From the IMG/VR virus record IMGVR_UViG_2524614843_000001, positions 39,279 through 103,278 of that record: a stretch of DNA of 64,000 nt, one strand, 5' to 3'. The position numbers and the translations under genes are program-made. This document shows positions 1-64,000 of the stretch, in pieces; position 1 is the stretch's first letter; each line of letters starts with the position of its first letter. This DNA comes from a virus (lineage: Duplodnaviria > Heunggongvirae > Uroviricota > Caudoviricetes). The notes below the pieces were generated by a model. It was not told where the DNA came from, made no database searches, and saw nothing but the letters and a program-made list of their open reading frames with translations.

Positions 1-320
1 ATTTGCAACGCTTTCTGGTCGTTGGTGTCGGACTTGGTGGCTTCGGAGAATTTATCCACGTCCACGTCACCGATCAGAGTTTTCAGGGTCACGGTTACGT
101 CAGTAACGGTGCTGGCCTCTTCCGGTACGGTGTCATTGTACGGGTCGATGAACGCACCTTCCGACAGCACGCCTTCACGGTTGTAAACCCAGGCTTTGCC
201 CTCGATGCGATGGAACGGCAGCAGGGCAAACAGCGCGTCGCGGTCGATTACTTCTTCAACCACACCACGCTCAACAGAAGTTGCCGACAGACGATCGGCA
301 ACGGCTTGCAGCAACGGCAT
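1..320 (-). CDS. Major capsid protein, N-terminal fragment; gene continues beyond window start
   Basis: ATG at 320 (minus) preceded by GGAGTG RBS; translation MPLLQAVADRLS... Lies directly downstream of the scaffold gene in portal-scaffold-capsid order. The listed + ORF 3..362 is its antisense. Confidence 0.5.
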   Translation of the reverse strand, partial: MPLLQAVADRLSATSVERGVVEEVIDRDALFALLPFHRIEGKAWVYNREGVLSEGAFIDPYNDTVPEEASTVTDVTVTLKTLIGDVDVDKFSEATKSDTNDQKALQ

Positions 321-411
321 ATTTCTTCACTCCTTGAATCAAATTCGGTAAGTCCTCGCTGATATAAGTCAGCGGTGACTTACCATAATACCATGAGAAA
401 TGTAGGGCAAA

Positions 412-1275
412 TCAATCGGCAGATTGAGACAAGGCAGCGCTAATGCGAGCCATGCCTTTACCTACCTCGGGTTGTTTGTTGCCTTTATTCAGCTGGCCAT
501 CCGAATTAGAGCCGGCGCCTGGCTTGATTTTCGAGCGCAGCAGAGTGTCCTTATCGGCATCACCCTCGACGATTTTCTTGAGGGCAACGTCAAACGCCAG
601 CGAACTACCGGTGGCGTCAACCAGCGGAGCACGGCCTGCAGCGCCGCGAGGCTTGTCATAGGCAACAATGCTGCCGCTTTCATCCAGATCGAAATGAGCG
701 CCATACAGCGCGCGGGTTTTAGCCGGCGTCAGCACCAATTCGTCACGGATGAAGGCGGAATTGGAGAACGCAGCGCCTACGGTTAGCTCGTTAATCGTGG
801 CTTGAGCGCTCTGCAGCTGCTCAGTCAAGCTGGTGATCTGCTGATCACGCTTGCCGAGCTCTTCCTGATGCGCTTTCACCATGTTGCCCTTGAGCTTGTC
901 GAACTCGCCTGCGGCAGCAAGACGTTCATCTTCGGCTTTGCGCTGATCTTCGAGCATTTTGCGTACCGCTGCGGGGTCAATGCCCTCGAACGCCTTGAGT
1001 TGCTCTTTCAGACCAGAAATTTCGTCCTGAGCCTTTTTCAAGTCGCCCTTCTTCTGCATCACCTCTTGCAGCAGCTTCGCTTCGCTGTCGGTCGGCTTTT
1101 TATCGCTCTTACCGGAAGCATCATCGTTTTTGCCGTCATCAGTCTTGCCACCAGTGTTGTCGTTGGCGTTGCCACCATTGCCACCACCGGAGCCACCGCC
1201 CAAGTCATTCCCGTTACCATCGTTTGCGTCCAGCAGGCGATGCAGACGGAATTGAGCCAACAGTCGTTTATTCAT
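412..1275 (-). CDS. Head scaffolding protein (coiled-coil, G/N/D-rich low-complexity segment)
   Basis: 287 aa, long K/E-rich coiled-coil stretch and Gly/Asn/Asp low-complexity run; sits between portal and capsid genes. Confidence 0.5.
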   Translation of the reverse strand: MNKRLLAQFRLHRLLDANDGNGNDLGGGSGGGNGGNANDNTGGKTDDGKNDDASGKSDKKPTDSEAKLLQEVMQKKGDLKKAQDEISGLKEQLKAFEGIDPAAVRKMLEDQRKAEDERLAAAGEFDKLKGNMVKAHQEELGKRDQQITSLTEQLQSAQATINELTVGAAFSNSAFIRDELVLTPAKTRALYGAHFDLDESGSIVAYDKPRGAAGRAPLVDATGSSLAFDVALKKIVEGDADKDTLLRSKIKPGAGSNSDGQLNKGNKQPEVGKGMARISAALSQSAD

Positions 1276-1341
1276 TGCGTTTTCCTTTGGCCAGTCTCTC
1301 GGCCGATTAAAAGCCAGCAGTTCTCTTAGCTGGGTTGAAGG

Positions 1342-2904
1342 TTAAGAGCCGTTGTTTTCAACGGTCGAACTACCCTGCTGATTCGAGCCCTGACCCAGCG
1401 GGCGAGGGTCAAGGCCGTCAGCAGGCCCACTTTTGCCACCGAAGCCCGGCAGGCTAACCAAGCTTTTTGGCCAGTCCTTTTCGATGGCATCAATGATCTT
1501 TTTGCGCTTCACAACCGATAGCTGCGGATAGAGCTTATCTACCAGGCGCTCCAGTTGATGCCGGCGCAATTCGTCCGGCGCGTCCAGATCTTGCAGGCGA
1601 GTCGCAATATCGAGCTCATCCACCAGACCGCGCGTATCGAAGGTTTCCGGATAGGTCACAAGGTTCTCGCTCACTTCTTTGCTGTGATAAGCGGATACCA
1701 AGCGACAAATTTGGTTTTCAGCCAGCTCAAGCGCATCTGCCTTGGAGACCAGCAGTGCATTCACACGCTCGAAGTCGAAGGCCTTGGCCACGCCCGAGCT
1801 GTTGTCGATGCCCATTGAGTTATCAGATTTGGTGCGCTCACCCGCCAATCCGACAGAGTGGTAGATCTCGTTGATGATCTTGGAGATCACATCGAGAATC
1901 ACATTTGCCTGTTTGGCATCAGGGCTGATGTATTTAGGCTCGCCGCCGTGCTCGCCGTCGTAGGTAAACACGCGCTTGGTGCCGGCATCTACCAGCTTGC
2001 TGTAACCCTCATCACCAGGCAGCAGGCCTTGAGCTGGCATTACCAGCTGGCTAAAGGTCTGGTCCTGAATGATGGCGTCCAGATTCGACAGATAGTTCGC
2101 AACGGCACGGTCGAGATAGGCAATGTCATCAATCAGGCCTGGCGATGAGTACGAGCGCACATGCGAAATCATGTGGTCGAGGAATACCACCGGCACTTTG
2201 CCAATTGAAACTTCACCGCCATCGACAGTGAAGTTGCCAGTTGGCGCCCCTTTGCTATCCAGCTCGGGCTTAATCAGATACCAGTTGTTCTTTGTCCAGA
2301 GGCGGAATCGCTCATGGACGAGGCCGGACGACGTGAAGGGGTCAGCATCATCACGCCCATGCTCACGGAGCAGCACCCAGCTAAGCTCGCCGGCCTCGTC
2401 CCAAGCGAAATCGAGAATATCCTCGACACTCACAAAGTAGGCATACACTGTGTTGCCAAGCTGCTTTTCCTCGGCCAAATTGGCGGGCTTTGGTGTTTCG
2501 GCACCCACTCGGCTATCCACCACAATGGCGACGCGACCACCAATCGAGCTCAGCAGCGAGCCTTGGCGCATAAATTCGTCGATACCCAGGCCTGAGCCAT
2601 TTACGCTCTTCCAAAAGGCCTTCACAAACTCCGGCGCATCAGTAGCGCGCTCAGGTAATTTCTTGAAGAGGTACTTGTTGACCAGATCAGAAACTTCCTT
2701 GGTGTGATTGAAGCGATAGGCACGCGCAATACGCTGCCGAAATTCGTGCTTACCCTCTTTGTGGTAAGTGAAAATGTGCTTCTTAAACCACTCGCGGCCA
2801 CCCTCATAGGTTTCGCGCAGAAAACCCCAATGCTTAATCAGCTTGGCGTATTCCGGATGGCGTCTTTTACTGATGGTTGAAATTTGTTCTTGTGAGTACG
2901 ACAT
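1342..2904 (-). CDS. Portal protein (putative)
   Basis: 520 aa, immediately downstream of large terminase and upstream of scaffold; size and position typical of portal. Confidence 0.55.
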   Translation of the reverse strand: MSYSQEQISTISKRRHPEYAKLIKHWGFLRETYEGGREWFKKHIFTYHKEGKHEFRQRIARAYRFNHTKEVSDLVNKYLFKKLPERATDAPEFVKAFWKSVNGSGLGIDEFMRQGSLLSSIGGRVAIVVDSRVGAETPKPANLAEEKQLGNTVYAYFVSVEDILDFAWDEAGELSWVLLREHGRDDADPFTSSGLVHERFRLWTKNNWYLIKPELDSKGAPTGNFTVDGGEVSIGKVPVVFLDHMISHVRSYSSPGLIDDIAYLDRAVANYLSNLDAIIQDQTFSQLVMPAQGLLPGDEGYSKLVDAGTKRVFTYDGEHGGEPKYISPDAKQANVILDVISKIINEIYHSVGLAGERTKSDNSMGIDNSSGVAKAFDFERVNALLVSKADALELAENQICRLVSAYHSKEVSENLVTYPETFDTRGLVDELDIATRLQDLDAPDELRRHQLERLVDKLYPQLSVVKRKKIIDAIEKDWPKSLVSLPGFGGKSGPADGLDPRPLGQGSNQQGSSTVENNGS

Positions 2905-2932
2905 ATCTGCACCTAAACCTTAACAATATTAA

Positions 2933-2951
2933 ATCACCTGTGACTTATTTA
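2933..2951 (-). promoter_or_regulatory. Class-A intergenic motif copy (aTCAcctgTGACTTATTTA on plus)
   Basis: Between terL stop and portal start; matches consensus GTCA-N4-TGACTTACTTA. Confidence 0.5.
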
Positions 2952-2956
2952 TGCAA

Positions 2957-4213
2957 TCACAAAGAAACGCCCAAAATTTGAACACGGCGCATCGGAAATT
3001 CGAGCTCAATTGGATAGCCAATCGCGTCAGCAATGTGCTCGATACCGGCGCTCTTATCCACTTCGCGCGAACCTTTCTTGTAGAGCACCTGCTCAAATGC
3101 CTTAATCAGATGCTTGCAGCGCTCATCGATGCGCAGAATGACCCGACCGGATGCCGACATAAGCAGTCGATTGACCGCATTGACCCGATCTGCCACTGGA
3201 GGGTGCTTCTTGCGGTACTTAATACGCTTGAAGCCGATCTCTCGCATGATGTCGAGGTCAGACTCACCACGACCATGCTGCCGGCTGGCACCGGCTGGGT
3301 CGGGGTAAAGCGTGATCTGGTTCTTGCCCAGGTAGCGCCAGTAGCGCCGCTCTAACTCGGCGCCCATATCTTCGGTGTTAGAGCTGAACCGCACGCACTC
3401 ATCGACCGCCCACACCTCGCCGTTTGGTTGCGGCTGCAGGATGATTGCGCTCATTGGGTCAATGTTGAAGTCCTGACCAATCCAAATGGGCAAGGCCGGA
3501 TTGAAGTCGTACTTCCCGACATGCACGTTCCGGTCGAAGGTGTAGTACACCCGTCCGCTCATGGTCTCGAACGCCGCGTTGAACTCCTGGTTGAACGTCT
3601 TTTCATCCATATCCGCCTTCGCCGCTTCAATTTCCTCGGGCGGAATAAAGGGCGACATGAGCGTAGGGAACTGCCAGCTCATCCAAGTGCGGCCGTCGCG
3701 CTGCCCCATCATGAAAAGCTTGTGCAAATGGTTGTAGGCCTTTGGCGTTCCGATGATCAGCGCATGACCCAACGTAGAGGCAAGGGTTGGGCGAAGCACC
3801 GTTTCCCACACCTCGGGCTTAATGTCCTGAAACTCGTCCAGCACCACAAAATGCAGACCAACGCCTCGCAAGGTGTCTGGTTTATCCGCACCTTTGAGCT
3901 CGATAATCGTCCCATTGACCAGATGAATGATCATCATGGTTTCATTCATACGTCTGATCAATTTGCGGGGTATAGCGTCGGTAAGCTCGCGCCACATGAT
4001 CTGGCGAGCCATACGGTAGGTAGGCGCCACGTACCAGATCAGCTGCTTAGGCTTAGCCGCATACTTGATGATCGAGATTTTTGAGAGCTGTGTTTTGCCC
4101 CAGCGCCGACCTGCAACCACGACCTTGTAGCGCGCTGGATGCCGATAAACGAGCATCTGGCCGCGATGAAGCTTGAGCGATTGCCGCTTTTTGGCCGTCG
4201 GAACAGTGATCAT
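2957..4213 (-). CDS. terL: Terminase large subunit
   Basis: 418 aa; Walker A VVAGRRWGKT, Walker B-like VVLDEF; C-terminal nuclease-like region; overlaps terS stop. Confidence 0.8.
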   Translation of the reverse strand: MITVPTAKKRQSLKLHRGQMLVYRHPARYKVVVAGRRWGKTQLSKISIIKYAAKPKQLIWYVAPTYRMARQIMWRELTDAIPRKLIRRMNETMMIIHLVNGTIIELKGADKPDTLRGVGLHFVVLDEFQDIKPEVWETVLRPTLASTLGHALIIGTPKAYNHLHKLFMMGQRDGRTWMSWQFPTLMSPFIPPEEIEAAKADMDEKTFNQEFNAAFETMSGRVYYTFDRNVHVGKYDFNPALPIWIGQDFNIDPMSAIILQPQPNGEVWAVDECVRFSSNTEDMGAELERRYWRYLGKNQITLYPDPAGASRQHGRGESDLDIMREIGFKRIKYRKKHPPVADRVNAVNRLLMSASGRVILRIDERCKHLIKAFEQVLYKKGSREVDKSAGIEHIADAIGYPIELEFPMRRVQILGVSL

Positions 4214-4866
4214 TCCGGCACCTCGCTCTCGTCCACCTCGCTCTCGTCATCGACCTCTTCGACTACGCCAGGCTCAAGACCAAACTCTTCCAAATCTTGA
4301 ATTTCCGGCATCGACATGGCTGCGCGCTGCTGGTTGCGGATTTCCTCAACCTCATTGGCCGACAGCTCGGAAATCTCAAAGCCAGGCAACTCCTCTGCGC
4401 CACCCTCTTCTTCTTTGATGCCCAGCAAGATGTACTCTTCGGTGCGCAACTTGCTCATTGCCTCGACACCTAGCTTGATGGTCATCATGGTGTCTTTGAG
4501 GCTATCCATCGAAAAGCCGGCAGGGTTCTCGACGAAGCTCTTTGCAGACAGAGCAGAAATGCTATTGAGCAAGTAGGACAGGCGCTGAGCGGTCTGGATA
4601 TGGCGCTTTTTGGCGTCCTCTTGCAGCTTGAGCTTTTCGTCACGCAGAGCTAGCTCCCGAGCCATGCGCTCTTCGCGCTCTTTCTCTGCCAGCTCGCGGG
4701 CTGCGCGCCCTTTAACCGCACCCAACTCTTTGATCACCCGGGCGATGGTGCCGCGATGCCGATCAAATGCCTTGGCAATCTGCTCGATGCTGGCGTCCAT
4801 CTCGTACATCTCGGCGATTTTCTGTTTTTCCGCCTCGGTCAGACGTGTTTTCGTTTCGCTAGTCAT
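4210..4866 (-). CDS. terS: Terminase small subunit (HTH DNA-binding, acidic C-terminus), putative
   Basis: 218 aa; N-terminal HTH-like segment (IEQIAKAFDRHRGTIARVIKE), coiled-coil, acidic tail; immediately upstream of terL with 4-nt overlap. Confidence 0.5.
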   Translation of the reverse strand: MTSETKTRLTEAEKQKIAEMYEMDASIEQIAKAFDRHRGTIARVIKELGAVKGRAARELAEKEREERMARELALRDEKLKLQEDAKKRHIQTAQRLSYLLNSISALSAKSFVENPAGFSMDSLKDTMMTIKLGVEAMSKLRTEEYILLGIKEEEGGAEELPGFEISELSANEVEEIRNQQRAAMSMPEIQDLEEFGLEPGVVEEVDDESEVDESEVPE

Positions 4867-4879
4867 ACCAATTCAAGTC

Positions 4880-4913
4880 AATAAAAAAAGGGGCAGCGTT
4901 TTACCGCCGCCCC
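4880..4913 (-). terminator. Hairpin plus U-tract (minus-strand sense) 14 nt upstream of terS ATG
   Basis: GGGGCAGCG-ttttac-CGCCGCCCC stem preceded on plus by A8 (U-run on minus transcript). Confidence 0.45.
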
Positions 4914-4988
4914 TTGCACAAACAGGAACCGAACAAGTCTCGCTAAACGCACGACTTGGTTTCATATTACGGCGTTTTAATAACATAA

Positions 4989-5006
4989 GTCAACAGTGAC
5001 TTACTA
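4989..5006 (-). promoter_or_regulatory. Class-A motif copy; its TTGACT half-site plus TAATAT 18 bp downstream form a sigma70-like promoter reading toward terS
   Basis: Minus strand reads TAGTAAGTCACTGTTGACTtatgttattaaaacgccgTAATAT. Confidence 0.45.
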
Positions 5007-5008
5007 TC

Positions 5009-5141
5009 TAATCCGGAGTAGATCGTGGATAGGTAGAAGTTGGGAATTTTTATGCTTTCCAATATTTATTAACTACAGATAGATAGAAAGATAATATCTA
5101 TTGGAGCGTCAAGATTTTCCCAACTCAACCTCTCCGGATTA
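5009..5141. repeat. Nested inverted-repeat element, copy 1 (TAATCCGGAG...GTTGGGAA...CCAATA-[AT-rich core TTAACTACAG + GATAGATAGAAAG]-TATTGG...TTCCCAAC...CTCCGGATTA)
   Basis: Three concentric inverted-repeat pairs around an AT-rich core; second copy at 17699-17860. Confidence 0.7.
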
Positions 5142-5453
5142 CTTCTCCGCGGTAGGCTTTGCAACGAAATTAAGCGCCCCTCGCCGGCTCGCAGCCAAGA
5201 TGCGGAAGGCTTCAAGCGTTGGCTTCCAGAGGTGTCGCTCCTTACCCTCTTCGACGATCACTTCACAGGCGGCAAGACCGTACTGCTGCAGATATGTCAG
5301 AGTGCAGCGCAGCGCACGCGGTGTCGGCGCGTAGCTGAGCATCAAGCGCAGCTCATTCGTCCGGATGGCCTTGCACGCCTCATTCTCATGACAGAGCCTT
5401 GCCAACACCTCCATCTGCTTTACGGTACCGGCGAACTGTTTGACCTTCTTCAT
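5139..5453 (-). CDS. Hypothetical protein (104 aa), last gene of ParB/ABC/GNAT operon
   Basis: GGAGGGA RBS; start overlaps stop of upstream GNAT-like gene. Confidence 0.5.
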   Translation of the reverse strand: MKKVKQFAGTVKQMEVLARLCHENEACKAIRTNELRLMLSYAPTPRALRCTLTYLQQYGLAACEVIVEEGKERHLWKPTLEAFRILAASRRGALNFVAKPTAEK

Positions 5454-6343
5454 GCCAGTCCCTCCAGATTGAGCGGCTCATGCACGCCCTGCCGGTCGAA
5501 TGCGGTCAGCGGAAGCCGGTCGGGCAGTACAAGCCCCACATCGGGGTTGAAGTAGAAGCCCCAGGCTGGCGCCCCGAAAATCAACTGCTGCATTTCCTTG
5601 AGCAAGTGAGCGGCCTCCATCGCCTCAACGCGCGAAGTACCGTTCTTCAAGTTTCCGCCCGTCTTTTCTTTGGCGCTCTCCTTGTAGTACCACTGCTTCA
5701 TGCGGCGCAGCACGCTCTGACGCATCACTTCCGGCATGGCATTGAGCTCGTTCATGATCGCTTCGTGGTCAACAGGGTCGGACTCGAACAGCCCGCGCAG
5801 GAACTTGAGCCCGATCTCGTACTTGGTGCTGGGCTCCGGCTTGGCGAAGCGAAAGCCTGCCCGCTCGGCGAACGGGTTGACCTTGCTCATCGAGCTGCTG
5901 ATCTCGTACAGGCGCAGGCCTTCCAGACGCATCGACAGGTTCAGCATCCGGTACGCCAGCCCGACGCCGCGGAACTGCGTGTCGTTGACCACGCGGGCGG
6001 CAAGCGCGAACTCCCGATTGATGACCTTGCCGCGCATGGTGTTGAGCAACGTGCTGTCTGCGCCTGGCTTGATGCCTGGCAGAACGCGGTGGCGGTTCTT
6101 GTCGAGCAGACGCGGGCGAGTGAACACCACAACACCGATGGTTTTGCCGGCCAGCACGCAGCGCCAGTAGTGGGCGCCGAACATGCTGTTGCTTTCGGTC
6201 TTGTAGTGCAGGGCGTGTAGCTGATGCCAGTCATCAATCGTTCCACGCTCCACGTACATATCGCGCAGCAATGAGAACGTGCGGGAAGCGGGCTGCAAGC
6301 GCATCAGACGCGCGTTTGCAGTGTCGGATAGGATAAGACTCAT
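5450..6343 (-). CDS. GNAT-fold acetyltransferase-like protein with about 120-aa C-terminal extension
   Basis: 297 aa; GNAT motif A-like RVVNDTQFRGVGLAYRML; translationally coupled to the upstream ABC ATPase gene. Confidence 0.5.
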   Translation of the reverse strand: MSLILSDTANARLMRLQPASRTFSLLRDMYVERGTIDDWHQLHALHYKTESNSMFGAHYWRCVLAGKTIGVVVFTRPRLLDKNRHRVLPGIKPGADSTLLNTMRGKVINREFALAARVVNDTQFRGVGLAYRMLNLSMRLEGLRLYEISSSMSKVNPFAERAGFRFAKPEPSTKYEIGLKFLRGLFESDPVDHEAIMNELNAMPEVMRQSVLRRMKQWYYKESAKEKTGGNLKNGTSRVEAMEAAHLLKEMQQLIFGAPAWGFYFNPDVGLVLPDRLPLTAFDRQGVHEPLNLEGLA

Positions 6344-6346
6344 CCT

Positions 6347-7054
6347 TCACTCTCCCGCGCGTTCTGAGCGCGTTTCTGCGTCATTCCGGACGATCTCGAC
6401 TTTCTCCCCGTAATACTTCTCCAGAATCAGGGACGGGTTGAGATCTTCGACCAGATCGCCGTGCGTGGTGGCGACGATCAGAGTCTTGCCGGCGCGGCGT
6501 GCAGCCTGCTGCAGTTGGTACGAGATTGCCTTTGCGGTGTTCCGGTCGAGCACGGCGCCGAACTCGTCGGCAACCCATACATCGGCATCGCTGCTCAGCA
6601 TATAGGCAAGCAATAGACGGTATTTCTGGCCATCCGACAGTTCGCCCGGGCGCCGGATGACGAGGTTTGCGTCATTGATACCGCCAAGAGACAGCAGCCG
6701 GATGGCTTCTTGCATGTCACCATTGGGCGCCAGCTGGTCCACCAGCGGCAGATTCGGGTCGAAAAGCTGACTCAAAACGCCATCTGAGGCCAACCCAATC
6801 GAGCCGACTTTCAAGCCGGCCGTTGCCAGCTGGCGAGCAGTTTCTCGCAGCGCGATGGATTTGCCGGAGCCGGATTCGCCTGTGATGTAGAAAACGTCGC
6901 CCTGCTCGATCTCGAACTGCAGGTTGTCGTAGATGGTGAACTGCTTGTCGTCCAAACCAACGCCAAACATTTCTGCGACCTGGCGCACGCGCTCAGTGCG
7001 CATAACTGACATGGCAAAGGCGACGTTCAGAGTGATGGTGTGTTTCCAGCTCAT
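6347..7054 (-). CDS. Stand-alone ABC-type ATPase (235 aa)
   Basis: Walker A GESGSGKS, ABC signature LSDGQKYRL, Walker B VWVADEF, H-loop TTHGD; ATGA overlap with upstream ParB-like gene. Confidence 0.7.
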   Translation of the reverse strand: MSWKHTITLNVAFAMSVMRTERVRQVAEMFGVGLDDKQFTIYDNLQFEIEQGDVFYITGESGSGKSIALRETARQLATAGLKVGSIGLASDGVLSQLFDPNLPLVDQLAPNGDMQEAIRLLSLGGINDANLVIRRPGELSDGQKYRLLLAYMLSSDADVWVADEFGAVLDRNTAKAISYQLQQAARRAGKTLIVATTHGDLVEDLNPSLILEKYYGEKVEIVRNDAETRSERAGE

Positions 7055-7737
7055 GCCGCGGCTCCTTCAAGATAGCGGCCGGCGAAGTCCATGAATGCGT
7101 CCTTGCCTTCCTTGCCGGTAGCGCCCTCAATCATGGCCATGAAGCGAGTCAGCCGACGTTGCTCTTCCACGGTGACGTGCTTGAAGCCCAGCACCTTGTC
7201 GATATTCACCTTCTCGGCATCGACGGTCTCGATTTTTTCCGCCGTCGAGGTGGCAATCGAGGTGCTTGCAGCAAGTAAGTTATCCACCGTTTCATTGAGG
7301 TCGATTTCATCGATCTTGAAGTCGCGCAGCAGCTTATCGAGCTCGCCGGTGTCGATTGCGGTCAGCTCGGCCAGCTCGGAAACATCGAAAGACAGATCAC
7401 GCAGCTCGGCGGTCAGGAAGTCGAAGTTGGTTTCGCCCAGCTCGCCCATGCGGTTGTCGTTGATGCGGAACAGGCGCTTGTCCTCTTCCGACATGCCGGT
7501 GACAACCAGTACCGGTACCGATTTGAGCTCTAGTTCCAGCGCAGCCAGTCGGCGACCATGACCGGCCATGATGACGAAGTTTTCATCGACGATGATGGGC
7601 GGTCCGGCCCAGCCTCGCTTCATGTTGGCCGCGAGCGCCTTGATCTGGCTCGGTGGGTGATTCTTGGGGTTCCGATCATAGGGAACCAGCTTCTCGATTG
7701 GGAAGTTGTTATGAAGTTCGCGCTTGATGTGTTCCAT
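7051..7737 (-). CDS. ParB N-terminal (ParB/Srx nuclease-like) domain protein 2
   Basis: 228 aa; ParB-box-like GHGRRLAALE; acidic C-terminal half. Confidence 0.6.
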   Translation of the reverse strand: MEHIKRELHNNFPIEKLVPYDRNPKNHPPSQIKALAANMKRGWAGPPIIVDENFVIMAGHGRRLAALELELKSVPVLVVTGMSEEDKRLFRINDNRMGELGETNFDFLTAELRDLSFDVSELAELTAIDTGELDKLLRDFKIDEIDLNETVDNLLAASTSIATSTAEKIETVDAEKVNIDKVLGFKHVTVEEQRRLTRFMAMIEGATGKEGKDAFMDFAGRYLEGAAA

Positions 7738-7740
7738 TAT

Positions 7741-7759
7741 GTCACCTGTGACTTACTTA
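7741..7759 (-). promoter_or_regulatory. Class-A motif copy (GTCAcctgTGACTTACTTA); includes stop codon of ParB-1 and ends 3 nt before ParB-2 ATG
   Basis: Minus reads gcTAAGTAAGTCAcagGTGACataATG. Confidence 0.55.
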
Positions 7760-8427
7760 GCGGTGAAGAGAATGTGAGCGAGAGCGTAGCCGGCATTAGT
7801 CAGCGCATCCTCTTCGGTAAAGCCTTGTTGCTCGCGGACGTTTTCAATCAGCTCGCGGATACGGATGGCGTCTGCCACCGGCACTTTGAAGCGGAGGATT
7901 TCGTGGGTTTTGACCTTTTCGCTCAGCGGCTCAACCACCGGTGCTTCTGGCGTCAGCTCTTCTGGCGCTGAAAAATCAGGAATTTCCAAGGCATCCAGAT
8001 CAATGCTGGTCGCTGCAAACAGATCATTGAGTTCGCGGTCACTAATCGGCATGAAGCTGGTGAGCTCTGGAAGATCAATATTCAGACTGGCAATGACCGC
8101 ATTCAGCGCGTCAATATCGTCGGCGCCGTAGCGCGCGTTATCCAGCAGGCCAATTTCTTTGGCCTCTTCATCGCTAATTGGGCCCAAGTTGAAAATCGGC
8201 ACTTCTGCCAGGCCAATTCGGATGGCTGATTCACATCGATGTTGGCCACCCAAAATTTCCAGAGTTAAACCTTCATTTGAGGGTATTTCGCGCACGATAA
8301 TTGGCTTAAACATGCCTCGGCGCTGAATACTCGCATCCAGTTTTGCCTCGTTATCCGGTGAAACTCGATTCGAGTTCCAAGGGTTAGGTTTTAGAGATCG
8401 CGGGTCAGCTTTTGATTGTCCAGTCAT
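7753..8427 (-). CDS. ParB N-terminal (ParB/Srx nuclease-like) domain protein 1
   Basis: 224 aa; GGQHR motif (EILGGQHRCESA) typical of ParB/DUF262-type domains. Confidence 0.6.
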   Translation of the reverse strand: MTGQSKADPRSLKPNPWNSNRVSPDNEAKLDASIQRRGMFKPIIVREIPSNEGLTLEILGGQHRCESAIRIGLAEVPIFNLGPISDEEAKEIGLLDNARYGADDIDALNAVIASLNIDLPELTSFMPISDRELNDLFAATSIDLDALEIPDFSAPEELTPEAPVVEPLSEKVKTHEILRFKVPVADAIRIRELIENVREQQGFTEEDALTNAGYALAHILFTAK

Positions 8428-8454
8428 TCCCTTATCCGTCCTGCTAAAATGTTA

Positions 8455-8474
8455 GTCATCGATGACTTATCATA
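8455..8474 (-). promoter_or_regulatory. Class-A motif copy (perfect palindrome AGTCATCGATGACT + TATCATA) in divergent region between ParB operon and helicase
   Basis: GTCAtcgaTGACTTATCATA; oriented toward ParB-1. Confidence 0.5.
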
Positions 8475-8489
8475 AGCGCCAAAGGCAAT

Positions 8490-10187
8490 ATGAATCAACC
8501 AACTGTCCAAATCGTACACAACGCAATCACCGCAAAGTTGCTGTGTGAAAACCGAGAGGTTCAGCTGTACGTCGCCAAGCTCATGAGCTACGCGGTTTCG
8601 GGCGCCGAGCACAGCAAGGCGGTCAAAAGCCACGCCTGGGACGGCCGCAGCTCGTTTTTCTCTATGCGCGATCAGACGTTTCCTGCCGGATTCGTCAATA
8701 TGGTGCGCGATTCGCTGACCAAGCTGGGCATCAACTGCGCCGTTCGCGCGAAGCCACTTCCTGAGCCGCTCGGGCCGGAGGACTTTTGGAACGCCGACGG
8801 CATCGGTAACAGCGACGAGCGCTACGACTACCAGCCAGAGACCATCCACCGCCTGCTCAAGCACGGTCGGGGCATTGCGCAGATCGCAACCGGTGGCGGT
8901 AAATCACGCATCTGCCGGCTGGCCTACGCCCGCATCAATCGCCCCACCCTCTTCCTGACAACTCGTTCGGTGCTGATGTACCAGATGAAGAAGAACTTTG
9001 AGGATACCTTTAAAGAGGAAGTCGCTGTTCTGGGCGATGGCGAGTTTGGCATCGAGTACGCCAAGACTGACGGTACCAAAGGGCGCCGGCTGACCAAGTT
9101 CACTGTTGCCATGATTCAAACGCTCGCTTCCAGACTGGAAATGCCGGCTGAGATTGGCGCGCGTGAGCGTCGGCGCGCAAACGAAGTGCTGAACAAGGCC
9201 GCGGAGAAGGCGCGGAAAATGACCGCGGAAGCTGCCGCCAAGTACATTGAGCAAGCAAAGCGCCAGTCCGAAGAAATCATCGCCAGCATTCCAGCCAAGG
9301 AAGAAGCACAGCGCCGTCGGCGTGAGGCAACCATCCAGATTCTCTCGCGCTTCGAGTTCGTGGTGCTGGAGGAAGCGCACGAAGCGTCCGGCAACAGCTA
9401 CTACGAGATCTGCCAGCACTGCACCAATGCGCACTACCGGCTCGCGCTGACCGCCACCCCGTTCATGAAGGGCGACGAGGAAGCGAACATGCGCCTGATG
9501 GCTGTGTCCGGTCAGGTGTTTATCAAGGTCTCCGAGAAGCTGCTGATCGATCGTGGCATCCTTGCCCGCCCCTACTTCAAGTTTATCCGGTTGCTAGAAA
9601 AGCCAAAGGGGCTCAATCGCACGACGGCCTGGCAGAAGGCCTACAAGATGGGCGTGACTGAAAATCCTCACCGGAACAAGGCCATCATCCGTGAGGCGTA
9701 CAAGGCTGCATCAATCGGACTGCCGGTGATGATTCTGGTACAGGCAAAGGTGCATGGCGCGCTGCTCGATGACACCCTGAAAAAGCTCGGTATCCGGTCG
9801 AGCTACATTTTCGGCGACAGCTCGCAGGAAGAGCGCGAGCGTGAGCTCGGCAAGCTCAAGTCGGGCGAAACCCAAGTGCTGATCGGCTCAACGATTCTGG
9901 ATGTGGGTGTGGACGTGCCGGCCGTCGGGATGGTGATTCTGGCTGGTGGCGGGAAGGCGGAAGTTGCCCTTCGCCAGCGTATCGGGCGCGGACTGCGAGC
10001 GAAGAAGGACATGCCAAACGTGTGTCTGGTCGTGGATTTCGACGATCATCACAACAACCATCTGTACGACCATGCGATGACTCGCCAGTACCACATCCGG
10101 AATACGCCAGGCTTCGCGGAAGGGGTGCTGGCGGCAGGGGGCGAATTTGACTATCTCGGTCTTGGGCTCATAAAATCAGCAGCGTAA
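8490..10187 (+). CDS. Superfamily-2 DNA helicase (DEAD/DEAH-box, UvsW/type III res-like) with coiled-coil insertion
   Basis: 565 aa; Walker A IATGGGKS, motif II VLEEAH, motif VI QRIGRGLR; only large plus-strand core gene. Confidence 0.8.
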   Translation: MNQPTVQIVHNAITAKLLCENREVQLYVAKLMSYAVSGAEHSKAVKSHAWDGRSSFFSMRDQTFPAGFVNMVRDSLTKLGINCAVRAKPLPEPLGPEDFWNADGIGNSDERYDYQPETIHRLLKHGRGIAQIATGGGKSRICRLAYARINRPTLFLTTRSVLMYQMKKNFEDTFKEEVAVLGDGEFGIEYAKTDGTKGRRLTKFTVAMIQTLASRLEMPAEIGARERRRANEVLNKAAEKARKMTAEAAAKYIEQAKRQSEEIIASIPAKEEAQRRRREATIQILSRFEFVVLEEAHEASGNSYYEICQHCTNAHYRLALTATPFMKGDEEANMRLMAVSGQVFIKVSEKLLIDRGILARPYFKFIRLLEKPKGLNRTTAWQKAYKMGVTENPHRNKAIIREAYKAASIGLPVMILVQAKVHGALLDDTLKKLGIRSSYIFGDSSQEERERELGKLKSGETQVLIGSTILDVGVDVPAVGMVILAGGGKAEVALRQRIGRGLRAKKDMPNVCLVVDFDDHHNNHLYDHAMTRQYHIRNTPGFAEGVLAAGGEFDYLGLGLIKSAA

Positions 10188-10236
10188 GCCGTTTACTAGA
10201 CATTTTCGGCTTCCTTTTGATATGAGATTCTCTCGT

Positions 10237-10264
10237 TACCCGCTGCAAGGCGGGTATTTTTTTT
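10237..10264 (+). terminator. Rho-independent terminator after helicase
   Basis: CCCGCtgcaagGCGGG followed by T8. Confidence 0.7.
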
Positions 10265-10310
10265 GCCCGCCGATTTTTACAGCTTGCGCTGATCAGATAG
10301 ACAAATGCCC

Positions 10311-10340
10311 GCGGTTAAAGCGGGCATTTTGACTACGAGC
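10311..10340. terminator. Second hairpin (ATGCCCGC-ggttaaa-GCGGGCAT + TTTT) between convergent genes
   Basis: Perfect 8-bp stem, T-run on plus; may serve both strands. Confidence 0.55.
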
Positions 10341-10725
10341 ACTGATCTAGCTTTTTCTCAAGCATCTGAGACCAACGCTCCCGATAATTGTTAGGCCGAT
10401 CATGAACCTTATGAGCTTTCACGTCCGCGGTCGTCTCGTTTTCCGAACCTCGCAGCTCGATAATGCCAATAACCCAATGGCTAGGCCCGCCACCAAAAGC
10501 GGGAGCGTAAATATCGCATGTGGCCTTCTGACCACGCTGAAAACATTGGGCAACGCCAGCTTCACACTTGCGTCCGTTTTGGTAGAAGTTTTCGAGAACC
10601 TCATCGATTGGCGCTTTAATCGTGACGGTTTTGATGTTGAAGTCGCTGTCTTTGAAATCGGCCGGCTTTGAAGCGCAGCCGGCGATCAGAATAGCAGTTA
10701 GGGCAATGGGCAATGCTCTCAGCAT
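10333..10725 (-). CDS. Lipoprotein (signal peptide, lipobox LIAGC)
   Basis: Start taken at internal ATG 10725 (MLRALPIALTAILIAGCAS) with GAGGT RBS; the listed ORF start at 10836 is probably too long. Confidence 0.55.
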   Translation of the reverse strand: MLRALPIALTAILIAGCASKPADFKDSDFNIKTVTIKAPIDEVLENFYQNGRKCEAGVAQCFQRGQKATCDIYAPAFGGGPSHWVIGIIELRGSENETTADVKAHKVHDRPNNYRERWSQMLEKKLDQCS

Positions 10726-10774
10726 CGAATCTAACCTCAGAAGGGATGATGATGCCGGAATGATAACGCCCCGG

Positions 10775-11419
10775 TTAATCCCCGTCTCGCTCAAGTGCCT
10801 CGCGCCAGGTCTTTTTTGCGAGCTCCGGATTGTCATGCGCTAGCTGCAGCATATCCGCCGATGCCTCGGGGCCGAATTTCGCCTTGAGCCCCGCTGACCA
10901 GTCGTGCTGCAGCGCCTCGCGCATCGTCGCGCGCCCGAGCTCCGCCAGATCTTCCGAAACGCCACTGGCCAGCGCAACGATTTGCCACCACTCCCACACG
11001 TACTTCTTCTGGTTATGAGCCGGAATAGCGACGCCAGCCTCTTGCGCCTTTTGCACCGCGGCCTCCATCACGGACACGGCCACCCCGAAGATCTCACTGG
11101 TCTGCGGCTCAGAAGGAGCGCCGAGCAAGCGCACTTTCAGATCTTGGGTCCACTCGACCACGCCTTCGAGCAGACGAACGACCAAGCCGGCATCGATTGG
11201 ATTGATACCCCAGCACTTGCCAATCTTGTCGTCGTAGAGCTCGAACGCCCAGCGCAGCTCGTTGTGGCGCATGAGGTATTCAGTTTCCTCGCGCGCTTCG
11301 GCTTTTTGCTCTTTGGATGCCTGGCCAATCGACACGATACGCACTGTCGGCATCACGCCGTAAATCCCCATTGTGACGATGACTGATTCGGGCAAGGTTG
11401 GTTTAACGTCGGTTGTCAT
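10775..11419 (-). CDS. Hypothetical protein (about 214 aa)
   Basis: Start placed at MTTDVKPT (11419); coding-like codon usage. Confidence 0.45.
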   Translation of the reverse strand: MTTDVKPTLPESVIVTMGIYGVMPTVRIVSIGQASKEQKAEAREETEYLMRHNELRWAFELYDDKIGKCWGINPIDAGLVVRLLEGVVEWTQDLKVRLLGAPSEPQTSEIFGVAVSVMEAAVQKAQEAGVAIPAHNQKKYVWEWWQIVALASGVSEDLAELGRATMREALQHDWSAGLKAKFGPEASADMLQLAHDNPELAKKTWREALERDGD

Positions 11420-11639
11420 GATCGCTTCCGTTTGTGTTGATTTCGACGTACCCGCGCTTGAGGCGCTTTTTCGAGTACGTGTTGGCGAGCGCAGTTGCTT
11501 CTGCCAAGGAGGATACAACTTGGCTTCGCTCTCCGTGAATTTTATTTTTGCGCCCGCCCCAACGACGAATGACCACTAGATCAAATAGGTCACGGTCGAT
11601 CTCAATTCGATACCAACGATCTTCGCTTTGGAAAAGCAT
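11403..11639 (-). CDS. Small protein, possible WGR-domain protein
   Basis: 78 aa; W..Y......D.....RRWGGR...... pattern reminiscent of WGR domain; weak. Confidence 0.35.
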   Translation of the reverse strand: MLFQSEDRWYRIEIDRDLFDLVVIRRWGGRKNKIHGERSQVVSSLAEATALANTYSKKRLKRGYVEINTNGSDHDNRR

Positions 11640-11661
11640 GGCGTTTCTCCGTAGAGGTGAA

Positions 11662-12144
11662 TCAGCCTTTCAAATTTTCAATTTCGTGTGGGTCGAGGTA
11701 TTCAACATCGTCCCAAGTTTCAAAGTTTGAGCGGTATGCTCTGCAGCACGCTGTTTCGATGCCATTTATTAACTCTGCAATGGCAATTTCTGCCATTCCT
11801 GTCCCTCGATCATTAAGAGAGTGTTGATACTTCAACACCGTAGCTACTATCGAGTTGGGTAACACCTCTCTTGCATATGGCAAGTCGAGTGTGGTGTTGA
11901 TAAACAGGTATTTAGAAAGCGGAATCCCACAGACTTTATCTTGCCAACTGAGCAATCGAATCATGTGTTTTATACAAGCCTTGACCCCTTCGTTGTATTC
12001 ATGGCCCGCGCCACACCTTACGCTGCCTACGGCAACTAAAGCGATTTGCGAAGCGAATCGCTTGCCTGCTGGCATCTGTTTATTGGCATGTCCGAAACTG
12101 ATTAAGTCAATGAGTTTTTCTTGTTCCACGGCTTCTTTACTCAT
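11662..12144 (-). CDS. Hypothetical protein
   Basis: About 160 aa; ORF with phage-like codon usage; no recognisable motif. Confidence 0.45.
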   Translation of the reverse strand: MSKEAVEQEKLIDLISFGHANKQMPAGKRFASQIALVAVGSVRCGAGHEYNEGVKACIKHMIRLLSWQDKVCGIPLSKYLFINTTLDLPYAREVLPNSIVATVLKYQHSLNDRGTGMAEIAIAELINGIETACCRAYRSNFETWDDVEYLDPHEIENLKG

Positions 12145-12250
12145 GATAATTTTTAGCTGCAATTATTGGACAATTTTCAAAATTAGACCGTCAATTAAAC
12201 CAAGACTGTTGATAAAAAACATATCGCCAGTCTTGATCTAGGATGCGAAT

Positions 12251-12781
12251 TTAAAAGGCCGTTGTTGTTCGATTGCATCTTTCAACAGCCACCTCATATG
12301 CTGATCGACCAGCGTTAGGTTCTGTTTTTAGCACTGGATATGAACCATTCTCTTTGAAATACTCAATGCCGCGACTCACGCAATCTCCGACGCTAGGCTC
12401 TGATCTTTGCTCTTGCTGATGCTCTCGCTTGTAGTTCTCGCTCTTCACGCTTGCTATGCCGTCGGCCGTGATTTTTTTGTCCTCATCTTTGCAGGCATAA
12501 ATTTGGTACTGCTCTTCTTGCCATTCTTTGATCGGTCTATCGCCGATTACTTTTGACAGGTACTCAGAAAGATCTTTGCTGATGCCTGGCTCTCCGGCCA
12601 ACATTGCACGCTGGCAATCATTGAGATCAAACACATCGATCTGCTCAAGTTTCACCCCGGTGTAATACTTGGCATTCGGGCTAACCGGCTTTGGCGGCTC
12701 TTTCGTTGTCTCGCCGCATCCAGTCATCAGAGTCAAAAGAGTGGCTGCGCAAGCAGCCACGATGTTGGCTTTATGTTTCAT
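12251..12781 (-). CDS. Lipoprotein (signal peptide, lipobox LMTGC)
   Basis: 176 aa; MKHKANIVAACAATLLTLMTGCGE. Confidence 0.6.
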   Translation of the reverse strand: MKHKANIVAACAATLLTLMTGCGETTKEPPKPVSPNAKYYTGVKLEQIDVFDLNDCQRAMLAGEPGISKDLSEYLSKVIGDRPIKEWQEEQYQIYACKDEDKKITADGIASVKSENYKREHQQEQRSEPSVGDCVSRGIEYFKENGSYPVLKTEPNAGRSAYEVAVERCNRTTTAF

Positions 12782-13225
12782 GGTTTCCTTCCTGTCTTAT
12801 CGCTGGTTTTTTATGACGAGCACTGTAACACCGGAGAGGCGCGCGAGGCCATCTTGCGAGGATTTTGTCTACGCATGAACGAAACATTTGCTCGAGGGGA
12901 GGGCGACCTCATGGCGTCGTCCGTGGGTATAGGGGAGGGAAGAGTGCTCGGGGCGTGGGGTTGTGCCGGCAATGGATTCCAGCACTCCGCGTTTTTCTAG
13001 GGCTTCGATTCTGATTTGCTCGCTTTCTCGCTTTTGCTCTCTCGCTTGCTCGCTTGCTTGAATATCGCGCTATTTGACGCACAATCGCGCGCTATTGCGT
13101 TTTCTCTGTCGTGCTAGTATCTGACGCTATTCAATCCGCAAAACGCGCTAGAATCGCTTAAAAACGCTATTGCCTCGCTTGCTTGTTTCGCTTGCTGCTA
13201 CGCTAGCGCACAAAAAGAAAAAGCG

Positions 13226-13256
13226 CGGAATTATCCGCGCTTTCTATTTAATTACT
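13226..13256 (-). terminator. Rho-independent terminator after foreign gene (GCGCGG-ataatt-CCGCGC + TTTTTCTTTTT on minus)
   Basis: Seen on minus strand just 3' of stop at 13260. Confidence 0.6.
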
Positions 13257-13259
13257 TAA

Positions 13260-13889
13260 TTATTCCGCTTTTGCTGCTAATTCAATTCCATACGCTGCGC
13301 ACAATTTTTGTGTTGCTTTGCTTTCTACATTTAGCGCAATTGTCCAGTTTTCCGCGTTTTCTTTTTCCTTGATTGTTGCGATTCCGCATTTAGTTAAAAC
13401 GCTGCGAATTCCATTAGCTTGTCTAAATGTAGCGTGCTGCAATTCGCGTTTGATTGTTACGCTTTGGATTGATTGCATTGATTTTGCTTTCATCCATTCA
13501 AAAACGATGCTTGTGTTAGCGTCAGTCAATGACTTTTTAGAATCGCTTACTGCGACAATTTGCGTATTGTCCAGCAATGCGCGGAAAATCCGTTCCGCTT
13601 TGTCAATTTCATAAACTCCGATTGTTGCGACTTGCTCTAAATCAATTCCAAGCGCAACAAGTTTGCGCAGCTCTTGCTCGCTGAATTTTGCGAGTAATTC
13701 GCAACGATGAGCGCGTGCAATCAGCTTTTGCTCAGCGCGTTTTAATGTGCTGTCTGCTTCTGCTTTGTTTTCTACGTCTTGATTTTCCAATTCCGCGCGC
13801 TGCGCTGCGATTGCTGCGCTTTGTACGCGATTAGTTTCAGCAGCAGACAGAATGTTATTCAGAAATTCTTTAGCGTTAAATTTAGACAT
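13260..13889 (-). CDS. Hypothetical protein encoded in a compositionally foreign (low-GC, A-ending codons) segment
   Basis: 209 aa; codon usage (gca/gaa/caa/aaa/tta) unlike the rest of the window; has own terminator; class-A motif copy immediately upstream. Confidence 0.6.
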   Translation of the reverse strand: MSKFNAKEFLNNILSAAETNRVQSAAIAAQRAELENQDVENKAEADSTLKRAEQKLIARAHRCELLAKFSEQELRKLVALGIDLEQVATIGVYEIDKAERIFRALLDNTQIVAVSDSKKSLTDANTSIVFEWMKAKSMQSIQSVTIKRELQHATFRQANGIRSVLTKCGIATIKEKENAENWTIALNVESKATQKLCAAYGIELAAKAE

Positions 13890-13923
13890 TTTTCGATTCC
13901 TTGTGATTTGATTTAGTTAAACA

Positions 13924-13942
13924 GTCATTGCTGACTTATCTA
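13924..13942 (-). promoter_or_regulatory. Class-A motif copy (GTCAttgcTGACTTATCTA) upstream of foreign gene
   Basis: Motif match. Confidence 0.5.
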
Positions 13943-14518
13943 TCGTTGCGCTTTGTTTTGTGTGTTGCGCTTCGATGAGTTGCATTCTACGCGATACGTT
14001 ATGAACGTCAAGTAATAACGTGCAAGAAAAAGCAAAAAAGTTGATAACTCACTGAAAAACAAAGGAAAAAAATTGATTGTTCCGTCGTTTTTCGCGTGCT
14101 AGTCCAGCGCGTAGCGTTTTGCGTATATAACGCGCGTCAATCCGGCGCGCGCTTGGGCAAATCGCGCTTGCATCTTGTCGCGTCGTGTCGCGTGTTGCAT
14201 CATGCGCAGCAAGCGAAACGCTATGCAAAACGATATATTGTATTTTAATAACCTATTGAAAAATATAATGTTTCCGGACAATCTATCATCCGATAGGTTG
14301 TTCTGCGGCACGTCAATGAGTGCGCCGGCACGCCTTTGAGGCACTCGCCTTATCCCTACGCCACGGCACGACCCTCTCCCATATCCCTAAACCTTGGGCG
14401 CCCGAGTCCGGCAATCCGGAGACTCGCCACTTTACCCGCCCTGCTCTTCCCACGGTTGCCCGCGGCACGCTCGTCCAGCAGAAAAAGCGGCACACCTGCC
14501 GCTCTTCCCTACCTCTGG

Positions 14519-14890
14519 TTACTGCTGGGCAAAGAACTTGCTGTAAAGCTCGATGGGCGCGACGAGCCCTTGTCTGTACTGCTCGACTGTCTCACACAGC
14601 TCGCGCAGCGTTTCGCGCATGGCAAGCGTGCGCTCGACGACGACCCGCGCTTCCCTGTACGGACTTGTCTCTTTGCTTGCGTGCATGAAGTCCTCCAGCG
14701 GTAATGCGCGGTTCTCTTCCGGCTTGTCACCGTAGCGCAGGATGACTTCGGTTTGCGTGCAATACACGTCATGCAGGTGTCCGCGCTGGCAGACGACGTG
14801 GCCCACGAAGTAATACCCGTCATCGTCATGCTGGTAGTGCGGACGGGCGAAGGTGAAAGCGGACGTGGTGGCGTATTGCAGATCGCTCAT
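14519..14890 (-). CDS. Hypothetical protein (123 aa)
   Basis: High-GC3 codon usage typical of this phage; weak RBS. Confidence 0.45.
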   Translation of the reverse strand: MSDLQYATTSAFTFARPHYQHDDDGYYFVGHVVCQRGHLHDVYCTQTEVILRYGDKPEENRALPLEDFMHASKETSPYREARVVVERTLAMRETLRELCETVEQYRQGLVAPIELYSKFFAQQ

Positions 14891-15111
14891 GGTGCTGACT
14901 CGCGTGTGTTGTTGATCGAGTCGTCAGTGTGTGTGCGTAGGCGTGGTGGAGATTGGCGTGGAACTGGAGTGCCGGAGAGTACCGTGGCCAGGCCGAGGGA
15001 AAGTGAAGGCCATGAGCCAGAAAAGGCCAAAGGCCAAGAGACCGTAAAGGCCATGCCGCGGGATACCGTGGCTTTACGTGGAACAAGGCCGGAGCCTTGC
15101 GTGTGCAGTCC

Positions 15112-15375
15112 TTACGCTGCCGGTTCGATTTCAGGTTTGACGATGGTGCGCGCTGCGGTGTCGAACACTTGCTTTGCTTTGGCCAGTGATTTGAATTTCA
15201 GCTCGCGTTTTTGGGTGCTGCTGCGGCCGTCGATGTGTTTAACGACTGCGCTGTGGGTGATGCGGATAAAGTCGTCATCGAATGCTTGCATGGTTAATGA
15301 GTGGATGATCTCGCCAAAGCGAGTTTTGAAGGTGTGATTTTTGTGGTCGATGAAGTCGATAGCGGTTGCAGTCAT
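15112..15375 (-). CDS. Hypothetical protein (87 aa)
   Basis: GGAGTG RBS. Confidence 0.5.
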   Translation of the reverse strand: MTATAIDFIDHKNHTFKTRFGEIIHSLTMQAFDDDFIRITHSAVVKHIDGRSSTQKRELKFKSLAKAKQVFDTAARTIVKPEIEPAA

Positions 15376-15522
15376 TTGATTTCACTCCAGTTTTGCGCTG
15401 TTGCGCTGTTGTCGATGGAGTGATTTTCAGCTGACACCTATGGCGCAGGAGCGGGGCTAATTCGACGCCCTCCAGCGTGCCGTGGCCTGTGAGGCAACGC
15501 CGGCAAATCCGGCGAGATACGC

Positions 15523-15780
15523 CTAGTCCTGAGCGAACCGGCGTGCGAGCAAGCTGATCAGGCCGAACTTGGCCTGGTGCATGGTGTTGTGGACCGAAAT
15601 GACGGCCGCATCAGGTTCGTTTTCCGGCAGGTAAGGCTCTTCGATCACCACGCAAAATCCGTCGGCGGTGACGTAGATGAAAGCGCGCGTCAGGCCGGTA
15701 TCTGCCTCGAGGTATGCGTTATTGAAATCGCTGCGCGCTAATGCCGGATTGTGCTTGATCTGCTCGAGTGAGGCTCGCAT
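15523..15780 (-). CDS. Hypothetical protein (85 aa)
   Basis: AGGAG RBS. Confidence 0.5.
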   Translation of the reverse strand: MRASLEQIKHNPALARSDFNNAYLEADTGLTRAFIYVTADGFCVVIEEPYLPENEPDAAVISVHNTMHQAKFGLISLLARRFAQD

Positions 15781-15842
15781 GTTCTGAACTCCTGATTGCG
15801 TTGTTTGGAGTCCTTATTGTGCAAAGTGCCTTGTGGTGGAGA

Positions 15843-16115
15843 TCAGGCGCTTAAAGCGAGTTGCAGCTCGTCCCGCAGTGCGGTCAGACCGGTGAAGGTA
15901 CGCAGTTTGACGCCGGCTTCGCGTGCCACATGGATGGCGTTGTGATCGATGAAGCGGGTGGCCAGCACGAGGTCAGAGCCGCGGATTTTACGGGCGATCA
16001 TCTTGTCCCCGCCGTCATCCGAGGGGCAACAGTCGATTTTGTGGGGTTTGATTTCAAGGCCTTTGAGGACAATGCTCGCTTGCGCCTTTAACAAGCCTAA
16101 TAACAGGATTTTCAT
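15843..16115 (-). CDS. Hypothetical protein (90 aa)
   Basis: AGGAAA RBS. Confidence 0.5.
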   Translation of the reverse strand: MKILLLGLLKAQASIVLKGLEIKPHKIDCCPSDDGGDKMIARKIRGSDLVLATRFIDHNAIHVAREAGVKLRTFTGLTALRDELQLALSA

Positions 16116-16252
16116 GGTTGGATTTCCTTCGCGTGTTGTTGATGAAGCGAAGTGTTCCAGAGCCCTTTTGGGACATACACGGGGTGTTTAATCCGTCCCT
16201 TGGTGTGCCGTGGCCTGATGATGATTGGCCAGCAAAGCACTGGCCATTGAAC

Positions 16253-16597
16253 TCAAGCGATCAGCATTTTGACGCGGCGGGAGATCTCATTGAATACAGA
16301 ATTGCCAAGCGTGGCCACTTTCACGCCATTGCGCGCCACAATATCAATCGTGCGGATTTGCAGCGGGTCGATGTAGCCGGAAACTGGCATACCGACAGGG
16401 AGTGGAATATCTGTTTTTTGCGGACCATTATTGCGTGTCGTGATGGGAATAACGATCGCATAGTTGGTCGCTTTGAATTCAGGTATGGAAATAATCAGGA
16501 CTTTGCGCGCGTTCTTGTAGTCCATTTCGCGGCCTAATGAACCAGCATCAGGATGTTGCAGCTCGACAATATCGCCAGGATTGAATGAATGGGACAT
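16253..16597 (-). CDS. mazF: MazF/PemK-family endoribonuclease toxin
   Basis: 114 aa; GDIV...PITTR...I.IVAR pattern of MazF/PemK/CcdB fold. Confidence 0.7.
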   Translation of the reverse strand: MSHSFNPGDIVELQHPDAGSLGREMDYKNARKVLIISIPEFKATNYAIVIPITTRNNGPQKTDIPLPVGMPVSGYIDPLQIRTIDIVARNGVKVATLGNSVFNEISRRVKMLIA

Positions 16598-16664
16598 TCC
16601 GGTATTCCTCGTCTTGATGACGATGTTATTATGCGCGCTCCATTGCGGGGCGCGCAGGGGTTGA

Positions 16665-17048
16665 TCAAATCACCACTTCCTCGCCTACAGGTCCGCCAAA
16701 GTCAGCGAGCGTGTAGTCAGCCGAGAGTTGGGACAGGCCGGCGAGAAAATCGTCTTGCGCGATACTGGGCAGATTAAAGTTGATGATCGGCGTATTGTCG
16801 GCGCCTTGCAGTACCCGAGCCTCACCTTGATCGACCTGCTTGCGGACCAGGAAGAAGGTTTCGCCTTCGATTTCAACCTCATGCCACTCGACCGCATCAC
16901 CGCGCTCCAGATGCAGGCGTTTACGCACCGGCGCACTGACGATGGCCGAGAGTGAGTTGCCGACGGCGGCGATTTTAGTGGTAGCGAAGGCTGCGGCTTC
17001 GCCGCTCACGATTTGGTGGCCGAGCTCTTCGAGTGTGGCGGTTTGCAT
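16665..17048 (-). CDS. mazE: MazE/AbrB-family antitoxin (swapped-hairpin domain) with C-terminal extension
   Basis: 127 aa; VGNSLSAIVSAPVRKRLHLERGDAVEWHEV matches MazE/AbrB looped-hinge helix; 67 nt upstream of toxin. Confidence 0.6.
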   Translation of the reverse strand: MQTATLEELGHQIVSGEAAAFATTKIAAVGNSLSAIVSAPVRKRLHLERGDAVEWHEVEIEGETFFLVRKQVDQGEARVLQGADNTPIINFNLPSIAQDDFLAGLSQLSADYTLADFGGPVGEEVVI

Positions 17049-17090
17049 GTTCGTGTCCTCAGTACGTTATAACGTGATGTTATCACATAA
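17049..17090 (-). promoter_or_regulatory. Putative autoregulated TA promoter/operator (palindromes ACGTTATAACGT and GTGATgttATCAC)
   Basis: Palindromes immediately upstream of antitoxin start. Confidence 0.4.
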
Positions 17091-17524
17091 ATTTACGCAC
17101 GCAAGATGGCACTCTGATACAGCCCTGCACCCGCGGCCAGCAGCACGCTAACCGATTATGCTGCCCCGAGCTGAAAAGACAATAGCGATTCCCGACGCAG
17201 AAACCCATCAAATTTCGATTTTCTACCCCTCGGGTATATCACGACTCATCTGAGACGGGAAAATCGCTTAAATCGGGTTTATGCGGATTTCTCGGGCAGG
17301 CGGTCCAAATTGAGCACCACGGCACCCCTACACAACCACCTCTGCCCTCTCCCTCGACCAGTGACCCGCGCGGCGCATCCCACGGCCAAGCCAACCTCCT
17401 GCCTGGGAGTGGACTGCGCGCGCCGGTACCCTATATTGGCCGCCCGCCCCGAAATTTCCGGACAGCCTGGGCGCTGATATTGGCCACCCCGAGCCACCCG
17501 CAGTCAGCCTTGGTCAACCACGGC

Positions 17525-17552
17525 GAGACTGATCTGCCGAGAGTGAGGATGA
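17525..17552 (+). repeat. 28-bp direct repeat (iteron-like) copy 1: GAGACTGatcTGCCgAGAGTGAGGATGa
   Basis: One of 4 same-orientation copies. Confidence 0.7.
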
Positions 17553-17594
17553 CCAGGCTGCGGGACAGGCCGGATACCCGAGGGCGAGTACCGG

Positions 17595-17622
17595 AGAGAC
17601 TGGCGTGCCTAGAGTGGGGATG
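17595..17622 (+). repeat. Iteron-like repeat copy 2
   Basis: GAGACTGGCGTGCCTAGAGTGGGGATGG. Confidence 0.7.
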
Positions 17623-17698
17623 GCTCGTTCCTGAGCCGTGGGTGGCCGCGGCCAGGCTTTCACTCCCAATCCGGAAGTGGCGGACTGCCTGCGGCTCG

Positions 17699-17860
17699 TA
17701 ATCCGGAGGGTGGAGCAACTCGTCTGCTGAGTGGTTGGGAAGTTGGGAAGGTCAGAGTTGGGAAAAAGTGCTCGTCCCAATAGTTTTTATATTAACTACA
17801 GTGGATATATTAAATATTGGTGTGAGGAAAAATTCCCAACTTTTAGGCTCTCTCCGGATT
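17699..17860. repeat. Nested inverted-repeat element, copy 2 (TAATCCGGAG...GTTGGGAA x3...CCAATA-[AT core TTAACTACAG]-TATTGG...TTCCCAAC...CTCCGGATTA)
   Basis: Same architecture and orientation as copy 1 at 5009-5141; flanked by iteron-like repeats. Confidence 0.7.
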
Positions 17861-17881
17861 ACTCAAGAAAATCAATGGTTT

Positions 17882-17909
17882 GAGACTGGTTTGCCTAGAG
17901 TGAGGATGA
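17882..17909 (+). repeat. Iteron-like repeat copy 3
   Basis: GAGACTGGTTTGCCTAGAGTGAGGATGA. Confidence 0.7.
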
Positions 17910-18030
17910 GGCACTCCGGAAGTGCGTCAAACTGCCATTTTCCCAACTCCAAGGCGCCTCATTCCCAACTGCCTCTGTCATACCCTTCCGACCCATACAC
18001 GCGCACAGGCCGGGACTCGGGAAAGGCCTT

Positions 18031-18363
18031 TTAGTGGATGCTGTACTGCCACTGCAGCACGCGCGTCTGGTCCATCAGATCGCCAATCAGTCCGCGCGAC
18101 GCATTCTTCGCCGGAGACTTCCAAGACGCTGCCTTCCACAAGGTCAGGTCAGACAAACGCACAAACCCCCAAGCGGAACGCGAGTAGATATTGCCGGTCT
18201 CACGATCACGACGCACCATCACCAGGCGGGCATAGACCTTGCCATACTCCGCTTCGATGGTCAGCTCTTCATGCTTGTGCAGGCTCGGGTATTCCTTGGC
18301 CATGCGCTCACGCAAGATCTCAGTGGCACGAGTGATGGCATTCTGGATGGCTGTTGATGACAT
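18031..18363 (-). CDS. Hypothetical protein (110 aa)
   Basis: Start at MSSTAIQN with GGAGGA RBS; lies inside the non-coding repeat region. Confidence 0.45.
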   Translation of the reverse strand: MSSTAIQNAITRATEILRERMAKEYPSLHKHEELTIEAEYGKVYARLVMVRRDRETGNIYSRSAWGFVRLSDLTLWKAASWKSPAKNASRGLIGDLMDQTRVLQWQYSIH

Positions 18364-18448
18364 GAGGCATTCCTCCGTGTTGTTGACGGACTCATGTTCA
18401 TGTCTGCCTAGTGGCGCGTGCGCGGTAATCCGGAGTAGCCCGCGGCGA

Positions 18449-18476
18449 GAGACTGGTGTGACCAGAGTGAGGATGG
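18449..18476 (+). repeat. Iteron-like repeat copy 4 (preceded by TAATCCGGAGTAG half-site)
   Basis: GAGACTGGTGTGACCAGAGTGAGGATGG. Confidence 0.7.
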
Positions 18477-18526
18477 GCAGGACGTGCCAAGGTAGGGAGA
18501 GGAAAGGCACAGCCGAGGGAGCCGGC

Positions 18527-18715
18527 CCCACTCCCCGCCTCCTGTCCTTCGCCTCTGCGTCCTGTCGCTTGATCTATCTTCCTTACCTGTGTCCTACCCT
18601 TAGCCCCTACGTGTCCTACTACTTGCGCCCCTATACCCTACCTGCGCGTCTACTTACCCCTCTCTACCTAACCCTACTCTCTCTCGTACCTGTCTGATCT
18701 GTCTCTACCCTATCC
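18527..18715 (+). repeat. About 190-bp polypyrimidine (C/T >85%) tract
   Basis: Strongly strand-asymmetric composition, non-coding. Confidence 0.6.
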
Positions 18716-18728
18716 GGAGTGTCTGTGT

Positions 18729-18965
18729 TTACGGGCGATGCTTGTTAGATGAGGTGGTTGCTAGAGGTGTGTATTTGCCTTGTCGTAAATCCATTTTAGA
18801 GAGCAGTTCGAGTAGCTCTGGTGTGACTTGGATGACGTACCACACTCCCCCGATGAGCAGATAGCAATTAGGGTATTGCAGATCGTAGGCATCAATCTGT
18901 GTGTCGGAAGTGATGGTGATTTCTTCTGTTGAGTTTGGGTCTGTTGATTTGGCGATGAGGGGCAT
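18729..18965 (-). CDS. Hypothetical small protein (78 aa)
   Basis: ORF only; low support. Confidence 0.3.
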   Translation of the reverse strand: MPLIAKSTDPNSTEEITITSDTQIDAYDLQYPNCYLLIGGVWYVIQVTPELLELLSKMDLRQGKYTPLATTSSNKHRP

Positions 18966-19548
18966 GGATAGGTTCTCTTTGTGAAAATGGATGGCGTACC
19001 TCAGTCTGGATGAGGCCTGTCTGTGTGGAAGTATTCTGCCTGAATTGGATGGCGTTTTCTGGTTTGGCCTGTCTCTCTGTCTGTTTCTCTTCCTATCTAT
19101 CTATCGCTCTATCTCTCTGTCTAGCGGGAATGACGTTTCCCTGCGCTCTGCTGCGTTTTCGTGTGTCCGGATGAGTCGTGATATGTCCGGAGCTTGCCCG
19201 CGCGCTCTGTGTGCGATTGTGCGGATTTGTCTGGATGGATGACGAATGTGAGGGAGGATGAATTACCGGAGCAGGCTGATCATGTGTTTTTTGCTGCATT
19301 GATGCTGCATTTCTTCGCGAAGGCTTGAAATTATTGGCATTTTGAATAGGCGGAAATCGAAAGCCTATTTGCATTAAACCATTGTGAATACGACATACGA
19401 GCGTTGATTTGCGGCAGGATTGCGTCACTTTTACAGCAAACAGCGCTGGTTGAATCTTGGAATGCAGATATATTTGGAGGCATGAATAATTAGGTCTTAC
19501 CATATTGCCCATATACACACTTAATCATCTACCATTTGGGAGAATCTC

Positions 19549-20190
19549 ATGCGTGGTTTATTGGCAACCCTGGTATTTACGCTCCTGACCGGCTGCGGCA
19601 CTTTTGTCCGCACTAATGTATCGGTGTTTCACGAGCTGGACTCATCGCTATCTGGTGTCACTTACACGATTGTCCCTTCCAATGAGCAAAAAGAAAGCCT
19701 CGAGTTCCGGTCATACGCCAAGCTGATTAAAAACCAGCTGCAAACACGCGGCATGTCGGAGGTTCCATACAAAGAGGCCAAATACGCCATCTTGATGCAG
19801 TATGGAATCGATAATGGCCAAGAGGTTGTATCGACCTATCCTATTTTTGGCCAGACAGGGGTTAGCAGCACCTACACAACCGGTTCCGTGAACGTGTACG
19901 GCAATACTGCCACCTATAACGAGAGCACCTATGTCACTCCGACCTTCGGAGTTGTTGGTACCGGAACCTCATCAGACACGGTGTTTACCCGCTACTTGAA
20001 CCTAGACATTGTGGACATTGCGAATTCTGGCGATGGAAAGGTGAGAAAGGTCTACGAAGGCAAGGCGATCAGTAAAGGCTCTAGCAGCCAGCTCGCTCCA
20101 GTGATGCCATATATGGTGAAGAGCGTCTTTGAGGACTTCCCTGGCACTAGCGGTTCAACCAAGACGATTGAGTTGCCATTGCAAAAATAA
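19549..20190 (+). CDS. Lipoprotein (plus-strand moron; signal peptide, lipobox LLTGC)
   Basis: 213 aa; GGGAGA RBS; AT-rich promoter-like upstream region and own terminator. Confidence 0.65.
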   Translation: MRGLLATLVFTLLTGCGTFVRTNVSVFHELDSSLSGVTYTIVPSNEQKESLEFRSYAKLIKNQLQTRGMSEVPYKEAKYAILMQYGIDNGQEVVSTYPIFGQTGVSSTYTTGSVNVYGNTATYNESTYVTPTFGVVGTGTSSDTVFTRYLNLDIVDIANSGDGKVRKVYEGKAISKGSSSQLAPVMPYMVKSVFEDFPGTSGSTKTIELPLQK

Positions 20191-20195
20191 GCTGA

Positions 20196-20237
20196 CGTAA
20201 AATTTAGCCAAATAATAAAGGGTGGATTTTCCACCCT
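20196..20237. terminator. Rho-independent terminator (GGGTGG-atttt-CCACCC + TTTATTTT), A-rich on 5' side so potentially bidirectional
   Basis: Hairpin plus T-run after lipoprotein gene. Confidence 0.7.
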
Positions 20238-20250
20238 TTTATTTTGAGGT

Positions 20251-21591
20251 TTAGCAGTAGGCAAGCAGCTCGATGAGTGAGTTTGCGATTGCCTCATCTT
20301 CAAGCTGCCAACATTCTTTGGCGAGATTAGTGACGATACTTGCCAACTTGAAGTTATCAGGCGATCGCTCCTTGAGCAGTTGAGGCTGTGTGTAAAAGAG
20401 CACCAACGCCCAGCGATACAATCCTGCGCTCTTGAGCAAGTGGTTAATCTTGCGCTCTTCTTGAGGCACAGCTGCTGCAGAACAGACGATTTCCTTATAG
20501 GGCGCCGTCAGAGGATTAGGCCATGCGCGCTCTTCCGCCACTTTCCACTTGCAAGCATTACCCCAATAGAGCGCGGTAAACACATGATTCGCGCAGCTCA
20601 GCGGTCGGCTTTTTGAGTAGGGCTGATAAGGCACTTTGGTCAGCAAGGCAACAATTGCATCACGGTTGACGAGTCCTGCCTCAAATGCACTCACTAGCCT
20701 GGCCGTATGATCATCATTTGCTTGATCGGGGAAGAGCGAGCTGATCGTATCGCCGGTCTCTATGAGATAACCCATGTCACACATGCCAAGCTCAGCGAGC
20801 TTTTGCATTACATACATGCCGTTTTCGGCGTAATTGCACAGGTAGATACCCATAGCTCGCTTGAGAGAATAGCGAGTTTTTTGGCATCGATAGTCAAACA
20901 GCGCAGCCTGCTCTGCCGATAGTTGATACCGGCAATCCTCAAAGAAAACCTCCATGTAATGCCGGAATGCTTGGAAAAGCTGGGCATTTGTCCAATTGGA
21001 TTGGACAGCGCCGCTGGCCATGAAATCAACCATCTTGGCGTCAAAGACGTAATCAATGCAGCCATAGTCGAGCTCTTCGGCAGACAGCACATTGCCTTTG
21101 AGCAGGTTCTCACGCATCGAGTTATGAGTGGTTTCAATGTAATGCCAGGCACTCCCCGGCGATTGCTTAATTGGCCATTCGGTTTCGCCTGCAAACCCTT
21201 CCATCTTCATCTGCTGAGCAAAGTCAGTCATGCCATCAGGTGAAAAGAGTCCCGCATTCAGATAGTCAAAAATGATGCGTAGCTTTCCGAGCCTTCTGTA
21301 ATGGCTGGGGTAAAAAGGGGCGACCGAGTGCGGATTATTGAAAGGGCTGGAGCCATTTTTGATACTGGCGCTCAAGTGCTGCACGATGGCTTTTCCGTTG
21401 GGCGCCACTTTCCAAAGATACTCGTTAGCAAGGGTCGTGAATTGTTTTTCTAGCTTTTGAGCTCTCCCCTTTGTCGTACCCAAAAGCTTAGCGATTTCTT
21501 CGATGCTAATTTCAGAGTCTTTCGCCGCGACAGCGCGAGCCGCGTCAAAGTAGGATTTGAAGGTGATGTGATCGTTTGTAGAAGCGGCCAT
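20251..21591 (-). CDS. Large hypothetical protein, paralog A (N-terminal HTH resembling sigma-70 region 4)
   Basis: 446 aa; about 40-45% identical over long stretches to 21932..23356 (e.g. EYLWKVAPNGK, GSAWHY, FMASG.VQS.W). Confidence 0.6.
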   Translation of the reverse strand: MAASTNDHITFKSYFDAARAVAAKDSEISIEEIAKLLGTTKGRAQKLEKQFTTLANEYLWKVAPNGKAIVQHLSASIKNGSSPFNNPHSVAPFYPSHYRRLGKLRIIFDYLNAGLFSPDGMTDFAQQMKMEGFAGETEWPIKQSPGSAWHYIETTHNSMRENLLKGNVLSAEELDYGCIDYVFDAKMVDFMASGAVQSNWTNAQLFQAFRHYMEVFFEDCRYQLSAEQAALFDYRCQKTRYSLKRAMGIYLCNYAENGMYVMQKLAELGMCDMGYLIETGDTISSLFPDQANDDHTARLVSAFEAGLVNRDAIVALLTKVPYQPYSKSRPLSCANHVFTALYWGNACKWKVAEERAWPNPLTAPYKEIVCSAAAVPQEERKINHLLKSAGLYRWALVLFYTQPQLLKERSPDNFKLASIVTNLAKECWQLEDEAIANSLIELLAYC

Positions 21592-21624
21592 ATCGGTCTA
21601 CCTAAAGTCATACGAGATTTAAGG

Positions 21625-21921
21625 TTATTCAGCTAGCTGCAGATCTTCGGCAAAAGCCGTCATCGAGTCGATGATGTCGCCATTGGCATCAACCAGGTCG
21701 GTGATCACGCCTTCACTGGTGTAATTCACGCAGGTTGAGCCCCAATCTTTCCGGCCGACTACAACACGGTCGTCGTGATTGGGCGCGATCTCGATGTTGA
21801 CATTCTCGCCGTAGCGAATGGCGACCGGTTCGATGATGCGCTGGCGCAGGATTTCGATGATCATCTCGACCTTTTCGGCCAGTTTTTCGTTTTGCTCTTG
21901 TATGAGTGTTTCGCGGTTCAT
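21625..21921 (-). CDS. Hypothetical protein (98 aa) between the two paralogs
   Basis: ORF with plausible codon usage. Confidence 0.45.
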   Translation of the reverse strand: MNRETLIQEQNEKLAEKVEMIIEILRQRIIEPVAIRYGENVNIEIAPNHDDRVVVGRKDWGSTCVNYTSEGVITDLVDANGDIIDSMTAFAEDLQLAE

Positions 21922-21931
21922 TGTTGAATCC

Positions 21932-23356
21932 TTATCGGTAGTACATCAGTGCTGCCAGCTTGTCGGCGATTTCACAGTCATCCATTTTCCAATGCTCGCT
22001 CAGGATTTCCTTGACCAAAGCAGCCAGCTTAAAGTTTTCCGGTGATTGCTTTTCGAGGAACTCGGGCTCGGCGCAGTAAAGCGTCAGCGCCCACTGATGC
22101 AATCCGGTGCGAGATAGCAGCTCGGAAATGGTGCGATCTTCTCCTTCCAACTCGAGGGCGAGCTTGATCATTTCCGACTTAGGTGTATTGAGCGGCTCAG
22201 GCCAGTTCAGCGGCTTCTGAATCTCCCAGTCGCTATAGTTCGCCCAGTAATGCGCTCTAAAAACAAGTGCGGCGCAATCCAGAGGTCGCTCGATACTCAC
22301 ATGCTCACTGCATTCTTCGGCGATGGCCATTTTGATCATGTTTTCGCGGTCAATGAGTCCGGCTGTGAAAACATCGGCGAGTCGTGCGAGTGCGCCTTCT
22401 TTTTTCAAATTGGTAAACAGAGACGTTTGCGGATTGCCATATCGCGGCAGCAAATCAGCGTCGCATAGACCAAGTTCAATCAGCGTTTCCATAACCTTCG
22501 TGCCACCGGCTTTGTAATGGCAAAGGAATCTAGCCATTCGCTCTTTGAGGTCGATCAGGGTGGCGTAGCAGCGTTGAGATAGGGCTCGGAGCTCCTCTTC
22601 TGGCAGCTCATATTGGCATTTTTCATAAAAATCGATCATGTACTGGCGGAAGCTCTCAGTCAGCTTGTCATCGTGCCAAGAGCTTTGAACGAGACCGCTC
22701 GCCATAAAGTCGATGACCTTTGCCTCAAAGGTATAGCGATTGTGAGCAAAGGCGGCTTCATCGGCAGAAAGAACAGCACCTTTGAGCAGATGATCGCGTA
22801 TCGAGCTGTTCATGCTATCCAAGTAATGCCAGGCGCTCCCTTCATGTTTCTCGATTGGCCATTCTTCTTCACCATCAAAACCGTCACACCTTATTTGTTC
22901 CGCGAAATCGAGCATCAGGTCGTGCGAAAACAGACCGGCATCCAGATATTCAAAAATCGTCCGTAACTTAGTCAGCCGATTATTTTTGGGGTAGGGCAAC
23001 GAAGAAATCCAATGCCTTTTGAAAAAATCAGCTCGAGGCTTTTTGAGGATGCTCAGCAGATGTTCAATAATCTCTTTGCCATTTGGTGCCACTTTCCACA
23101 GGTACTCGCCAGCTAGGAAGATGAATTGCTTTTCTTTCTTTTTGGCGCGTCTGACTGTGGTACCCATGATCGCGGCAATTTCATCGATGCTGATATTCTG
23201 GTCTTTGGCCGCGACAGTTCGAGCGGCATCAAAGTAGTCTTGGTAGCTCAAACCTTTGCTGCCGATACCGATTCGATTTAGTGCATGTATCGCCTTCTCT
23301 TCATTCAAACCAGATTCGATAAGGATTTTCAAAGATTGCTCGTATCGAGTTCCCAT
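21932..23356 (-). CDS. Large hypothetical protein, paralog B
   Basis: 474 aa; paralogous to 20251..21591. Confidence 0.6.
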   Translation of the reverse strand: MGTRYEQSLKILIESGLNEEKAIHALNRIGIGSKGLSYQDYFDAARTVAAKDQNISIDEIAAIMGTTVRRAKKKEKQFIFLAGEYLWKVAPNGKEIIEHLLSILKKPRADFFKRHWISSLPYPKNNRLTKLRTIFEYLDAGLFSHDLMLDFAEQIRCDGFDGEEEWPIEKHEGSAWHYLDSMNSSIRDHLLKGAVLSADEAAFAHNRYTFEAKVIDFMASGLVQSSWHDDKLTESFRQYMIDFYEKCQYELPEEELRALSQRCYATLIDLKERMARFLCHYKAGGTKVMETLIELGLCDADLLPRYGNPQTSLFTNLKKEGALARLADVFTAGLIDRENMIKMAIAEECSEHVSIERPLDCAALVFRAHYWANYSDWEIQKPLNWPEPLNTPKSEMIKLALELEGEDRTISELLSRTGLHQWALTLYCAEPEFLEKQSPENFKLAALVKEILSEHWKMDDCEIADKLAALMYYR

Positions 23357-23369
23357 TTTTCTCTCCTAT

Positions 23370-23894
23370 TCAACGCATTTGAGGCTTTCTAGCGCTCTCG
23401 ACAGAATTATTTTGCTGCACTTGATCTGGCATATTCAGGCGCTCTTGCTCGATCTGCTGGATTCCCGCATCGACCAGGCCGATCAGCTCTTCCTCAGTGG
23501 CGCCACACTCAAATCCATCCAGAAGCCGGCAGATTAGGCTGGCCAGCTTTGGACTGCGGGCGGTACCGGTGGTGTGACCAATTAGCGCTCGCCAGCGCAT
23601 TGCATCGGCAGCAAGGTCGCTCACCTTCGGGTCACGCTCTACCTGTAAATGCCAGTCCAGCAATTGAGACACGGCCTCACGCGGCGAGCTGAACGAGTCG
23701 GCTGTTGCACCAATTGTCACCAGCTGCTCGTCAACCGCATTGCGCCAGGCGTCCTCTTGGCAGTGTGCGCATTGGAATGGCTCGTACCAGCGCTTGATTG
23801 ACGGCGACTGCGCCTCGTATTGCTGCTGGGTCATGAATCGCTTGAGGCCTGTCACGCCGATGGTGCGCCAGGCTATTTTGTTTTCAGATGCCAT
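23370..23894 (-). CDS. Hypothetical protein (174 aa)
   Basis: ORF. Confidence 0.45.
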   Translation of the reverse strand: MASENKIAWRTIGVTGLKRFMTQQQYEAQSPSIKRWYEPFQCAHCQEDAWRNAVDEQLVTIGATADSFSSPREAVSQLLDWHLQVERDPKVSDLAADAMRWRALIGHTTGTARSPKLASLICRLLDGFECGATEEELIGLVDAGIQQIEQERLNMPDQVQQNNSVESARKPQMR

Positions 23895-24128
23895 ATTTCG
23901 CTTTCGCCCTCATCATGCTTGAGAAATCGACGTAGCTTTGCCAGCTGTCGTACCAGAATCGCCACCGGTTATAAGCGTGTGAGGTGTAGGTCCAAGGTTG
24001 AACTTCTGGATTTTCCACCTCGATGTAGCGCTTGCTTGGAGGCAGAAAGTCACCGCCAAACTCATTCAGTGGTTTCCTTCTGCGCTCCATTTCAGCAGGG
24101 TCTCGGCCAGTCAGATGCAACCCCATAC

Positions 24129-24536
24129 TCACACCTCCCGGGCGATGACCTGATATGCCTGCCAGCACTGCTCGCGCATATCCGGCGTAACCAACATCCG
24201 GTCGAGGGTCTGCAGGTATTCTTCCTGTGTTGCGAACTTCGCCGGTCGGAGATCTTCGCGGCCACTGCAGAAGCCCAGCCAGTCGAGCACATGAGCCTTC
24301 AAATTGGGCTTATGGACACGCCAGTTTTTCAGGTCGTACCGACCAACATAGGGCTCGGCCTCTGTGAAGCCAGCCTGCTCATGCACGATCTTAAAATCGC
24401 ACTTGTCGTAGCCGCCGTGCTCGGGTGCGGTACGGCTCCAGCTGGAAAGTAGCTCATCGGCGTGGCCAAAAGTATTGAACTCAGCCGGCTTGGTTGGGGC
24501 GCCCTGCCCTTCTGCTCTGATTAAGGTGATTTTCAT
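24129..24536 (-). CDS. Hypothetical protein (135 aa)
   Basis: Start at MKITLIRAEG with AAGGAG RBS. Confidence 0.5.
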   Translation of the reverse strand: MKITLIRAEGQGAPTKPAEFNTFGHADELLSSWSRTAPEHGGYDKCDFKIVHEQAGFTEAEPYVGRYDLKNWRVHKPNLKAHVLDWLGFCSGREDLRPAKFATQEEYLQTLDRMLVTPDMREQCWQAYQVIAREV

Positions 24537-24671
24537 GGCGTCACTCCTTCGTTTCGATGGAGTAATTGTCACGCTCGCCTACTGGTGCGTGATTGGTGAG
24601 TTTGAGCTGGCCTTGGGATTTTCTGGCGCTAAAAATACCCACATTGCTGCGGGTATCTCTGGCGCTATCGC

Positions 24672-25514
24672 TTATGCTTCGGACGCGGATTTACTCACGC
24701 GATTAAGCAGATCTTCGGCAATACGCTCTGCCGACTCCACACCGCGCTGTTCAACGATTCCGATGCGATTTGTGTCATTCAGCAAATCAGCCACCTTTTC
24801 CGACCATTCGCGCGTTACCGCAGCCATTTGATCAACAAAGGCGTTCTTGTCAATTTTGCCTTCTGAGGTCGTCTGAGCAATGCAGGCGTCGCGGAAAGTG
24901 GCCAGATGCGCTTCAAACATATTCATCAGGCCAATGCACGGCGTCGGTGCGTCGGCATACTCAGCGCTAATACCGTACTGCTCTAGCACCTGAGTTTCAT
25001 CAGTAATGGTGATGCCGGTCATCGCGCAAGACAGGATGCTCAGTTTTGGGCCAGCAATCCATTTCTGGATTTCGCTCAAGATTTCCGCCAGCTCAGCCAA
25101 TTCATCAATTGCCTGCTTGTTTTCAGGGTCGATGTTCTTGCGGGCGTTGATTAGCAGCTTGTCACATTCAGCCTTGAATTCATCTTCGACAGCGAGGATG
25201 GGGTCGTATTCGGTGGCCAGCGAACTATTTGCAAGGGTCAGACGTGCGTACATTGTGACCGAGCCAAGCATGTCTCCATACGTGGCCTTGTTCATTGCGC
25301 CCAAGAAACCTTTGGCGATCGCTTCCGGCAGCTCATTTGCTTTCGCTTTCAAGCCTTCGATCATATCCGCCTTTTGGTTTTGCTCACGAATCGCCAGGAA
25401 TAACGAACCGAAAGCCGCACTCATATTGGCGTTCATGAGATCGGGAACGTGATGCAAGGCGCGCGATACGCTTTTTTGCTGTTTCATGATTTGATCAGGT
25501 GTGAAGGTAGACAT
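24672..25514 (-). CDS. Hypothetical protein (280 aa)
   Basis: ORF. Confidence 0.5.
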   Translation of the reverse strand: MSTFTPDQIMKQQKSVSRALHHVPDLMNANMSAAFGSLFLAIREQNQKADMIEGLKAKANELPEAIAKGFLGAMNKATYGDMLGSVTMYARLTLANSSLATEYDPILAVEDEFKAECDKLLINARKNIDPENKQAIDELAELAEILSEIQKWIAGPKLSILSCAMTGITITDETQVLEQYGISAEYADAPTPCIGLMNMFEAHLATFRDACIAQTTSEGKIDKNAFVDQMAAVTREWSEKVADLLNDTNRIGIVEQRGVESAERIAEDLLNRVSKSASEA

Positions 25515-25532
25515 TTTTATTCCTTTTGAGGT

Positions 25533-26072
25533 TTACCAGGTGGCGTAACCTGTATCGGTTACTGCCGATTGAGACGAGAAACGGAAGTTCCGAATTTCGC
25601 CAAATGACTCGGCCTCTTTTGGGCGCGGGTCAAATTCTTTTACTGAGCCGAAGTACCACTCGGAAGTCTGATACTCGTAGCGCTTCTCTTTGTGGTTCAT
25701 GAAAGGCGTGAGCTCATACAGACCGATCTCGATCTCCGGCTCTTCTCGATCACTAACCGCAGGCTTTAGCTGAATGTGCAGCTTCATGGTCATCGCCTCC
25801 GCACCGGTCGATAAGCCAACGGAGCAATCCGCTGGCAGCTCGATCTGTTTGATCAGCCAAAAGATCGCTTGGTCATCCGACTGAACGAACAAATCGTCCG
25901 GTAGGTCATTCATTTCGATCTTGCTCAGCCCGCCATCTTCGTTGCGGTACCGTGTGACAAACAAATCACTAACCGACTCGCAAATGGCAAAGAGATCGCC
26001 GGCTACTTGCAGTGTTACGGGGTGATCGCCAACTGCGATGCTGAGATCAACCAAATGCGCGTTTTCATTCAT
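25533..26072 (-). CDS. Hypothetical protein (179 aa)
   Basis: ORF. Confidence 0.5.
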   Translation of the reverse strand: MNENAHLVDLSIAVGDHPVTLQVAGDLFAICESVSDLFVTRYRNEDGGLSKIEMNDLPDDLFVQSDDQAIFWLIKQIELPADCSVGLSTGAEAMTMKLHIQLKPAVSDREEPEIEIGLYELTPFMNHKEKRYEYQTSEWYFGSVKEFDPRPKEAESFGEIRNFRFSSQSAVTDTGYATW

Positions 26073-26213
26073 GACTGGTTACTTCGCGTGAAACTCGATG
26101 CGTGTATTGTGCAACTCAATTCGCGGCAAATAATAAGTCAGCGCGGACTGATTAACAAGCCCCAATTTATGCCCTTGGCACTAGGAAAAACCTGAATAAA
26201 TAGAAAGGCAGAA

Positions 26214-26250
26214 AGAAAGATAGATAGATAAATGGATAGATAGAAAGAAG
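26214..26250. repeat. Class-B motif, tandem copies (AGAAAGATAGATAGATAAATGGATAGATAGAAAGAAG)
   Basis: GATA-repeat family. Confidence 0.6.
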
Positions 26251-26251
26251 G

Positions 26252-26286
26252 CTAAAAAGATAGGCTGGAGCTATCTATCTCCAGCC
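26252..26286 (-). terminator. Terminator hairpin GGCTGGAG-ctatctat-CTCCAGCC followed on minus by TATCTTTTT
   Basis: After stop of 26303..27100. Confidence 0.6.
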
Positions 26287-26302
26287 TTCCTTGTTTCAGG
26301 CA

Positions 26303-27100
26303 TTACGCGGTTTCTTTCTTGTATTTCGCTACGATGGTTGAGTTTTCGAGCAGACGCAAACCACTACGACCGGAACGCTCAGCGATTTTCATTGCAGGGA
26401 ATAACTGCATAATCTGACCAGTCTGAGAGTTGATTGTGCCTGACTTATAGCCTGCAGCTTCCATTGCGGAACGGATAACGCTTGAATCGCATTCGCCGGT
26501 TGCAACCAACTTATCCAGCGCAATCTTGGTATAAACCGAGATAGCCACATCGTCTTGCAGGTAAGCAAAGAGGTTCTTAGCCTTCTCTTTCACCTTGACC
26601 GCGAGTTGATCGATGATCGCTGCAGTTTCAGTTGGTCCCTCGCCAGCACTGAGCTCGACAGTGGCAGCGACTTCACGCGCAGCCCGACCCTTACCCGCTG
26701 TCGCTTTTGGCGCTTCTTCGTTTGCACTTGCCTTCTTACCGGCAGCGCGGCTGCGAGTGCTGGCTTTCTCGGATGGTGTGGCAGAGGCCTTCTCTTCATC
26801 CGGAGCGGCCGACTCTTGCTCGGCGTAGATTTTTTCCCGAGCCTCAATCGAATTGATCACCGCCTCTTCATCTTCGATGGAGACTGACGCAGCAACCGCT
26901 TCGGCTTCCGGCTCAACTTCGACTTCACGCTCGTCACTGGCGCTCAGCGCTGTTGGTTCAAGACTGCCGATCAGCGCATCGAGCTCGGCATCAGAAACGA
27001 TTTGGTTTTCGCCGGCTGCAGCGGTAACTGATGATTCATCCAGACCTTGCAGCAGAGCGTCCAGATCGGCAGAGGTAGCTTGGTTGATTTCTTGACTCAT
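26303..27100 (-). CDS. Hypothetical protein with highly acidic N-terminal half
   Basis: 265 aa; D/E-rich first about 100 aa. Confidence 0.5.
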   Translation of the reverse strand: MSQEINQATSADLDALLQGLDESSVTAAAGENQIVSDAELDALIGSLEPTALSASDEREVEVEPEAEAVAASVSIEDEEAVINSIEAREKIYAEQESAAPDEEKASATPSEKASTRSRAAGKKASANEEAPKATAGKGRAAREVAATVELSAGEGPTETAAIIDQLAVKVKEKAKNLFAYLQDDVAISVYTKIALDKLVATGECDSSVIRSAMEAAGYKSGTINSQTGQIMQLFPAMKIAERSGRSGLRLLENSTIVAKYKKETA

Positions 27101-27161
27101 GATTTCATTCCTTGTCGGTTCGTTTTGATGTGTTGTCGCTATCGACAGGACGAATCATCAG

Positions 27162-27539
27162 TCATGACCTGTGGGAGAGGTCAGGCGCTTTTTCTTGCCC
27201 CAAAGCCTCGCCCTTCGCTTCCGCCCGCGCTGCAATTTGGGCTTTTAGCTCTTCGATGTACTTTAAAACCGCGCGCTGGGTGCCCTCCATTGCTTCGGCC
27301 ATATAGGGTTTGCCAGCCTTGCGGTATGCAGCAATTCTGGCGCCGATGCGCTGGTAATCTAGCTCCACGATTTCCAGCTGGATGGCGAGCGGTCGGTTGT
27401 ACCAAATGTTGGGTACCAGGTAATACTCGCCAGTGGCAGGGTCGTGATACCGCAAATGAGGATAAAGCCGCGTGTCCGGCGTGAGCAGTACCAGATCATC
27501 TGCCGGCTTTGGCAGTGTTTGGCGGAACTCGGGGTTCAT
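27162..27539 (-). CDS. Hypothetical protein
   Basis: ORF. Confidence 0.45.
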   Translation of the reverse strand: MNPEFRQTLPKPADDLVLLTPDTRLYPHLRYHDPATGEYYLVPNIWYNRPLAIQLEIVELDYQRIGARIAAYRKAGKPYMAEAMEGTQRAVLKYIEELKAQIAARAEAKGEALGQEKAPDLSHRS

Positions 27540-27668
27540 GCACGTCACCATGTTTCATACCCCTGTTTGTTGTGGAGACTGACCATTACCTTCACGTCGC
27601 CATCAGTCTTGAATTCAACCAGCTGCGCGATCGCCTTGAGCATCGGTAGCATGGCCAGCGCGCCCGCC

Positions 27669-28079
27669 TCACCGTTGTTGCGAATGAACAGATCGAGCTG
27701 CTCTTTGGCCTGCCGCGCGACGGCTGGAAATTCTTGGTTTGTGATCATTGCGCAGTAATTCCTCTGAATCTTGTTTGGTCATGAAGATATGCTCGATGCC
27801 ACTCCAGACCATGAAGTAGCACGGCACACCCATAAACTTGCCCTTGTGATAGGTCACGCACCGGTCTTGCAGCAGGTGAAGGCCTTTTGCGTGCCGGCCG
27901 AATGCGTACCCGAGCATGGAAGAGACCATCTTTAGCGACACCTTCCGGAAGAAGGTCTTGGCCGATATGCCTCTGGCGTTGTCCGTCATGCTGTCGAGCG
28001 CCTCGATAGCCCACCACCGCGTAGGCAGATCGCAACAGCGGGTATGCAATACGAGCCTCATTTGCGCTTCTCCCGACAT
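27669..28079 (-). CDS. Hypothetical protein (Cys/Trp-rich)
   Basis: ORF; start uncertain, overlaps small ORF 27545..27748. Confidence 0.35.
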   Translation of the reverse strand: MSGEAQMRLVLHTRCCDLPTRWWAIEALDSMTDNARGISAKTFFRKVSLKMVSSMLGYAFGRHAKGLHLLQDRCVTYHKGKFMGVPCYFMVWSGIEHIFMTKQDSEELLRNDHKPRISSRRAAGQRAARSVHSQQR

Positions 28080-28357
28080 GATGTGCAGTAGCCGTCGTAC
28101 TCACTGGCGTAACCCTTGCCGCAGCGACAAATCAAGCTGCCTGTGCGTGTGCTGCGCACAATTCGACGCCGATCTGCAGGCGGCACAATTCGATCGCCAG
28201 TTCGATCTGAGTACCGCTTGGCCTGCATTTCGTCCTCGAACAGTATTGAGCTCGCCATCCGGCCAGGCTTATCCGAGACGCACTTCCACTTGTAGGGATG
28301 CGGCACCCATAAGTCATTCAGCGATGACTGATTTTGCTGTTGATGCCAAGTGCTCAT
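28058..28357 (-). CDS. Hypothetical protein with C-terminal Cys4 zinc-ribbon
   Basis: CRCG...CTSC. Confidence 0.45.
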   Translation of the reverse strand: MSTWHQQQNQSSLNDLWVPHPYKWKCVSDKPGRMASSILFEDEMQAKRYSDRTGDRIVPPADRRRIVRSTRTGSLICRCGKGYASEYDGYCTSCREKRK

Positions 28358-28743
28358 TCATGCACCCCCACTACCACCTCAGTCGCGGGCTGGCCGGTCA
28401 CTTCATAACCGTGCAGATTGCCCAGCTCGTACAGCTGATCGTCACTGCCCTCTCCCCAAATGTGAGAGCGGCCGCCGTCGCTCATGTAGACCGTCACTGG
28501 CTTGATCGGGTTGAGCATGAAGAACCAGCACGTCCAGCCTGATTCGTCACGCTGGCGCATGATCTGCCGGCCAACGTCCGAGCGCGTGAACTTGTAATCA
28601 CTGTGCCGGAAGCCTTGATAGTGAGCTCGGGTCACGCCAACGTCGGCTTCCTCGATCTCGAAAACCTGCTCGGTGCCTGGTCGCCCGTCATAGTGGGGAA
28701 CCAAGCTGCCGAGCCGAACCTTCTTCTCTCTCAGCAGCTTCAT
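28354..28743 (-). CDS. Hypothetical protein
   Basis: Start at MKLLREKK adjacent to upstream stop. Confidence 0.45.
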   Translation of the reverse strand: MKLLREKKVRLGSLVPHYDGRPGTEQVFEIEEADVGVTRAHYQGFRHSDYKFTRSDVGRQIMRQRDESGWTCWFFMLNPIKPVTVYMSDGGRSHIWGEGSDDQLYELGNLHGYEVTGQPATEVVVGVHE

Positions 28744-28745
28744 GG

Positions 28746-29171
28746 TCAGTCCTCGATCTGGCGCGATTCGGATTCTTCGGACGTGTGCGGCGAAATGTGG
28801 CGTGCGCCGCAGCTCGGGCAATCGTCATCCACCTGGCAGCTCCATTCGTCCTGCCATTTGTGGCCGCAGCTCGGGCAATGGTAGTGGTTGATGAACCACG
28901 ATTCGTCGCTGTCGTTGTGCCAGAGCACGTCCGGCGTCTCGGCGGTGTGCGGCACTTCGGTCATGACGTATTGCATCCGGTTTACCCAATGCAGACCAGG
29001 CGTGATGATCATGTTGCCGTCGTTGTCGAGCAGCGTCCAAAGCCGGTTCTCGCGCAGCGCAGCCTCATAGTCGTCAGAGGCAGGGTGAATCTCGCGGAGC
29101 GTGCCGTCGTCACGCAGCGCCGGCCGGAAGTTGGCCAAAAATTCATCATCGGTCATCATCTTTACGGTCAT
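28746..29171 (-). CDS. Hypothetical zinc-ribbon protein (CPSCG...CPSCG)
   Basis: ORF with paired CxxC. Confidence 0.5.
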   Translation of the reverse strand: MTVKMMTDDEFLANFRPALRDDGTLREIHPASDDYEAALRENRLWTLLDNDGNMIITPGLHWVNRMQYVMTEVPHTAETPDVLWHNDSDESWFINHYHCPSCGHKWQDEWSCQVDDDCPSCGARHISPHTSEESESRQIED

Positions 29172-29174
29172 GGC

Positions 29175-29627
29175 TCAATCCTCTGTGTGGTCCATAACAG
29201 TCAAAACAGGCTCGAGGTTATCGCCCGGGCCACACACCATTTTCAGCACGGTGCCGGCCAGCTTTTGCTGCTCGACCCATTCCCAGGTGCGGCCGACATG
29301 CACCTTATAATCGCCGTTCTCTTCGCGCTCGAGACGGTAATACAGCGTGGTCTCATCACCGGTTGCAGTCTTTTTCGATTCGACGATGCCGTTGCGCAAG
29401 GCGATGGCCAAGCAAATCATGTTGCGGTTCTTCTCGCTCTCGCTCAGTTGCGGGTCGTATGCGGCAAAGCCAGGCTTCACGCCGTCGATAAACTCGCTCC
29501 AAACGGATGGCGTTACAGCCAAAGGCATGTTGAAGCCGATGTAGCCAGCAATGTGAGAGAGATCTAACAAAACACCATCTTCGATCGCCTGCTTGCGGCT
29601 GTATCCATAAACTTCTTCATCGAACAT
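29175..29627 (-). CDS. Hypothetical protein (150 aa)
   Basis: ORF. Confidence 0.5.
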   Translation of the reverse strand: MFDEEVYGYSRKQAIEDGVLLDLSHIAGYIGFNMPLAVTPSVWSEFIDGVKPGFAAYDPQLSESEKNRNMICLAIALRNGIVESKKTATGDETTLYYRLEREENGDYKVHVGRTWEWVEQQKLAGTVLKMVCGPGDNLEPVLTVMDHTED

Positions 29628-29691
29628 TGCGGTTCCTCCTGTTGTGTTCGTGAGTTGATTTTGCGTGCTCGCCTACGGGGAAATCTGGCGC

Positions 29692-29955
29692 TCAGTGAAC
29701 GACCGCATAAGCTTTCCGGACGGCCATGATTTGCCCTTTGCAGGCGGATACGATCAGGTCATCACCAATCAAGACGCTCATGCCTTCGTATTCGTTGGCG
29801 ATCTCTCGCGCATAGTCTTGGTCGGCAGCCTCAAGGGTCTTGTCCGGCGAGGATTCCATCAGATCAACGATCTTGAGCCGGAACATGACTTCGCGGCTCT
29901 TAGCCGGGTCATGTGGCAGGACGTAGGTTCCATATTTCAGGGTGTCGAATTTCAT
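29692..29955 (-). CDS. Hypothetical protein (87 aa)
   Basis: ORF. Confidence 0.45.
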   Translation of the reverse strand: MKFDTLKYGTYVLPHDPAKSREVMFRLKIVDLMESSPDKTLEAADQDYAREIANEYEGMSVLIGDDLIVSACKGQIMAVRKAYAVVH

Positions 29956-30001
29956 GGTTTATTCCTTGTTCTTTTCGATGATTCAGTGTCCATCGAGCCA
30001 T

Positions 30002-30035
30002 AAGGGCGTGCATTCATTGTGAGAAGCACGCCCTT
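30002..30035. other. Strong hairpin AAGGGCGTGC-N14-GCACGCCCTT (no U-tract) followed by class-B motif at 30054-30070
   Basis: 10-bp perfect stem. Confidence 0.5.
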
Positions 30036-30092
30036 ATCTGGCTTTCTTGCTGTCTTTCTATCTATCTATCGCTCTTTCTAGTAAGCGATCTA

Positions 30093-30467
30093 TCAAGGGG
30101 TGGATTTCACCGTTACAACTGCCGCGAAGGTCACTCTCTGCTCGCAGCTATCCTCCGGAAGCACAGCGGGCAGGCCGTTGAGGTCATAGCCTTTGTGGTA
30201 GTGGTCGTTGAGATCGATGCCGGTGATCATCTGATACAGGTCTCGCACATCGTCCTCGGTGCCGTCGAAGAAGGCCTGCGCAATACCCTCTTCATCCACG
30301 CCGTACAGCGTCCAGAAGGTTGAGAGGTATCCATCCAGCAGATGCGGGTCGGCGAGCACCGTTTTGTCGTCGGCATAGAGCGCCAGCGGCTCGACAAAAG
30401 GCTCTTGGTTTTCATCGAGCAGCTCAACGCAACGGCGAATGTCATAACTGGTGAAGCGCTTAGTCAT
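30093..30467 (-). CDS. Hypothetical acidic protein (124 aa)
   Basis: Start at MTKRFTSY. Confidence 0.5.
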   Translation of the reverse strand: MTKRFTSYDIRRCVELLDENQEPFVEPLALYADDKTVLADPHLLDGYLSTFWTLYGVDEEGIAQAFFDGTEDDVRDLYQMITGIDLNDHYHKGYDLNGLPAVLPEDSCEQRVTFAAVVTVKSTP

Positions 30468-30603
30468 GATCGTTCGTCTCCGCGGGCAACCAGGCATTTG
30501 GGTTAGTGACGGTTTGCCACCAGCTGACCCACGCATAAAGTGCTAGCTGGCCATAAAGCGGGACACCCCAAGCAGAATGAGGAAATAGGAACATAGCTAT
30601 CTA

Positions 30604-30620
30604 CCTTTCTATCTATCTAT
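30604..30620. repeat. Class-B motif copy CTTTCTATCTATCTATC
   Basis: GATA-repeat family. Confidence 0.6.
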
Positions 30621-30631
30621 CAATCTGGTTA

Positions 30632-31129
30632 TCAATCGATGGTGTAGCTGGTACTAGAATCGCCAAAGCTGTACTCAACACCGCCAGCAGATCGCGTAGG
30701 CTCGTCATGCGCGCTGCTAGAACTCCAGGCGCTTGAGGCAACGGTAGGGCTGGGAGAGAGCCCGCTTAATACGTGCCGGTCTGTGGTTTCACGCTCTGAC
30801 GAGCGATCAAGGGCATCGGTCTTGTCGAGCAGATCAATTGCCGCTGCGATGGCTGTGAAAGTCACTGCCGGTTCGTCGGTATCCGGCTTGGTCTGGGCAA
30901 ACCCAAATGAGGTTGATCGACTCGAAACTGTCGGCCGCGGAGTAGGCCGATCAAGGATTTCCAGTAACGCTTTATGCTCGGCATCCGAATCGACCAGTGC
31001 TCGGGTTGTGGCTACAGCCGGTTGGCTAGGTCGAGGTGTGGTCGCACGCTTGGGCGGCTGGGTGGCGATCGGCAAATCTGCTTTACGACGGAACAGCCGC
31101 TTGAAGAACGCTTTGATTGACAGTCTCAT
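30632..31129 (-). CDS. Hypothetical low-complexity (P/T/S-rich) protein
   Basis: ATGA overlap with upstream gene. Confidence 0.4.
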   Translation of the reverse strand: MRLSIKAFFKRLFRRKADLPIATQPPKRATTPRPSQPAVATTRALVDSDAEHKALLEILDRPTPRPTVSSRSTSFGFAQTKPDTDEPAVTFTAIAAAIDLLDKTDALDRSSERETTDRHVLSGLSPSPTVASSAWSSSSAHDEPTRSAGGVEYSFGDSSTSYTID

Positions 31130-31437
31130 GCCGCCACCCCGCTCACTGAGTCAGGCACCCGCATCCAGCATTGAATCCAGACCGCATCATGGGCTTCACT
31201 CACAACGGCATCGTCATCGACGGCGATATGATCTTCTGCCATCAAACGACCGATTTTGATTTCCTTCTCGGTAGCCTGGCGCCGGCCAACTTGGGCGTTG
31301 TGTATCTTCACGATATGAATTGCATCGTCGAGGTCCATCGGGCCAGCAACAAGACAACCTTCTTCATCCAGCACAACGCCACGCTTGAAGGGCTCGCCGG
31401 TTTTGATTTCGTCATAAGACCAACGTGATTCGTTCAT
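31126..31437 (-). CDS. Hypothetical protein (103 aa)
   Basis: ORF. Confidence 0.5.
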   Translation of the reverse strand: MNESRWSYDEIKTGEPFKRGVVLDEEGCLVAGPMDLDDAIHIVKIHNAQVGRRQATEKEIKIGRLMAEDHIAVDDDAVVSEAHDAVWIQCWMRVPDSVSGVAA

Positions 31438-31488
31438 AACTCACCTATTACTAACTTTGGTTAATGGGAAATAGGGCGATATTGGCTG

Positions 31489-31566
31489 TCTATCTATCTA
31501 TCGCTCTATCTGTGATTGATATTCTCTAGCTGCTTTTCTGGCTATCGATGGGAGATAGATAGAAAG
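31489..31566. repeat. Two class-B motif arms in inverted orientation (TCTATCTATCTATC ... GAGATAGATAGAAAG) flanking a 50-bp spacer
   Basis: Palindromic arrangement. Confidence 0.6.
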
Positions 31567-31585
31567 CCATGCCTATCACCAAGCC

Positions 31586-31613
31586 AAAAAGAGAGGCTGG
31601 GGAACAGCCTCTT
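31586..31613 (-). terminator. Rho-independent terminator (AGAGGCTG-gggaa-CAGCCTCT + CTTTTTGG on minus) after membrane protein gene
   Basis: Hairpin plus T-run. Confidence 0.65.
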
Positions 31614-31644
31614 AAATCACCACAAGGAAAAATGGTTTGGGCGC

Positions 31645-31953
31645 TTAATTGCGCAGAGAAAGATGGCCAAATAGGCCGAGCACCGGCAAGAACACAGTGA
31701 CGGTGACTATGCCGAGTAAGGCACGATATATGCCGTAGCCAAGCAAAGCTGCGCCACCCAAGATTTCACGATGCTGGATAGCGAGCGCAAAGCTCAACAG
31801 GCCTGCGGCCACATTCAAAATGACCAGGCGATACAAAGACTCTGGCAAATAGACCAGGTTGAGAAAAATGCCGATGTGCAAACTGCGCGGCCAATTTGTC
31901 CGATTGCGCTCCCGATAGGACAGGAATCGGATACGAGACACAAATGGGGTCAT
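31645..31953 (-). CDS. Small membrane protein (2-3 TM helices)
   Basis: Hydrophobic stretches; ATGA coupling to dnaQ-like gene. Confidence 0.5.
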   Translation of the reverse strand: MTPFVSRIRFLSYRERNRTNWPRSLHIGIFLNLVYLPESLYRLVILNVAAGLLSFALAIQHREILGGAALLGYGIYRALLGIVTVTVFLPVLGLFGHLSLRN

Positions 31954-32507
31954 ACCTTCTTCTCCAAACGAAATGCACCAAGATCAATGCCCTTAAAGAA
32001 AGCCTGCATCATCACTTCCACGTCATAGAGCGCGGAGTGGGCCTTGCTCGGGTCATAATCCACGTTCAGGGCATAGCAGAGCTCGCCCAAGTTCGGGTTC
32101 TTGCCGGTGGGTGTCGCCCAGCGACCGTTTTCCATCGTGCAGAACACCTCAATGTCCGGCTTGATCGATTGCCCCACACGCAGCAACTCATGCGCGAGGA
32201 AGGGCGCATCGAAGTTGGCGTTGTGGATGATTAGCCAGTCGCAGGCGTTGACGATCTTCCCGATCTTTGGCGCCACATCCTCCCAAACCGGCTTGTCGCG
32301 CAGGTCATCCAGGCTGATGCCATGAACGCGCTGAGCGTCGGCATCAATGTTGCGCATCGGGTTGATGCGCTGGACGAAGTGACCGCGCGCCTTGCGAGTG
32401 TTCGCCACAGGGTCAACGTCATAGAGTAGGGCGGCCACTTCAATGATGCGGTGGCCTTTTTCGTAATCGAGACCGGTGGTTTCGGTATCCAGTCCAGCGA
32501 TGATCAT
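31950..32507 (-). CDS. dnaQ: DnaQ-like 3'-5' exonuclease (DEDDh, Pol III epsilon-like)
   Basis: Exo I GLDTETTG, Exo II HNANFDAPFL, Exo III HSALYDVEV. Confidence 0.8.
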   Translation of the reverse strand: MIIAGLDTETTGLDYEKGHRIIEVAALLYDVDPVANTRKARGHFVQRINPMRNIDADAQRVHGISLDDLRDKPVWEDVAPKIGKIVNACDWLIIHNANFDAPFLAHELLRVGQSIKPDIEVFCTMENGRWATPTGKNPNLGELCYALNVDYDPSKAHSALYDVEVMMQAFFKGIDLGAFRLEKKV

Positions 32508-32509
32508 GG

Positions 32510-32986
32510 TCAGATCTCCTTGTAACCAGACTCTTTCAGCCGATTGCAGACGCTATCGAATTTGGTTTTGGCGGCTGCGGCCGGCGCCGAGTCACTCGAG
32601 GTATCCAGCTGCTTGACGTTTGCCCATTCACCTTCTTTCAGGCCGGTGCAAACCGATACGACGGGCTCGCCGTAATTCCAGCGCACACAGACCAGCGAGT
32701 TGTCAGGCTTGGAGAAGAAGCGCACGATTTTCTCGGGCGGGCGCTTGGAGCCGGACTGATCTTGAACCGCCTTAGTCAGCTCATCGATCTTGTCGGCAAC
32801 CGACATAGGAACGATGCCGCAGATTACGCGAAAGAGCGCCTGTAATGCGGCATAGGTTTGGGCGTCACCGCGATGAGCGCTGTCATACAGCGTGGCGATT
32901 TCGATTAAGGCCTGCTCGGTCTTTTCAAGCAGCTGCTCATAAACCTCATTTACTTCCGGATTTGCGGCTTCTGATTGGGTACTCAT
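32510..32986 (-). CDS. Hypothetical protein (158 aa)
   Basis: ORF. Confidence 0.5.
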   Translation of the reverse strand: MSTQSEAANPEVNEVYEQLLEKTEQALIEIATLYDSAHRGDAQTYAALQALFRVICGIVPMSVADKIDELTKAVQDQSGSKRPPEKIVRFFSKPDNSLVCVRWNYGEPVVSVCTGLKEGEWANVKQLDTSSDSAPAAAAKTKFDSVCNRLKESGYKEI

Positions 32987-33022
32987 TGTTCGGCATCCTG
33001 TTTGTGTTGCGACAGAAAGAGC

Positions 33023-33670
33023 TTAATGAAGCTGCAGCGGGGTGCTGTCGGCGCTGTTGAGCATTGCCTGCTCATCCAGCCGGTAGATGAGGCTGCGAAC
33101 CAGCTGCACGCGCTCATTCAAATCAACCACGTCGGCAGGAATAACGACGCAACGCGGGCCATAGGAATGGGAGTGCCGCAAGGACGCCATCAAACCGTGC
33201 AGGATGAGGGTCATGTGATTCATGAACAGCGGGTTGTAGGCCGCAGAGCCTTCGGCTTCCGAATATGGAATGCCCGGCTGCACCAAAAAGCCCAGCGTGA
33301 AGTAGCGTCTGAAAACTTCCACGCACTCACTCAGGTACGCTTGTGTTTTGCTCTGCAGCTCATGGGATTGCGCTGTCTCGCGCTGAATATCTGCAATTGT
33401 GTATGCGTACAAATCCAAAGGGGTGCGATCTACCAGACAATCTGAGCGGCTCGATACCGGCAGGCTGTCATACAGTTGAATCAGATAGGCCAAGATGTGC
33501 TGCTGAACCAGTAGGCGCTGGTCAAACGTCAGCTCTTCCTTTGGAGAAACGCCGAGGTCTTTGAATACTGACGAAACATCGGTCTTGATGAATTTGAAGC
33601 CATGCCGCTCCGCAAGGGTGCTGGCCAGAGTCGTTTTGCCTACGCGCTGTGCGCCGCAAAAGCCAATCAT
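33023..33670 (-). CDS. P-loop nucleotide/deoxynucleotide kinase-like protein
   Basis: Start at MIGFCGAQRVGKTT (Walker A) with CAGGAGAG RBS; DRTPLDLYAY motif reminiscent of dNK/dNMP kinases. Confidence 0.55.
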   Translation of the reverse strand: MIGFCGAQRVGKTTLASTLAERHGFKFIKTDVSSVFKDLGVSPKEELTFDQRLLVQQHILAYLIQLYDSLPVSSRSDCLVDRTPLDLYAYTIADIQRETAQSHELQSKTQAYLSECVEVFRRYFTLGFLVQPGIPYSEAEGSAAYNPLFMNHMTLILHGLMASLRHSHSYGPRCVVIPADVVDLNERVQLVRSLIYRLDEQAMLNSADSTPLQLH

Positions 33671-33753
33671 GTTGCTCTCCTGTTTGTGAGTCTTTCGATG
33701 ATGTGAGAGGAACAAAGGGGCGACGAGCGCCCCTTCTTCATTGACGCGGGGCG

Positions 33754-34545
33754 TTACTTGGCCGGTACGTTGACCATGCCTTTAAAATCAGCCGGCAGGA
33801 TGATCACGGACGAGCCATCCTTGCGCTCGGCGAACTTATTCAGTGCCTTCACGTATTCCATCTGCAGCAGGTTCGGGGTCAGGGACTTCGCCAGCTGCTC
33901 GTTGGCCAGCGCTTGCTCGCGGGCAATATCGACGCGCTTCTGAGCCAGTTCGAGGTCTTTCTGCGCAGCTACAGCTTTGCGGTTCGCGTCCTCGATGGAT
34001 TGGTCAGTCAGCATGGTGCTGATGACGATTTCCTTGATCTGGAAGGTGTCGGGGTCGCGGGCATTCAGCTCAGCCTGCAGCTTCTCCTGAATGGCTTTGC
34101 GGATTTCGTCACGCTTTTGATGTGCGGTCAGCGAGTCGAAGCGCGAAACCACATCCATCGCAGCGGTGCTGGCCAGTCGAGCAACCAGTTTTGAGCCAGG
34201 GATGCACTCGCCATCCACGCAGTCATATTGGTTGCGGTACTTCACCTTGAGCTCGGCAATCGTCTCCGGCTTCACCGAGTAGATCACGGCAATGTCGAAG
34301 TCCTTGAAGGCCAGCTTGTCGCTACCCTGCACCTTGAGGTCAGGCAGTTCGAGGGTCACGTCCTTCGCCGTGAACTTCTCCACGTCATTGAACGGCTCGA
34401 AGTACATGCCGACCGGCATTTCAGCCATGACGACGTTACCGTTGAAGGAGTTGGTTTTTACACCGACCTCACCGGTCGAGATCTTGCCGCAGGCCGTTAA
34501 GGCAACTGCGAAGCAGATGGTGAGCAAGCTGGTGATGATGCGTTT
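33754..34545 (-). CDS. SPFH/Band-7 (prohibitin/flotillin-like) lipoprotein
   Basis: Lipobox LTACG, SPFH core followed by A/Q/E-rich coiled coil. Confidence 0.65.
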   Translation of the reverse strand, partial: KRIITSLLTICFAVALTACGKISTGEVGVKTNSFNGNVVMAEMPVGMYFEPFNDVEKFTAKDVTLELPDLKVQGSDKLAFKDFDIAVIYSVKPETIAELKVKYRNQYDCVDGECIPGSKLVARLASTAAMDVVSRFDSLTAHQKRDEIRKAIQEKLQAELNARDPDTFQIKEIVISTMLTDQSIEDANRKAVAAQKDLELAQKRVDIAREQALANEQLAKSLTPNLLQMEYVKALNKFAERKDGSSVIILPADFKGMVNVPAK

Positions 34546-34550
34546 CATAC

Positions 34551-34751
34551 TTAAAGTACCCATGTGAAGGTTTTGAACAAATCGATAGCGACAATGAGCG
34601 CTATCACTACAGCGGCAGTCGCCAGTAGAGCCAGAGCTAGGTTTTTCAGGACACTCAGGCTCTTATTGGCCACGCCTTTGCGCTTAAAGCTGCTGGCGAC
34701 AATCCAGCCCAGGCTCAAAAGCACAATGAGAACGAGGAAGCCTCTAATCAT
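34551..34751 (-). CDS. Small 2-TM membrane protein immediately upstream of SPFH gene (NfeD-like partner?)
   Basis: 66 aa, two hydrophobic helices; ATG lies inside class-A motif. Confidence 0.45.
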   Translation of the reverse strand: MIRGFLVLIVLLSLGWIVASSFKRKGVANKSLSVLKNLALALLATAAVVIALIVAIDLFKTFTWVL

Positions 34752-34760
34752 GTCATCACT
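34742..34760 (-). promoter_or_regulatory. Class-A motif copy (GTCAtcacTGACTTACTTA); contains stop of upstream gene and start ATG of downstream gene
   Basis: Minus reads gcaTAAGTAAGTCAgtgaTGACATGatt. Confidence 0.55.
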
Positions 34761-34767
34761 GACTTAC

Positions 34768-35049
34768 TTATGCGGCGATGCTTTCAGACTTCTTTTTCGG
34801 GCCGCGCGGCGCACCAAAAGTCACTTTCAGCGCTTCCTGCAGCTCGTCGCCAATGGCAGCGAGACGAGTGGCCAACACTTCCGGAGTGATTGCGCCTGTG
34901 TCAGAGTCGGCAAACACCTTTTCAGCCAGTAGGCCTTGCAGGTTTTCAGTGCGCTTCACCTTCTTGCTGTGCTTCACAGCTTCGGCATGTGATGGGTGGT
35001 GTGAGCCATCGATGGCTTTGAACATTTGAACTTTAGCGATACCGGTCAT
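34768..35049 (-). CDS. Hypothetical protein (93 aa)
   Basis: TGGAGT RBS. Confidence 0.5.
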   Translation of the reverse strand: MTGIAKVQMFKAIDGSHHPSHAEAVKHSKKVKRTENLQGLLAEKVFADSDTGAITPEVLATRLAAIGDELQEALKVTFGAPRGPKKKSESIAA

Positions 35050-35100
35050 GGTTTACTCCATAGGTTGATAAAGCCGGCCGAAGCCGGCGACAGGTTGAAA

Positions 35101-35751
35101 TCAAGCAGGCTGAGCCAGCTTGGAAAAGAAATCTGTTACTTCTGCAGGTTTGATGGCGGGCAGGTTGGATACTGCAACCACTTCTTTTGGCACGTACTTG
35201 AGAACGTCCGGCCAGAGTTCCGCGGCACGCTCGACCGTTGGCATGGCCAGTACGGAATGCAACATTTCATGTGTTTCCGCCCATAGCGTGATCAAGCCTT
35301 CCTCGCGGGCGTACAGATCGCCATAGAGCGCCAGCTCTTCGTCGCTGATTGGGTTGTCGCTGATTGCAACGCTGTGGTGCGGGATGTAGGCAGTGCTGCA
35401 CTCGCAGCGAATCAGGCTGGTACCGGCTTCAACGTGCTCGGCGTTGCGTTTGCCGCTGAATGTGTCGTAGGACGACCAGTTCTTCGGAGTGACGAAGGTT
35501 AGGCCGCAGAGGTTGGTCAGCGATTGGCCGTCGTACCCCTTGCAAAAGCCGGTGCGGTAGCAAGTCTGGAAATACTTGGCGTGACCGTTCTTGTAGAGCG
35601 ACAGAATCTCAGCCGGCAGGTGAGATTCGTGAATTTTGAGGTTCAAGGCCAATCGTTCTTCGATCAACGCATTCAGTTTCGGTAACAGCAATTGCACCAA
35701 AACATTCTTGCGAGTTTCAGCAGCGACGCCTTTAGTGAGTTTGCGAGCCAT
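35101..35751 (-). CDS. Hypothetical protein (216 aa)
   Basis: ORF. Confidence 0.5.
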   Translation of the reverse strand: MARKLTKGVAAETRKNVLVQLLLPKLNALIEERLALNLKIHESHLPAEILSLYKNGHAKYFQTCYRTGFCKGYDGQSLTNLCGLTFVTPKNWSSYDTFSGKRNAEHVEAGTSLIRCECSTAYIPHHSVAISDNPISDEELALYGDLYAREEGLITLWAETHEMLHSVLAMPTVERAAELWPDVLKYVPKEVVAVSNLPAIKPAEVTDFFSKLAQPA

Positions 35752-35813
35752 CTTTTCAGTTCCTTGTTTGAGTTAGTCAGTAATTAGATGATGCGTTTTA
35801 TTGTCCGGCGTAT

Positions 35814-35832
35814 GTCATCTATGACTTACTTA
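35814..35832 (-). promoter_or_regulatory. Class-A motif copy (GTCAtctaTGACTTACTTA)
   Basis: Motif match; preceded by 12-bp-stem hairpin 35839-35876 and another copy at 35882-35899. Confidence 0.55.
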
Positions 35833-35881
35833 TTGACGGGCTACCATGCAGCCAGCCATAACTTGATCGGCTGCATGGTAA

Positions 35882-35899
35882 TTCAGTTATGACTTACTA
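35882..35899 (-). promoter_or_regulatory. Class-A motif copy (tTCAgttaTGACTTACTA) abutting thyX stop
   Basis: Motif match. Confidence 0.45.
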
Positions 35900-36823
35900 T
35901 CAAGAGGCAAATAAAAGCGCATCGATAATTTCTTTGCGCTCGCGTTTGCCCAAGCCATTGTCGGCCAATCGAGCCTCGAGCATTTCGTAAAGGTCGTTCT
36001 CGGCCAAAATTTCGTGCAGGGTATTCCGCGCGGTACGCGACAGCTGAATCGAGTGCAGGCGGTATTCCTCGAAGGCCGCATAGGTCTCCGGTACCCACAG
36101 CTTCACGAAGTCGGCAATGGCGTTCGCATAGACGCGCACCTCGTATTGAGCGTGCGAGTGCATCCGGAGGCGCAGGAAGTGCAGCAGGTTGTGCAGATCG
36201 CACTTCCAGTACCATTCCGTGTAAATGTTGATTGGCAGAACGGTACGAGCCAATTCACGCGCCACGCCGTCGGCAAGCGTTTTCTCATAAGCCTGGTAGG
36301 CCTCGTCGCTCAGGTGCGCCGCAACTTGCAGGAACTCGTGCGCCTTTTCCAGCGGCAGGCTGTCACCGCGACCCTGCTTGTTGTCGGTGGACTGCAGGCA
36401 GATCTGCTCCGGCTCGGGCAGGTAGAACTCGTCACGCAGGACGGAGTAGCGGGCGCTGTATTCATTCAGGCTGGCAGTGCGATGCCGGATGACCTGGCGT
36501 GCAACGAAGATCGGCAGCTTCATGTGCAGCTTGATTTCGCAGCCCTCGAAAGGCGAGGTGTGGGCATGGCGCATCAGGTAGCGCAGCAAGTTCCGGTCGT
36601 CATTCACAGCTTTCGTGCCTTCACCGTAACTGGTCCGCGCCATCTGGACGACAGAGGCATCGTTACCCATGTAGTCGATCACGCGCACGAAGCCTTTATC
36701 GAGGCACCGCGTCGGCGTCAGCAGTACGTCCTCCAGCGCCGGCACGGTCGGGCGAAGCGTCGGTGATGTGGGGGCTTGGCGAGCTGCAAGGATTTGAGCA
36801 GTCTGTTCGGGAGTCATAAACAT
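35900..36823 (-). CDS. thyX: FAD-dependent thymidylate synthase ThyX
   Basis: ThyX signature RHRTASLNEYS (RHRxxxxxxxS). Confidence 0.85.
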   Translation of the reverse strand: MFMTPEQTAQILAARQAPTSPTLRPTVPALEDVLLTPTRCLDKGFVRVIDYMGNDASVVQMARTSYGEGTKAVNDDRNLLRYLMRHAHTSPFEGCEIKLHMKLPIFVARQVIRHRTASLNEYSARYSVLRDEFYLPEPEQICLQSTDNKQGRGDSLPLEKAHEFLQVAAHLSDEAYQAYEKTLADGVARELARTVLPINIYTEWYWKCDLHNLLHFLRLRMHSHAQYEVRVYANAIADFVKLWVPETYAAFEEYRLHSIQLSRTARNTLHEILAENDLYEMLEARLADNGLGKRERKEIIDALLFAS

Positions 36824-36903
36824 GATGAGGTTCTCGATGGTTGAATAAAAAGGGCGACCTAAGCCGCCCCGTATGAAAGTGCAGAAAGCACTTTGGCCAG
36901 AAA

Positions 36904-37176
36904 TTAAGCAGGCAGCTTCTTGATCGAAGGCACTGGCTTAAATTTGAAGGCGCGGTGAGCTGGAATGTTCACATTTTCACCATTCGCAGGATTGCGCTTC
37001 ACAGCTGCCGCCTTATCAACCGCTTGGAAAGTACCGAAGTCAGCGATAGTCACTTTATCGCCGGCTTTGACCTGGGCAGCGATGGTATCGAACAGGTCTT
37101 TGACGATCTGTTCTGCTAAGGCTTTGGTGATGTTATGGTCAGCTGCGATCTTTGCAGCCAGCTCTTTACGAGTCAT
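36904..37176 (-). CDS. HU/IHF-family DNA-binding protein
   Basis: 90 aa; GDKVTIADFGTF...RNP.NGE....P motif typical of HU. Confidence 0.8.
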   Translation of the reverse strand: MTRKELAAKIAADHNITKALAEQIVKDLFDTIAAQVKAGDKVTIADFGTFQAVDKAAAVKRNPANGENVNIPAHRAFKFKPVPSIKKLPA

Positions 37177-37385
37177 ACGACAAGCTCCTTTTTAGAGGTT
37201 GAATTGTGAGACGTTGGTGCTTTTGCGCCGGTCTCGGAATTGATTTCTGCAAGCACTTCGCCTGCCAGTACATGCCCAATCATCGCTACCATATCTGCTG
37301 CCCCAAGATAGCCAGCAGCACGAAGCTCTGCTGAGAATTTTGAGGCGATGCGCATGGATAACTCTTCTGCCGATAAGATGCTCAT
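37173..37385 (-). CDS. Hypothetical protein (70 aa)
   Basis: AAGGAG RBS; ATGA overlap with HU gene. Confidence 0.5.
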   Translation of the reverse strand: MSILSAEELSMRIASKFSAELRAAGYLGAADMVAMIGHVLAGEVLAEINSETGAKAPTSHNSTSKKELVV

Positions 37386-37440
37386 ATCTGCTCCTTGATT
37401 GATAACACTGACAGGATAAAGCGCATTCAGTGGGCATTAT

Positions 37441-37459
37441 GTCAGCCGTGACTTAATAA
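37441..37459 (-). promoter_or_regulatory. Class-A motif copy (GTCAgccgTGACTTAATAA)
   Basis: About 45 nt upstream of RBS of 37173..37385. Confidence 0.5.
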
Positions 37460-37486
37460 CACAATGCCCACAAAATTGCCCAATGA

Positions 37487-37825
37487 TTAGCCGATAGCGT
37501 CGAAAATGGCGTCACGTACTAGCTGCCCCAACTGAGGCGCCGCAACGATGCCCGTCCGGCGTTCGGTCTCTTGGCCGTCGGCATAAATGATCAGCGCAGG
37601 CACATTGCGCACACCGGCCATTTCAGTGATTGGCTCGGGCAGGGTATCTACCTCAACCTCGCCAAAACGCACCGAACCATCTTCGCGCGCCAGCTCTGCC
37701 GCTACTTGGTCAAAGATCGGCTTGAACTGCTTGCAGGGGCCGCAGAAGGTGGCAGAAACCTTGAGTACGGCAACGCCAGCGGTTTTTGCGAACTGATCGA
37801 AGTCCGCCTGATTCTTGATTTGCAT
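37487..37825 (-). CDS. trx: Thioredoxin
   Basis: Active site FCGPCKQF (CGPC). Confidence 0.85.
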   Translation of the reverse strand: MQIKNQADFDQFAKTAGVAVLKVSATFCGPCKQFKPIFDQVAAELAREDGSVRFGEVEVDTLPEPITEMAGVRNVPALIIYADGQETERRTGIVAAPQLGQLVRDAIFDAIG

Positions 37826-37844
37826 GGGTTTTCCTTCTTTCTCG

Positions 37845-37861
37845 CTTTCTATCTATCTATC
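37845..37861. repeat. Class-B motif copy CTTTCTATCTATCTATC in trx 5' leader
   Basis: Minus reads GATAGATAGATAGAAAG cg AGAAAGAAGGAAAAccc ATG. Confidence 0.6.
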
Positions 37862-37878
37862 TTGCTATTTAGCTAGCC

Positions 37879-38889
37879 TTAATCATCATCGCCCCAATCC
37901 AGCGCACCGCTCTTATACGAAACCACTTTGGTCTCGAAGAAGTTACGCAGGTTGCCGTTGATGGAGCTGTAATCCAAGAACCAAGGAATCGGATTGCTCA
38001 CCATATAGATTGGCTCCATACCAAGCATTACCGCACGGTCATCAACCAGCCACTTCACAAAGTCGGTAATGATGGCCGGCGTCAGGCCCATTACACCCTT
38101 CTCGACGATGTGGCAGCCCCAGGTGATTTCCAGATTGCCGGCGTTGATCAGAAGTTGGCGAGCGTCGCGCCAGAAGTCGGCATCAAAGATCTCGGGGTTC
38201 TCTTCGCGCAGTGTCCGGAACATCGACAGGAAGAGCGCCAAATGCGACTCCTCGTCCCTCTGTATGAGCTTAATTCCTTCGGCAGTACCAGGCATCTTGG
38301 AATTGCGCGCCAGCGCGTAGAAGGTGGCAAAGGCCGAGTAGAAGTAGATGCCCTCCAGCGCGATATTCGAGACCACTGCGAGCGCGAAATTGCGCGGGCT
38401 ATAGTCGTTACCCAAGATCGCGGACTGCGCCAGAATGTGCTCGTTCTTGGCTGCGAGAATGTCGTCGCGCATGAACAGGGTGTAAATGCTGCTCGGGTCG
38501 TCGGTGATCGCTTCGATGATGGTTGAGTAGGCCTTCACATGCAGCGCTTCTTCCCAAGTCTGCCGGCTGATGGCCATGCGGACTTCCGGACTGGTGATGT
38601 AGGGCGCAATGTTGTCCGCTAGGTTGTGGAACTGGATACCGTCGAGATTGGATACGAAGGCTAGTGCGCTGTCGAAAGCGTGACGCTCACCGGTGGTCAG
38701 ATCACCACCCTTGTACTGCATAACGTCGCGGCCAAGTGCCATCTCCTTGACCGTCCAGTTATTGCTTTCCATTGTTTCGATTAACTCCCAAGCCCATTTG
38801 TGCTTGAGTGGTGATACGCACATCAGACGATCGTGGGAGCCGCCGATGAGCCGGCGATTGTTGACTGATTCGATGATGGCTTGTTGCAT
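37879..38889 (-). CDS. nrdB: Ribonucleotide reductase class I small (beta) subunit
   Basis: 336 aa; di-iron ligand motifs incl. DEESHLALF. Confidence 0.85.
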   Translation of the reverse strand: MQQAIIESVNNRRLIGGSHDRLMCVSPLKHKWAWELIETMESNNWTVKEMALGRDVMQYKGGDLTTGERHAFDSALAFVSNLDGIQFHNLADNIAPYITSPEVRMAISRQTWEEALHVKAYSTIIEAITDDPSSIYTLFMRDDILAAKNEHILAQSAILGNDYSPRNFALAVVSNIALEGIYFYSAFATFYALARNSKMPGTAEGIKLIQRDEESHLALFLSMFRTLREENPEIFDADFWRDARQLLINAGNLEITWGCHIVEKGVMGLTPAIITDFVKWLVDDRAVMLGMEPIYMVSNPIPWFLDYSSINGNLRNFFETKVVSYKSGALDWGDDD

Positions 38890-38910
38890 GTTGTGTTTTC
38901 CTCTACGTTA

Positions 38911-38930
38911 GTCATCGATGACTGACTAAT
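38911..38930 (-). promoter_or_regulatory. Class-A motif copy (GTCAtcgaTGACTgACTAAT)
   Basis: Palindromic core AGTCATCGATGACT identical to copy at 8455. Confidence 0.5.
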
Positions 38931-39046
38931 GATAACGGAAACTTAATGGCGCGTCTGTCGTCTGTAGAGTGTCACCGGTAGTATTTTATTGCTGGTATGA
39001 TGCAAAATGCCGACAATAGACTGGCATTTTGCAAATGGAGGTTCTG

Positions 39047-39835
39047 ATGAATGTGAAATCGCTATTTTGGTCTCGTAGAAGGGTCAAAGAGCGCAATGCC
39101 AGGGCGCTTTCTCTACAGCCAAGCAGGAATCAGTCCGACACTTTGGTTGTGAATGTGATTGCCGATCTGTCACAGGCTGATCTTTGCGGTCAAAATATTG
39201 CTCAGCAGGATTCGACAAGTAAAGCGCCAAAAAGATTGCACATGTCTAGGGTTATTGGAAAAAGAGGCGATGGTCGTCAGCGCAGCTCAGTTGTAAATAA
39301 ATTGAGCTATGCCTCTCCCTTTGATGCTACAAGCTTTTCGGTAGAGCTGGATTCAAACGGCGAGCTGAAAATATACCATCCAAAGAAAGCGCATCCGGTA
39401 CGTCCTTCAAACGATGAACTCTTGTACTACAAGGGGCGCCCAATCTCATTAGACCATGCAGGCGACATCAAGCAGAGCATCGCTTTTGCCAAGATGATTG
39501 AAGAAGGGCTCGACACGAAAACCATAAGGGCTCTTTTGGATGTAGGATTTACGCAGACTGAGCTCGATGTGGTCATACCTGCACGCACTCTGAAACGCAG
39601 GCTTGTATCTGATCAACAGCTGACCCGTGAAGAGTCGGCAAAATTGGTGCGATACGTTCGCACCTTCTCATCGGCTCTTGAGATCTTTGGCGATAAGGAA
39701 AAAGCGCTGGCATGGTTAAGAGCCCCCAAGAAGAAGCTGGATGGCAAAACGCCGCTCGATCTTCTGTCAAACGAAATAGCGGCTCAAGTAGTTGAGGATT
39801 ACCTTGGACAAATTCAGTCAGGGTACTTCGCATGA
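39047..39835 (+). CDS. Xre/MbcA/ParS-type antitoxin (C-terminal HTH + DUF2384 domain) with unusual about 110-aa N-terminal extension
   Basis: C-terminal ...GKTPLDLLSNEIAAQVVEDYLGQIQSGYFA typical of RES-partner antitoxins; GGAGG RBS; lower GC than surroundings; start uncertain. Confidence 0.55.
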   Translation: MNVKSLFWSRRRVKERNARALSLQPSRNQSDTLVVNVIADLSQADLCGQNIAQQDSTSKAPKRLHMSRVIGKRGDGRQRSSVVNKLSYASPFDATSFSVELDSNGELKIYHPKKAHPVRPSNDELLYYKGRPISLDHAGDIKQSIAFAKMIEEGLDTKTIRALLDVGFTQTELDVVIPARTLKRRLVSDQQLTREESAKLVRYVRTFSSALEIFGDKEKALAWLRAPKKKLDGKTPLDLLSNEIAAQVVEDYLGQIQSGYFA

Positions 39836-40266
39836 AGCTATATCGCATCAGTAATTATGCCGATTTGCAAGGGGAGGGAGGCCGGCGTTTTTCTGCTCGG
39901 TGGCATCACAAAGGCGAGCCGATTGTTTATCTTGGTGAGTCTGTGACTGGCTGTATGCTTGAGGTGATGGTTCACATAGAGGCGGATGTACCGGATACCT
40001 TCAAGCTAAGTACCGTAGAAACGAACGATGCGTCCGTACAAGCGCTCGACGTTTCCTCACTGCCAACAAACTGGCGGGACGATCAGGGTGTAACCAAGCA
40101 GATTGGAACGGAGTGGCTGGCCGATCAGTCCTCGGCCTTGCTGAGAGTGCCTAGCGCTATCGCGCCTGAAACATGGAACTACCTACTCAATCCAAAGCAT
40201 CCGGATGCGGCCAAGTGTGAGATTGTGGACGTGGATGATTACCCTTGGGACAAGCGCCTATTTTAA
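39832..40266 (+). CDS. RES-domain toxin (NAD+-targeting, MbcT/ParT-like)
   Basis: 144 aa; R..E..S motifs GGRRFSARW...YLGES...EVMVH; overlaps antitoxin stop. Confidence 0.7.
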   Translation: MKLYRISNYADLQGEGGRRFSARWHHKGEPIVYLGESVTGCMLEVMVHIEADVPDTFKLSTVETNDASVQALDVSSLPTNWRDDQGVTKQIGTEWLADQSSALLRVPSAIAPETWNYLLNPKHPDAAKCEIVDVDDYPWDKRLF

Positions 40267-40296
40267 ACCCGGCTTTCGCCGGGTTTATTTTTACTA
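40267..40296 (+). terminator. Rho-independent terminator (AAACCCGGC-tttc-GCCGGGTTT + ATTTTT)
   Basis: Hairpin plus T-run after RES gene. Confidence 0.7.
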
Positions 40297-40518
40297 CTGA
40301 CTAAAGACGACCTCCGCCACCGCCTCTCGGTGCTCGCCATTAAGCCTGTACGCTACTGCACCTTTAGCCCTTCCCGCGATGTAGTAGCCTATCGCTGGAT
40401 TGTCCGACTTGCCTTCTGGAAAGACAATGAGCGGTTTGATGTGTGTGGCGCCCGATGGCAAGCCTGTGACCTTAAATGGCGTATCTGATGTTGCGTTGAT
40501 GATAATTTGAACTGGCAT
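40294..40518 (-). CDS. Hypothetical small protein (74 aa)
   Basis: Start at MPVQIIINAT with AGGAGG RBS. Confidence 0.4.
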   Translation of the reverse strand: MPVQIIINATSDTPFKVTGLPSGATHIKPLIVFPEGKSDNPAIGYYIAGRAKGAVAYRLNGEHREAVAEVVFSQ

Positions 40519-40650
40519 ATTGGAATCCTCCTGTATTGTGCCTTGTGGATAGAGCAGAGAAGCAAACCGATGCTTCAAGCTCGTCATAGTTATTTATTGC
40601 CGCAGAAAAAAAACAGCCCAAAATGGGCTGTTTTTCTGCTCTGCAAGGCC

Positions 40651-42975
40651 TTACTGGCAGGATTCGCAGTCTGGATTATCCACTGCGCACATTTTGCCAA
40701 GCTCGGGCGCTGGCGATTCGGCCTTTGCCTTCACTTCGCTAGATGGAGTGCGCAAGTAGTAGGTGGTCTTGCAGCCCAACTCCCAAGCCAGTTCGTACCA
40801 GCCGGACAGTGTTGGGCCATCGATGCCGCCGTCCTTGTCAACGAAAATGTTGAGGGACTGCGACTGGTCAATCCACTTGCCGCGGACTGCAGCCGCCTTG
40901 ATCAGCCAGGTCTGCGCAATTTCAAACGCAGTCTTGATGATCTTGCGGCCGTAGCGCAGAGTCGGGTCAATCACGCGATAGTCGCCGCCCAAGTTGGATG
41001 CGGTGTATTCGCGCTGATAAACCGGCTCGATGCAAGGCGTGGTACCGACGATATTGCTGATCGTTGCCGTTGGCGCAATGGCCATGCAGTTAGAGTTGCG
41101 CATACCGAAGGTCATCACCAGTTCACGAACACCTTCCCAATCGCACGTAGACCACTCGCCATCATGCAGTGCGGCTACTGCATCCTTATTGATCACAGTG
41201 TCGATCGGTAGAATGCCCTTCGACCACTTCGAGCCGGCAAAGCTAGGATACGCACCGCGCTCCTGCGCCAGCTCGCATGAGGCGATGATTGCGCAATAGC
41301 TGACCCATTCCATCATGCGGTCAGCGGCCTCTAAATGCTCGCGGCTATCCCATTCGTAGCCGGCAGCGGCCAGCCACTCGGTATAGCCCATGATGCCTAA
41401 ACCAACAGGGCGATGACGCAGATTGGATGCGCGCGCTCGCTCAGATGGGTAGAAGTTAATGTCGATCACGTTGTCGAGCATACGCATTGCCGTTGATACC
41501 GTGCGCTTGAGCTTGGCTGAGTCCAGCGTGATGTACTTCTCGCCGTTCTCTTCCACTTCGATCAAGTGGCGCGACAGGTTTACCGAGCCCAGGTTGCAGA
41601 CTGCCGTTTCGTCATCGCTGGTGTTCAGCGTGATCTCGGTGCAGAGGTTGGAGTTATGCACCACGCCAACGTGATCTTGCGGGCTGCGCAGATTGCAAGC
41701 GTCTTTGAAGTTCACCCAAGGATGACCGGTCTCGAACAGCATGGTCAGCATTTTGCGCCACAGCTTGCGTGCCGGCATTTGGCTGTGAATCTTCTCAGGC
41801 TCATTTTCGACGATTTCGTTGTAGCGCTTGCTGAACGCCTCGCCATACAGATCGTGCAGCTCTGGTGCCACGCTCGGGTCGATGAAGAACCACTCAGCCT
41901 TCGCCTTGACGCGCTTCATGAACTCGTCCGGAATCCAGCTGGCAGGGAAAATGTCGTGCGCGCGGCGGCGCTCGTCACCAGTGTTTTTCTTGAGCTCGCA
42001 GAAGGCAGGGAAGTCCGGATGCCAGGGCTCCATGTATGCAGCGAATGCGCCATTGCGCTTGCCGCCCTGATTAACCGCTACCGCAGTATCGTTGAACACT
42101 TTGAGATAAGGAATGGTGCCGGCCGATTTGCCTTGTGTACCCTTGATCAACGCACCTTCACCACGAACGCGAGTCCAGTCAGTACCGATACCACCGGCCC
42201 ACTTCGACAGCATGGCGCACTCTTCAATCGTGCCGTAAATAGAGGCATGGCGCGCATTGATCGGGTCGTCCGAAGTCAGCGTATCGGCTACCGTGTTCAG
42301 ATAACAGCTCGACAATTGGCTGCGCGGCGTGCCGGCGTTGAACAGGGTAGGGGTGCTGCTCATGAAGTCGAAGGTCGAGAGCACATTGTAAAATTCGATG
42401 GCGCGCAGAGTCGGGTGCGGCTCATTGATTGCCAGGCCCATCGCAACACGCATAAAGAAATGCTGCGGCATTTCGATGATCTTGCCCTTGCGCTCTTTAC
42501 CTACGGGGTCAAGACGAATCAGGTAGCGATCAGCAACCGCACTGATGCCTTGATAATCGAACAACAAGTCACGGCTTGGGTCGATGGCATCATTGAGCTG
42601 CTTGAAATTGAATAGGCCAGAATCCAACACTGGATTGAGTCGGCCAATCTTTACGCCTTTGGCGATATAGCTTTCCAATGAAGGGTATTCAACATCACCA
42701 CCGGTCACTTCCTTGATGATGCGCTGATACATCAGACGCGCAGCAAAGAAACGGTAGTCCTGTTTATCCAACGCAATAAAGCCAGCGGCCGTCCGAATCG
42801 CCGCCTCTTGGATTTCGTGTGTGCTAATGCCCTCATACAGTTGCGGAATTACTGCATCAAGAACCAGCTTAGCGTCAACATCAAGCCCCTTTCCGGCAAT
42901 AACAAGGGCATTAAGTAGTTTGTCGCTATTAAATTGAACTTGAGAACCGGAGCGTTTTTGTACGTTTTTCAGCAT
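40651..42975 (-). CDS. nrdA: Ribonucleotide reductase class I large (alpha) subunit with N-terminal ATP-cone
   Basis: 774 aa; ATP-cone, catalytic Cys motifs, C-terminal CxxC-like tail (CAVDNPDCESCQ). Confidence 0.9.
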   Translation of the reverse strand: MLKNVQKRSGSQVQFNSDKLLNALVIAGKGLDVDAKLVLDAVIPQLYEGISTHEIQEAAIRTAAGFIALDKQDYRFFAARLMYQRIIKEVTGGDVEYPSLESYIAKGVKIGRLNPVLDSGLFNFKQLNDAIDPSRDLLFDYQGISAVADRYLIRLDPVGKERKGKIIEMPQHFFMRVAMGLAINEPHPTLRAIEFYNVLSTFDFMSSTPTLFNAGTPRSQLSSCYLNTVADTLTSDDPINARHASIYGTIEECAMLSKWAGGIGTDWTRVRGEGALIKGTQGKSAGTIPYLKVFNDTAVAVNQGGKRNGAFAAYMEPWHPDFPAFCELKKNTGDERRRAHDIFPASWIPDEFMKRVKAKAEWFFIDPSVAPELHDLYGEAFSKRYNEIVENEPEKIHSQMPARKLWRKMLTMLFETGHPWVNFKDACNLRSPQDHVGVVHNSNLCTEITLNTSDDETAVCNLGSVNLSRHLIEVEENGEKYITLDSAKLKRTVSTAMRMLDNVIDINFYPSERARASNLRHRPVGLGIMGYTEWLAAAGYEWDSREHLEAADRMMEWVSYCAIIASCELAQERGAYPSFAGSKWSKGILPIDTVINKDAVAALHDGEWSTCDWEGVRELVMTFGMRNSNCMAIAPTATISNIVGTTPCIEPVYQREYTASNLGGDYRVIDPTLRYGRKIIKTAFEIAQTWLIKAAAVRGKWIDQSQSLNIFVDKDGGIDGPTLSGWYELAWELGCKTTYYLRTPSSEVKAKAESPAPELGKMCAVDNPDCESCQ

Positions 42976-43013
42976 AAATAACAGCCTTTCTTATTAAATA
43001 ACGTGTGACTTAC

Positions 43014-43598
43014 CTACTTTTTATTAAAAAAAGAGGTAGCCATCGCCGTTGCGCTCTTGAACTGTTCGGTTATAACACCTGCGTTAATAACCCCCACCGA
43101 ATCGGCCAAATGCTCGTTTTTGCCGAGCAATTCGATCTGCCCCTTGTACTTCCGCGTGAGCCAGGGAAGCGAAGGGTACCGATCAACGGCCCAATCGATG
43201 ATCTCCTTTTTCGTTGCGTTTCGTTTTCCAACCGTGACCATTTTGACCTCTTCCTCTTTCACTTCGATTAGAGGCAAATCTAGTCCGGCCAGAATGCCGA
43301 CCACAATCCCGAATGACTTGGCAGCAGACGCGCTTTGCCCTCCGGTTGGCACTTCTGCGATCAGCATTGACGCTTGGGTGTGTTGAATGTACTGACGCAC
43401 ACCCTGCACAATCTCCCGAGCGCACCGCAAATCATCGCTATTACGGCGCACCTTTTTGCTGTTATCACGCTCGGTTTCAATCAAGCGTAGATCATGTAAT
43501 GTAAGTTGCCCGTTACTTAGGTCGTAACTGGCATGACTCAATCCTACATTGCGAAAAGCTGCATCGATTCCAACGATGCTTAACTGGTGATGAAACAT
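43014..43598 (-). CDS. RuvC-like Holliday-junction resolvase
   Basis: IVGIDAAFRNVGL (RuvC motif I), IAEVP, ADSVGVINAG; start placed at MFHHQ. Confidence 0.6.
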   Translation of the reverse strand: MFHHQLSIVGIDAAFRNVGLSHASYDLSNGQLTLHDLRLIETERDNSKKVRRNSDDLRCAREIVQGVRQYIQHTQASMLIAEVPTGGQSASAAKSFGIVVGILAGLDLPLIEVKEEEVKMVTVGKRNATKKEIIDWAVDRYPSLPWLTRKYKGQIELLGKNEHLADSVGVINAGVITEQFKSATAMATSFFNKK

Positions 43599-43653
43599 GG
43601 CGATATTATTCTGTAACAATCAAATGTAAGCAAACCTGCCTGGCAAATATTAT

Positions 43654-43672
43654 GTCATTGATGACTTACTTA
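43654..43672 (-). promoter_or_regulatory. Class-A motif copy (GTCAttgaTGACTTACTTA)
   Basis: In 370-bp AT-rich gap upstream of resolvase gene. Confidence 0.55.
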
Positions 43673-43986
43673 TGCAGGCAAAGATTTGAAGTCAATAGTA
43701 AAAGTAAACAACAAAGAGCAGGCGGGCCGGTCAGGTGACGCTTCACTTCATTCATTTTTAACCTCCAGTTTAACTGCCAGCTGATGTTCTCTAAGCTGGC
43801 TTTTGATTGAAAATAAAAGAGATTTCTCTTTCATTTCATATTGTTATGTCATTGTTACGGGTCAGCAACAATCACTATTTGAGGCCAGCAGGGGATGTAA
43901 TATGGTTGCCAAAGTCATAAATTCAATCCCTAAGAAAGTGGCCTCAAGTTAAATCAAACGTATGACCAAAAGCCGACGAACGGTAG

Positions 43987-44640
43987 CTACCAAGAGCCGT
44001 ATCCTGCCTCAAAACGTTGCTCTTTGAGCACTGCCTTTTGGCGAAAACTTTCAAGTAACTTCTGGCATTCTTGATCAATTGCGTCAGCAACAATCCAATA
44101 CTCACCCTGATCGAGCCGAACAAGGCTAAGCTCGGAAGTCACGGCATAAGTCTTGTCGGCGTCGAGCTCCGGAATCACAAAGTTGAAGGTATTTGTGCAA
44201 GAGCCAAATTGGCCAATTTTCGTATCCGCATTGATCAAGCGAGCAGTGGAGCCACTCGTGACCAAGTAGCTGTTGACCTTATCAATCACTCTGTTGATCA
44301 AATTGCTAGGGTCATATTCTTTTTCGATCAATGCGCCTCTGAACTTGTCCATGATTTTCTCAGCCACACTCTCCGGCGTAATTGGCTCTGATATAAGCAT
44401 CGAATCCGCATAGCTTAGGGACAGTCTTAGGCACAATTGATGACCCTCTATGTCCGCCACAATCCTAAAAACAGATGACTCATTAGGCACATCGTCGTAA
44501 CAGTCGAGCTTGAACTCTTCCGGCTTCAAGCCATAGGTTGTCATCCGGAGAATCAAGCTGTCGTTTACCAGCTTGGTAAATTCCGATGAGCCAATTTTTG
44601 GCGCCTCTTTAGGTCTTTTCATAAACTTAAACATCACCAA
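43987..44640 (-). CDS. Hypothetical protein ending in ...AGYGSW
   Basis: 217 aa. Confidence 0.5.
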   Translation of the reverse strand: MVMFKFMKRPKEAPKIGSSEFTKLVNDSLILRMTTYGLKPEEFKLDCYDDVPNESSVFRIVADIEGHQLCLRLSLSYADSMLISEPITPESVAEKIMDKFRGALIEKEYDPSNLINRVIDKVNSYLVTSGSTARLINADTKIGQFGSCTNTFNFVIPELDADKTYAVTSELSLVRLDQGEYWIVADAIDQECQKLLESFRQKAVLKEQRFEAGYGSW

Positions 44641-45146
44641 CTCCCATACCCTAGATCGTTACGCTCTGCTTGAAGCGCGGCTTTCGCTTCTTTTTCCTTC
44701 CTTAATGCTTCCAGCTGAGCGCGCGCAGCTTGAGGGGTAACGACGGAACTGATCACCCAAGCGATCAACTCTTCCAGCGTCCTAGCGCTTCCGAATTGAT
44801 CTTTGGGGCGACCGGTCACAATCCATCGTCCGAAGTTGACCACAATGCGGCCAAGCTCCAGCTCATCAGTGGCGGTATTGCGGACGAAATTACCCTTCTC
44901 GTCGCGCATAGCCACATGAAAATGCAGATCACGGCCTGAATTGACCGCCTCAACGCTGAGCACCTCCCACTCGCTGTCAGGCTTTGCAACCCTTGATTGG
45001 ATGCCGCCAACCGAATAGATCGTTTCGCCTGGTGCGATGGGACTTAGAACGAGCCGCTCGGCGCCGCTCGTTCTTTCGCTGATGATGCCGTTGAGTGCGA
45101 TTTCAACCTGACGATTCAGGCTGGCAACGTCAGCAAGTCCAGCCAT
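44634..45146 (-). CDS. Hypothetical protein ending in ...LGYGSW
   Basis: 170 aa; shares C-terminal GYGSW tail with the adjacent gene. Confidence 0.5.
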   Translation of the reverse strand: MAGLADVASLNRQVEIALNGIISERTSGAERLVLSPIAPGETIYSVGGIQSRVAKPDSEWEVLSVEAVNSGRDLHFHVAMRDEKGNFVRNTATDELELGRIVVNFGRWIVTGRPKDQFGSARTLEELIAWVISSVVTPQAARAQLEALRKEKEAKAALQAERNDLGYGSW

Positions 45147-45149
45147 GAT

Positions 45150-47189
45150 TTAGACCTCCACTCGACTAATGCCGCCTTCTTTGACGACGGTAACGTGCTG
45201 ATCAACCCATGCGTTCAGATCGTTATGGCTAATCACGATGACTGAGCCGCGCTCGCGTGCTTTCTCTTCCAGCAGAACCATCAAACGCTCAAGACCGGAG
45301 GTGTCCAGCGCGTGATCGACCTCATCGGCAATGAAGAGATCGACCGGCTTGGTCGCACGGCTGGCAACCAGGTCTTGCAGCGCCATTGCGCACGCCAGTC
45401 GCACCTTCCGCTTCTCGCCGCCCGACAGACCGGCGAAGTTGGCCGCACCCTTCTCATTGGTGACGTGGATTGTGAATTTCTCGCGCAGCTCGCCCTTGCT
45501 GGTAGTCGAGAGCGTGCTCCATTGCGCCGTGATGTTGCCGTCAGACAAGCCGCCCAAGTAGTGCGAAGTACGGTCGTTCAGATAGGGCGTAACCGTGTCC
45601 AGAATGTGCGCCCGCACGCCAGCCGGCGAATAAACACGCTTCACTTCTTCCGCCACTTCCAACTCGACGGTCGCTTTCTCGATCTCGGCAATCACAATGG
45701 CGATTGTCTCTTCGAGCTCCCCGCGTCGCTCTTCGGCAGCAGCCATACGCGGAACAACTGGATTGGCGGCGTGACGCTCTCGGTCGAGCTCGGCTTGCAG
45801 TCGCTTGAGCTCAGCTTCTTTGTTAGCCAGGTCATTGATCAACGTGCGCAAGGTCGTGACCCCAGCATTGAGCTTGCCAAGACGCTCCAGCAGCTCGGTC
45901 GGCTTCACAACAGCCGCTTTCTCGGCCGCAATGGTCGCCTCTAGCGCTGCGCGCTTCGATTCGTGCGCAGCAATCGCATCAGCCTGTCGCTGCTTGGCTG
46001 CATTCAAATCGGTCGTCAGTACGGCCAACTCGTTCTTGATGGTCGTCGCCTCGCCTGCAGTGGCTTTGGTCTTTTCCAGCAGATGCGACTTGAGCGTTTC
46101 CAGCTCTTCCGGCGTGTGGGGCTTGCCGCATTCCGTGCAAGGCTTGGCCAACTCCGCTTCCGCATTGTCATAGCGGCTCTTGAGTGACTTAGCCTCACTC
46201 ACCTTGCGGTCCATATCGGCCTGTTTAATTGCAATCTGCCGATTCAGACGGTCGATTTCCGGCTGGTCTGCCGCGCTCGGATTGATCTTGCGCAGCTCGG
46301 CGAGCTCCGTTTCCGCTTTCACCAGTGCGGCGCCCGGGCGGCTCGCATCCTCGATAGCCTTATTGACTCGCTCGATCTCGCCATTGAGTTTGGCCAAGCT
46401 CCCATGCGCGTCCTTCGCTTTAAGCGCATCCACTTCGCCGGATAGCTCTTTCTCTCGCTCTTCCAGCCGTTTGATTGTCGCAGCGCTGTTGTCCAGCCAC
46501 AGCTTGCTTTGCTCTTCCAGTTCGCCCTCTAGCTGCTTGCAGCCGTCGAGCTCGATGCCCAGCTTGGACTGACGCACCTGCAGCGCAGAAAGCGCCTCTT
46601 TCCGATCTTGCACGCAGCCGCTCGCGCGCTTGTAGGCTTCTTCCAGACGAGTAATGCCGGCAGCTTCCTCAACCAGCAGTTTGAGCTGCTTGTCCGTCAT
46701 GCTAGGCAGATCTGGCATCGCTTCCTGTCCGGAGTACACCGCGGACTTGAACACCTCATACGGGCAGCCCAAAACACGCTCGATTTCAGCCTGAGTTTCG
46801 CGCTCTGTGCCGCGCGTTAGGTCAAGGATGACTGTTACCCCGTCCGCCTGCACTTGCTCGAAATACAGGGCGTTTTTGTGCTCTTTCGACTTGCGATAGC
46901 GGCGCACACGGTAGATCTCACCACCTGGCTCGGAAAAGTGAACAGAGCCGAAGCATTCCTTCTTGGCGCGGTTGTTGATCACATCATCACCGGTCACGCC
47001 CTTCGCAGTCGTGCCATACACGACCCATGACAAGCCTTCGAGCAGCGAGGATTTGCCGGCGCCGTTGGAATCGGTCGAGGAATCGTCGCGGTTTTCGCCC
47101 TGTACTAGCAGCAGTCCGCGATCAGCTAGCGAGATTTCTGCCTCACCCAGCGTCATGAAGTTTTGCAGGAACAGTTTGCCGAATTTCAT
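45150..47189 (-). CDS. sbcC: SbcC/Rad50-like recombination ATPase
   Basis: 679 aa; Walker A GAGKSS, long coiled coils with CxxC zinc hook (CTECGKPH), C-terminal Walker B/D-loop LFIADEVDHALD. Confidence 0.8.
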   Translation of the reverse strand: MKFGKLFLQNFMTLGEAEISLADRGLLLVQGENRDDSSTDSNGAGKSSLLEGLSWVVYGTTAKGVTGDDVINNRAKKECFGSVHFSEPGGEIYRVRRYRKSKEHKNALYFEQVQADGVTVILDLTRGTERETQAEIERVLGCPYEVFKSAVYSGQEAMPDLPSMTDKQLKLLVEEAAGITRLEEAYKRASGCVQDRKEALSALQVRQSKLGIELDGCKQLEGELEEQSKLWLDNSAATIKRLEEREKELSGEVDALKAKDAHGSLAKLNGEIERVNKAIEDASRPGAALVKAETELAELRKINPSAADQPEIDRLNRQIAIKQADMDRKVSEAKSLKSRYDNAEAELAKPCTECGKPHTPEELETLKSHLLEKTKATAGEATTIKNELAVLTTDLNAAKQRQADAIAAHESKRAALEATIAAEKAAVVKPTELLERLGKLNAGVTTLRTLINDLANKEAELKRLQAELDRERHAANPVVPRMAAAEERRGELEETIAIVIAEIEKATVELEVAEEVKRVYSPAGVRAHILDTVTPYLNDRTSHYLGGLSDGNITAQWSTLSTTSKGELREKFTIHVTNEKGAANFAGLSGGEKRKVRLACAMALQDLVASRATKPVDLFIADEVDHALDTSGLERLMVLLEEKARERGSVIVISHNDLNAWVDQHVTVVKEGGISRVEV

Positions 47190-48250
47190 TTTGCGGTCTC
47201 CACCAGCATGTCAGCTGCAAGACGCTGTACCGCCTCCTGCAGATCAGGTTTCACAGTCTTGGTCACGTAGTCGCCAATGGTCGCTTCAAGCGTGGCGCCA
47301 GTTTTGACGGTCGCTCCAGTGCGCGAGACTGCGGCGGACTTCTTGATCGGATGCACGACAACGCCAGCGGCACCGGAATCCATCAGAAAACGCCGGATTT
47401 CCTGCACTTCGGCGTCGTTCTCGAACTCGGCTTTCACGCGGACATAGTTGCCATCGACCACCAGTGGGACTTCCTCTTCGGATAGGGATACGTCCAAATC
47501 CATGAATGAAGGGGCGTTGCTTGCGCGGTAGGTAACACCGCTATCGGAGACCAGCAGAAAGCCGGCCGATGAGCCTACGTCGCTCCAGCTGTGATGCGTC
47601 AGCGCGCCCACCGAGATCACATTCCCCTCGAAGCGTTTGTGATGGTGGTAGTGGCCCGAGAACACGTACCGGAAGCCAAGCTCGGCAAGGAATTCAGGGG
47701 TGACGCCGTGATCGGGTAGCCCTTTGATTACGCCGTCGATAGGCGCGTGAATGAACAGATCGCAGTCTGGTGCAGCGTGCTTGTCAGCCAGCTCGATGAG
47801 CTTTTCTTTCAGCTCTGCAACCGACTCAAACCAGGGAATCATGACGCACTTATGGTCGCCAAAGTCATAGAAGCCTGACTCGCTGGCGATGATCACGCCA
47901 GGCATACGCAGCGCTTCGACTGCAGACCCGAGCCGGATGGCTGTCTTGAACTCCAGATCATGATTGCCAGGCAGGATGACGATTTCCATGCCGTTGCCAG
48001 CTGTCTCGTGCTCGACCGCATCACGTACCGGATTAAGTACCGATGGAGCAATCTGGCCGCGAACGTGGAACACATCGCCGGTCACATAGACGCGATTGCC
48101 ACCAATCTCGCGCAGCTCCGTGCAAAGACGGTGAAATTCTTCGATTTGATTGTGCAGTCGGCTGTTGATGCCATGCTCGTTGACCGACGAGAATGCCGAC
48201 CAGTTGTGCATGTGCATGTCAGAGCCGATGCCAAATGGCTTGAAACTCAC
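47186..48250 (-). CDS. sbcD: SbcD/Mre11-like nuclease
   Basis: Calcineurin-like phosphoesterase motifs GSDMHMH, GDVFH, GNHD. Confidence 0.8.
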   Translation of the reverse strand: MSFKPFGIGSDMHMHNWSAFSSVNEHGINSRLHNQIEEFHRLCTELREIGGNRVYVTGDVFHVRGQIAPSVLNPVRDAVEHETAGNGMEIVILPGNHDLEFKTAIRLGSAVEALRMPGVIIASESGFYDFGDHKCVMIPWFESVAELKEKLIELADKHAAPDCDLFIHAPIDGVIKGLPDHGVTPEFLAELGFRYVFSGHYHHHKRFEGNVISVGALTHHSWSDVGSSAGFLLVSDSGVTYRASNAPSFMDLDVSLSEEEVPLVVDGNYVRVKAEFENDAEVQEIRRFLMDSGAAGVVVHPIKKSAAVSRTGATVKTGATLEATIGDYVTKTVKPDLQEAVQRLAADMLVETAK

Positions 48251-48252
48251 AA

Positions 48253-48672
48253 TTAGCTCTCCTTGTTACGGGTTTCGGTTTGTGCGTAGAAGATATGTCG
48301 CCCAATGCGGGCGGTGGGTCTGAATGCGTGGCGCCATTCAGGGCTGACATACGTTGCGTGGTAGAAGCGAGCTCCACCCGTCACGTCCAGCATGTACGGA
48401 GCTAATGAAGCAACGAGTTTCGCGGTCATCCAAGCTTCTTTTTCTCGGGGGATTGGGGCGAAGAAGGCATCGCCGGAAGCGTGCTTGATTACCCCTGTCG
48501 TCCACGAAAACTGATTGGGGCGCTTCACTTCTTGGCATACAGAAGTGCCGTTGTCGCGCGCCCGATTGAGGGTAACTTGGGCAACTGCCAGCTGGCCTGC
48601 AAACGGCTCGCTGCGCGCCTCGTTGTAGACGTTCAGCGCAAGACACATGGCTAAGGTTTTTGCGATGATCAT
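48253..48672 (-). CDS. SleB-like cell-wall hydrolase (Hydrolase_2 family), candidate endolysin
   Basis: NEARSEPFAGQLAVAQVTLNRA matches SleB catalytic region. Confidence 0.65.
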   Translation of the reverse strand: MIIAKTLAMCLALNVYNEARSEPFAGQLAVAQVTLNRARDNGTSVCQEVKRPNQFSWTTGVIKHASGDAFFAPIPREKEAWMTAKLVASLAPYMLDVTGGARFYHATYVSPEWRHAFRPTARIGRHIFYAQTETRNKES

Positions 48673-48678
48673 TAGTCA

Positions 48679-48698
48679 GTCAGTCCTGAGTTAATAAC
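48679..48698 (-). promoter_or_regulatory. Degenerate class-A motif copy (GTCAgtccTGAgTTAATAAC), 7 nt upstream of hydrolase ATG
   Basis: 17/20 identical to copy at 37441. Confidence 0.35.
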
Positions 48699-48758
48699 GG
48701 AGTCAGTATCACGCTCAATGACAGGGGTGTTACTGACTCCGGAAGGGCTACCAGACGG

Positions 48759-48926
48759 TTAAGAAATGCCGAAAATCAGGCGTAGCGCGCTGGGCGCAAA
48801 GTGCTGCTCATAGAGCCAGCTGAAAACATCCACCATCAGGTAGGTGTAAAAGCCAATCCATAGACCGACCCAAGCCGTACTCGGCAAACGGCCATATTGG
48901 CGCTCAAGCTTGCTTTGCAGTTTCAT
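48759..48926 (-). CDS. Small membrane protein (1 TM)
   Basis: Start at MKLQSK with GGAGG RBS. Confidence 0.4.
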   Translation of the reverse strand: MKLQSKLERQYGRLPSTAWVGLWIGFYTYLMVDVFSWLYEQHFAPSALRLIFGIS

Positions 48927-49515
48927 GGATACCTGCCTCCAGAGTGGCGCGCTCAGCTTGGAGATTCCGCTCGATGGCGGCTTCACTGGTAAACCGGTCT
49001 GGATAGCGCTGTTTGAGCTTGTTAATTACGGTAGTGCGAATTTGCTCTTCACTCAGGCCGGTGGCATCGTGGAAGATGGCCTTGTACCAATCAATGTCGC
49101 CGATCTCTTCGGCCACATTCACCACATCAAGGGACTGCTTGCGCTCAACAACGCCAAGCACTGCATCGGCCAGCTCTCCGGCCTCCGTTGCAATCCCGAT
49201 CATGGCGTGGAACACACGCGGGTCGATGTTGATCTTCGCTTTGCGCTCAATCTGACCCTCACGATCAATGCCGTGCTCTTCTCCATCGATGACTTTCTCC
49301 GCATACATCAGATGGCCCCAGGCATCGTTCAGCTTGATGGCTAAATCGCCCGATTTCACCGGCTTACCGTAGTAGATGTTCTTCTTGATGGCGTCGAGCA
49401 GCTCAGCGCCGGCAGAGAACAAGGTTAGTGCGGCAATCAGCAGCTCCTCATTGGTGGCGGGCAAGCCCTCCAGTCGAGATTCGGTACGTACCGCATCGGT
49501 AATGAAGCTATTCAT
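48904..49515 (-). CDS. mazG: MazG-like nucleoside triphosphate pyrophosphohydrolase
   Basis: EEIGDIDWY and E.GELADA motifs. Confidence 0.7.
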   Translation of the reverse strand: MNSFITDAVRTESRLEGLPATNEELLIAALTLFSAGAELLDAIKKNIYYGKPVKSGDLAIKLNDAWGHLMYAEKVIDGEEHGIDREGQIERKAKINIDPRVFHAMIGIATEAGELADAVLGVVERKQSLDVVNVAEEIGDIDWYKAIFHDATGLSEEQIRTTVINKLKQRYPDRFTSEAAIERNLQAERATLEAGIHETAKQA

Positions 49516-49610
49516 GTGAGGCTCCTAAGTTGGTTGAGTAAGAAGTCCCAATCAAGGGAGAAGAAGAGGGCGAGCCCCAGCCCGCCCATAACTTTGAAGA
49601 GGGCGCACAT

Positions 49611-49913
49611 TTAGAAACGCGCCTTGATCAGCTTGATCTCGGTAGCAATGCGCTCAAAAGGATGAATGTCATCGGTGGCGCGATCGATCGCCTGCCAGAT
49701 CTCCACGATGACAACGGCGCCAATCAGCAGGACTGCGCTGGCCCATTCTGTTTTCAGCCAATCATTGAGGAAGGTGAGGTGTAGACCGGTACCGAGTGCC
49801 GAGACCAGTACATAGAGGGCGATGGTCGTGGCCAGCGCCGGCAAAATGCTGAACAGAATCAGTACCACTGAGATCAGCAGTAAACGGCCAATTTCGACTA
49901 AATGTGATTTCAT
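49611..49913 (-). CDS. Membrane protein, 3 TM (holin candidate)
   Basis: 100 aa hydrophobic; adjacent to lysozyme gene. Confidence 0.4.
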   Translation of the reverse strand: MKSHLVEIGRLLLISVVLILFSILPALATTIALYVLVSALGTGLHLTFLNDWLKTEWASAVLLIGAVVIVEIWQAIDRATDDIHPFERIATEIKLIKARF

Positions 49914-49930
49914 GGTTCTCTCCTTTGCTA

Positions 49931-49949
49931 ATTCACCACTTACTTACTT
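49931..49949 (-). promoter_or_regulatory. Degenerate class-A motif copy (TTCAccacTTACTTACTTA)
   Basis: Between lysozyme stop and membrane protein start. Confidence 0.4.
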
Positions 49950-50436
49950 AAACGGGCAATAAAAATAGCTGACGCTCGGCGGTACGACGGCGCACCAGTC
50001 CAGGCTGACGCTTACCCATTGCAAAAACCCACTTGTTAAACTCCTCCGCGGCCTTGTAGTAGTTACCGGAATTGAGGTGACGGAGCAGGGTGCTATCGCC
50101 CAATCCTTCCGCGATGTTGTCCTGATCAATATCCGGACCCACATTGAAGGTGAAGGATACGATGGCGTCGAACTGGTTCTGATTCAGAGGAACGCGAACC
50201 AGCTTGAGTACCGCCTTCTCAATTCTCAACAAGTCCTTGTCGAAGATTTCTTCGGCTTGAGCGGCGGTTATCCCTTTCATCATCCACTCGTCGCCAGCTT
50301 CAATCTTGTGGCCCCAGCCTATCGTCCAGTATCCGGCCGGACACTTATAAGGCTTTAAGGCCACCTGATCGGATTGCTCAAATTTCTTAATGATCGCTCG
50401 GCCGCGCTGACCGGTTCTCATCGCAGTGCTTGCCAT
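49948..50436 (-). CDS. Glycoside hydrolase family 24 lysozyme (T4/lambda-type endolysin)
   Basis: Start at MASTAM with AGGAGG RBS; FEQ...YKCPAGYWTIGWGH, GL..RR..E..LF motifs. Confidence 0.75.
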   Translation of the reverse strand: MASTAMRTGQRGRAIIKKFEQSDQVALKPYKCPAGYWTIGWGHKIEAGDEWMMKGITAAQAEEIFDKDLLRIEKAVLKLVRVPLNQNQFDAIVSFTFNVGPDIDQDNIAEGLGDSTLLRHLNSGNYYKAAEEFNKWVFAMGKRQPGLVRRRTAERQLFLLPV

Positions 50437-50458
50437 TAAATCCTCCTGCTTATCTATA

Positions 50459-50478
50459 GTCACTGATGACTTACTTTA
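50459..50478 (-). promoter_or_regulatory. Class-A motif copy (GTCActgaTGACTTACTTTA)
   Basis: Upstream of lysozyme. Confidence 0.55.
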
Positions 50479-50496
50479 ACAGGGGAATAATATCAG

Positions 50497-50931
50497 CTAT
50501 GCGGCTTTTTTGGGACGTTCCGCCTTCTGCTTTGCTCGCTCGATCATGATGTTAGTCGTCACCTGCTCGATCTGGAGCGGACTCGCCTTTGTGAAGGCCT
50601 CTTCCGCAAGAACCAGTCCGCGATGGACGTTGAACACGGTGGTTTCGGTGATGGTCACGACGCGCTCCATAGCAACAGTCATATCCATGAGCCGGACTGC
50701 TTCATCGTAAGCTTTCTTTAATGCCGGAGGCACTTTTCCTTCCCGAAGCTCAGCCAGGCGCATTCCAATGCAAAGGGTGGCGTAGAGCTGACCAAGCATC
50801 GTTGCGTTCCCTGTACCGGTACTCAGGCATTCGAGAGCAATGCGTCCCTTGATGACGCGATTGACGACCTCTGCTCGGGAGAGCGTTCTTAGGTTCTCCA
50901 TTCGTTTGATGAGTGATAGGGCGTGTTTCAT
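50497..50931 (-). CDS. Hypothetical protein (144 aa)
   Basis: ORF. Confidence 0.5.
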   Translation of the reverse strand: MKHALSLIKRMENLRTLSRAEVVNRVIKGRIALECLSTGTGNATMLGQLYATLCIGMRLAELREGKVPPALKKAYDEAVRLMDMTVAMERVVTITETTVFNVHRGLVLAEEAFTKASPLQIEQVTTNIMIERAKQKAERPKKAA

Positions 50932-51292
50932 GATTTCACCAATTTAACCTTGAGCCTGGCGCGGCGGAACTCGGAGACCGGCAGCATCCGTTGCAACTGA
51001 TAGCCGGCGTGTTTTGCTCGACGATAAATCGAGGGGTCAAGCGCCTTTGCGAGCTGAGTGAGGTGCAGTTCATTCTCGGTCTTGTCCCAGACGCCAAGTA
51101 GCGTCGCGCCTTTCCGTTCTGCCTTGTAGATGAGGTCCTGATCGAAGCCCCACATGGCGTCGCCGGACCGCAGTGCTTCACTGATCGAGCTCAGACCATT
51201 GGTGTAAATGTGCGCGGTTTTCTTGTAGGAAATGAAAGCCAGGTTCTCTCCTATGAGATAGAAGGCTCCTAATTGCTTCCTTCCCTTGCGCA
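50928..51292 (-). CDS. Hypothetical protein (GTG start, AGGAGG RBS)
   Basis: Shorter than listed ORF; class-A copy at 51342-51360 upstream. Confidence 0.4.
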
Positions 51293-51341
51293 CGACTTCA
51301 ATTTTCTCCACACATACCTCCTGCAAGGGCGCAAATAATAT

Positions 51342-51360
51342 GTCAGCGCTGACTATTAAA
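51342..51360 (-). promoter_or_regulatory. Class-A motif copy (GTCAgcgcTGACTATTAAA)
   Basis: Perfect palindrome core. Confidence 0.45.
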
Positions 51361-51641
51361 CAAGCCTCTGTTTGTATTTGCTGACAGAACATATTTTATT
51401 GAAGGAAATAAGGTGTGAAACGGTAGAAACTTGATTACAAAAACAAAACGGACATGGCTGGAAAATTTGCGTCGTTTTGTAGACACCACTCGGTAAAAAT
51501 CACTTGCTCTTGCGAAAGTCCCGTAAATGGCTCAAGATGATACATATACGCTACATAAGCGCCCCCCACTGTTACTTTTACGCCTCTATGCTCGCTCGAC
51601 ACAGGACTACCCATCCGTTCATGCTTATGAGGTGACTAATT

Positions 51642-51872
51642 ATGGCCATCACAACCCTGAAAAAAATACCTCGGCAGTTTATGTACGCCGGTGTGAATCG
51701 TTCTTGCGCTTCTGATAGAATGTTCCTCGTCTCCCGAGAGGACTTTGATCGTTTGATCGGGCCAAATCACGAGCGTCTCTCCCAAGATAGAGTTAGGGAG
51801 ATCGCTACATTCATGGTTCGTAAGATCAATAGTCGCGGCAAAATAAATGGAAGAATCAAAAAAGTCGGTTAG
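51642..51872 (+). CDS. DUF1778/TacA-like antitoxin (short; C-terminal toxin-binding region conserved)
   Basis: 76 aa; DRMFLVSREDFDRLIGPN resembles DUF1778 C-terminal segment; GAGGTGA RBS. Confidence 0.45.
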   Translation: MAITTLKKIPRQFMYAGVNRSCASDRMFLVSREDFDRLIGPNHERLSQDRVREIATFMVRKINSRGKINGRIKKVG

Positions 51873-52521
51873 TGAAGAACCAAACTTTGATGCCGACGAG
51901 ATCGGCCCATTGAAGCCTGAACATGATTGTTCGGGCTTCGTTGTTTCTGCGCCCGCAGACGCGAGCGGCGACGAGCAGATTCGCTTTGCCGATCTGCAAA
52001 ACTACCTAACCTCCGGTCAGGCACTCGCAGAGCACACTGCAGGCTATACCAAAGTCACCGTCGTCTACAACGGTAAAACGCAAGAAGTTCACGGCTACTA
52101 TACCTGCAACGTCACTACGCTCAACGTGATGGATAGCCGTAGCACCGTATGCCCCGGCGCAACCGATCACTTCGACGTTCAAGTGCCGACTTACGGAGTG
52201 CCGGCGCTCATGCTTAGCAGGCTTGCCGTTCGCTCGGATGTGCAAGGTTTCGGCTATGGTAGTGAGATGATGCAAGACCTCTTCCAGCATTTTGAAGAGG
52301 TCGCACAAGTGACGCCATTGACCGGCATTGCTCTGGACTATCTCGACGCCAAAGCCATGAGTTTTTATGGCAAATTCGGCTTCTCGGCATTCAACAACAA
52401 GAACACCAAGCACCGCATGTTCCTTTCGAGAGCAGACGTGATCGCGCTGAATGCCACCGTTGTCGATGAAATCGCCGATGCCGAAGAGGCGCTCGACGAA
52501 GCGACGGACAAGACTAGCTGA
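51847..52521 (+). CDS. GNAT-family toxin (TacT/KacT-like aminoacyl-tRNA acetyltransferase)
   Basis: 224 aa; PLKPEHD.SGF.....GYYTCNVTTL and ALMLSRLAVRSDVQGFGYGSEMM follow the TacT pattern. Confidence 0.6.
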   Translation: MEESKKSVSEEPNFDADEIGPLKPEHDCSGFVVSAPADASGDEQIRFADLQNYLTSGQALAEHTAGYTKVTVVYNGKTQEVHGYYTCNVTTLNVMDSRSTVCPGATDHFDVQVPTYGVPALMLSRLAVRSDVQGFGYGSEMMQDLFQHFEEVAQVTPLTGIALDYLDAKAMSFYGKFGFSAFNNKNTKHRMFLSRADVIALNATVVDEIADAEEALDEATDKTS

Positions 52522-53026
52522 CCCGCTTCATGTAGATGGCCGTGGCGTATTTGTTCTGCATCGCCAGGTTGCCGTAGCAGTTCCGCAGGACGCGCCAGAT
52601 CGCCTTGCCTGGCTCGTCTACTTCCTTGCCGAGCAGGGTGTGATTGTCAGCGCCAAAGTTGTCACACACATCCTGCAGCTCGCCGGCATAGACCGCATCC
52701 ACCTCGCCATACCCGAAGATCTGACCGGTCTTTGTGCTGACCAGACCAACCCGAGTACCGATCTTCACACGTTCCGCCCAGGCTTTCCCCACTCGAATCG
52801 TATTAAAGCGCGCCGTCATACCGGCATCTGACTGGAAGGCAATGACAGGCAGGAAGTCGCTACATTCCGTGATGCGCTGTGCGCTGGAGTACGGAGCAAG
52901 CACGGCACGCTCGCACGCCAGCTGATTGCCGCAGTGCGCGCAAAGTGACTTGTCCGCTTGCTTGGAAGTCGTGATGTAGCCGGCAGGAGTGAGCCGGACG
53001 TACCGATAGTTGGTGTCCAAAGTCAT
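52514..53026 (-). CDS. Hypothetical protein (PUA/ASCH-like?)
   Basis: Start at MTLDTNYRY; CxxC pair; convergent 8-nt overlap with GNAT toxin gene. Confidence 0.4.
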   Translation of the reverse strand: MTLDTNYRYVRLTPAGYITTSKQADKSLCAHCGNQLACERAVLAPYSSAQRITECSDFLPVIAFQSDAGMTARFNTIRVGKAWAERVKIGTRVGLVSTKTGQIFGYGEVDAVYAGELQDVCDNFGADNHTLLGKEVDEPGKAIWRVLRNCYGNLAMQNKYATAIYMKRVS

Positions 53027-53087
53027 GAGGTTCGGGTTCCTGTTCTTGTTTTGCTGGAATCCTAGCGCCCCTTGCTTTGGATAGCAA

Positions 53088-53108
53088 GAAAGATAGATAG
53101 ATAGAAAG
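53088..53108. repeat. Class-B motif copy AGAAAGATAGATAGATAGAAAG
   Basis: GATA-repeat family. Confidence 0.6.
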
Positions 53109-53114
53109 ACAGAG

Positions 53115-53141
53115 CAACAGAAAACCCCGCGCAGGGCGGGG
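53115..53141 (-). terminator. Terminator after recA-like gene (CCCCGC-gcagg-GCGGGG + TTTTCTGTT on minus)
   Basis: Hairpin plus T-rich tail. Confidence 0.6.
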
Positions 53142-53154
53142 TTCTTGGTTAGGC

Positions 53155-54150
53155 TTAGAGCATGGCGAAGAGCAGTTCTTCCTGCTTTTCTTCCTCGATG
53201 GTCTTGATCGCCTGGTTGAAGGTCAGCATCTTGCCTTGCCAGTTGATGCGCTTCTTGTCGGCACTGATTTCCAGCTTGCCCAGCGACTTGAGGTGTTCCA
53301 GCGTGGAGCCGATGGTGTCGAAGTAGGCGAGGCCATTGTCTGCGAACTTCAAATCCCAATCGACGGTCTGGAACGGACGAGTCACCCTGTTTTTCACGGT
53401 CTTGGCACTGATCGTCTGCCCAAGGAAAGTCTTGGTCGCTTTATCTACCAGCTTCGTGCGAGAGATCGAGAGCCGTACTGTCGCGTAGAACTCCATCGCT
53501 TGACCGCCTGGCGTGGTAGAAGCATCGCCGTAGAGAACACCTGGCTTCAATCTAATTTGATTAAGGTACAGGACGGTCAGCTTGAGCTTAGCCACCGTCT
53601 TTTCGATGGATTGCATGGTCTGTGAGATTGCTCGCGCCTGCGCCGTGTAGTCGTTCATCGTGTACTCGGTCAGCTTCTTGTCCATCTTCGACTGCGGCAT
53701 CATAGCTGCAATTGAATCGAACACCAGTACGATCGGTGGCTCGAAGCCCACAATTGAGCGCATCTTGTCCGCAATCTCGAACGCCTCATCGTGCGAGGAC
53801 TCCCACGTTTCCGGCTGCAGATAGGTCAGCAGCGGCGAATCTGTGTTTACCCCGAGCGAACGGGCGTGATTGAGGTTGAAGCTGCGCTCATGGTCCATGA
53901 ACATTGCCAAGCCGTCATTCTGCTGCGCGGCCTTCATGACTGCGGTTGCAATTGTGGTCTTGCCGCATGAGCTCGGGCCAAAGATTTCGACGATCTGGCC
54001 TTCTGGAACGCCGCCATTGTGATAGTCGCCGGACATGATGAAGTTCAGCGGCTTGAAGCCGGTGTCCAGATAGCGCCGGATTTCCAGCTGATCTTGGTTT
54101 TTTGAGACGCCCTTGAGAGCGCCTTCCAGTGCTTTGAGATCGAGAGGCAT
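53155..54150 (-). CDS. RecA/UvsX-family recombinase
   Basis: Walker A EIFGPSSCGKTT, RecA core. Confidence 0.8.
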   Translation of the reverse strand: MPLDLKALEGALKGVSKNQDQLEIRRYLDTGFKPLNFIMSGDYHNGGVPEGQIVEIFGPSSCGKTTIATAVMKAAQQNDGLAMFMDHERSFNLNHARSLGVNTDSPLLTYLQPETWESSHDEAFEIADKMRSIVGFEPPIVLVFDSIAAMMPQSKMDKKLTEYTMNDYTAQARAISQTMQSIEKTVAKLKLTVLYLNQIRLKPGVLYGDASTTPGGQAMEFYATVRLSISRTKLVDKATKTFLGQTISAKTVKNRVTRPFQTVDWDLKFADNGLAYFDTIGSTLEHLKSLGKLEISADKKRINWQGKMLTFNQAIKTIEEEKQEELLFAML

Positions 54151-54160
54151 GGTGAACTCC

Positions 54161-55075
54161 TTAGACCGCGCTCAGGCGGGCAAATGGCTGGGTGTACTCA
54201 GCCAGCTTGGAAAGAATGGACATGAAGAGGTGGTCTTGGCAGAAGCGCGCAAACTGGTCGTAGTCGTATGCGCCCTGCGTTGTAACGCGCTCGGCAAGCA
54301 GCTCGCGCGGGTACTTGCGCAAATCCATCAGCTTGAGGTTGCGGAAGTAGTCGGCGCGGTTATCCATGAGTGCCTGCAGACGCTTGCCAGGCTTCTTGAT
54401 CTCGCCGGCATCCAGTGCAGACAGCAGCGCATCGACCGAGCCGTATTCAGCAAGCAGCTTCGAGGCGGTACCGGCACCAATGCCTTCGATGCCCTCGATG
54501 TTGTCGGAGGTATCGCCGACCAGTGCCTTACCCTGCAGGAACGCGGCGGGTGACTCGTAACCGGTGAAGTCGAGGAAGTTGGTCAGGTTGCAGTGACGGT
54601 CACGGATTGGGTCGAACCATTCGACCTGTTCGCCAACCAGCTGCAGCCAGTCCTTGTCGGCACTGACCAACTGAACGTGCATACCGCGCGCAACAGCGCT
54701 CTCGGTGAGCAGTCCGGCCAGGTCGTCGGCCTCGCCATGCAGCGGCTTGATCTGGTAGACGCCCAAGTGCTGAACAACCTCTTGGATGCGCGGCAGCTGG
54801 AGCTTGAAGTCAGCCTCGTCCTTCTCCTTCTCGGGGGTCGAGTCCTTGTCGCGGTTCGCCTTGTAAAGCGGGTATTCGTCGTAGCGCCATTGCGCACGGC
54901 CGTCCCACAGAATCATTGGCTTCGAGTGCGGAAAGCGACTTACCGCCGTCGAGAGCATCTGCAGGAAGTGATAAATTGCCTGCGTCGGAAAGCCCCCGAC
55001 ACTTAATGGCGTACCGGCGTGATGTGATGCGCGGGCAAGGTTATTGCCATCAATAAACATCATGCTTTTCATCAT
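54161..55075 (-). CDS. 5'-3' exonuclease / flap endonuclease (PIN + H3TH)
   Basis: FIDGNNLA, HGEADD, GDTSDNIEGIEGIG. Confidence 0.85.
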   Translation of the reverse strand: MMKSMMFIDGNNLARASHHAGTPLSVGGFPTQAIYHFLQMLSTAVSRFPHSKPMILWDGRAQWRYDEYPLYKANRDKDSTPEKEKDEADFKLQLPRIQEVVQHLGVYQIKPLHGEADDLAGLLTESAVARGMHVQLVSADKDWLQLVGEQVEWFDPIRDRHCNLTNFLDFTGYESPAAFLQGKALVGDTSDNIEGIEGIGAGTASKLLAEYGSVDALLSALDAGEIKKPGKRLQALMDNRADYFRNLKLMDLRKYPRELLAERVTTQGAYDYDQFARFCQDHLFMSILSKLAEYTQPFARLSAV

Positions 55076-55097
55076 GGGAAAATCCTCTTGAGAGAAA

Positions 55098-55120
55098 AGT
55101 GCCGGCGCTTGGCCGGCACT
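55098..55120 (-). other. Perfect hairpin GTGCCGGC-caagc-GCCGGCAC + TTTTCTCT between class-A motif and RBS
   Basis: Either a terminator or a 5'-terminal mRNA stem-loop. Confidence 0.5.
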
Positions 55121-55122
55121 AT

Positions 55123-55146
55123 GTCACCTATGACTTACTTACTTAA
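55123..55146 (-). promoter_or_regulatory. Class-A motif copy, extended (GTCAcctaTGACTTACTTACTTAA); supplies TAA stop of SSB gene
   Basis: Best consensus match. Confidence 0.6.
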
Positions 55147-56096
55147 CCCAAAGCAGCAAGCAGGGCATCCACATCCTCATCAGAAGGAATGGCAGTTGCA
55201 GCTGGAGCTGCGGTAGCCGTTACAGCTGGAGTCGGAGTTGCCGCTGGTGCGGTCTCTACCGCAGCGGGTGCGGGTGGAGTCGCTTCAATCTCTTTCGTAC
55301 CGCCGTCTTGAAACGCCGCCTCAAGCGCTGCCAGCTCTGCGTCTTGCTCAGCATCGAGCGCATCGTTGTGCGCCAGCAGACCCGCGTTGCTAGTGCCACC
55401 CAAGCGAGCAATGCCGCCTGTTGCGCCGCCAGTGATCTGCGACAGCAGCATCATCGATTTGCTGCGGCCTTGATCGTTGGCGCCTTCCAGCTTCACCCAT
55501 TCGTCGATATTGACGACCTTCTGCATCAACTCAGCCGGCAGGGGTTTGGCAGGTACCGGAATCACCACAGCGCGATACTCGGTATTCTTGCCGGTACCCG
55601 ACTTCTCGATCTCAATCTCGAAGCCTTTATCCAGAGAGGCCAGGTCGAGCCCGTTCTCAATGTAGGTAATCATGGTCGGCAGAATGTCGTTCTCGAAGAG
55701 ACCCTTCGGCAGCTCAAACAGCTTCGGACGACGCTCACTTTCCGGTGCGTCCACCTGAATCATGTTCATCAGGACGCGACCACTGGAACGAGCTTCCTCC
55801 AGCAGCTTTTTGGTATCTTCATTGCCCGCAGCTGCAAATAGGCCAGCTGCGATTGCCTCGCAGACCTCGCAGTGCTCGCCGTAAGTCTTGGCACGGCACA
55901 GATAAGCACCGGTTTGGCCAGCGTGCTTAACGTAGTGCATACCAAAATCGTGGAAGTTCACGTCAGTCGAATCAGGACGCCAAGTAGGCAAGATGCGATA
56001 CTTGTGTTTGCCATCGGCCAGCTTTGCGGTTTTGTCGCGCTTGCTCGCGTCGGCTTGTTGTTTGCGTTGTTGCAGTTTTTCCAGAAGTGATGCCAT
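55143..56096 (-). CDS. gp32-like single-stranded DNA-binding protein with acidic C-terminal tail
   Basis: Zn-binding pattern H..(x)..C...C..C (HYVKH...YLCRAKTYGEHCEVCEA), A/P/T-rich linker, acidic end DEDVDALLAALG. Confidence 0.6.
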   Translation of the reverse strand: MASLLEKLQQRKQQADASKRDKTAKLADGKHKYRILPTWRPDSTDVNFHDFGMHYVKHAGQTGAYLCRAKTYGEHCEVCEAIAAGLFAAAGNEDTKKLLEEARSSGRVLMNMIQVDAPESERRPKLFELPKGLFENDILPTMITYIENGLDLASLDKGFEIEIEKSGTGKNTEYRAVVIPVPAKPLPAELMQKVVNIDEWVKLEGANDQGRSKSMMLLSQITGGATGGIARLGGTSNAGLLAHNDALDAEQDAELAALEAAFQDGGTKEIEATPPAPAAVETAPAATPTPAVTATAAPAATAIPSDEDVDALLAALG

Positions 56097-56171
56097 TTTC
56101 AGATTCTCCGATTTAAAAAGTGCGCTATGCGCAAAGGTTTAAAAGTGTGATTGCTCACGTTTAAATTATAA

Positions 56172-56190
56172 GTCACCTGTTACTTATTTT
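56172..56190 (-). promoter_or_regulatory. Class-A motif copy (GTCAcctgTtACTTATTTT); minus strand continues TGACTTATAAT (TATAAT)
   Basis: Motif match. Confidence 0.5.
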
Positions 56191-56758
56191 GTGCGGGCAA
56201 AAACGTATCCCCGTCGATTTCCCGCTGCGCATCTTCCCGCACCTGGGCAGCAGCCATCGCTGCGGAATACGCGCTTGCAGACCCACCCGCGCCACCGGTA
56301 AACGCTAGGTTTCTCTGCATTTCCGTGATCTTCTGGCGAGCCAGAACATCCAGAAGGCTTCGTCGTCCTTGGAAGGTAAAGGCAGACGACTTGATCATTT
56401 CCGCGGCCGTTTCCGCGTCATTGAAGAGCTTGCGCGCCAAGATGACCTTCGCATCGAGGCTCACTTCTGATTCGATGCGCTTGTCGGTCGGCTTCTCGCC
56501 CCGAGCGATGATGCCGGCGCGGATTTCGCGGTAAGCGCGCGCTTCGACCAGTTCGAGGTTGTGCTTTGCGGCTCGGGCGATCTGGTCGCCATCCCTCGCT
56601 AATGAGAAGAAGTAAATGGTGTCGGCGGTGTGTGATGTGATCACATCGTTCAGCCGCACCTCGTCAATGACGGCTCGCGCCTCCATTTCCTTGACCTTGC
56701 CGATCAGCTCGGTGAGCTTTTCGCGCAGGACGGTTTCGAGTGATTTGGGTTCAGACAT
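56180..56758 (-). CDS. Hypothetical protein (192 aa)
   Basis: ORF. Confidence 0.5.
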   Translation of the reverse strand: MSEPKSLETVLREKLTELIGKVKEMEARAVIDEVRLNDVITSHTADTIYFFSLARDGDQIARAAKHNLELVEARAYREIRAGIIARGEKPTDKRIESEVSLDAKVILARKLFNDAETAAEMIKSSAFTFQGRRSLLDVLARQKITEMQRNLAFTGGAGGSASAYSAAMAAAQVREDAQREIDGDTFLPAQNK

Positions 56759-56766
56759 GGCTCTTC

Positions 56767-58002
56767 CTAGTTCACAGCTTCCGCCACACGGCGGAATACT
56801 TCATTGAGCGTGGCTTGCTTGCTGTCATCGAACAGCACTTGACCAGGCGAAATGCCGACGATGATCGTGGCGTTGTACTTGGCCGAGAAAATGGCGGTAC
56901 CAGGCTCGGGCTTGCGCGCATCCGGCAGGAAGTAGCGGGTCGCGGCAGAGCCCAGCGTGACGATCACTGGCGGCGCCAGAATCTCGATCTCCCGCTCGAT
57001 GTACTGCGAGCAGGCGGCGATCTGTGCGTCGGCAAGGAACTTCTCGTCCTTCGGCTTGGGCGACTTCACCAGCGCAGTCCAATACCCGTTATCGAAGGTC
57101 AGATAGTTCACGCCCAGCGCGGTGCGGGTTACATCCTCCATCGAGTCGGTCAGCACCTTGCCATTGCGCTCGTCACGGAAGCTTGGCGCGTCGATCACTG
57201 CCATGAACTTCGGCTGCCGACCGATGCGGGGCGACGGATGCACACCGCCCGCCAGTGAGCAGGCGGTGCATTGCTTGGCGTCGCGCAGAGTGATCATCAG
57301 CTTTTCCTTCACGAACTTGCCGGCTTCGATGTTGCGATCAGCCTTCACCACGCCGGAGATCAGGCCAGGCAACAGCTCGATCTGATCTTTCAGGCGCTCG
57401 TTGTGAAGTGCTGGAAGCTGTGAGGGTTCGATGCCGGCAAAGGCGCCGACACGATCAAGGCAGTCGCGCACTTTGACGTTGACCTTCGACTTGTTCACGC
57501 GCGCCTCGAAGTTCTCTTTCGAGGTGAATGGGCCAGCAGGCAACGCCTCGCATACCAGATTGCCCTTCTTGTCGAACTCTTCGACCTTTGCCGAATTGCG
57601 CGCCTGCACGATCAGCTCTGCAGTGGTGGTCGAGATACCCTTCACGCGATTGAAGGGCATAACCAGCGTGACTTTGCTGCGCGCCACGTCATAGCCGATC
57701 TCGAAGCGGTCAGCGCTGGAGAGGTTCACATCGGGCGGAACCAGCAGCAGACCGGCGTTCTCAGCGTCACGCACCAGACCAGGCAGCTTGTCCTCGTCCA
57801 GAACAGACAGACAGGCAGCGTAGAACTCAGCCGGATAGTTCACTTTCAGCCACATGGACTGATAGCTGATCAGCGAGTAGGCAACGGCATGACTTTTGTT
57901 AAAACCATAGGCGCCGAAGGCCATAATCTGACTCCAGAGAGCCTCTGCGTCCGCTTTGCTCATGCCGTTTTCGAGTACGCGGCTTGATACGATCTTGGCC
58001 AT
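56767..58002 (-). CDS. dnaE: DNA polymerase III alpha (DnaE) C-terminal fragment fused to a degenerate family-4 UDG-like domain
   Basis: GAYGFNKSHAVAYSLISYQ (DnaE fingers hallmark); C-terminal about 180 aa align to family-4 uracil-DNA glycosylase (CTACSL, VIVTLGSAATRYFL) but GEGPG motif is IDAPS and catalytic His replaced. Confidence 0.75.
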   Translation of the reverse strand: MAKIVSSRVLENGMSKADAEALWSQIMAFGAYGFNKSHAVAYSLISYQSMWLKVNYPAEFYAACLSVLDEDKLPGLVRDAENAGLLLVPPDVNLSSADRFEIGYDVARSKVTLVMPFNRVKGISTTTAELIVQARNSAKVEEFDKKGNLVCEALPAGPFTSKENFEARVNKSKVNVKVRDCLDRVGAFAGIEPSQLPALHNERLKDQIELLPGLISGVVKADRNIEAGKFVKEKLMITLRDAKQCTACSLAGGVHPSPRIGRQPKFMAVIDAPSFRDERNGKVLTDSMEDVTRTALGVNYLTFDNGYWTALVKSPKPKDEKFLADAQIAACSQYIEREIEILAPPVIVTLGSAATRYFLPDARKPEPGTAIFSAKYNATIIVGISPGQVLFDDSKQATLNEVFRRVAEAVN

Positions 58003-58004
58003 AG

Positions 58005-58175
58005 TCAGTTACTCCACCAGCCCTCGCGTTCGAGCGTCTCTTTGGCAATCTTGAGTGCTTCGGTGCGGGTCATTGTTGGATTCTCGCGCTGCAGCTGATT
58101 AGCCAATCGGGCTTCTTCCTGAATGACAGCTTCGCTGCGGCGGTTCAGTTTGTTGGTAAAGGTGTCCGTGTTCAT
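58005..58175 (-). CDS. Small ORF (56 aa) lying between the two dnaE pieces
   Basis: AAGGAAA RBS; stop 2 nt before DnaE-C ATG. Confidence 0.4.
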   Translation of the reverse strand: MNTDTFTNKLNRRSEAVIQEEARLANQLQRENPTMTRTEALKIAKETLEREGWWSN

Positions 58176-58235
58176 CGTGCGTTTCCTTTGTTTTCCTGAT
58201 TCTCACTTGGAATACTCGGGTCGCTGCGGGGCGTT

Positions 58236-58254
58236 AGTATGCGCTGACTTACTT
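58236..58254 (-). promoter_or_regulatory. Class-A motif copy, half-site degenerate (GTATgcgcTGACTTACTTT) inside the dnaE split
   Basis: Motif match. Confidence 0.4.
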
Positions 58255-58289
58255 TCAAGAGCAAGACCAAACGCCCGCAGGGCGTCCAG

Positions 58290-60656
58290 TTACAGGGCGA
58301 GCTCAACCCCGCGCGCAATCGCTTCCTCGACAGTCAGCAGTTCATCGCTATCCACCGCCTTGTACCGCGTTGCACGATGGACTGTGAGCGTCCTGCCGTC
58401 ATCGAGCGTGACTTCAATCTGACCGAGTTCAGCGCCGGAAATGAATGACGCGCCAATCTTGGCCATCTTGTCCATATCCTTCTTACCTATGGCCTTGCGG
58501 AGCCCGTCTGCGCCCGCCATCGTGAAGCCGCACAGATCTCGGGCGACCTGCATGACTTCCTCTTGGTACACGATGACGCCATAGGTATCCTTGAGCGCGT
58601 CCTCGCAGAGCGGGTGCGGATAGCTGACCGGCTCCAACCCTTGCTTGCGGGCGACAAACTGATCGAGCAGACCGGAATCCAGCGGGCCAGGACGATAAAG
58701 CGCCGTCGCTGCCGCAATATCCTCGAAGGTCAGCGCCTCGTAGCTCGCCAGATCTTTGAGCAGCTTCATCATGCCGCCCGACTCGAACTGGAACACGCCG
58801 ATGGTCTTGCCTTGCCCGAAGCCCTCCAGCGTGATCGTGTCATCGAGGGGCAGATCGAGCAGATCGGGCGTTTTGCCGTGCCGCTCCTTGATGTAGTCCA
58901 GAACCAGCGAAGTCAGATCGAGCGTGGTCAGCCCGAGAATATCCATCTTCACCAAGCCCATGTCCTCGACGGTGCGCTTGTCCCAATTCGTTGTCGGTTG
59001 GCCAGAGCGCATTTCCACGACCGCGCGCTCGTTGATCGGTACGCCGGCAATCACAATGCCTGCAGCGTGACGACCCAGCGACCGGTTGTGATCTTCCAGC
59101 GCCAGGGAATGCTGCCAGAGCTCCGGATAGCGCTCGGAATAGGTCTTAATTGCCCCGACTTGCTCAGCGGCTTCTGCCATCGGGGCGACCATGCCATGCT
59201 CTTTCGGGTAGAGCTTCGTGCATTCCAGATCGCCATTTGGTACCTCGAACACGCGACCCACATCACGGATTGCAGAGGCGCCGGCCAGCGTCGTGAAGTT
59301 GGAGATGCCCGCCACGTAATCAGCACCGAATTTCTCGGTAATGTGGTTGATGACGAGCTCGCGGCGAGTGGCCTGAAAATCCAAGTCCGCGTCAGGCAAG
59401 TCCAGACGTTCTGGATTGATGAAGCGCTCGAAAATCAGACCGTGCCGGATAGGGTCAACATCCGTGATACCGAGCAGGAAAGCGACCAGAGAACCACCCA
59501 CGGAACCCCGACCTGGCCCGACAGCGACGCCGTTTTGTTTCGCCCAGCGGGTGATGTAGCGCGCCAGCAGGAAGTAGCCGCAGAAGCCCAGCTTGGACAG
59601 CACGCCAAGCTCGTATTTGAGCCGCTCCATGTAATGCGGGAGATCTGCCTTGCTCGGCTTGTAGCCGAAGGAGGAGCCCTCAACCAGACGCTCGACAAAG
59701 GCGCGCTTACATAGCTCAACCAGCGCCAACTCTTCCTTCTCGACGAGTTTGGGTAATGACACTGGCCATTTTGACCAGGTGTAATCACACATACTCTCGA
59801 CAACCGCCATGTTCCTGATTGCACCCTTGAGCCGCTCCATATCAAGCGCCTCATCGAACAGCTTGAGATAGGTCTCGCCAAAGGCTTTGCATTCCGCGGC
59901 GAACTCCGCAGGACTGAGGATGCTCAGGTTGCCGGAGATCTGCGAAGGCGCAATCCGCCAGCCATCCTTCATCTTGTTGTTGCTGCACACAGCCGCGTAC
60001 ACATCGAGGGAGTTACTTTGTGACGGGTCTGCTAGCAGCGCAGGGCGCGTCGCTACGACCGGTATACCCGTTGCGTGGGCATATCCGAGCACATCGCGGC
60101 CAATGCGCGCAAACAGCGGATTATTGACGACAGGAAGCTCAATAAAGAGCGCGTGGGGCTGCGCAGCCCGCAGTTTGTCCAGACGCTCATAAGCTGTCGC
60201 TTGATCGACTTTGTAGAGCGCGCCCAGCAGATCACCAGTCATCACGACCAGACCATCCGGTGCAGACGCGATATGCTCCAGCACCTCGTCGAAACTGAGG
60301 CGCGGGAAGTAGTAGAAGTGGCTTTCCGAGTTAGCGAGGCTCAGCAGCTTGAAGATCGCCTTGAGCCCGCTTTCGTTACGTACCAACAACCGCAAAGTGA
60401 ATGAGCGCGGACGCTTCACCTCTGCAGATTTCTCGGTCGGGTCACACAGCACGACCTCAACTGTCACGCCGATGATTGGCTTGATGCCGGCGTCCTTCGC
60501 TGCAGTCATCAGCGCCGGCATTCCTGAGACGGTCATCTTGTCCGTAATGGCAATGGCCGTCAGTCCCTTCTCGACCGCCTGCGCCACCGCTTTCTTTACT
60601 GATAGCAGTGAGCCGCCAATCGTGAAGTCACTACGCACACCAAGAGCAACTTTCAT
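58290..60656 (-). CDS. dnaE: DNA polymerase III alpha (DnaE) N-terminal fragment (PHP, palm, thumb, part of fingers)
   Basis: 788 aa; PHP domain start MKVALGVRSDF, palm motifs; homology ends about 40 aa before stop. Confidence 0.8.
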   Translation of the reverse strand: MKVALGVRSDFTIGGSLLSVKKAVAQAVEKGLTAIAITDKMTVSGMPALMTAAKDAGIKPIIGVTVEVVLCDPTEKSAEVKRPRSFTLRLLVRNESGLKAIFKLLSLANSESHFYYFPRLSFDEVLEHIASAPDGLVVMTGDLLGALYKVDQATAYERLDKLRAAQPHALFIELPVVNNPLFARIGRDVLGYAHATGIPVVATRPALLADPSQSNSLDVYAAVCSNNKMKDGWRIAPSQISGNLSILSPAEFAAECKAFGETYLKLFDEALDMERLKGAIRNMAVVESMCDYTWSKWPVSLPKLVEKEELALVELCKRAFVERLVEGSSFGYKPSKADLPHYMERLKYELGVLSKLGFCGYFLLARYITRWAKQNGVAVGPGRGSVGGSLVAFLLGITDVDPIRHGLIFERFINPERLDLPDADLDFQATRRELVINHITEKFGADYVAGISNFTTLAGASAIRDVGRVFEVPNGDLECTKLYPKEHGMVAPMAEAAEQVGAIKTYSERYPELWQHSLALEDHNRSLGRHAAGIVIAGVPINERAVVEMRSGQPTTNWDKRTVEDMGLVKMDILGLTTLDLTSLVLDYIKERHGKTPDLLDLPLDDTITLEGFGQGKTIGVFQFESGGMMKLLKDLASYEALTFEDIAAATALYRPGPLDSGLLDQFVARKQGLEPVSYPHPLCEDALKDTYGVIVYQEEVMQVARDLCGFTMAGADGLRKAIGKKDMDKMAKIGASFISGAELGQIEVTLDDGRTLTVHRATRYKAVDSDELLTVEEAIARGVELAL

Positions 60657-61255
60657 CGCAGATAAATCCCATTTTTTTGTTTGATACCGAAGAAACGCAG
60701 CAAGGCACAGGCAATACTTGCACTCGATTTCGCCGAGTTTTCTGTCATGCCCTGCTGAATGAGTGCCTGATTGAGTTCGGCCTGGCGGAAGCCGCCATTG
60801 CCGATCAGTAATGCGCAGGCGATACGCATAAATTTCGGACCTTCACCCTCAAAAGGGTTTTTTGACTGTGACAAGTCACCTATTACGTCAATACCGCGTC
60901 GCAGGATGGCTCGAGCTTCACGCTGAGCCTTGACCGGTAATGAGCTAATCAAGCGCTCTTCCTCAATGGTGAGCTTGTAGTCAAAACGAAGCGGCATCTG
61001 TCCGGCCGCACGAATTTCCGGCACATGCACCGCGCCCAGCTCTCCAGATGACTCAGGCCGCATTGGCGCAAAACCCTCTCTGCGATGCGACTTGTTGGCT
61101 CGATCAATCAACGCTTGGACAGGCGCACCTTCGAGCACAATCTTGCTACCCACCTCTAATGCAATGCCGGCGCATTCAGCCCGCAGAGCGCAGCTTTGAC
61201 AGCGAGCACCCTGCGGGTCATAGGTGACAATCGAACCAAAACAACCTGGCTTCAT
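60653..61255 (-). CDS. Hypothetical protein with N-terminal Cys4 zinc finger
   Basis: CFGS...CQSCALRAEC; ATGA overlap with dnaE. Confidence 0.5.
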   Translation of the reverse strand: MKPGCFGSIVTYDPQGARCQSCALRAECAGIALEVGSKIVLEGAPVQALIDRANKSHRREGFAPMRPESSGELGAVHVPEIRAAGQMPLRFDYKLTIEEERLISSLPVKAQREARAILRRGIDVIGDLSQSKNPFEGEGPKFMRIACALLIGNGGFRQAELNQALIQQGMTENSAKSSASIACALLRFFGIKQKNGIYLR

Positions 61256-61264
61256 TATTACTAG

Positions 61265-61284
61265 CTCACCTATGACTTACTTAC
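61265..61284 (-). promoter_or_regulatory. Class-A motif copy (cTCAcctaTGACTTACTTAC); contains stop codon of AAA+ gene
   Basis: Motif match. Confidence 0.55.
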
Positions 61285-62549
61285 TCACCGAAATAGCGCT
61301 GAGCAACAGCAGTTGCAACCTCAGAATCAACGCCACCCAAGCGGTTGATGTACGTCTGACGCGCAGCAAGCATGAATGAACCGCGCTTTTTGCCAATGTC
61401 GGCAAGCTCTTGAACTACCCGCGTTGAGATTGGGGCGCCAATTTTGCCCTTCGTGTATGAGTCACGAATATCGTTGGCGAAATCCACGATCTTGGTTGCA
61501 TCTTCTTTGGTTACGCCGATGCGTGACACCACCAGCGCAACTTCGGCCTGCTTCTCCATATACGGCACATTTTCGACGATAGCAAAGCGCTCCATACTGG
61601 CTGCGTTCTGAATCTTCGTGCCGGCATACAGACCAGACTCATCGCCAGAGCCGTTGGTGTTGCCAGTAGCAACAAAGCGGAAATTTGGATGAGGGCGAAC
61701 AACACGCCAACCGGAAGTCTCAGGCGCTTCCTTGATGATCAGAGGTTTGCCCTCGAGCACTGCCTGGTACGTGGCGATAATGTCGGACTGCGCAAAGTCA
61801 TACTCGTCGGCGCAGTAAACCCAACCGTGCTTCATCGCCAACGGCAAGAGGCCTGGCTCAAAGTAGGTTCCGCTTTCGTTAGCGAGCAGCTGACCGACAA
61901 TCGCAGCAGACTCGGTATCGCCAGCGTGCTGCACGCGAATGTAGGGGCGATTGGTGCGAGCGCAGACTTGCTCGTATAGGGATGACTTGCCGACGCCCGA
62001 GTGGCCCCACAAGTAAATGCGCTTGTTGTTTTCCAGCGCGAAGAGCACCGTTTTCAGCAGGTCAATTGAGTACACGTAGTCGTGGTCAATGAAAGGGATG
62101 TGCTCTTCATATTCGGCCTGGCGAGCCTGCACAGTCACCTTGATAGGTTCGCCCCGTCCATTCATTGCGGCCTTTACACGCCCCAACTCAAACAACTCAT
62201 GCAGATTCGCGGTAGTCTCCCGACCAAATGGCAAGACTTTCGCTGAGCTCTTTTCGACCGCTGCACCTGCCATTTCAACGCTGAGTGGCGCTGCAGCGGG
62301 TTTTGATGATTCGGTCGAGGCCGCAGCTGGAGCAGCACGACGAGCAAGCGCTTCTTTTGCCATTTCGGACAGCGTTGGCGCGTCCGGATAGGCAGAGGTA
62401 TACGCTGCTTCTGCCGCGACAGTATCGCCACCGACGATCTTGTGAGCATCCATTGCAGTTTGATCGCCAGCTTTTGCAATTTCGCGCAGGTGCAAACGGA
62501 TAGAGTGAACTTCTGCGCCGCATACGCGGCAGGTGATTTTGTCAGACAT
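61281..62549 (-). CDS. AAA+ ATPase, MoxR/CobS-like
   Basis: Walker A LWGHSGVGKSSL, Walker B YCADEYDF; N-terminal CxxC. Confidence 0.75.
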   Translation of the reverse strand: MSDKITCRVCGAEVHSIRLHLREIAKAGDQTAMDAHKIVGGDTVAAEAAYTSAYPDAPTLSEMAKEALARRAAPAAASTESSKPAAAPLSVEMAGAAVEKSSAKVLPFGRETTANLHELFELGRVKAAMNGRGEPIKVTVQARQAEYEEHIPFIDHDYVYSIDLLKTVLFALENNKRIYLWGHSGVGKSSLYEQVCARTNRPYIRVQHAGDTESAAIVGQLLANESGTYFEPGLLPLAMKHGWVYCADEYDFAQSDIIATYQAVLEGKPLIIKEAPETSGWRVVRPHPNFRFVATGNTNGSGDESGLYAGTKIQNAASMERFAIVENVPYMEKQAEVALVVSRIGVTKEDATKIVDFANDIRDSYTKGKIGAPISTRVVQELADIGKKRGSFMLAARQTYINRLGGVDSEVATAVAQRYFGE

Positions 62550-62572
62550 AGCGGTTCCTTGTGCGTGATTGA

Positions 62573-62590
62573 TAGTAAGTCATAACTGAC
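62573..62590 (+). promoter_or_regulatory. Class-A motif copy in inverted orientation (TAGTAAGTCAtaacTGAC on plus)
   Basis: Only copy whose TAAGTA flank is on the plus strand. Confidence 0.45.
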
Positions 62591-62656
62591 TTTTGCGAAT
62601 GATAAGAGATTGGAGCAGGGAAAGTCGAGGGGTCGATCGCTAACCCCTCGAAGCAT

Positions 62657-64000
62657 TTAGTCTTTCAGTAGCAGCTGGGACAGCTCGCTCACGACGCGCT
62701 CGGGCAGCTCTTCCAGCTTGTTCACAACCACGCTTCGGTTGTAGAACCGCTGCACGGCATTACTCATGATGCCGATGCCGATCACTTCCACGAATTTTTC
62801 GATTTCCTGCACCTTAGATGCCAGATGCGCATTCGCCACCGCATACTTGCAAGAAGGGATATGAAATGCTGGCGCCCCGTCAGACAGCACGATCAAGATG
62901 TGTCGGGTCGCTTTTTGCCGCACCAAACGTCGCGCGCCAATCATGACCGATTCCCCATCGATGTTATTGAGCAGCGGAATGTCATGACTGGCCGCCGCGA
63001 TCATGTTGATCTTGTGCTCACGGTTGAAGCGCTCATCAAAGGTCTTGAAGATTGGCATGTTGATCGGCTCAATCCGGTCGAAGTAATCTTTATTTGGCTC
63101 CGCATCCCAGCCTTCAACCAACTCTTTAGGCAGTTCGCTCGTTGTAAAGCCGATAACCTCATTCGGAATCCGAAGGCGATCAAGCGTCTCAGCCAATGCC
63201 CACGCGGCCTGCATTGCCAGCAAGACTTTGGAGCCACTCATTGAGCCCGACATATCAACCATGAGCTGCACAGCCACAGAGCGCGCTGTAGCCTGCACCT
63301 TCTCGCGGAATACCCGCGTATCACCGGTTTTCAGACGATGGAGTGCTGCGCCATGAATGCGCCCTTTCTTCTGTCCTCCATACCAAAACACCTGATCGCG
63401 CGCCGACACTGCCCGTTCAAGACGCTTTTGCATTTGACCGGCCATGTGCCTGATCTGCTCTTCCATGCCATGAATTTCATTTTCGGCCGACTCTGCCGCA
63501 CGACTACTGATGCGGACGGGCTCAATGCGGTCATACTCCGTACTAAACACCTGGTACGGCGAATCTTTGATTTCATCTAGCGCCATCGAGCCGATCAGAT
63601 TAGCCATTGACTCGTCGAACTCGGGAATTTCCTCTTTGCTCATGTCCAGATCGCGGGGCAGACCGACCTTTGAAGAACGATCTTCCTCTTCTTCGGTCTC
63701 TGTCGGTGTCGGCACAGTCGCGTTTTCATCTTCGGACTCTTCTGGCGCCTCGCTCGGTTCTGGAGCCGGTTCTTCTGAGCCTGTGAAATCGCCCTCTCCT
63801 GATTCTGGCGCGGACTCGTTTGGCTCAGGCTCTTCTGGCGATTCGGGCTCAAGATCTCCCTCCGATGATTCTGGCTCCTCCGGATGCGGTTCTTCGCTCT
63901 CAGGTTCCGGTTCCGCCTCTGGTTCAACCTCAGACTCCGGTTCGGAAGGCTGTTCTTCGGACTCGGGTTCGGACTCGGGTTCGGACTCGGGTTCGGACTC
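62657..64000 (-). CDS. von Willebrand factor A (CobT-like) protein with N-terminal acidic (ESEP)n repeat region; 5' end beyond window
   Basis: MIDAS motif DMSGSMSG; frame stays open upstream of the listed GTG at 63715 through a Glu/Ser/Pro tandem repeat to the window end. Confidence 0.7.
   Translation of the reverse strand, partial: ESEPESEPESEPESEEQPSEPESEVEPEAEPEPESEEPHPEEPESSEGDLEPESPEEPEPNESAPESGEGDFTGSEEPAPEPSEAPEESEDENATVPTPTETEEEEDRSSKVGLPRDLDMSKEEIPEFDESMANLIGSMALDEIKDSPYQVFSTEYDRIEPVRISSRAAESAENEIHGMEEQIRHMAGQMQKRLERAVSARDQVFWYGGQKKGRIHGAALHRLKTGDTRVFREKVQATARSVAVQLMVDMSGSMSGSKVLLAMQAAWALAETLDRLRIPNEVIGFTTSELPKELVEGWDAEPNKDYFDRIEPINMPIFKTFDERFNREHKINMIAAASHDIPLLNNIDGESVMIGARRLVRQKATRHILIVLSDGAPAFHIPSCKYAVANAHLASKVQEIEKFVEVIGIGIMSNAVQRFYNRSVVVNKLEELPERVVSELSQLLLKD

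Follow-up and report, generated by a model that had tools for sequence, protein, structure and literature searches.

What might a phage gain from an SPFH/Band-7 protein that carries a lipobox and is encoded directly downstream of a tiny membrane protein? SPFH proteins are universal, many of their cage structures have been solved since 2022, and their mechanistic role is still debated. The locus that raises this question lies in a 64,000-nucleotide stretch of viral DNA, analysed here as a whole and referred to as the window, which belongs to an SSU5/RHEph10-like element of about 103 kb from Chitinibacter. According to a tblastn search, the DNA polymerase of this element is DnaE (pol III alpha)-like, and by this protein the phage-plasmid SSU5 is among its nearest phage relatives.

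Phage-encoded SPFH proteins are not new. Band-7 proteins were already listed for T4-like phages in 2006 (PMC1524935), recent genome papers call the purpose of genes of the PHROG 200 type unclear (PMC13239085), and no functional study of the PHROG 200 lipoprotein family was found in the literature. What annotation seems to have missed is the near-constant small partner of these proteins, and its conservation across very different phage groups is a more interesting fact than the presence of an SPFH protein in a phage itself. In this paper, we describe the architecture and partnership of the locus as those of a conserved phage two-gene cassette, in which an inner-membrane hairpin is followed by a lipid-anchored periplasmic SPFH protein, a reading to which we give about an even chance of being correct.

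Architecture of the locus

Two open reading frames (ORFs) are present on the minus strand, i.e. a 66-aa hairpin gene at 34551-34751 and the SPFH gene at 33754-34548, stop codons included, and the TAA stop codon of the former lies 2 nt ahead of the ATG of the latter. The arrangement agrees in part with that of an NfeD-type pair, in that a membrane-protein gene adjoins the SPFH gene on the same strand across a 2-nt spacer, and the best reading is that the two genes are translationally coupled. The longest ORF in the SPFH frame extends over 33754-34563 and encodes 269 aa; the true start is likely to be the ATG at 34548 (MKR..., 264 aa), since the 264-aa form is identical to the NCBI entry 'SPFH domain-containing protein [Chitinibacter tainanensis]' and its N-terminus agrees with those of the homologues. 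The alternative ATG at 34563 would give the SPFH protein 5 extra residues.

The original prediction had placed the start codon of the hairpin gene inside a class-A motif, which holds for the first two of its three bases. This motif is that of the repeat family D4, TAAGTAAGTCA-N4-TGACAT, for which 12 matches were found at ≤3 mismatches as against 0.05 expected, while none of 100 shuffles exceeded 1 match. The copy at the hairpin gene (TAAGTAAGTCAGTGATGACAT; 34750-34770, minus strand) is perfect, its last two bases being the A and T of the ATG (34751-34749) and its leading TAA being the stop codon of an upstream 93-aa ORF. A Shine-Dalgarno or intercistronic element can be dismissed, as the distance from motif to start codon varies from -7 to +120 nt across the copies, the distant ones then having Shine-Dalgarno sequences of their own; the hairpin ATG itself has no clear Shine-Dalgarno sequence. 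A sigma-70 scan at the site found no classical promoter, and a relative carries the related AAGTCA-N4-TGAC-TATAAT. The motif appears to be promoter-like or regulatory. At the other end of the pair, just 3' of the SPFH stop codon, a GC-rich stem-loop followed by UUUGUU (33710-33739, minus strand) has a folding energy of -18.5 kcal/mol (z=-2.3). A consensus terminator scan did not report this stem-loop, which might, as a weak possibility, close the two-gene unit as a terminator.

The SPFH lipoprotein

The SPFH/Band-7 fold claimed for the larger protein had been staked on profile searches, and these support it. Pfam Band_7 (PF01145) matches above threshold, with 46.2 bits as against a cut-off of 23.6 (E=7e-12), spanning positions 2-176 of the 176 in the profile and residues 27-218 of the 269-aa form, and PHROG 200 ('lipoprotein') matches residues 3-252 with E=2.6e-38. 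A Foldseek search with the AF2 model agrees, human stomatin being the best match (E=1e-9), followed by prohibitin, HflK/C, erlin and QmcA; flotillin was also among the matches, whose E values range from 1e-9 to 1e-4. The top PDB matches are all cage-forming SPFH proteins, and the TM-score between the model and isolated stomatin SPFH domains is ~0.8. The monomer model is of moderate quality, with a pLDDT of 63.5 overall and 65-90 in the core, its N-terminal and C-terminal parts being poorly predicted. A PDB sequence-profile search with the lipoprotein family returned no real match, and thus it is fold comparison only that links the family to solved structures.

The SPFH (Band 7) alpha/beta domain occupies residues ~22-181 (34006-34485), as judged from Pfam, Foldseek and the strands and helices modelled at residues 64-181. 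It is followed in the model by the long helix CC1 of 40 aa (residues 183-222; 33883-34002), the helix CC2 (residues 227-241; 33826-33870) and a C-terminal segment (residues 245-264; 33757-33816, all on the minus strand), which has low pLDDT and is conserved in alignments A1 and A2, with the motif VIILPADFKGMVNV.K. As modelled, SPFH, CC1, CC2 and C-terminal segment are the complete domain set of cage-forming SPFH proteins, and by analogy with the solved cages, the C-terminal segment is a candidate cap-forming strand. When the regression of subunit number on CC1 length from PMC12624060 is applied to the 40-aa CC1, an extrapolated value of ~17 subunits is obtained.

The N-terminus reads as a type II signal peptide (MKRIITSLLTICFAVALTA with the Cys20 codon at 34489-34491; 34489-34548, minus strand), made up of the basic n-region MKR, the hydrophobic h-region IITSLLTICFAVA and the lipobox L17-T18-A19-C20 (LTAC), which fits the pattern [LVI][ASTVI][GAS]C. 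The lipobox had been part of the original prediction, and its Cys is indeed invariant in the family alignment A1; among 106 full-length family representatives, at least 83 carry a lipobox. As to the membrane of residence, the residue at position +2 after the Cys and the missing tether give conflicting predictions. At +2 the window protein has G and its family T, G or S, Asp occurring only once; under the enterobacterial +2 rule such residues predict outer-membrane sorting, which would separate the lipoprotein from the hairpin. On the other hand, the SPFH domain starts 2-3 residues past the lipidated Cys and leaves no tether, and established work suggests that tethers after the lipidated Cys favour efficient Lol export to the outer membrane. 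Given that there is no disordered tether and that the partner is in the inner membrane, the lipoprotein is predicted most likely to stay at the periplasmic leaflet of the inner membrane.

The hairpin protein

The two-transmembrane (two-TM) nature of the 66-aa neighbour is confirmed by hydropathy, which shows two hydrophobic segments, and by AF2, which places helices at residues 2-22 and 31-65. TM1 (GFLVLIVLLSLGWIVASSF; residues ~4-22, 34686-34742) and TM2 (residues ~38-58, 34578-34640), the latter followed by an 8-residue C-tail, enclose a basic loop (KRKGVANKSLSVLKN; residues 23-37, 34641-34685, all on the minus strand) with 5 K/R and no D/E. Across the hairpin family, the loops contain on average 4.5 K+R as against 1.4 D+E and the termini are almost uncharged, and the loop is predicted by the positive-inside rule to be cytoplasmic and the termini periplasmic. 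The C-tail comprises 0-8 residues in the family, most members ending right after TM2, and both the N-termini (M-I/S-K/R...) and the C-termini (...LF) are conserved.

The exact 66-aa protein is present in NCBI, unnamed. It had no match in Pfam, PHROG, NCBIfam and PADLOC scans, nor in a tblastn search against phages, and a word-indexed protein search returned the protein itself alone; the PADLOC defence models did not match the SPFH protein either (no hit at E≤1 for the two proteins). The partner is not a normal NfeD protein, as had been supposed: PF01957 (NfeD) is absent from it and from all 32 members scanned (E≤0.1), and 66 aa leave no room for an OB-fold. The Pfam scan of the 32 hairpins gave scattered weak matches such as TM composition tends to produce, with no NfeD, DUF2065/YjeT or holin family. 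When aligned by hhalign with a profile of the other hairpins, the window hairpin obtained a probability of 84% (E=7e-6), and its BLASTP comparison with a Ralstonia copy gave E=3; as sequence similarity is weak, the equivalence of the hairpins rests mainly on position and topology. A hairpin profile retrieved 104 protein clusters of 57-66 aa. A spanin pair (Rz/Rz1) is ruled out, since the inner-membrane partner has no periplasmic domain and the lipoprotein is a 264-aa SPFH protein, and no spanin PHROG matched either protein.

Distribution of the gene pair

SPFH proteins had been called normally cellular in the original prediction, which is too strong, as this lipoprotein family is annotated in hundreds of phage genomes (PHROG 200). 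Its members are found in Ackermannviridae, T4-like and other phages, on at least 495 viral contigs, and tblastn with the SPFH protein returned 200-259 phage records. The lipoprotein clade is compact and sharply delimited, comprising 534 clusters at 50% identity among 1.84 billion representatives. A scan of genome contigs found only 5 cellular/MAG loci, from Giesbergeria and Simplicispira and TM-anchored without a hairpin, a number that is a lower bound because the patterns used did not recognise the sequence of the window itself.

A two-TM ORF of 52-75 aa lies directly upstream on the same strand in 76 of the 84 related loci, with 52 distinct hairpin sequences. Under uniform gene calling, such an ORF was found upstream of 49 of 79 SPFH genes as against 4 of 540 other genes, loci that are phylogenetically related, so that a Fisher p-value overstates their independence. 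The spacing between the two genes is -1 to about 20 nt in ~90% of related loci, across unrelated phage groups, and the hairpin is the sole neighbour conserved across lineages. The pair is also present in Vi01, phiEa2809, a T4-like Acinetobacter phage, cyanophage B3 and a crAss-like phage. The pair has also remained together in a related element from Ralstonia, where the kinase gene has changed its position, and in cyanophage B3 the SPFH protein has an uncleaved N-terminal TM anchor and the upstream hairpin is still present. The hairpin is missing from some members of the family, namely those of Acinetobacter phage Ab15, L007, L021 and L079 and the cellular copies in Giesbergeria.

These observations bear on whether the 66-aa ORF is a gene at all, or whether its adjacency is accidental and the SPFH lipoprotein functional alone. 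Such a view could draw on the missing database family, on an ATG that sits in a repeated motif with no clear Shine-Dalgarno sequence, and on the fact that equivalents are unannotated in several deposited genomes, e.g. phiEa2809 and crAss cr106_1. It is already contradicted by the conservation of position, strand, length and topology over those 76 loci and 52 sequences, and the low background at other genes, the start/stop coupling at -1 to 22 nt, the 104 clusters and the conserved termini all speak against it as well, so that we find it scarcely credible.

The neighbours of the pair in the window are genes for ThyX, a dNMP-kinase-like ATPase, an RNase T-like exonuclease, RNR and an HU-like protein, and here as in most loci they are DNA-metabolism genes, not lysis genes. 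A lysis cassette, an idea raised by the Ackermannviridae context, is unsupported in the window and most loci, and a classical lysis-cassette role is disfavoured.

Comparison with known systems

The PHROG 200 members Vi01_108c of Salmonella phage Vi01 and NW77_081 of Erwinia phage phiEa2809 are 33-37% identical to the window protein over ~95% of its length, and share with it the lipobox Cys, a size of ~260-270 aa and conserved N-terminal (TGEVGV) and C-terminal motifs. The upstream two-TM mini-gene is also found there, as Vi01_109c (PHROG 11680) and as an unannotated ORF in phiEa2809. Phage type and host are different, however, and DNA-metabolism genes surround the window pair, whereas a spanin/LysM/sie-annotated region surrounds the pair in those phages.

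In SPFH-NfeD operons, i.e. E. coli QmcA-YbbJ (PDB 8z5g), YqiK-YqiJ and the archaeal stomatin pair PH1511-PH1510, an SPFH protein is likewise co-transcribed with a small membrane partner. The phage partner, in contrast, is a 66-aa hairpin without NfeD domain or OB-fold, its gene comes first, and the phage SPFH protein is predicted to be held, after export, by a lipid anchor at the periplasmic side. In QmcA and YqiK, a TM anchor is combined with SPFH domains in the cytoplasm.

Stomatin (human 16-mer cage, PDB 9oh9/9z7u; P. horikoshii PH1511), the best structural match, has the same architecture of SPFH, CC1, CC2 and C-terminal segment, with a sequence identity of only ~18%. It is a homo-oligomer made from one gene, and the CC1 length of the phage protein predicts a similar subunit number; but stomatin has its own N-terminal intramembrane hairpin, whereas the phage protein has a lipid anchor and the hairpin is a separate polypeptide. 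HflK/HflC-FtsH has in common with the phage system periplasm-facing SPFH domains, a cage-type fold and a historical phage link, but it is built as a hetero-oligomer from two paralogues that carry N-terminal TM helices, and the phage protein has neither feature. Finally, class II holins and pinholins (S21) and T4 Imm are, like the phage hairpin, about 60-80 aa long with two TM helices; unlike them, the hairpin has no family match, no charged C-tail, the opposite predicted topology and no endolysin beside it in the window.

A possible mechanism and its alternatives

We propose that the lipoprotein would be exported and acylated on Cys20, and that the folded SPFH protein would be held on the periplasmic leaflet of the inner membrane, where oligomerisation via CC1, CC2 and the C-terminus would give a stomatin-like dome of roughly 16-18 subunits. 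The hairpin would be inserted with its termini periplasmic and its loop cytoplasmic, either beneath the dome or within its rim, and would supply the membrane-embedded partner or client missing from a lipid-anchored SPFH protein. The pair would then amount to a 'split' SPFH protein, with the hairpin in the operon slot that is filled by NfeD in cells. Both the assembly of the dome and the contact between hairpin and SPFH protein are proposals; since a termini-out hairpin exposes almost nothing to the periplasm, any such contact would have to lie within the membrane or at its surface. Such a complex could fence off patches of the membrane of the infected cell. As the cassette lies among nucleotide-metabolism and replication genes and not lysis genes, its most likely role would be envelope control in infection, through membrane stabilisation against premature collapse or through superinfection exclusion, although we regard any specific physiological role as doubtful at best. 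The roles suggested in the original prediction, namely microdomain remodelling, FtsH control, lysis timing and superinfection exclusion, are likewise hypotheses. The proposal that the pair is a phage-evolved minimal 'cage plus client', whose periplasmic dome gates or insulates a hairpin oligomer that acts as a viroporin-like channel or as a membrane-active effector, strikes us as unlikely.

The proteins might also be placed differently. If Lol carried the lipoprotein to the outer membrane, it could act alone at the inner leaflet there, like T5 Llp or Cor, in superinfection exclusion, receptor masking or vesiculation, the hairpin being a separate inner-membrane exclusion factor or merely co-transcribed. 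The near absence of Asp at +2 and the superinfection-exclusion-annotated genes nearby in Vi01 and phiEa2809 would suit this location, as would two published reports. By analogy, outer-membrane vesicles (OMVs) were found to contain an HflK/C-like protein of a P. multocida prophage, which signals via TLR1/2, as a triacylated lipoprotein would (PMC9872710), and a virion preparation showed a low level of the Vi01-like homologue (PMC10892097), which OMV carry-over would explain. Yet no disordered tether leads from the lipidated Cys to the first SPFH strand, tight coupling and ~90% co-occurrence with an inner-membrane hairpin in distant lineages point to a joint function, and TM-anchored members, bound to the inner membrane, keep the upstream hairpin (cyanophage B3), so that we hold the outer-membrane location to be improbable.

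It is distinctly unlikely, in our view, that the SPFH protein mimics HflK/C, with a periplasmic dome that assembles around host FtsH and sequesters or re-tunes the protease, and the hairpin as adaptor or decoy substrate, so that phage membrane proteins are spared or a lysis/lysogeny-type decision is biased. In HflK/C, the bacterial SPFH complex, the SPFH domains look towards the periplasm, where an exported lipoprotein would also be, HflK/C-FtsH structures are among the fold matches (9cz2, 7vhq, 7wi3), phage interference with FtsH has a precedent in lambda CII/CIII and the hfl locus (cited in PMC10269572), and with SSU5 among the nearest polymerase relatives a lifestyle decision is conceivable. 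However, the PDB profile search gave no HflK/HflC signal, and in the fold comparison stomatin matched best; the SPFH gene stands alone, not as one of a K/C pair, and its product lacks an N-terminal TM helix; strictly virulent phages (Ackermannviridae, T4-like, crAss-like) commonly carry the family; and with ~17 subunits the dome would not reach the size of the 24-mer around FtsH hexamers. A hairpin oligomer could instead form a small viroporin- or pinholin-like channel, capped or gated from the periplasm by the SPFH dome, which would time depolarisation or lysis. The hairpin matches class II holins and pinholins in size and two-TM layout, channel regulation is known for stomatin-type SPFH proteins, with a stomatin-aquaporin complex (9zd2) among the fold matches, and an Rz-like spanin and a LysM-type protein with an endolysin annotation are encoded within 1-2 kb of the pair in Ackermannviridae. 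Against such a channel, the hairpin has no charged cytoplasmic C-terminal tail as is usual in holins, its charge bias predicts termini-out, opposite to the N-in/C-in of pinholins, the 32 members gave no holin Pfam/PHROG match except for one weak XhlA at E=0.027, and the neighbours in the window and most loci are those of DNA metabolism rather than lysis; we consider it quite improbable.

Conclusions

The cassette of a predicted inner-membrane hairpin and a lipid-anchored periplasmic SPFH protein is widespread: crAss-like phages, cyanophages and T4-like Acinetobacter phages have it, as do Ackermannviridae that serve in biocontrol. Its first gene is often unannotated, and gene calling should include the mini-ORF that precedes PHROG 200 genes. 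An SPFH protein with one tiny membrane partner makes a two-gene system in which deletion, expression and imaging are all straightforward. If the 'cage plus client' proposal were true, it would mean that the phage controls the membrane potential or permeability of the infected cell, e.g. to block the entry of superinfecting DNA, to defuse host membrane-targeting abortive-infection effectors or to time lysis, and the pair would be the first SPFH complex for which a single client is defined genetically, its two genes making a tractable model of SPFH cage function.

The SPFH gene and its product

In the window, ORF reading places two minus-strand ORFs head to tail, the gene of the small hairpin protein followed by the SPFH gene. 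The former (34751-34551) encodes 66 aa (MIRGFLVLIVLLSLGWIVASSFKRKGVANKSLSVLKNLALALLATAAVVIALIVAIDLFKTFTWVL), and its TAA stop is separated by 2 bases from the SPFH ATG at 34548, which opens an ORF of 264 aa with its stop at 33754-33756. An alternative in-frame ATG at 34563, 5 codons further up, yields the 269-aa form of the ORF listing; the 264-aa form is preferred, because the same form is found in NCBI ('SPFH domain-containing protein [Chitinibacter tainanensis]', from a contig of 103,278 bp) and its MKR start agrees with the N-termini of homologues. The 66-aa protein is also in NCBI, as a nameless entry on the same contig.

The Pfam Band_7 profile is covered in full by the SPFH protein at 46.2 bits (threshold 23.6 bits), and PHROG 200, a phage 'lipoprotein' family, matches it with E=2.6e-38. 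An AlphaFold2 model built on an 18-sequence alignment is of moderate confidence overall (pLDDT 63.5) and good in the core (65-90); it comprises an alpha/beta domain up to residue 181, a 40-residue helix (183-222) and a second helix (227-241), the C-terminal tail being left unmodelled. When this model was compared with the PDB by Foldseek, human stomatin ranked first (E=1e-9), followed by prohibitin, HflK/C, erlin, QmcA-YbbJ and flotillin, with a TM-score of ~0.8 against isolated stomatin SPFH domains. Profile searches and fold therefore agree on the SPFH assignment of the original prediction, and the protein belongs to both the SPFH superfamily and PHROG 200. The lipobox ascribed to it is likewise present: the N-terminus, MKR-IITSLLTICFAVA-LTAC-GK, has a basic n-region, a hydrophobic h-region and LTAC, whose Cys never varies when phage homologues are aligned. 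The first conserved strand (TGEVGV) begins just a few residues past this Cys, and a conserved segment (...VIILPADFKGMVNV.K) lies at the C-terminal end. Of 106 full-length representatives of the family, at least 83 have a lipobox and the remainder an uncleaved hydrophobic anchor.

Phage-encoded SPFH proteins are already known and are not new. Band 7 ORFs were tabulated for T4-like phages in 2006 (PMC1524935) and for Vi01-like phages in 2011 (PMC3220722), many viral Band-7 models are present in BFVD, and many deposited relatives are already named 'SPFH domain band 7 family protein' or 'lipoprotein'. By tblastn we found relatives in 200-259 deposited phage genomes, the majority Ackermannviridae (Vi01-like, phiEa2809), the others including Acinetobacter, Staphylococcus, Bacillus, cyanophage and crAss-like records; in IMG/VR, 495 or more contigs encode a relative. 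Within its family, the copy in the window is unremarkable. Judged by sequence profiles, the clade is nevertheless distinct: its profile retrieves just 534 representatives at E<=1e-3 among 1.84 billion, and a search of PDB sequences with it gave no match. Our full-text literature search found no functional study of a phage SPFH protein, and a 2026 paper states that why a phage has one 'remains unclear' (PMC13239085).

A conserved two-TM partner

The hairpin protein is the two-TM partner that had been predicted, with two hydrophobic segments by hydropathy and AlphaFold2 helices at residues 2-22 and 31-65, joined by a loop with five Lys/Arg and zero acidic residues. It matches no Pfam, PHROG, NCBIfam or PADLOC model. 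NfeD, holin and spanin were rejected as identities, because the defining features of those families were checked and are lacking in it. Since the loop is on average positively biased in the hairpin family (4.5 K+R vs 1.4 D+E, with tails nearly without charge), the loop is predicted to be cytoplasmic and the termini periplasmic.

A two-TM ORF of 52-75 aa, most commonly 58 aa, lies upstream of SPFH on the same strand in 76 of 84 evaluable related loci, and four of the eight loci without an intact hairpin hold a truncated or frameshifted version. Its end falls between 1 nt inside and 22 nt before the SPFH start, with one exception in which that start is mis-assigned. For a background rate, one uniform, cruder gene call was applied to the SPFH genes and to all other genes of >=100 aa from these loci; a hairpin preceded 49/79 SPFH genes vs 4/540 other genes (Fisher p ~1e-46, a value inflated because the loci are related). 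No other neighbour is common to SPFH loci of different lineages. Directly upstream of the Vi01 SPFH gene stands Vi01_109c (69 aa; PHROG 11680, 'unknown function'), with two TM segments and a basic loop, and phiEa2809 has a 64-aa ORF of the same design (2322-2516 of its locus), absent from the deposited annotation. Cyanophage B3 shows the same arrangement with a 54-aa hairpin, crAss-like cr106_1 has an unannotated 61-aa ORF (1310-1495 of its locus) overlapping the SPFH start, a T4-like Acinetobacter phage has a 90-aa two-TM protein in this position, and Gram-positive phages have a small single-TM protein there.

Divergence is far quicker among the hairpins (52 distinct sequences) than in SPFH. 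The window hairpin and that of Ralstonia score E=3 by BLASTP; when the window protein is compared with a profile built from the other hairpins, the two align in register at 84% probability, a score that TM composition may flatter. A search with a hairpin profile yields 104 clusters of proteins 57-66 aa long, none with Pfam domains or meaningful names. In the Ralstonia pickettii chromosome (CP104381.1, 1,015,301-1,031,501) the pair is still adjacent (hairpin 66 aa; SPFH 274 aa, 38% identical), with the kinase gene on its other side. This locus, in a 3.49-Mb chromosome record, is syntenic with the window region (RNR, ThyX, kinase, hairpin, SPFH, RNase T-like exonuclease), which suggests that the window's phage type can integrate or that the assembly merged the locus into the chromosome. 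The window's own element forms a separate 103-kb contig in a Chitinibacter isolate assembly, as would fit a plasmid-prophage lifestyle such as that of SSU5.

Cellular SPFH relatives from Giesbergeria and Simplicispira are TM-anchored and lack a hairpin gene. In L090, L091 and L092 (loci of Giesbergeria spp. and a Burkholderiaceae MAG), an uncleaved N-terminal TM anchor replaces the lipobox in these cellular members of an otherwise viral clade, and the gene adjoins that of a 620-650-aa two-TM sensor-like protein; this cellular copy may be domesticated.

The class-A motif

The hairpin ATG begins with the final AT of a class-A motif at 34750-34770 (-), as the original prediction held, and the first TAA of the motif is the stop of the 93-aa ORF upstream. 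A repeat finder clusters 34746-34770 with nine other sites of the window (family D4), and the core TAAGTAAGTCA-N4-TGACAT, which contains an inverted GTCA/TGAC core, has 12 matches at <=3 mismatches vs 0.05 expected, 11 of them on the gene-coding strand. The further copies lie at 2931-2951, 4987-5007, 7739-7759, 35812-35832, 37439-37459, 43652-43672, 49930-49950, 50457-50477, 55121-55141 and 61263-61283 (-) and at 62572-62592 (+). Often their first bases are the stop codon of the preceding gene, and they stand 5' of structural (portal) and replication genes alike. A ribosome-binding site was considered and rejected: the copies lie anywhere from -7 to +120 nt from the start codon that follows, and the far ones are followed by Shine-Dalgarno sequences of their own. 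The motif is therefore probably a phage-specific promoter, a regulator site or another transcript-level signal. If it were a promoter with a downstream start site, the full hairpin would not be translatable from its transcript. A sequence akin to it, AAGTCA-N4-TGAC-TATAAT, has four copies in 16 kb of the related Ralstonia element.

Genomic surroundings

The window is phage DNA, with genes for portal, large terminase, RNR large and small subunits, an SbcCD-like nuclease, ThyX, a RuvC-like resolvase and a CobS-like ATPase. The cassette is preceded by ThyX, a 216-aa ORF and the 93-aa ORF and followed by a dNMP-kinase-like ATPase and an RNase T-like exonuclease; no lysis genes were found among these neighbours. 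A GC-rich stem-loop with UUUGUU behind it (33710-33739, -; dG -18.5 kcal/mol, z=-2.3) directly follows the SPFH stop and is a weak candidate for a terminator, which would possibly make hairpin and SPFH a two-gene unit.

The polymerase is DnaE-like, nearest to Rhizobium phage RHEph10 (45%) and phage-plasmid SSU5 (39.5%). This pol III alpha-like enzyme is split between ORFs at 56767-58002 and 58290-60656 (-), ~290 nt apart, which match the PHROG 405 profile one half after the other. Degenerate 4-nt/8-nt periodic repeats (TCTATCTATCTATCGCTCT...) occupy seven intergenic places in both orientations, as CTATCTATCTATC-type tracts at 19066-19129, 30039-30098, 30591-30637, 31483-31511 and 37827-37881 (+) and GATAGATAGATA-type tracts at 26187-26262 and 53072-53123. 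A 33-nt repeat, GAGACTG...TGCC.AGAGTGAGGATG, has four copies within less than 1 kb (17525-17557, 17596-17628, 17882-17914, 18449-18481), and a perfect 12-nt tandem repeat (TTCGGACTCGGG) at 63956-64000 continues past the window end. No tRNA genes were found across the entire window.

Possible location and role

The SPFH domain, the coiled-coil helices CC1 and CC2 and the conserved C-terminal segment constitute the domain set of closed-dome SPFH proteins. A published regression that relates subunit number to the length of CC1 (y = 0.1782x + 10.22; PMC12624060) would give ~17 subunits for the 40-residue CC1 as modelled, near the stomatin 16-mer. Once exported and acylated, the SPFH domain would lie at the periplasmic side, held by lipid, with the hairpin as a purely intramembrane partner under the dome or within its rim. 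Whereas cellular SPFH proteins have their own N-terminal TM segment or hairpin, the phage protein combines a lipid anchor with a separate hairpin polypeptide, which would fill the operon position occupied by NfeD in cells and perhaps substitute for that N-terminal element as the membrane-embedded part.

The main uncertainty is whether the lipoprotein resides in the inner or the outer membrane. Asp hardly ever occupies the +2 position in the family, so that Lol export is predicted by the enterobacterial rule, and a P. multocida prophage protein, HflK/C-like by description, occurs in OMVs (PMC9872710); the protein might then have an independent exclusion role at the outer membrane. However, the lack of a tether past the lipidated Cys, the tight coupling of the gene to that of an inner-membrane protein and the retention of the hairpin by TM-anchored family members point to the inner membrane. 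Modulation of FtsH by the cassette and a channel-and-lid arrangement of the two proteins are further possible alternatives.

The surrounding DNA-metabolism genes suggest that the cassette is expressed in the early or middle phase, and therefore that it has a role in envelope control during infection and not in terminal lysis. The partner is the conserved, overlooked part; its family-wide association with SPFH seems not to have been described in the literature searched.

Follow-up and report, generated by a model that had tools for sequence, protein, structure and literature searches.

A RES-Xre toxin-antitoxin cassette with a long-form antitoxin between nrdB and nrdA of a phage-plasmid-like element

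What might a predicted NAD+-degrading toxin and its antitoxin do for a phage-like element when the pair lies on the opposite strand within a block of nucleotide-metabolism genes? The question is raised by a two-gene xre-res cassette in the 64-kb window, by which we mean the whole stretch of DNA that was analyzed. The pair runs on the plus strand between nrdB and nrdA, both of which are on the minus strand, and the coordinates and strands of the open reading frames (ORFs) agree with the opposite-strand placement given in an earlier sequence-only reading of this DNA. The cassette and its flanks comprise the following features.

37879-38889, minus strand: nrdB, flank of the cassette
38957-39050, plus strand: putative promoter, operator and ribosome-binding region, by sequence pattern and by conservation with a related cassette (L002, see below)
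39047-39835, plus strand: Xre antitoxin, 262 aa from ATG 39047, with GGAGG 5 nt before the ATG
39047-39419, plus strand: N-terminal extension of Xre, roughly 100-124 residues, basic and hydrophilic
39420-39835, plus strand: Xre core, with an Xre-like HTH (ORF residues 153-211) and a C-terminal toxin-binding domain (215-265)
39832-40266, plus strand: RES toxin, 144 aa
40264-40296, plus strand: cassette terminator, a hairpin (40264-40287) that takes in the RES stop codon, then a T-tract
40294-40518/40587, minus strand: ORFan, the second ORF in the gap between RES and nrdA
40651-42975, minus strand: nrdA, flank of the cassette

The order is bicistronic with the antitoxin first, and the Xre stop and RES start share an ATGA at 39832-39835 through which translation of the two genes is predicted to be coupled. 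The mechanically called Xre ORF opens earlier, at TTG 39029; translation from 39047 is favored by a strong, conserved Shine-Dalgarno sequence (GGAGG, 39037-39041) and by the ATG itself. The cassette had been credited with a strong terminator of its own, and this is what folding of the region points to: the hairpin has a 10-bp stem followed by TTTTT, at -17.1 kcal/mol (z -5.4), and 0 of 200 shuffled sequences folded equally well. Rfam yielded, for the cassette region, sub-threshold matches to the terminator hairpin only. In the minus-strand direction it is UUUAAAAUAGG that comes after this hairpin, a poor U-tract. Two features of the gap on the nrdA side were absent from the sequence-only reading, namely the small minus-strand ORF and a strong terminator belonging to nrdA itself (40604-40640). 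We considered whether ORF 40294-40587 is the small conserved ORF that relatives have between nrdA and nrdB, and rejected this; it is unrelated to that gene and an ORFan.

Assignment of the pair to the RES-Xre family, originally proposed without database searches, is upheld by matches in Pfam, NCBIfam and PDB. The toxin scores 101.1 bits against PF08808 (E 8.4e-29; cut-off 23.2) and 142 bits against NF049844 (Res_ParT_toxin; cut-off 110), and aligns over its full length to the P. putida RES toxin (PDB 9R35/6GW6; E 1e-33), with weaker PDB matches to 8GUG, ParT and MbcT. Residues R23, W24, H25, Y33, E44 and S108 are present and invariant across 29 homologues, and four of these (R23, Y33, E44, S108) line up with signature or catalytic residues of the P. 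putida toxin. The Arg is present in 9R35 but replaced by Ala in the crystallized 6GW6 chain. The closest relatives of the toxin are of the NAD+-depleting type (PMC12204516), and it is predicted to degrade NAD+. However, canonical activity is not guaranteed by homology, since the Legionella RES-Xre homologue GndRX has been reported to be non-canonical (PMC12457610).

The core of the antitoxin matches PF20432 (Xre-like-HTH; E 1.5e-8) and PF09722 (Xre_MbcA_ParS_C; E 9.8e-16) and aligns to the Xre chains of 6GW6/9R35 and 8GUG (E about 3e-15). Xre also scores 85 bits against TIGR02293 (cut-off 57) and 88.7 bits against NF049845 (Xre_ParS_antitoxin), the latter marginally under the cut-off of 90. 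With MbcTA and ParST/PrsT the cassette shares the RES/Xre superfamily and an antitoxin with a C-terminal toxin-binding domain. MbcTA is the NAD+ phosphorylase toxin-antitoxin (TA) system of M. tuberculosis, and ParST/PrsT is a system of S. meliloti that ADP-ribosylates Prs. ParT (E 2e-17) and MbcT (E 2.5e-4 over 45 residues) are far more distant from the toxin than the P. putida protein is; between hydrolysis, phosphorolysis and protein ADP-ribosylation as its likely activity, sequence cannot decide. Among solved systems, P. putida Xre-RES matches both proteins best (PDB 6GW6, 9R35; Skjerning et al., 2019; Henriksen et al., 2025, PMC12204516) and has the same antitoxin-first bicistronic layout. 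Unlike that chromosomal pair, with its Xre of 149 aa, the cassette described here has an Xre of 262 aa, longer by about 114 residues at the N-terminus, and a phage-like carrier.

Upstream of the antitoxin gene a putative -35 element (TTGCTG, 38989-38994) is followed, after a 17-nt spacer, by a putative -10 element (GACAAT, 39012-39017). On either side of the latter lies a perfect 11-bp inverted repeat, TGCAAAATGCC / GGCATTTTGCA (39001-39011 and 39023-39033), and outside these two arms the half-site has no exact copy anywhere in the 64-kb window. An automated sigma-70 scan called no promoter at the cassette upstream region. In P. putida, Xre-RES represses its own promoter through an inverted repeat that has been shown experimentally to be the operator (PMC12204516), and by likeness to that system we infer a promoter/operator role for 38957-39050.

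The sole close relative of the cassette is carried by an uncultured mobile element (L002; proteins P0122 and P0002). Its upstream stretch is 75% identical to ours in DNA, and it shares the -35, the 17-nt spacing and a GAyAAT -10, the palindrome (10/11) and the GGAGG-ATG spacing. The two RES toxins are 69% identical and the Xre cores 60% identical over 154 aa (P0122), and the L002 antitoxin is also long, at 276 aa. The L002 cassette differs from ours in its terminator and in having a conserved 464-aa ORF after RES, which our cassette lacks, and its carrier encodes KfrA_N, integrase and AcrVA2-like genes and has no phage-plasmid backbone.

The N-terminal extension of the antitoxin, put at about 110 aa in the sequence-only reading, is borne out by the alignments. 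P. putida Xre covers residues 151-260 of the long Xre only, and for most plasmid Xre homologues the alignment begins at about residue 103-145, with a few of low identity starting from 48-76. At 262 aa the antitoxin compares with a typical length of about 110-160 aa, with 118-145 aa in relatives and 149-150 aa in the PDB chains; length is not among the catalytic features that define the family, and this Xre is a long-form variant. The extension (pI 10.2 for residues 1-133) had no homologue but itself among 1.84 billion representative proteins. BLASTP gave no alignment between it and the N-terminus of the L002 antitoxin, whose first ~124-135 residues cannot be aligned with our Xre, and DNA identity to L002 is 29-50% in the extension vs. 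75% upstream and 69% downstream. The frame of the extension is open for 128 codons, and 0.04% of shuffled sequences were stop-free. A single-sequence AF2 model of Xre had a mean pLDDT of 38, low even across the known fold, and so was uninformative. The extension is the sole unusual feature of the cassette and the only one able to raise a new question, and it probably tunes antitoxin lability or adds a regulatory input. The rest is an ordinary TA cassette, given that RES-Xre is well characterized, occurs on about 2% of sequenced plasmids (RES homologues in 1,558 of 72,556) and has been described from phages before.

How did such a cassette come to lie between nrdB and nrdA? The nrdA-nrdB region was compared in 11 relatives, consisting of nine IMG/VR relatives, a Cupriavidus plasmid and an A. 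baumannii plasmid, and in every one nrdA and nrdB are co-directional, 80-400 bp apart and without RES-Xre. Because it is absent from all 11, the cassette is evidently a horizontally acquired insertion and not ancestral, as had been proposed. In phage nickie the nrdA-nrdB gap holds other genes. The claim of lower GC consistent with recent acquisition survives in part. GC is indeed lower, at 49.2% vs. 53.8%, though this deviation is modest (11th percentile among stretches of the same size), and the cassette codons are atypical, with GC3 of 0.48 in Xre and 0.56 in RES vs. 0.63 +/- 0.09 across the genes of the element; 'recent' does not stand, however, since NrdA identity to even the nearest relatives is only about 50-55%, which leaves the age of the acquisition undatable. 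Direct repeats of 12 nt flank the cassette (38921-38932 and 40296-40307); they suggest an insertion scar, but chance repeats are common at such length.

A second TA system has a comparable position on the A. baumannii phage-plasmid NZ_CP027608.1, in which a Doc-family toxin and a small upstream gene are immediately next to nrdB on the opposite strand. The syntenic neighborhood is the same as that of RES-Xre here and the toxin family differs. Doc is of the kinase/Fic type, whereas RES acts on NAD+. The nrdA-nrdB-thyX block of a widespread backbone emerges as a recurrent landing site for opposite-strand TA systems, RES-Xre in our element and Doc in Acinetobacter, which is relevant to the persistence of such elements in their hosts.

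The nature of the carrier matters to any reading of the cassette. The exact cassette proteins are annotated as Chitinibacter tainanensis, and the carrier is a separate 103,278-bp contig in the isolate assembly, found also in Logan run SRR896346. The carrier has both phage structural and replication genes: a portal and a terminase are encoded in the window, and the contig sequence upstream of it adds capsid-like, tail terminator and tape-measure genes. By megablast and blastn the region had no match among 50,697 phage records. Collinearity was found with the circular 107,329-bp C. metallidurans plasmid NZ_CP083720.1, which shares 27 of the window ORFs in order and encodes TrfA and a MipZ/ParA-like gene. 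The portal matched 965 plasmid records in PLSDB and NrdA 966, with lengths of about 93-118 kb in the records listed and most of them non-mobilizable; phage records matching the portal numbered only 36. The 64-kb window contains two ParB-like genes and no plasmid replication initiator (Rep/TrfA) or ParA, the expected site of which is outside the window; in the Cupriavidus relative the replication/partition module comes just past a CobT-like gene, where the Chitinibacter contig ends.

A plain virulent T5/Nickievirus-like phage, as synteny with nickie would have it, was dropped as the default view because some 965 plasmid records match the portal and NrdA and because of the collinearity with a TrfA-bearing circular plasmid. 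The carrier would appear to be a ~103-kb siphovirus-type element that resembles AB/SSU5-related phage-plasmids more than a plain lytic phage, and the AB group, SSU5, RHEph10 and Nickie have been described as related (Pfeifer et al., 2021, PMC7969092). Its presence as a separate contig is consistent with extrachromosomal maintenance. The Nickievirus relatives have been predicted to be virulent (PMC11256456), so plasmid-like carriage is a probable reading and no more. Another plus-strand pair in the window, a small ORF and a GNAT gene (51642-52521), was considered as a GNAT-type TA and rejected; its matches are to generic GNAT proteins, and NCBIfam and Pfam give no support for a TA system.

RES homologues were found by tblastn (E<=1e-3) in 0 of 50,697 phage records, Xre likewise had no tblastn match in phage records, and PHROGs gave no match for RES or Xre. 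Pattern scans of IMG/VR, built from either the RES protein or an alignment of 29 RES sequences, returned no confirmed relative and one weak 41-residue match, which is a weak negative because back-translated patterns are narrow, and a scan of a contig collection with RES gave no match and missed even the source contig. RES-Xre was not seen elsewhere on the phage-plasmid backbone in a 60-record spread sample of RES-bearing plasmids; a 106.6-kb RES-bearing Burkholderia plasmid, considered as a phage-plasmid, was rejected as an ordinary plasmid. Phage-borne RES and HTH TA pairs have been noted before, so the category itself is already described (Iyer, Burroughs, Anantharaman and Aravind, 2022, PMC9503650). 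Those phage examples have no detectable similarity to the toxin described here (tblastn against the 50,697 phage records; PHROGs), and our RES is, as far as similarity can tell, a separate acquisition from a plasmid/chromosome clade.

What, then, does the element gain? We read the pair as a canonical, horizontally acquired type II RES-Xre operon carried as accessory cargo, which probably, if only just, acts as a plasmid-type addiction module stabilizing a phage-plasmid-like element. Among the functions that the sequence-only reading had listed, addiction is favored because the carrier resembles phage-plasmids more than lytic phages. A sigma-70-type promoter would give a single, translationally coupled xre-res transcript; the Xre-RES complex would bind the 11-bp palindrome around the -10 and repress its own promoter, and the C-terminal domain of Xre would shield the RES active site. 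Were the element lost or transcription of the cassette halted, the antitoxin would decay and the freed RES would consume NAD+, so that the cell would be arrested or killed. Post-segregational killing of this kind, which would stabilize the extrachromosomal prophage, is the most likely pay-off. TA systems are found among the shell genes of phage-plasmids, and as an accessory TA on an extrachromosomal prophage the cassette would be like P1 Phd-Doc and the TA genes of SSU5 and the AB group (Pfeifer et al., 2021, PMC7969092). If addiction is its true role, an NAD+-depleting RES-Xre module joins the accessory repertoire of phage-plasmids.

The same toxin could be turned against competitors, with infection by another phage triggering loss of Xre and RES then depleting NAD+ and aborting the invader. 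TA systems and NAD+ depletion are both established themes of abortive infection (Iyer et al., 2022), the non-homologous N-terminus of Xre could serve as a trigger-sensing surface, and superinfection exclusion is compatible with addiction, so that both roles may coexist. Against this, neither protein matched a PADLOC defense model at E<=0.01, no evidence was found for RES-Xre in anti-phage defense, no trigger is known, and the cassette lies among nucleotide-metabolism genes and not in a recognized defense island, all of which makes a defensive role somewhat unlikely. It is also possible, if unlikely, that the element gains nothing, the pair either hitchhiking, selfishly or neutrally, and persisting only because its loss is lethal, or having been domesticated or inactivated, with a toxin that has lost its toxicity and Xre as a mere regulator. 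One report describes the chromosomal TA systems of P. putida, RES-Xre included, as 'rather selfish than beneficial' (PMC7280312), and GndRX is non-canonical despite its homology (PMC12457610). Bacterial chromosomes hold similar cassettes on the opposite strand between housekeeping genes, for instance between ileS-lspA and ribF, and the carriers of the present cassette are this element and one other sample only. However, decay is difficult to reconcile with invariant RES residues that are all intact, or with a putative operator, ribosome-binding site and translational coupling that are intact and conserved with L002, and a selfish addiction module would in practice stabilize its carrier too.

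Very improbable, in our view, is a part in lytic growth, either as anti-defense, with Xre a decoy for a host RES abortive-infection toxin, or as a weapon, with RES depleting host NAD+ for takeover. There are known cases of phages countering host TA systems with an antitoxin of their own, T4 Dmd being one that has been discussed (PMC9503650). Transcription of the small minus-strand ORF 40294-40518, moreover, converges on the cassette, and lytic transcription could interfere with the latter because the cassette hairpin is a poor minus-strand terminator. However, the toxin has been kept intact, which a pure decoy would not need, and searches turned up no close RES-Xre in a host, the homologues next in rank being at most 57% identical and from unrelated taxa. 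RES of the same clade is, as described above, absent from the 50,697 phage records, and the IMG/VR pattern scans did not find it either. The neighboring ribonucleotide reductase/thioredoxin pathway itself requires NAD(P)H, which tells further against a lytic weapon.

A more specific proposal, and quite a doubtful one, is that the long-form Xre is a modular 'sensor' antitoxin, in which an exchangeable N-terminal module of ~124 residues would couple RES release and NAD+ collapse to a trigger such as the lysis-lysogeny switch of the element, a protease adaptor or an invading-phage protein. That two sister cassettes have unrelated N-termini between shared regulatory DNA and a shared core is what one would expect if this segment were a regulatory or sensing module open to exchange. 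The TA complex might affect transcription of nrdB as well, given that the putative operator is on the upstream side of this divergent gene, ~110 nt from its start.

RES-Xre is a well-studied family, and toxin-antitoxin cassettes on phage-plasmids are textbook, as with Phd-Doc of P1. The plus-strand gene pair that separates nrdB from nrdA in the window is almost certainly a RES-Xre toxin-antitoxin cassette and an insertion. The region is laid out as follows:

37879-38889, minus strand: nrdB, flanking the cassette, with thioredoxin beyond it
39047-39835, plus strand: Xre antitoxin, 262 aa from ATG 39047 (the mechanical ORF begins at TTG 39029)
39832-40266, plus strand: RES toxin ORF, 144 aa
40264-40287, plus strand: cassette terminator hairpin, a 10-bp GC-rich stem that includes the RES stop codon, with a T-run after it
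40294-40518 (74 aa) or 40294-40587 (97 aa), minus strand: small ORFan in the stretch from the RES terminator to nrdA; its Shine-Dalgarno, AGGAGG, is strong
40604-40640, minus strand: nrdA terminator directly past the nrdA stop (-29.6 kcal/mol, z -5.4, U8 tract)
40651-42975, minus strand: nrdA, flanking the cassette

The sequence-only reading had identified this pair, and the identification is borne out for both proteins by matches in Pfam (RES, E 8.4e-29, 101 bits, for the toxin; Xre-like-HTH, E 1.5e-8, and Xre_MbcA_ParS_C, E 9.8e-16, for the antitoxin) and in NCBIfam, where the toxin scores 142 bits as Res_ParT_toxin (cut-off 110) and the antitoxin 85 bits as TIGR02293 (cut-off 57) and 88.7 as Xre_ParS_antitoxin, slightly under the cut-off of 90. 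The xre stop and res start share an ATGA overlap. Of the proteins with solved structures, the Pseudomonas putida RES toxin (9R35/6GW6, E 1e-33) matches the toxin along its whole length, 8GUG (1e-18) and ParT (2e-17) match it more weakly, and MbcT matches it marginally (2.5e-4). The toxin looks catalytically intact, because R23, W24, H25, Y33, E44, and S108, invariant across a 29-homologue alignment, are all present. Its nearest characterised relatives are of the NAD+-depleting type (summary in PMC12204516).

The pair lies on the plus strand amid minus-strand genes, and its proposed status as an insertion is upheld by comparison with relatives. An NrdA-based search recovered 10 IMG/VR loci (identity 52-55%), and the nine holding both nrdA and nrdB have the order sbcD-sbcC-...-ruvC-nrdA-nrdB on a single strand, with a nrdA-nrdB gap of 81-395 bp (1,761 bp in the window) that contains at most one small conserved ORF, unrelated to the window content. 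The same nrdA-nrdB arrangement is found on plasmids of Cupriavidus metallidurans and Acinetobacter baumannii, and in Pseudomonas phage nickie the gap is filled by four unrelated hypothetical genes. RES-Xre is present at the nrd locus in 0 of 11 relatives (the nine IMG/VR loci and both plasmids), which argues against an ancestral cassette, the condition that the sequence-only reading had set for refuting an insertion. Homology to a sister cassette on an uncultured mobile element (contigs L002-L006) starts near 38957 and stops at the RES stop codon, which marks out promoter, xre, and res as the mobile unit. Low GC had also been taken as a sign of recent acquisition; GC is indeed lower in the cassette region (49.2% vs 53.8%; 11th percentile among same-size windows), with GC3 at 0.48 in Xre and 0.56 in RES compared with 0.63 +/- 0.09 across the genes of the element, but the drop is modest, and the insertion is not datable as recent because the relatives are distant. 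Just outside the cassette ends lie 12-nt direct repeats, ACTGACTAATGA (38921-38932) and ACTGACTAAAGA (40296-40307), which could be an insertion scar or recombination microhomology, two-copy repeats so short being common by chance.

The 5' block of the cassette, common to the window and L002, holds TTGCTG and GAyAAT with 17 nt between them. The -10 is flanked by an 11-bp inverted repeat, perfect in the window (39001-39011 / 39023-39033) and 10/11 in L002; the only exact copies of its half-site in the window are its two arms, and GGAGG lies 5 nt upstream of the antitoxin ATG. At the 3' end, the predicted hairpin folds at -17.1 kcal/mol (z -5.4; equalled by 0 of 200 shuffles) and, with its T-run, gives the cassette its own terminator, as first suggested. 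The strong nrdA terminator implies that nrdA and nrdB are separate transcription units here, and nrdB would therefore need its own promoter in 38890-39000, divergent from that of the cassette; a sigma-70 scan of this divergently shared region found no promoter. For the small ORFan on the nrdA side of the RES terminator, 5.8 billion proteins yielded no homologue other than itself; Pfam, NCBIfam, PHROG, and PADLOC likewise gave no match. It is unrelated to the ORF at the same position in relatives, where a conserved 80-96-aa ORF with the motif FYANQGFDHG lies between nrdA and nrdB (L009, L010, L012, and L014-L017, about 9300-9600); the window has no homologue of that ORF. The Cupriavidus plasmid carries a 70-aa hypothetical gene between nrdA and nrdB (L025, 9391-9603).

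The single unusual trait of this cassette is a long antitoxin whose orphan, non-conserved N-terminal segment lies between conserved regulatory DNA and a conserved core, an arrangement known in just two cassettes. The atypical N-terminal extension noted earlier is real in length: residues 151-260 align with residues 37-147 of the P. putida Xre, which has 149 aa against 262 here, leaving approximately 114 surplus N-terminal residues. The closest chromosomal RES homologues have Xre partners of 118-145 aa, and alignments of plasmid Xre homologues mostly begin at approximately residue 103-145 of the window antitoxin. The one close relative is the sister cassette (RES 69% identity, Xre core 60%), whose antitoxin is likewise long at 276 aa. 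DNA identity between the two is 75% over 38957-39050 and 69% over 39420-40259, and falls to background (29-50% with gaps) over 39051-39419; BLASTP gave no alignment between their N-terminal segments, and a search of 1.84 billion representative proteins found no homologue of the window segment. On these comparisons the extension is either exchangeable or very fast-evolving. Its frame is open for 128 codons (0.04% of shuffles are stop-free) and both long-form antitoxins begin at a conserved Shine-Dalgarno and ATG, from which we infer that it is translated. The segment is basic (pI 10.2) and hydrophilic; a single-sequence AF2 model of the antitoxin was uninformative (mean pLDDT 38). Each contig with the sister cassette has, approximately 170 nt past RES and on the same strand, a 464-aa ORF that matches nothing in Pfam (L002 11433-12827; also L003-L006). 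It could be a third component of that cassette, and the window has no equivalent.

The carrier is probably a phage-plasmid. The window encodes portal, large terminase, DNA polymerase, SbcCD, RuvC, RecA, NrdAB, ThyX, MazG, and CobS/CobT-like proteins, and immediately upstream of it the contig carries capsid-like, tail, and tape-measure genes. NCBI annotates proteins identical to this RES and Xre on a 103,278-bp contig of Chitinibacter tainanensis, on which the window spans positions 39,279-103,278; both proteins also occur in Logan run SRR896346 and a second run. No near-identical phage was found among 50,697 phage records. A Nickievirus-like virulent siphovirus is the less likely reading in view of the plasmid matches and of collinearity with a C. 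metallidurans plasmid. Portal and NrdA match 965 and 966 plasmid records, respectively, at about 50-56% identity (listed lengths about 93-118 kb, most non-mobilizable; hosts include Klebsiella, Escherichia, Acinetobacter, Yersinia, Salmonella, Aeromonas, and Cupriavidus), whereas the portal has matches in just 36 phage records. Moreover, 27 ORFs of the window have collinear counterparts on the circular plasmid of C. metallidurans ZM02 (107,329 bp), whose CobT-like gene adjoins genes for the replication initiator TrfA and for a MipZ/ParA-like ATPase. Related phage-plasmids and relatives are the AB group, the SSU5 supercommunity, RHEph10, and Nickie, whose variable genes include toxin-antitoxin systems (Pfeifer et al., 2021, PMC7969092). 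Together with ParB-like genes, these lines of evidence make an extrachromosomal prophage most likely, with a plasmid module predicted just outside the window.

The ParB-like genes (7051-7737, 7753-8427) sit with ABC-type ATPase genes (5450-6343, 6347-7054) in a minus-strand block, 5450-8427, adjoining the terminase; the Cupriavidus plasmid shares this conserved block, with an annotated type I toxin gene separating its ParB genes. About 285 nt past the CobT-like gene the contig stops, at the very point occupied in the Cupriavidus relative by the regulator, ParA-like, and TrfA module. The window offset (39,278) and length (64,000) add up to 103,278, so the 80,754-bp Logan contig and the NCBI contig apparently share their first base, a hint of a defined physical terminus or of a repeat at that point.

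By extension from the family (PMC12204516), xre-res would be transcribed from a host-type promoter, the Xre-RES complex would bind the palindrome around the -10 and repress that promoter, and the Xre C-terminus would occlude the RES active site; were antitoxin supply to stop, RES would consume NAD+ and the cell would arrest or die. On a phage-plasmid the natural pay-off would be post-segregational killing, and addiction is the role we favour among those first proposed. Indirect support comes from RES homologues on 1,558 of 72,556 plasmids vs 0 of 50,697 phage records, from PHROGs and PADLOC searches that matched neither toxin nor antitoxin, from a related A. baumannii phage-plasmid with a Doc pair beside nrdB, and from the persistence of the element in the isolate's assembly. 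An addiction cassette on a phage-plasmid-like carrier is our best combined explanation, by a slight preference. The cassette was acquired independently, from the plasmid/chromosome clade, by a phage-plasmid-like backbone; in a spread sample of 60 plasmid records with RES, no second example turned up on this backbone.

The cassette may instead exclude other phages: phage-borne RES and HTH pairs were noted by Iyer et al. (2022; PMC9503650), who suggest superinfection exclusion or dormancy, and exclusion and addiction can coexist. It may also be a purely selfish or inactive pair. The intact invariant residues of the toxin speak against this; Legionella GndRX shows that a RES-Xre homologue need not behave canonically (PMC12457610). 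An antitoxin decoy or a takeover device in lytic growth is a further, less likely reading, and the lack of RES homologues of this clade in the 50,697 phage records speaks against it.

On the A. baumannii plasmid NZ_CP027608.1 (L026), the Doc-family toxin and a small upstream gene separate nrdB from thyX on the opposite strand (10490-11271), and a HicA toxin lies near a cell-wall hydrolase (905-1117). This backbone region thus collects toxin-antitoxin cassettes repeatedly, and such insertions seem to recur in its nucleotide-metabolism block. Elsewhere in the window, a second opposite-strand pair on the plus strand, a 76-aa ORF (51642-51872) running into the 5' end of a GNAT acetyltransferase gene (51847-52521; Pfam Acetyltransf_7/1, PHROG acetyltransferase), recalls GNAT-type toxin-antitoxin pairs in layout, and neither protein has Pfam or NCBIfam support for that reading. 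A plus-strand DUF4136 gene (19549-20190, E 1.4e-14) amid minus-strand genes without assigned function is a possible moron. Low-GC patches at 11662-13889 (genes with GC3 0.37-0.50) and about 43450-44650 (38-46% GC around 43.5-44.6 kb) suggest further foreign or fast-evolving cargo; ORFs 43987-44640 and 44634-45146, with no family match, both end in ...GYGSW.

Follow-up and report, generated by a model that had tools for sequence, protein, structure and literature searches.

The plus-strand cassette at 51642 to 52521 of the window, by which we mean the whole 64,000-nucleotide stretch of viral DNA analysed, consists of a short reading frame, ORF76, followed by a GNAT acetyltransferase, here simply called GNAT. 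As judged from its sequence and a structural model, the downstream protein has the fold and the catalytic residues of aminoacyl-tRNA-acetylating toxins. We suggest, with about an even chance of being right, that the cassette is a type II-like toxin-antitoxin (TA) module of the GNAT/DUF1778 kind, to which TacAT, AtaRT and KacAT belong, with an antitoxin that has no RHH half. The locus contains:

51393..51641, plus strand: AT-rich spacer, presumed promoter and 5' UTR, between the divergent orf154/127 (minus strand) and ORF76
51642..51872, plus strand: ORF76, 76 aa, putative RHH-less antitoxin
51847..52521, plus strand: GNAT acetyltransferase of the tRNA-acetylating toxin type, 224 aa, acidic, pI 4.5
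52514..53026, minus strand: orf170 (gene call), convergent phage backbone gene matching phrog_2105, function unknown

The coordinates, the strand and a 26-nt overlap had already been proposed in a sequence-only reading of this DNA, and the ORF list agrees: 26 nt are common to the 3' end of ORF76 and the 5' end of GNAT. The same reading held that the pair converges with a minus-strand gene, as is indeed seen from the GNAT stop (52519-52521) and the stop of orf170, which share 8 nt. No terminator was found between GNAT and orf170, and the sole terminator-like matches lie inside GNAT, at chance level.

The acetyltransferase and its departures from known toxins

From sequence matches and from the predicted fold, GNAT clearly belongs to the TacT/AtaT/KacT toxin type, which strongly supports its first description as a TacT/KacT-like toxin. 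It matches Pfam Acetyltransf_7/1 and phrog_1758 (E 8e-24), and all of its PDB sequence matches at E <0.01 are TA GNAT toxins. A profile of the 31 nearest GNAT homologues matches every solved GNAT toxin, with E-values from 1e-19 to 1e-45. When the AF2 model (pLDDT 88.5) is searched against the PDB with Foldseek, ranks 1-38 are all TacT, AtaT, KacT, ItaT or GmvT (E 2.6e-13 to 2e-8, TM 0.77-0.88), and the next GNAT after these 38 toxins is found at E 4e-6 and TM 0.5. Three parts of the protein are referred to below:

52243..52260, plus strand: acetyl-CoA pyrophosphate-binding loop Q133-G-F-G-Y-G138, from the alignment with 31 toxin homologues
52366..52368, plus strand: codon of Tyr174, corresponding to the catalytic Tyr (AtaT Y144, KacT Y145)
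52432..52518, plus strand: acidic C-terminal extension, residues 196-224, net charge -8, absent from typical toxins

The acetyl-CoA motif noted earlier is confirmed together with the domain, by the Pfam match and by the conserved loop glycines: among the 31 toxin homologues G138 is invariant, and G134 and G136 are nearly so. G138 is the equivalent of AtaT G108, and the AtaT mutation G108D abolishes toxicity (PMC7595197). The Y174 column is also invariant, with KacT Y145 aligned opposite Y174, as is the column of A127. Further, GNAT keeps R125 of SRLAV (AtaT R95) and Y116 (AtaT Y85); in AtaT, Y85 and R95 are both needed for toxicity (PMC7595197). The TacT-type N-terminal motif, on the other hand, is retained only in part. 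H-D-x-S-G-F is kept, but F-D/S-C-G is not: the Phe is invariant, the FDCG position reads FVVS and is followed by a 12-residue insertion before alpha1, and the Gly at the fourth motif position, conserved in at least 90% of the homologues, is lost.

In composition the protein is far from its relatives. GNAT has a net charge of -18 and a pI of 4.5, compared with a median pI of 8.8 and a lowest charge of -8 among the homologues. It carries the 12-aa insertion at the FDCG motif, a loop insertion of 8 aa and acidic extensions of 20 aa at the N-terminus and ~29 aa at the C-terminus, the latter modelled by AF2 as a helix at 195-221 (block pLDDT 85-88). The core, residues 46-195, has a pI of 6.6 and a charge of -1, and 8% of the homologues have a pI <6. 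In AtaT, the basic residues H34/R37/R40, K77-K82 and R95 together with Y85 form the surface that contacts the tRNA acceptor stem, and the basic residues are required for binding of tRNA and for toxicity (PMC7595197). H34/R37/R40 correspond to Q58/A61/T64 in GNAT, and an acidic loop takes the place of the K77-K82 cluster. Family-wide, these positions are not conserved (PMC7595197). Counted over the regions, GNAT has no basic residue in alpha1 and one in the hairpin/alpha3 region, where the homologue mean is 2.9 in both.

GNAT is also isolated in sequence space. Among 1.84 billion representative proteins it is a singleton at the 50% identity level, and a word-indexed search for close homologues gave GNAT itself alone. 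An exhaustive HMMER search returned 335 matches, none above ~33% identity and the best at E 3e-11. A query of viral contigs with the single GNAT sequence found nothing, and a search of the BFVD viral structure library gave no structure comparably close. To any known toxin, the identity in structural alignment is at most 22%.

Toxicity through acetylation of aminoacyl-tRNA is therefore not assured, because GNAT is acidic, is without the basic residues of AtaT and has lost FDCG. The sequence-only reading was right about the identity of the protein and overlooked these three features. They also speak for a somewhat unlikely alternative, in which the toxin fold has been exapted and aminoacyl-tRNA is no longer the target. 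GNAT would instead be a phage moron enzyme with a different substrate, such as a basic host or phage protein or a small molecule, and ORF76 would be expressed with it as a partner, serve as its substrate or simply provide translational coupling from upstream, without being an antidote. The two insertions, the two extensions, the singleton status and the fact that no PADLOC defence-system model matches at the cassette point the same way. However, the predicted fold singles out tRNA-acetylating toxins, as the E-value rises by about seven orders of magnitude before any other GNAT appears, and the catalytic Tyr, the Arg of the GRLAV motif and Y116 are retained. The pI of the core alone and the share of homologues with a pI <6, both given above, also count against it, and the alpha3 lysines of AtaT in any case vary from one family member to another (PMC7595197). 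Finally, a tight, antitoxin-like upstream ORF with a DUF1778-like segment fits a TA module.

ORF76 as a probable gene and a putative antitoxin

ORF76 is probably a real gene, because it has a very strong Shine-Dalgarno sequence and GNAT has none. Two features are referred to below:

51629..51635, plus strand: Shine-Dalgarno GAGGTGA, 6 nt before the ORF76 ATG
51708..51761, plus strand: ORF76 residues 23-40 (ASDRMFLVSREDFDRLIG), similar to betaB-alphaC, the part of DUF1778/TacA antitoxins that binds the toxin

The predicted duplex of this Shine-Dalgarno with the 16S 3' end has -11.3 kcal/mol, a value exceeded by just 2 of 30 reference genes of the window; ~4% of random 22-mers reach -9 kcal/mol. 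At the GNAT ATG (51847) the corresponding value is -1.7 kcal/mol. An alternative start, the TTG at codon 22 (51910), has a Shine-Dalgarno of -5.0 kcal/mol, and it is possible that GNAT is translated from there instead. ORF76 is annotated as a gene in both the NCBI and the Logan assemblies and encodes a basic protein with a pI of 11.2 and a net charge of +10.

No DNA-binding domain is detectable in ORF76 by Pfam or by a six-frame HMM scan, and neither ORF76 nor any frame of 51250-51900 (HMM, stops masked) matches the RHH half of the DUF1778 profile. This agrees with the earlier statement that most of the RHH half is missing from ORF76. The idea that the missing N-terminus might be found in another frame is not borne out, as the six frames hold no RHH remnant. 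The independent Logan assembly is identical across 20.7 kb, which makes a frameshift or assembly error unlikely. On the strength of three-frame translations, the six-frame scan and this identical assembly, we reject the idea that such an error conceals an RHH.

The likeness to DUF1778 antitoxins is short and depends on the profile. The string FLVSREDFDRL, earlier taken to be the retained C-terminal neutralising segment of DUF1778, is present, but the homology around it spans only 16-18 residues, is weak and comes with no Pfam match. Even with the cut-off at E 10, ORF76 gives no PF08681 match, where control antitoxins score 80-83 bits. With hhalign, residues 23-40 fall on DUF1778 positions 50-67 (P=0.025, probability 1.9%). 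An HMM from 117 DUF1778 sequences gives the segment 4.3 bits, equalled in 23 of 5000 shuffles, and ranks it fourth of 856 segments in the window. With an HMM of the C-terminal half, ORF76 scores 5.4 bits (4 of 5000 shuffles), and with a broader full-length HMM only 1.3 bits (197 of 5000). The match thus has a P of ~0.001-0.005 with two profiles and 0.04 with the broader one. The L-D-x-P motif of DUF1778 antitoxins is not kept.

The matched region is nevertheless the one expected of a neutralising segment. Crystallised neutralising peptides span DUF1778 profile positions 45/50/55 to 81-90 and cover the part matched by ORF76, and antitoxin C-terminal peptides alone are bound to toxins in crystal structures found among the PDB matches. 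KacA still neutralises KacT after the first 10 residues have been removed from its N-terminus (PMC6698736). The single-sequence AF2 model of ORF76 has low confidence (pLDDT 51) and predicts a strand at 26-31, a helix at 32-39, Pro41 and a helix at 48-65, a strand-helix-helix order that agrees with KacA (PMC6698736).

By analogy, ORF76 may plausibly be related to DUF1778 while lacking the RHH, and the strongest support comes from the partners of the two closest relatives of GNAT. These are the metagenomic proteins P0003 (locus L017) and P0004 (L019), the two best GNAT matches (E 3e-11, ~31-33% identity), which are preceded by ORFs of 62 aa and 83 aa, respectively, both without a Pfam match or RHH. 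Against the C-terminal half of DUF1778, the partner of P0003 scores 18.3 bits (E 9e-8, 0 of 5000 shuffles) and that of P0004 8.4 bits (E 1e-4, 3 of 5000). As the two match the C-terminal half only, partners without an RHH do occur in this part of the GNAT family. As in our cassette, the short upstream ORF overlaps or abuts the acetyltransferase gene at both loci. However, these partners keep L-(D/E)-x-P and match DUF1778 better than ORF76, and their polarity is normal (toxin pI ~9, partner ~5), the reverse of ORF76-GNAT. No pairwise similarity between ORF76 and either partner was found. The nearest neighbours of GNAT include canonical DUF1778-associated toxins as well as RHH-less ones, and in relatives encoded on plasmids and on a mycobacterial prophage the overlapping gene upstream is one for DUF1778. 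Canonical DUF1778-GNAT pairs overlap by 1-10 nt, compared with 26 nt here.

We consider it quite improbable that ORF76 has no function and is an ORF that arose by chance or what is left of a decayed gene. In that case GNAT would be a toxin homologue that stands alone or is itself in decay, and poor translation, the acidic extensions of the protein or antisense transcription from the convergent lytic operon could keep it harmless. Several properties of ORF76 agree with this: a GC content of 45.5% with weak codon periodicity, a codon score of -0.08 that lies under every real-gene chunk, and the low AF2 confidence. ORF76 is also an orphan, since a word-indexed search of 5.8 billion proteins gave the identical sequence alone and no match exists in Pfam, PDB or PHROG. 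Nor is a chance ORF very rare, with an ORF of at least 76 aa ending beside the GNAT start in 3.2% of dinucleotide shuffles of the spacer, a figure that we also count in favour of the TA reading; the 8-nt overlap of GNAT with orf170 and the missing terminator add to the side of a non-functional ORF76. Against it, the codon score is the best of the six frames, the Shine-Dalgarno is very strong, well spaced and found on ORF76 and not on GNAT, and it is the correct segment of DUF1778 that is matched, at its high rank in the window. The two nearest GNAT relatives also have RHH-less upstream partners, and the reading frame of GNAT is unbroken, encodes every catalytic residue and shows normal codon usage (score 0.35).

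The spacer and the element carrying the cassette

The region before ORF76 had been called an AT-rich promoter region. AT-rich it is, with a GC content of 42% over 51393-51641, 38% in 51300-51499 and 38-43% across 51200-51600, compared with 54% for the whole window. A promoter, however, was not recovered, as no sigma-70 consensus is found upstream of ORF76 on the plus strand, and no operator was identified either. An RNA antitoxin or riboswitch in the spacer was considered and rejected, as there is no match to an Rfam family and no tandem or direct repeat of note. A repeat search gives one inverted repeat:

51443..51480, strand not given: inverted repeat ACAAAACG-N22-CGTTTTGT, 8-nt arms, 100% complementary

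This is possibly an operator or a weak hairpin, and nothing ties it to ORF76.

The host of the cassette-bearing element is Chitinibacter tainanensis, and the element, at ~103 kb, is a large phage or phage-plasmid. We place the cassette, as an opposite-strand "moron", in the replication-recombination region of this element, which we take to be SSU5/nickie-like. The element encodes ParB and forms a stand-alone 103-kb contig, its replication genes are SSU5-like, and the relatives of its RecA include SSU5-type elements. From ParB, the stand-alone contig and the SSU5-like genes, it is probably a temperate element with plasmid-like replication. For synteny, no DNA relative was matched in the phage collection, and RecA-based scans of genomes and viral contigs gave only relatives at 43% identity or less. 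In BUCTxx99, RecA is followed by a small gene and SbcCD, without the cassette, at a distance too great for a clean comparison.

Apart from the GNAT cassette, two TA-like modules are present in the window:

16253-16597, minus strand: PemK
39029-40266, plus strand: Xre-like antitoxin and RES toxin

The sequence-only reading had counted three TA modules in 64 kb and called this unusual. The count is correct; the surprise is less if the element is an SSU5-like phage-plasmid, as ParB, the stand-alone 103-kb contig and the SSU5-type RecA relatives would have it.

The company of PemK and RES-Xre, the opposite-strand moron layout and the implication of TA systems in phage defence (PMC9177977) would also suit a chief role in abortive infection, superinfection exclusion or anti-defence, where GNAT would be released or activated on infection by competing phages and would serve this more than the maintenance of the element. 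We consider such a role very improbable, given that PADLOC models do not match and that ParB and the stand-alone contig suggest a plasmid-like lifestyle. For the same two reasons, ParB and the contig, addiction is the simplest role. The question of defence concerns the biological role and is compatible with the TA mechanism set out below.

Proposed mechanism and what it would mean

Compared with the type II GNAT/DUF1778 systems TacAT (Salmonella), AtaRT and AtaR2T2 (E. coli O157), KacAT (Klebsiella), ItaRT and GmvAT, the cassette has the toxin fold, the catalytic Tyr, the acetyl-CoA loop and an overlapping small upstream partner gene in common, and the ORF76 segment weakly resembles their betaB-alphaC neutralising hook. 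In contrast, their antitoxins carry RHH and PF08681 (TacA1), whereas ORF76 has no RHH and falls below the TacA1 threshold. Their toxins are normally basic, whereas the cassette toxin is acidic, with extensions and insertions, and is without the basic tRNA-contact residues of the AtaT type.

Under our preferred reading of a TA module with an RHH-less antitoxin, ORF76, which overlaps the GNAT start and, unlike GNAT, has a good ribosome-binding site, would be translated and the translation of GNAT coupled to it, so that the antitoxin is kept in excess. The gene order and the unequal Shine-Dalgarno strengths suit a type II operon whose small, labile partner is made in larger amounts than the toxin. 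Residues ~23-65 of ORF76 would fold on the toxin as strand, helix, Pro linker and helix, like the betaB-alphaC-alphaD hook of KacA, AtaR and TacA, and this hook would block the acetyl-CoA/substrate groove and the dimerisation of GNAT. The basic ORF76 tail (+7) may contact the acidic extensions of GNAT (-17) as an auxiliary interface. Autoregulation through the antitoxin would be impossible, because the RHH DNA-binding half is absent from ORF76, and expression is presumably constitutive, phage-controlled or antisense-controlled from the convergent lytic operon. If ORF76 is lost, through loss of the element or proteolysis, the unbound enzyme would stop growth by acetylating aminoacyl-tRNA or some other component of translation, and this arrest would stabilise the element or exclude competitors.

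The charges can be read in both directions. The net charges of ORF76 (+10) and GNAT (-18) are complementary, which counts for the TA reading; the polarity is reversed compared with canonical pairs and with both RHH-less pairs, which counts against it. It can be speculated, although we consider it improbable, that the pair is a charge-inverted GNAT/TacA offshoot, in which acidic arms were gained, the tRNA patch was lost, a different and probably basic target is acetylated, and the basic partner acts as regulator or adaptor. The target could be a protein of the host or of a rival phage, or even ORF76, which is rich in lysine, and control of expression would lie with convergent lytic transcription, not with antitoxin autoregulation.

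Phd-Doc of P1 is an addiction module of a phage-plasmid. Our cassette is similar in being a TA cassette on a temperate element for which plasmid replication is inferred, but its toxin is of another family and its antitoxin has no DNA-binding domain. A further comparison is with loci described by Bikmetov et al. (2022, NAR), in which short, divergent ORFs precede homologues of GNAT toxins that fall outside the "true TA clade"; the authors left open both unidentified antitoxins and different physiological functions (PMC9177977). These loci share with the cassette a TA-like bicistronic layout and a short upstream ORF without a predictable DNA-binding domain (PMC9177977).

If ORF76 neutralises GNAT, it would be a natural minimal antitoxin consisting of the neutralising hook alone, with no DNA-binding domain. 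Together with the partners of P0003 and P0004, it would make up a sub-class of GNAT TA modules that has not been annotated and that escapes domain-based TA searches for want of a PF08681 match, and it would provide a natural experiment on TA regulation without RHH-based conditional cooperativity. The acidic-toxin/basic-partner polarity and the missing tRNA-contact residues raise the question of substrate specificity, and a charge-inverted offshoot, if that is what the pair is, would represent a phage-specific re-use of a TA toxin scaffold. For the element itself, a large temperate phage or phage-plasmid, a toxin-type GNAT joins PemK and RES-Xre as cargo.

The cassette and its host element

The physical layout described in the sequence-only reading is correct: two ORFs overlapping by 26 nt form a plus-strand island within an otherwise minus-strand region and converge on a minus-strand gene, the GNAT stop and that gene's stop overlapping by 8 nt.

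51642-51872, plus strand: ORF76, the basic 76-aa ORF upstream of the GNAT gene (confirmed)
51847-52521, plus strand: GNAT acetyltransferase, 224 aa (confirmed)
52514-53026, minus strand: orf170, convergent with GNAT
50928-51392, minus strand: orf154, divergent neighbour; 127 aa according to the gene caller, low codon score (0.08)

The region upstream was thought to be an AT-rich promoter. Its AT-richness holds, as the 249-nt spacer upstream of ORF76 has 38-43% GC versus 54% for the window, but no sigma-70 consensus was found on the plus strand. Rfam matched no family, and terminator-like matches are only at chance level. The spacer contains an 8-nt inverted repeat at 51443-51480, ACAAAACG-N22-CGTTTTGT, which is followed by a T-run when read on the minus strand and could be a candidate operator or a weak minus-strand terminator. 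The family search for orf154 gave no match, and this gene may be part of the same acquired AT-rich island. As the 3' ends of GNAT and orf170 share 8 nt (52514-52521) without a terminator, read-through from either gene would be antisense to the other, possibly a switch between lysogenic and lytic expression.

The GNAT is identical to "GNAT family N-acetyltransferase [Chitinibacter tainanensis]", from a betaproteobacterium of the Neisseriales, encoded on a 103,278-bp contig. Gene calls around the cassette reveal a minus-strand phage replication-recombination block (SbcCD, lysozyme, RecA/UvsX, FEN, gp32, Pol III alpha), while terminase, tail genes and ParB lie at other places in the window. The RecA is 36-42% identical to RecA of 100-120-kb phages, its relatives including Stenotrophomonas BUCTxx99, Pseudomonas nickie and phage-plasmids of the SSU5 and Klebsiella ST13-OXA48phi12.3 type. 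The element is likely a stand-alone phage or phage-plasmid, because its 80.7-kb and 22.3-kb contigs in the Logan assembly sum to the NCBI contig. Near the terminase, a ParB_N protein (7753-8427, minus strand) adjoins an ABC-type ATPase (6347-7054, minus strand); taken with the SSU5-like RecA and a contig of 103 kb that stands alone, this pair suggests a phage-plasmid lifestyle.

The GNAT protein and its toxin relatives

The assignment of GNAT to the TacT/KacT toxin type is robust. Pfam matches it to Acetyltransf_7 and Acetyltransf_1 barely over threshold and PHROGs to phrog_1758 "acetyltransferase" (E 8e-24), and all its PDB sequence matches at E < 0.01 are GNAT toxins (AtaT2, KacT, AtaT, TacT1-3, ItaT, GmvT). 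An exhaustive search with HMMER, covering 1.84 billion representatives, leaves it a singleton at 50% identity and gives best relatives of 170-177 aa at 31-33% identity (E 3e-11). These share the signature F-x-C-G ... L-D-x-Y-L ... LGRLAV ... QG-x-G-x-G ... VDA ... FY-x-x-x-GF, and the profile built from them matches every solved GNAT toxin (E 1e-19 to 1e-45). The AlphaFold2 model made with their alignment (pLDDT 88.5, pTM 0.81) places 38 toxin chains on top in Foldseek against the PDB (E 2.6e-13 to 2e-8, target TM 0.73-0.88), while the best non-toxin GNAT appears only at E 4e-6 and TM about 0.5. In the viral structure library the top match reaches just E 3e-6 and TM 0.4-0.5.

The invariant family columns F31, A127, G138 and Y174 are retained, Y174 aligning with KacT Y145 and AtaT Y144. 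Of the TacT-type N-terminal and acetyl-CoA motifs, both earlier taken as kept, G138 of the acetyl-CoA loop is present, but FDCG is replaced by FVVS, followed by a 12-residue insertion. A further 8-residue insertion within the hairpin precedes PTYGVPA. The protein is extended by 20 residues N-terminally and roughly 29 residues C-terminally, the latter a predicted helix (AF2), and both extensions are acidic, with charges of -9 and -8. Overall, the protein's pI is 4.5 and its net charge -18. In 101 homologues the median pI is 8.8 and net charge falls no lower than -8. The GNAT core (residues 46-195) is near neutral (pI 6.6).

The tRNA contacts were mapped using the AtaT sequence together with the mutagenesis data of PMC7595197. 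Residues R95, Y85, G108 and Y144, required for AtaT toxicity (PMC7595197), are retained as R125, Y116, G138 and Y174. The AtaT H34/R37/R40 triple mutant has attenuated toxicity, and mutating the K77-K82 cluster lowers it to the Y144F level (PMC7595197); the GNAT equivalents are Q58/A61/T64 and a loop with two Asp and neither Lys nor Arg. On this mapping, tRNA acetylation by GNAT is doubtful. It may nonetheless occur, because basic residues counted by region are as few as in the lowest homologues but not fewer, and because the alpha3 lysines are not conserved beyond the AtaT/KacT clade (PMC7595197). A substrate other than tRNA is a serious alternative, since the protein is acidic.

ORF76 and the partners of the nearest relatives

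The most informative result comes from the loci of the nearest metagenomic relatives of GNAT. In plasmid and prophage relatives, DUF1778 genes of 89-94 aa overlap upstream; the third and fourth closest relatives also have canonical PF08681 antitoxins, and P0003 led to 21 metagenomic loci, more distant, of which 18 have such antitoxins too. The two closest relatives are preceded by other ORFs.

L017:1868-2056: 62-aa ORF preceding P0003, the closest relative, with a 4-nt overlap
L019:1967-2218: 83-aa ORF preceding P0004, the second closest

Neither has a Pfam match and both lack the RHH (ribbon-helix-helix) half that binds DNA. Against the DUF1778 C-terminal-half profile, the C-terminal part of the former scores 18.3 bits (E 9e-8, 0/5000 shuffles) and that of the latter 8.4 bits (E 1.2e-4, 3/5000 shuffles). 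These scores indicate that RHH-less, "hook-only" partners do exist in this part of the family, and they appear to be an unannotated antitoxin class missed by Pfam PF08681. This makes the RHH-less reading of ORF76 credible.

ORF76 itself was proposed to keep only the C-terminal DUF1778 segment. The absence of the RHH half stands: no remnant was found in any frame, and a Logan assembly made independently shows no difference over 20,675 nt, which makes an N-terminus hidden in another frame unlikely. The C-terminal likeness is short and weak (1.3-5.4 bits by profile, all test profiles built without ORF76). With a six-sequence profile, hhalign aligns residues 23-40 to positions 50-67 (P=0.025, probability 1.9%). 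An HMM of 117 DUF1778 proteins aligns residues 25-40 to positions 52-67 at 4.3 bits, a score reached in 23/5000 shuffles and ranking 4th among 856 stop-to-stop segments of the window. Against a 140-sequence HMM of the C-terminal half ORF76 scores 5.4 bits (4/5000 shuffles), and against a broader full-length HMM 1.3 bits (197/5000). The window's top score against the DUF1778 HMM, 9.9 bits, belongs to a probably spurious 208-aa ORF segment at 27916-28542 (plus strand), which overlies genes of the minus strand.

The positions matched by ORF76 are the right ones for a neutralising segment, because the crystallised neutralising peptides cover the same profile region (GmvA 50-89, TacA1 55-90, AtaR 45-81). 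In KacA this region, which wraps KacT, runs from betaB (residues 52-56) through alphaC (57-70) and a PPAP linker to alphaD (75-86) (PMC6698736). A low-confidence single-sequence AF2 model of ORF76 (pLDDT 51) has a strand at 26-31, a helix at 32-39, a Pro-containing loop and a helix at 48-65. In the multiple alignment ORF76 corresponds to the DUF1778 segment, with the L-D-x-P motif missing.

Crystal structures of toxin-peptide complexes show that the C-terminal antitoxin region alone neutralises; KacA without its first 10 residues still neutralises KacT (PMC6698736), and in AtaR the C-terminal region prevents tRNA from binding and acetyl-CoA from aligning (PMC7758455). GNAT-toxin homologues in TA-like bicistronic loci with short upstream ORFs lacking DNA-binding domains were described by Bikmetov et al. 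2022 (PMC9177977), who left their function open. Our literature search found no paper on RHH-less DUF1778 derivatives as such.

Whether ORF76 is a gene has evidence on both sides. Its GC is 45.5%, its codon periodicity is weak, and its codon-usage score of -0.08 lies under all 120 real-gene chunks (minimum -0.03). A homologue search returned only the identical sequence, and Pfam, NCBIfam, PHROG, PADLOC and PDB gave no match. On the other side, its frame scores best of six (off-frame mean -0.52, far lower), and a Shine-Dalgarno GAGGTGA six nt upstream forms an anti-SD duplex of -11.3 kcal/mol; only two of the 30 reference genes have a stronger one, and -9 kcal/mol is attained by just some 4% of random 22-mers. 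A chance ORF of at least 76 aa ends beside the GNAT start in 3.2% of spacer dinucleotide shuffles (1.9% if ATG is required). The GNAT ATG has essentially no Shine-Dalgarno (-1.7 kcal/mol, weaker than 30/30 reference genes), and a TTG at codon 22 has a mediocre one (-5.0). Weighed together, the most economical reading is that ORF76 is translated and that GNAT translation is coupled to or dependent on it.

The module as a probable type II TA variant

The expectation of three TA systems in the window is borne out, as PemK and RES-Xre modules are present in addition to the GNAT cassette.

16253-16597, minus strand: PemK/MazF-like toxin (Pfam E 5.5e-12)
16665-17048, minus strand: 127-aa ORF directly upstream of it, no Pfam family
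39029-39835, plus strand: Xre-like-HTH/Xre_MbcA_ParS_C antitoxin, 268 aa
39832-40266, plus strand: RES-domain toxin, 144 aa

Having no Pfam family, the 127-aa ORF may be another non-canonical antitoxin partner. The RES-Xre genes overlap by 4 nt, form a second plus-strand TA island adjoined by ribonucleotide reductase and thioredoxin genes, and are also present in a second sample, SRR29904083.

ORF76 has no pairwise similarity to the L017 and L019 partners. These pairs have conventional polarity (toxin pI about 9, partner pI about 5), while in the window it is opposite (ORF76 pI 11.2, charge +10; GNAT pI 4.5). An antitoxin role for ORF76 is plausible, and better backed by the analogy to the closest relatives than by its own sequence. 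The cassette can be regarded as a moron of a large temperate phage or phage-plasmid, and the module is best filed as a variant of the GNAT/TacA type II TA systems whose partner lacks the RHH, whose charge polarity is inverted and whose toxin is divergent.
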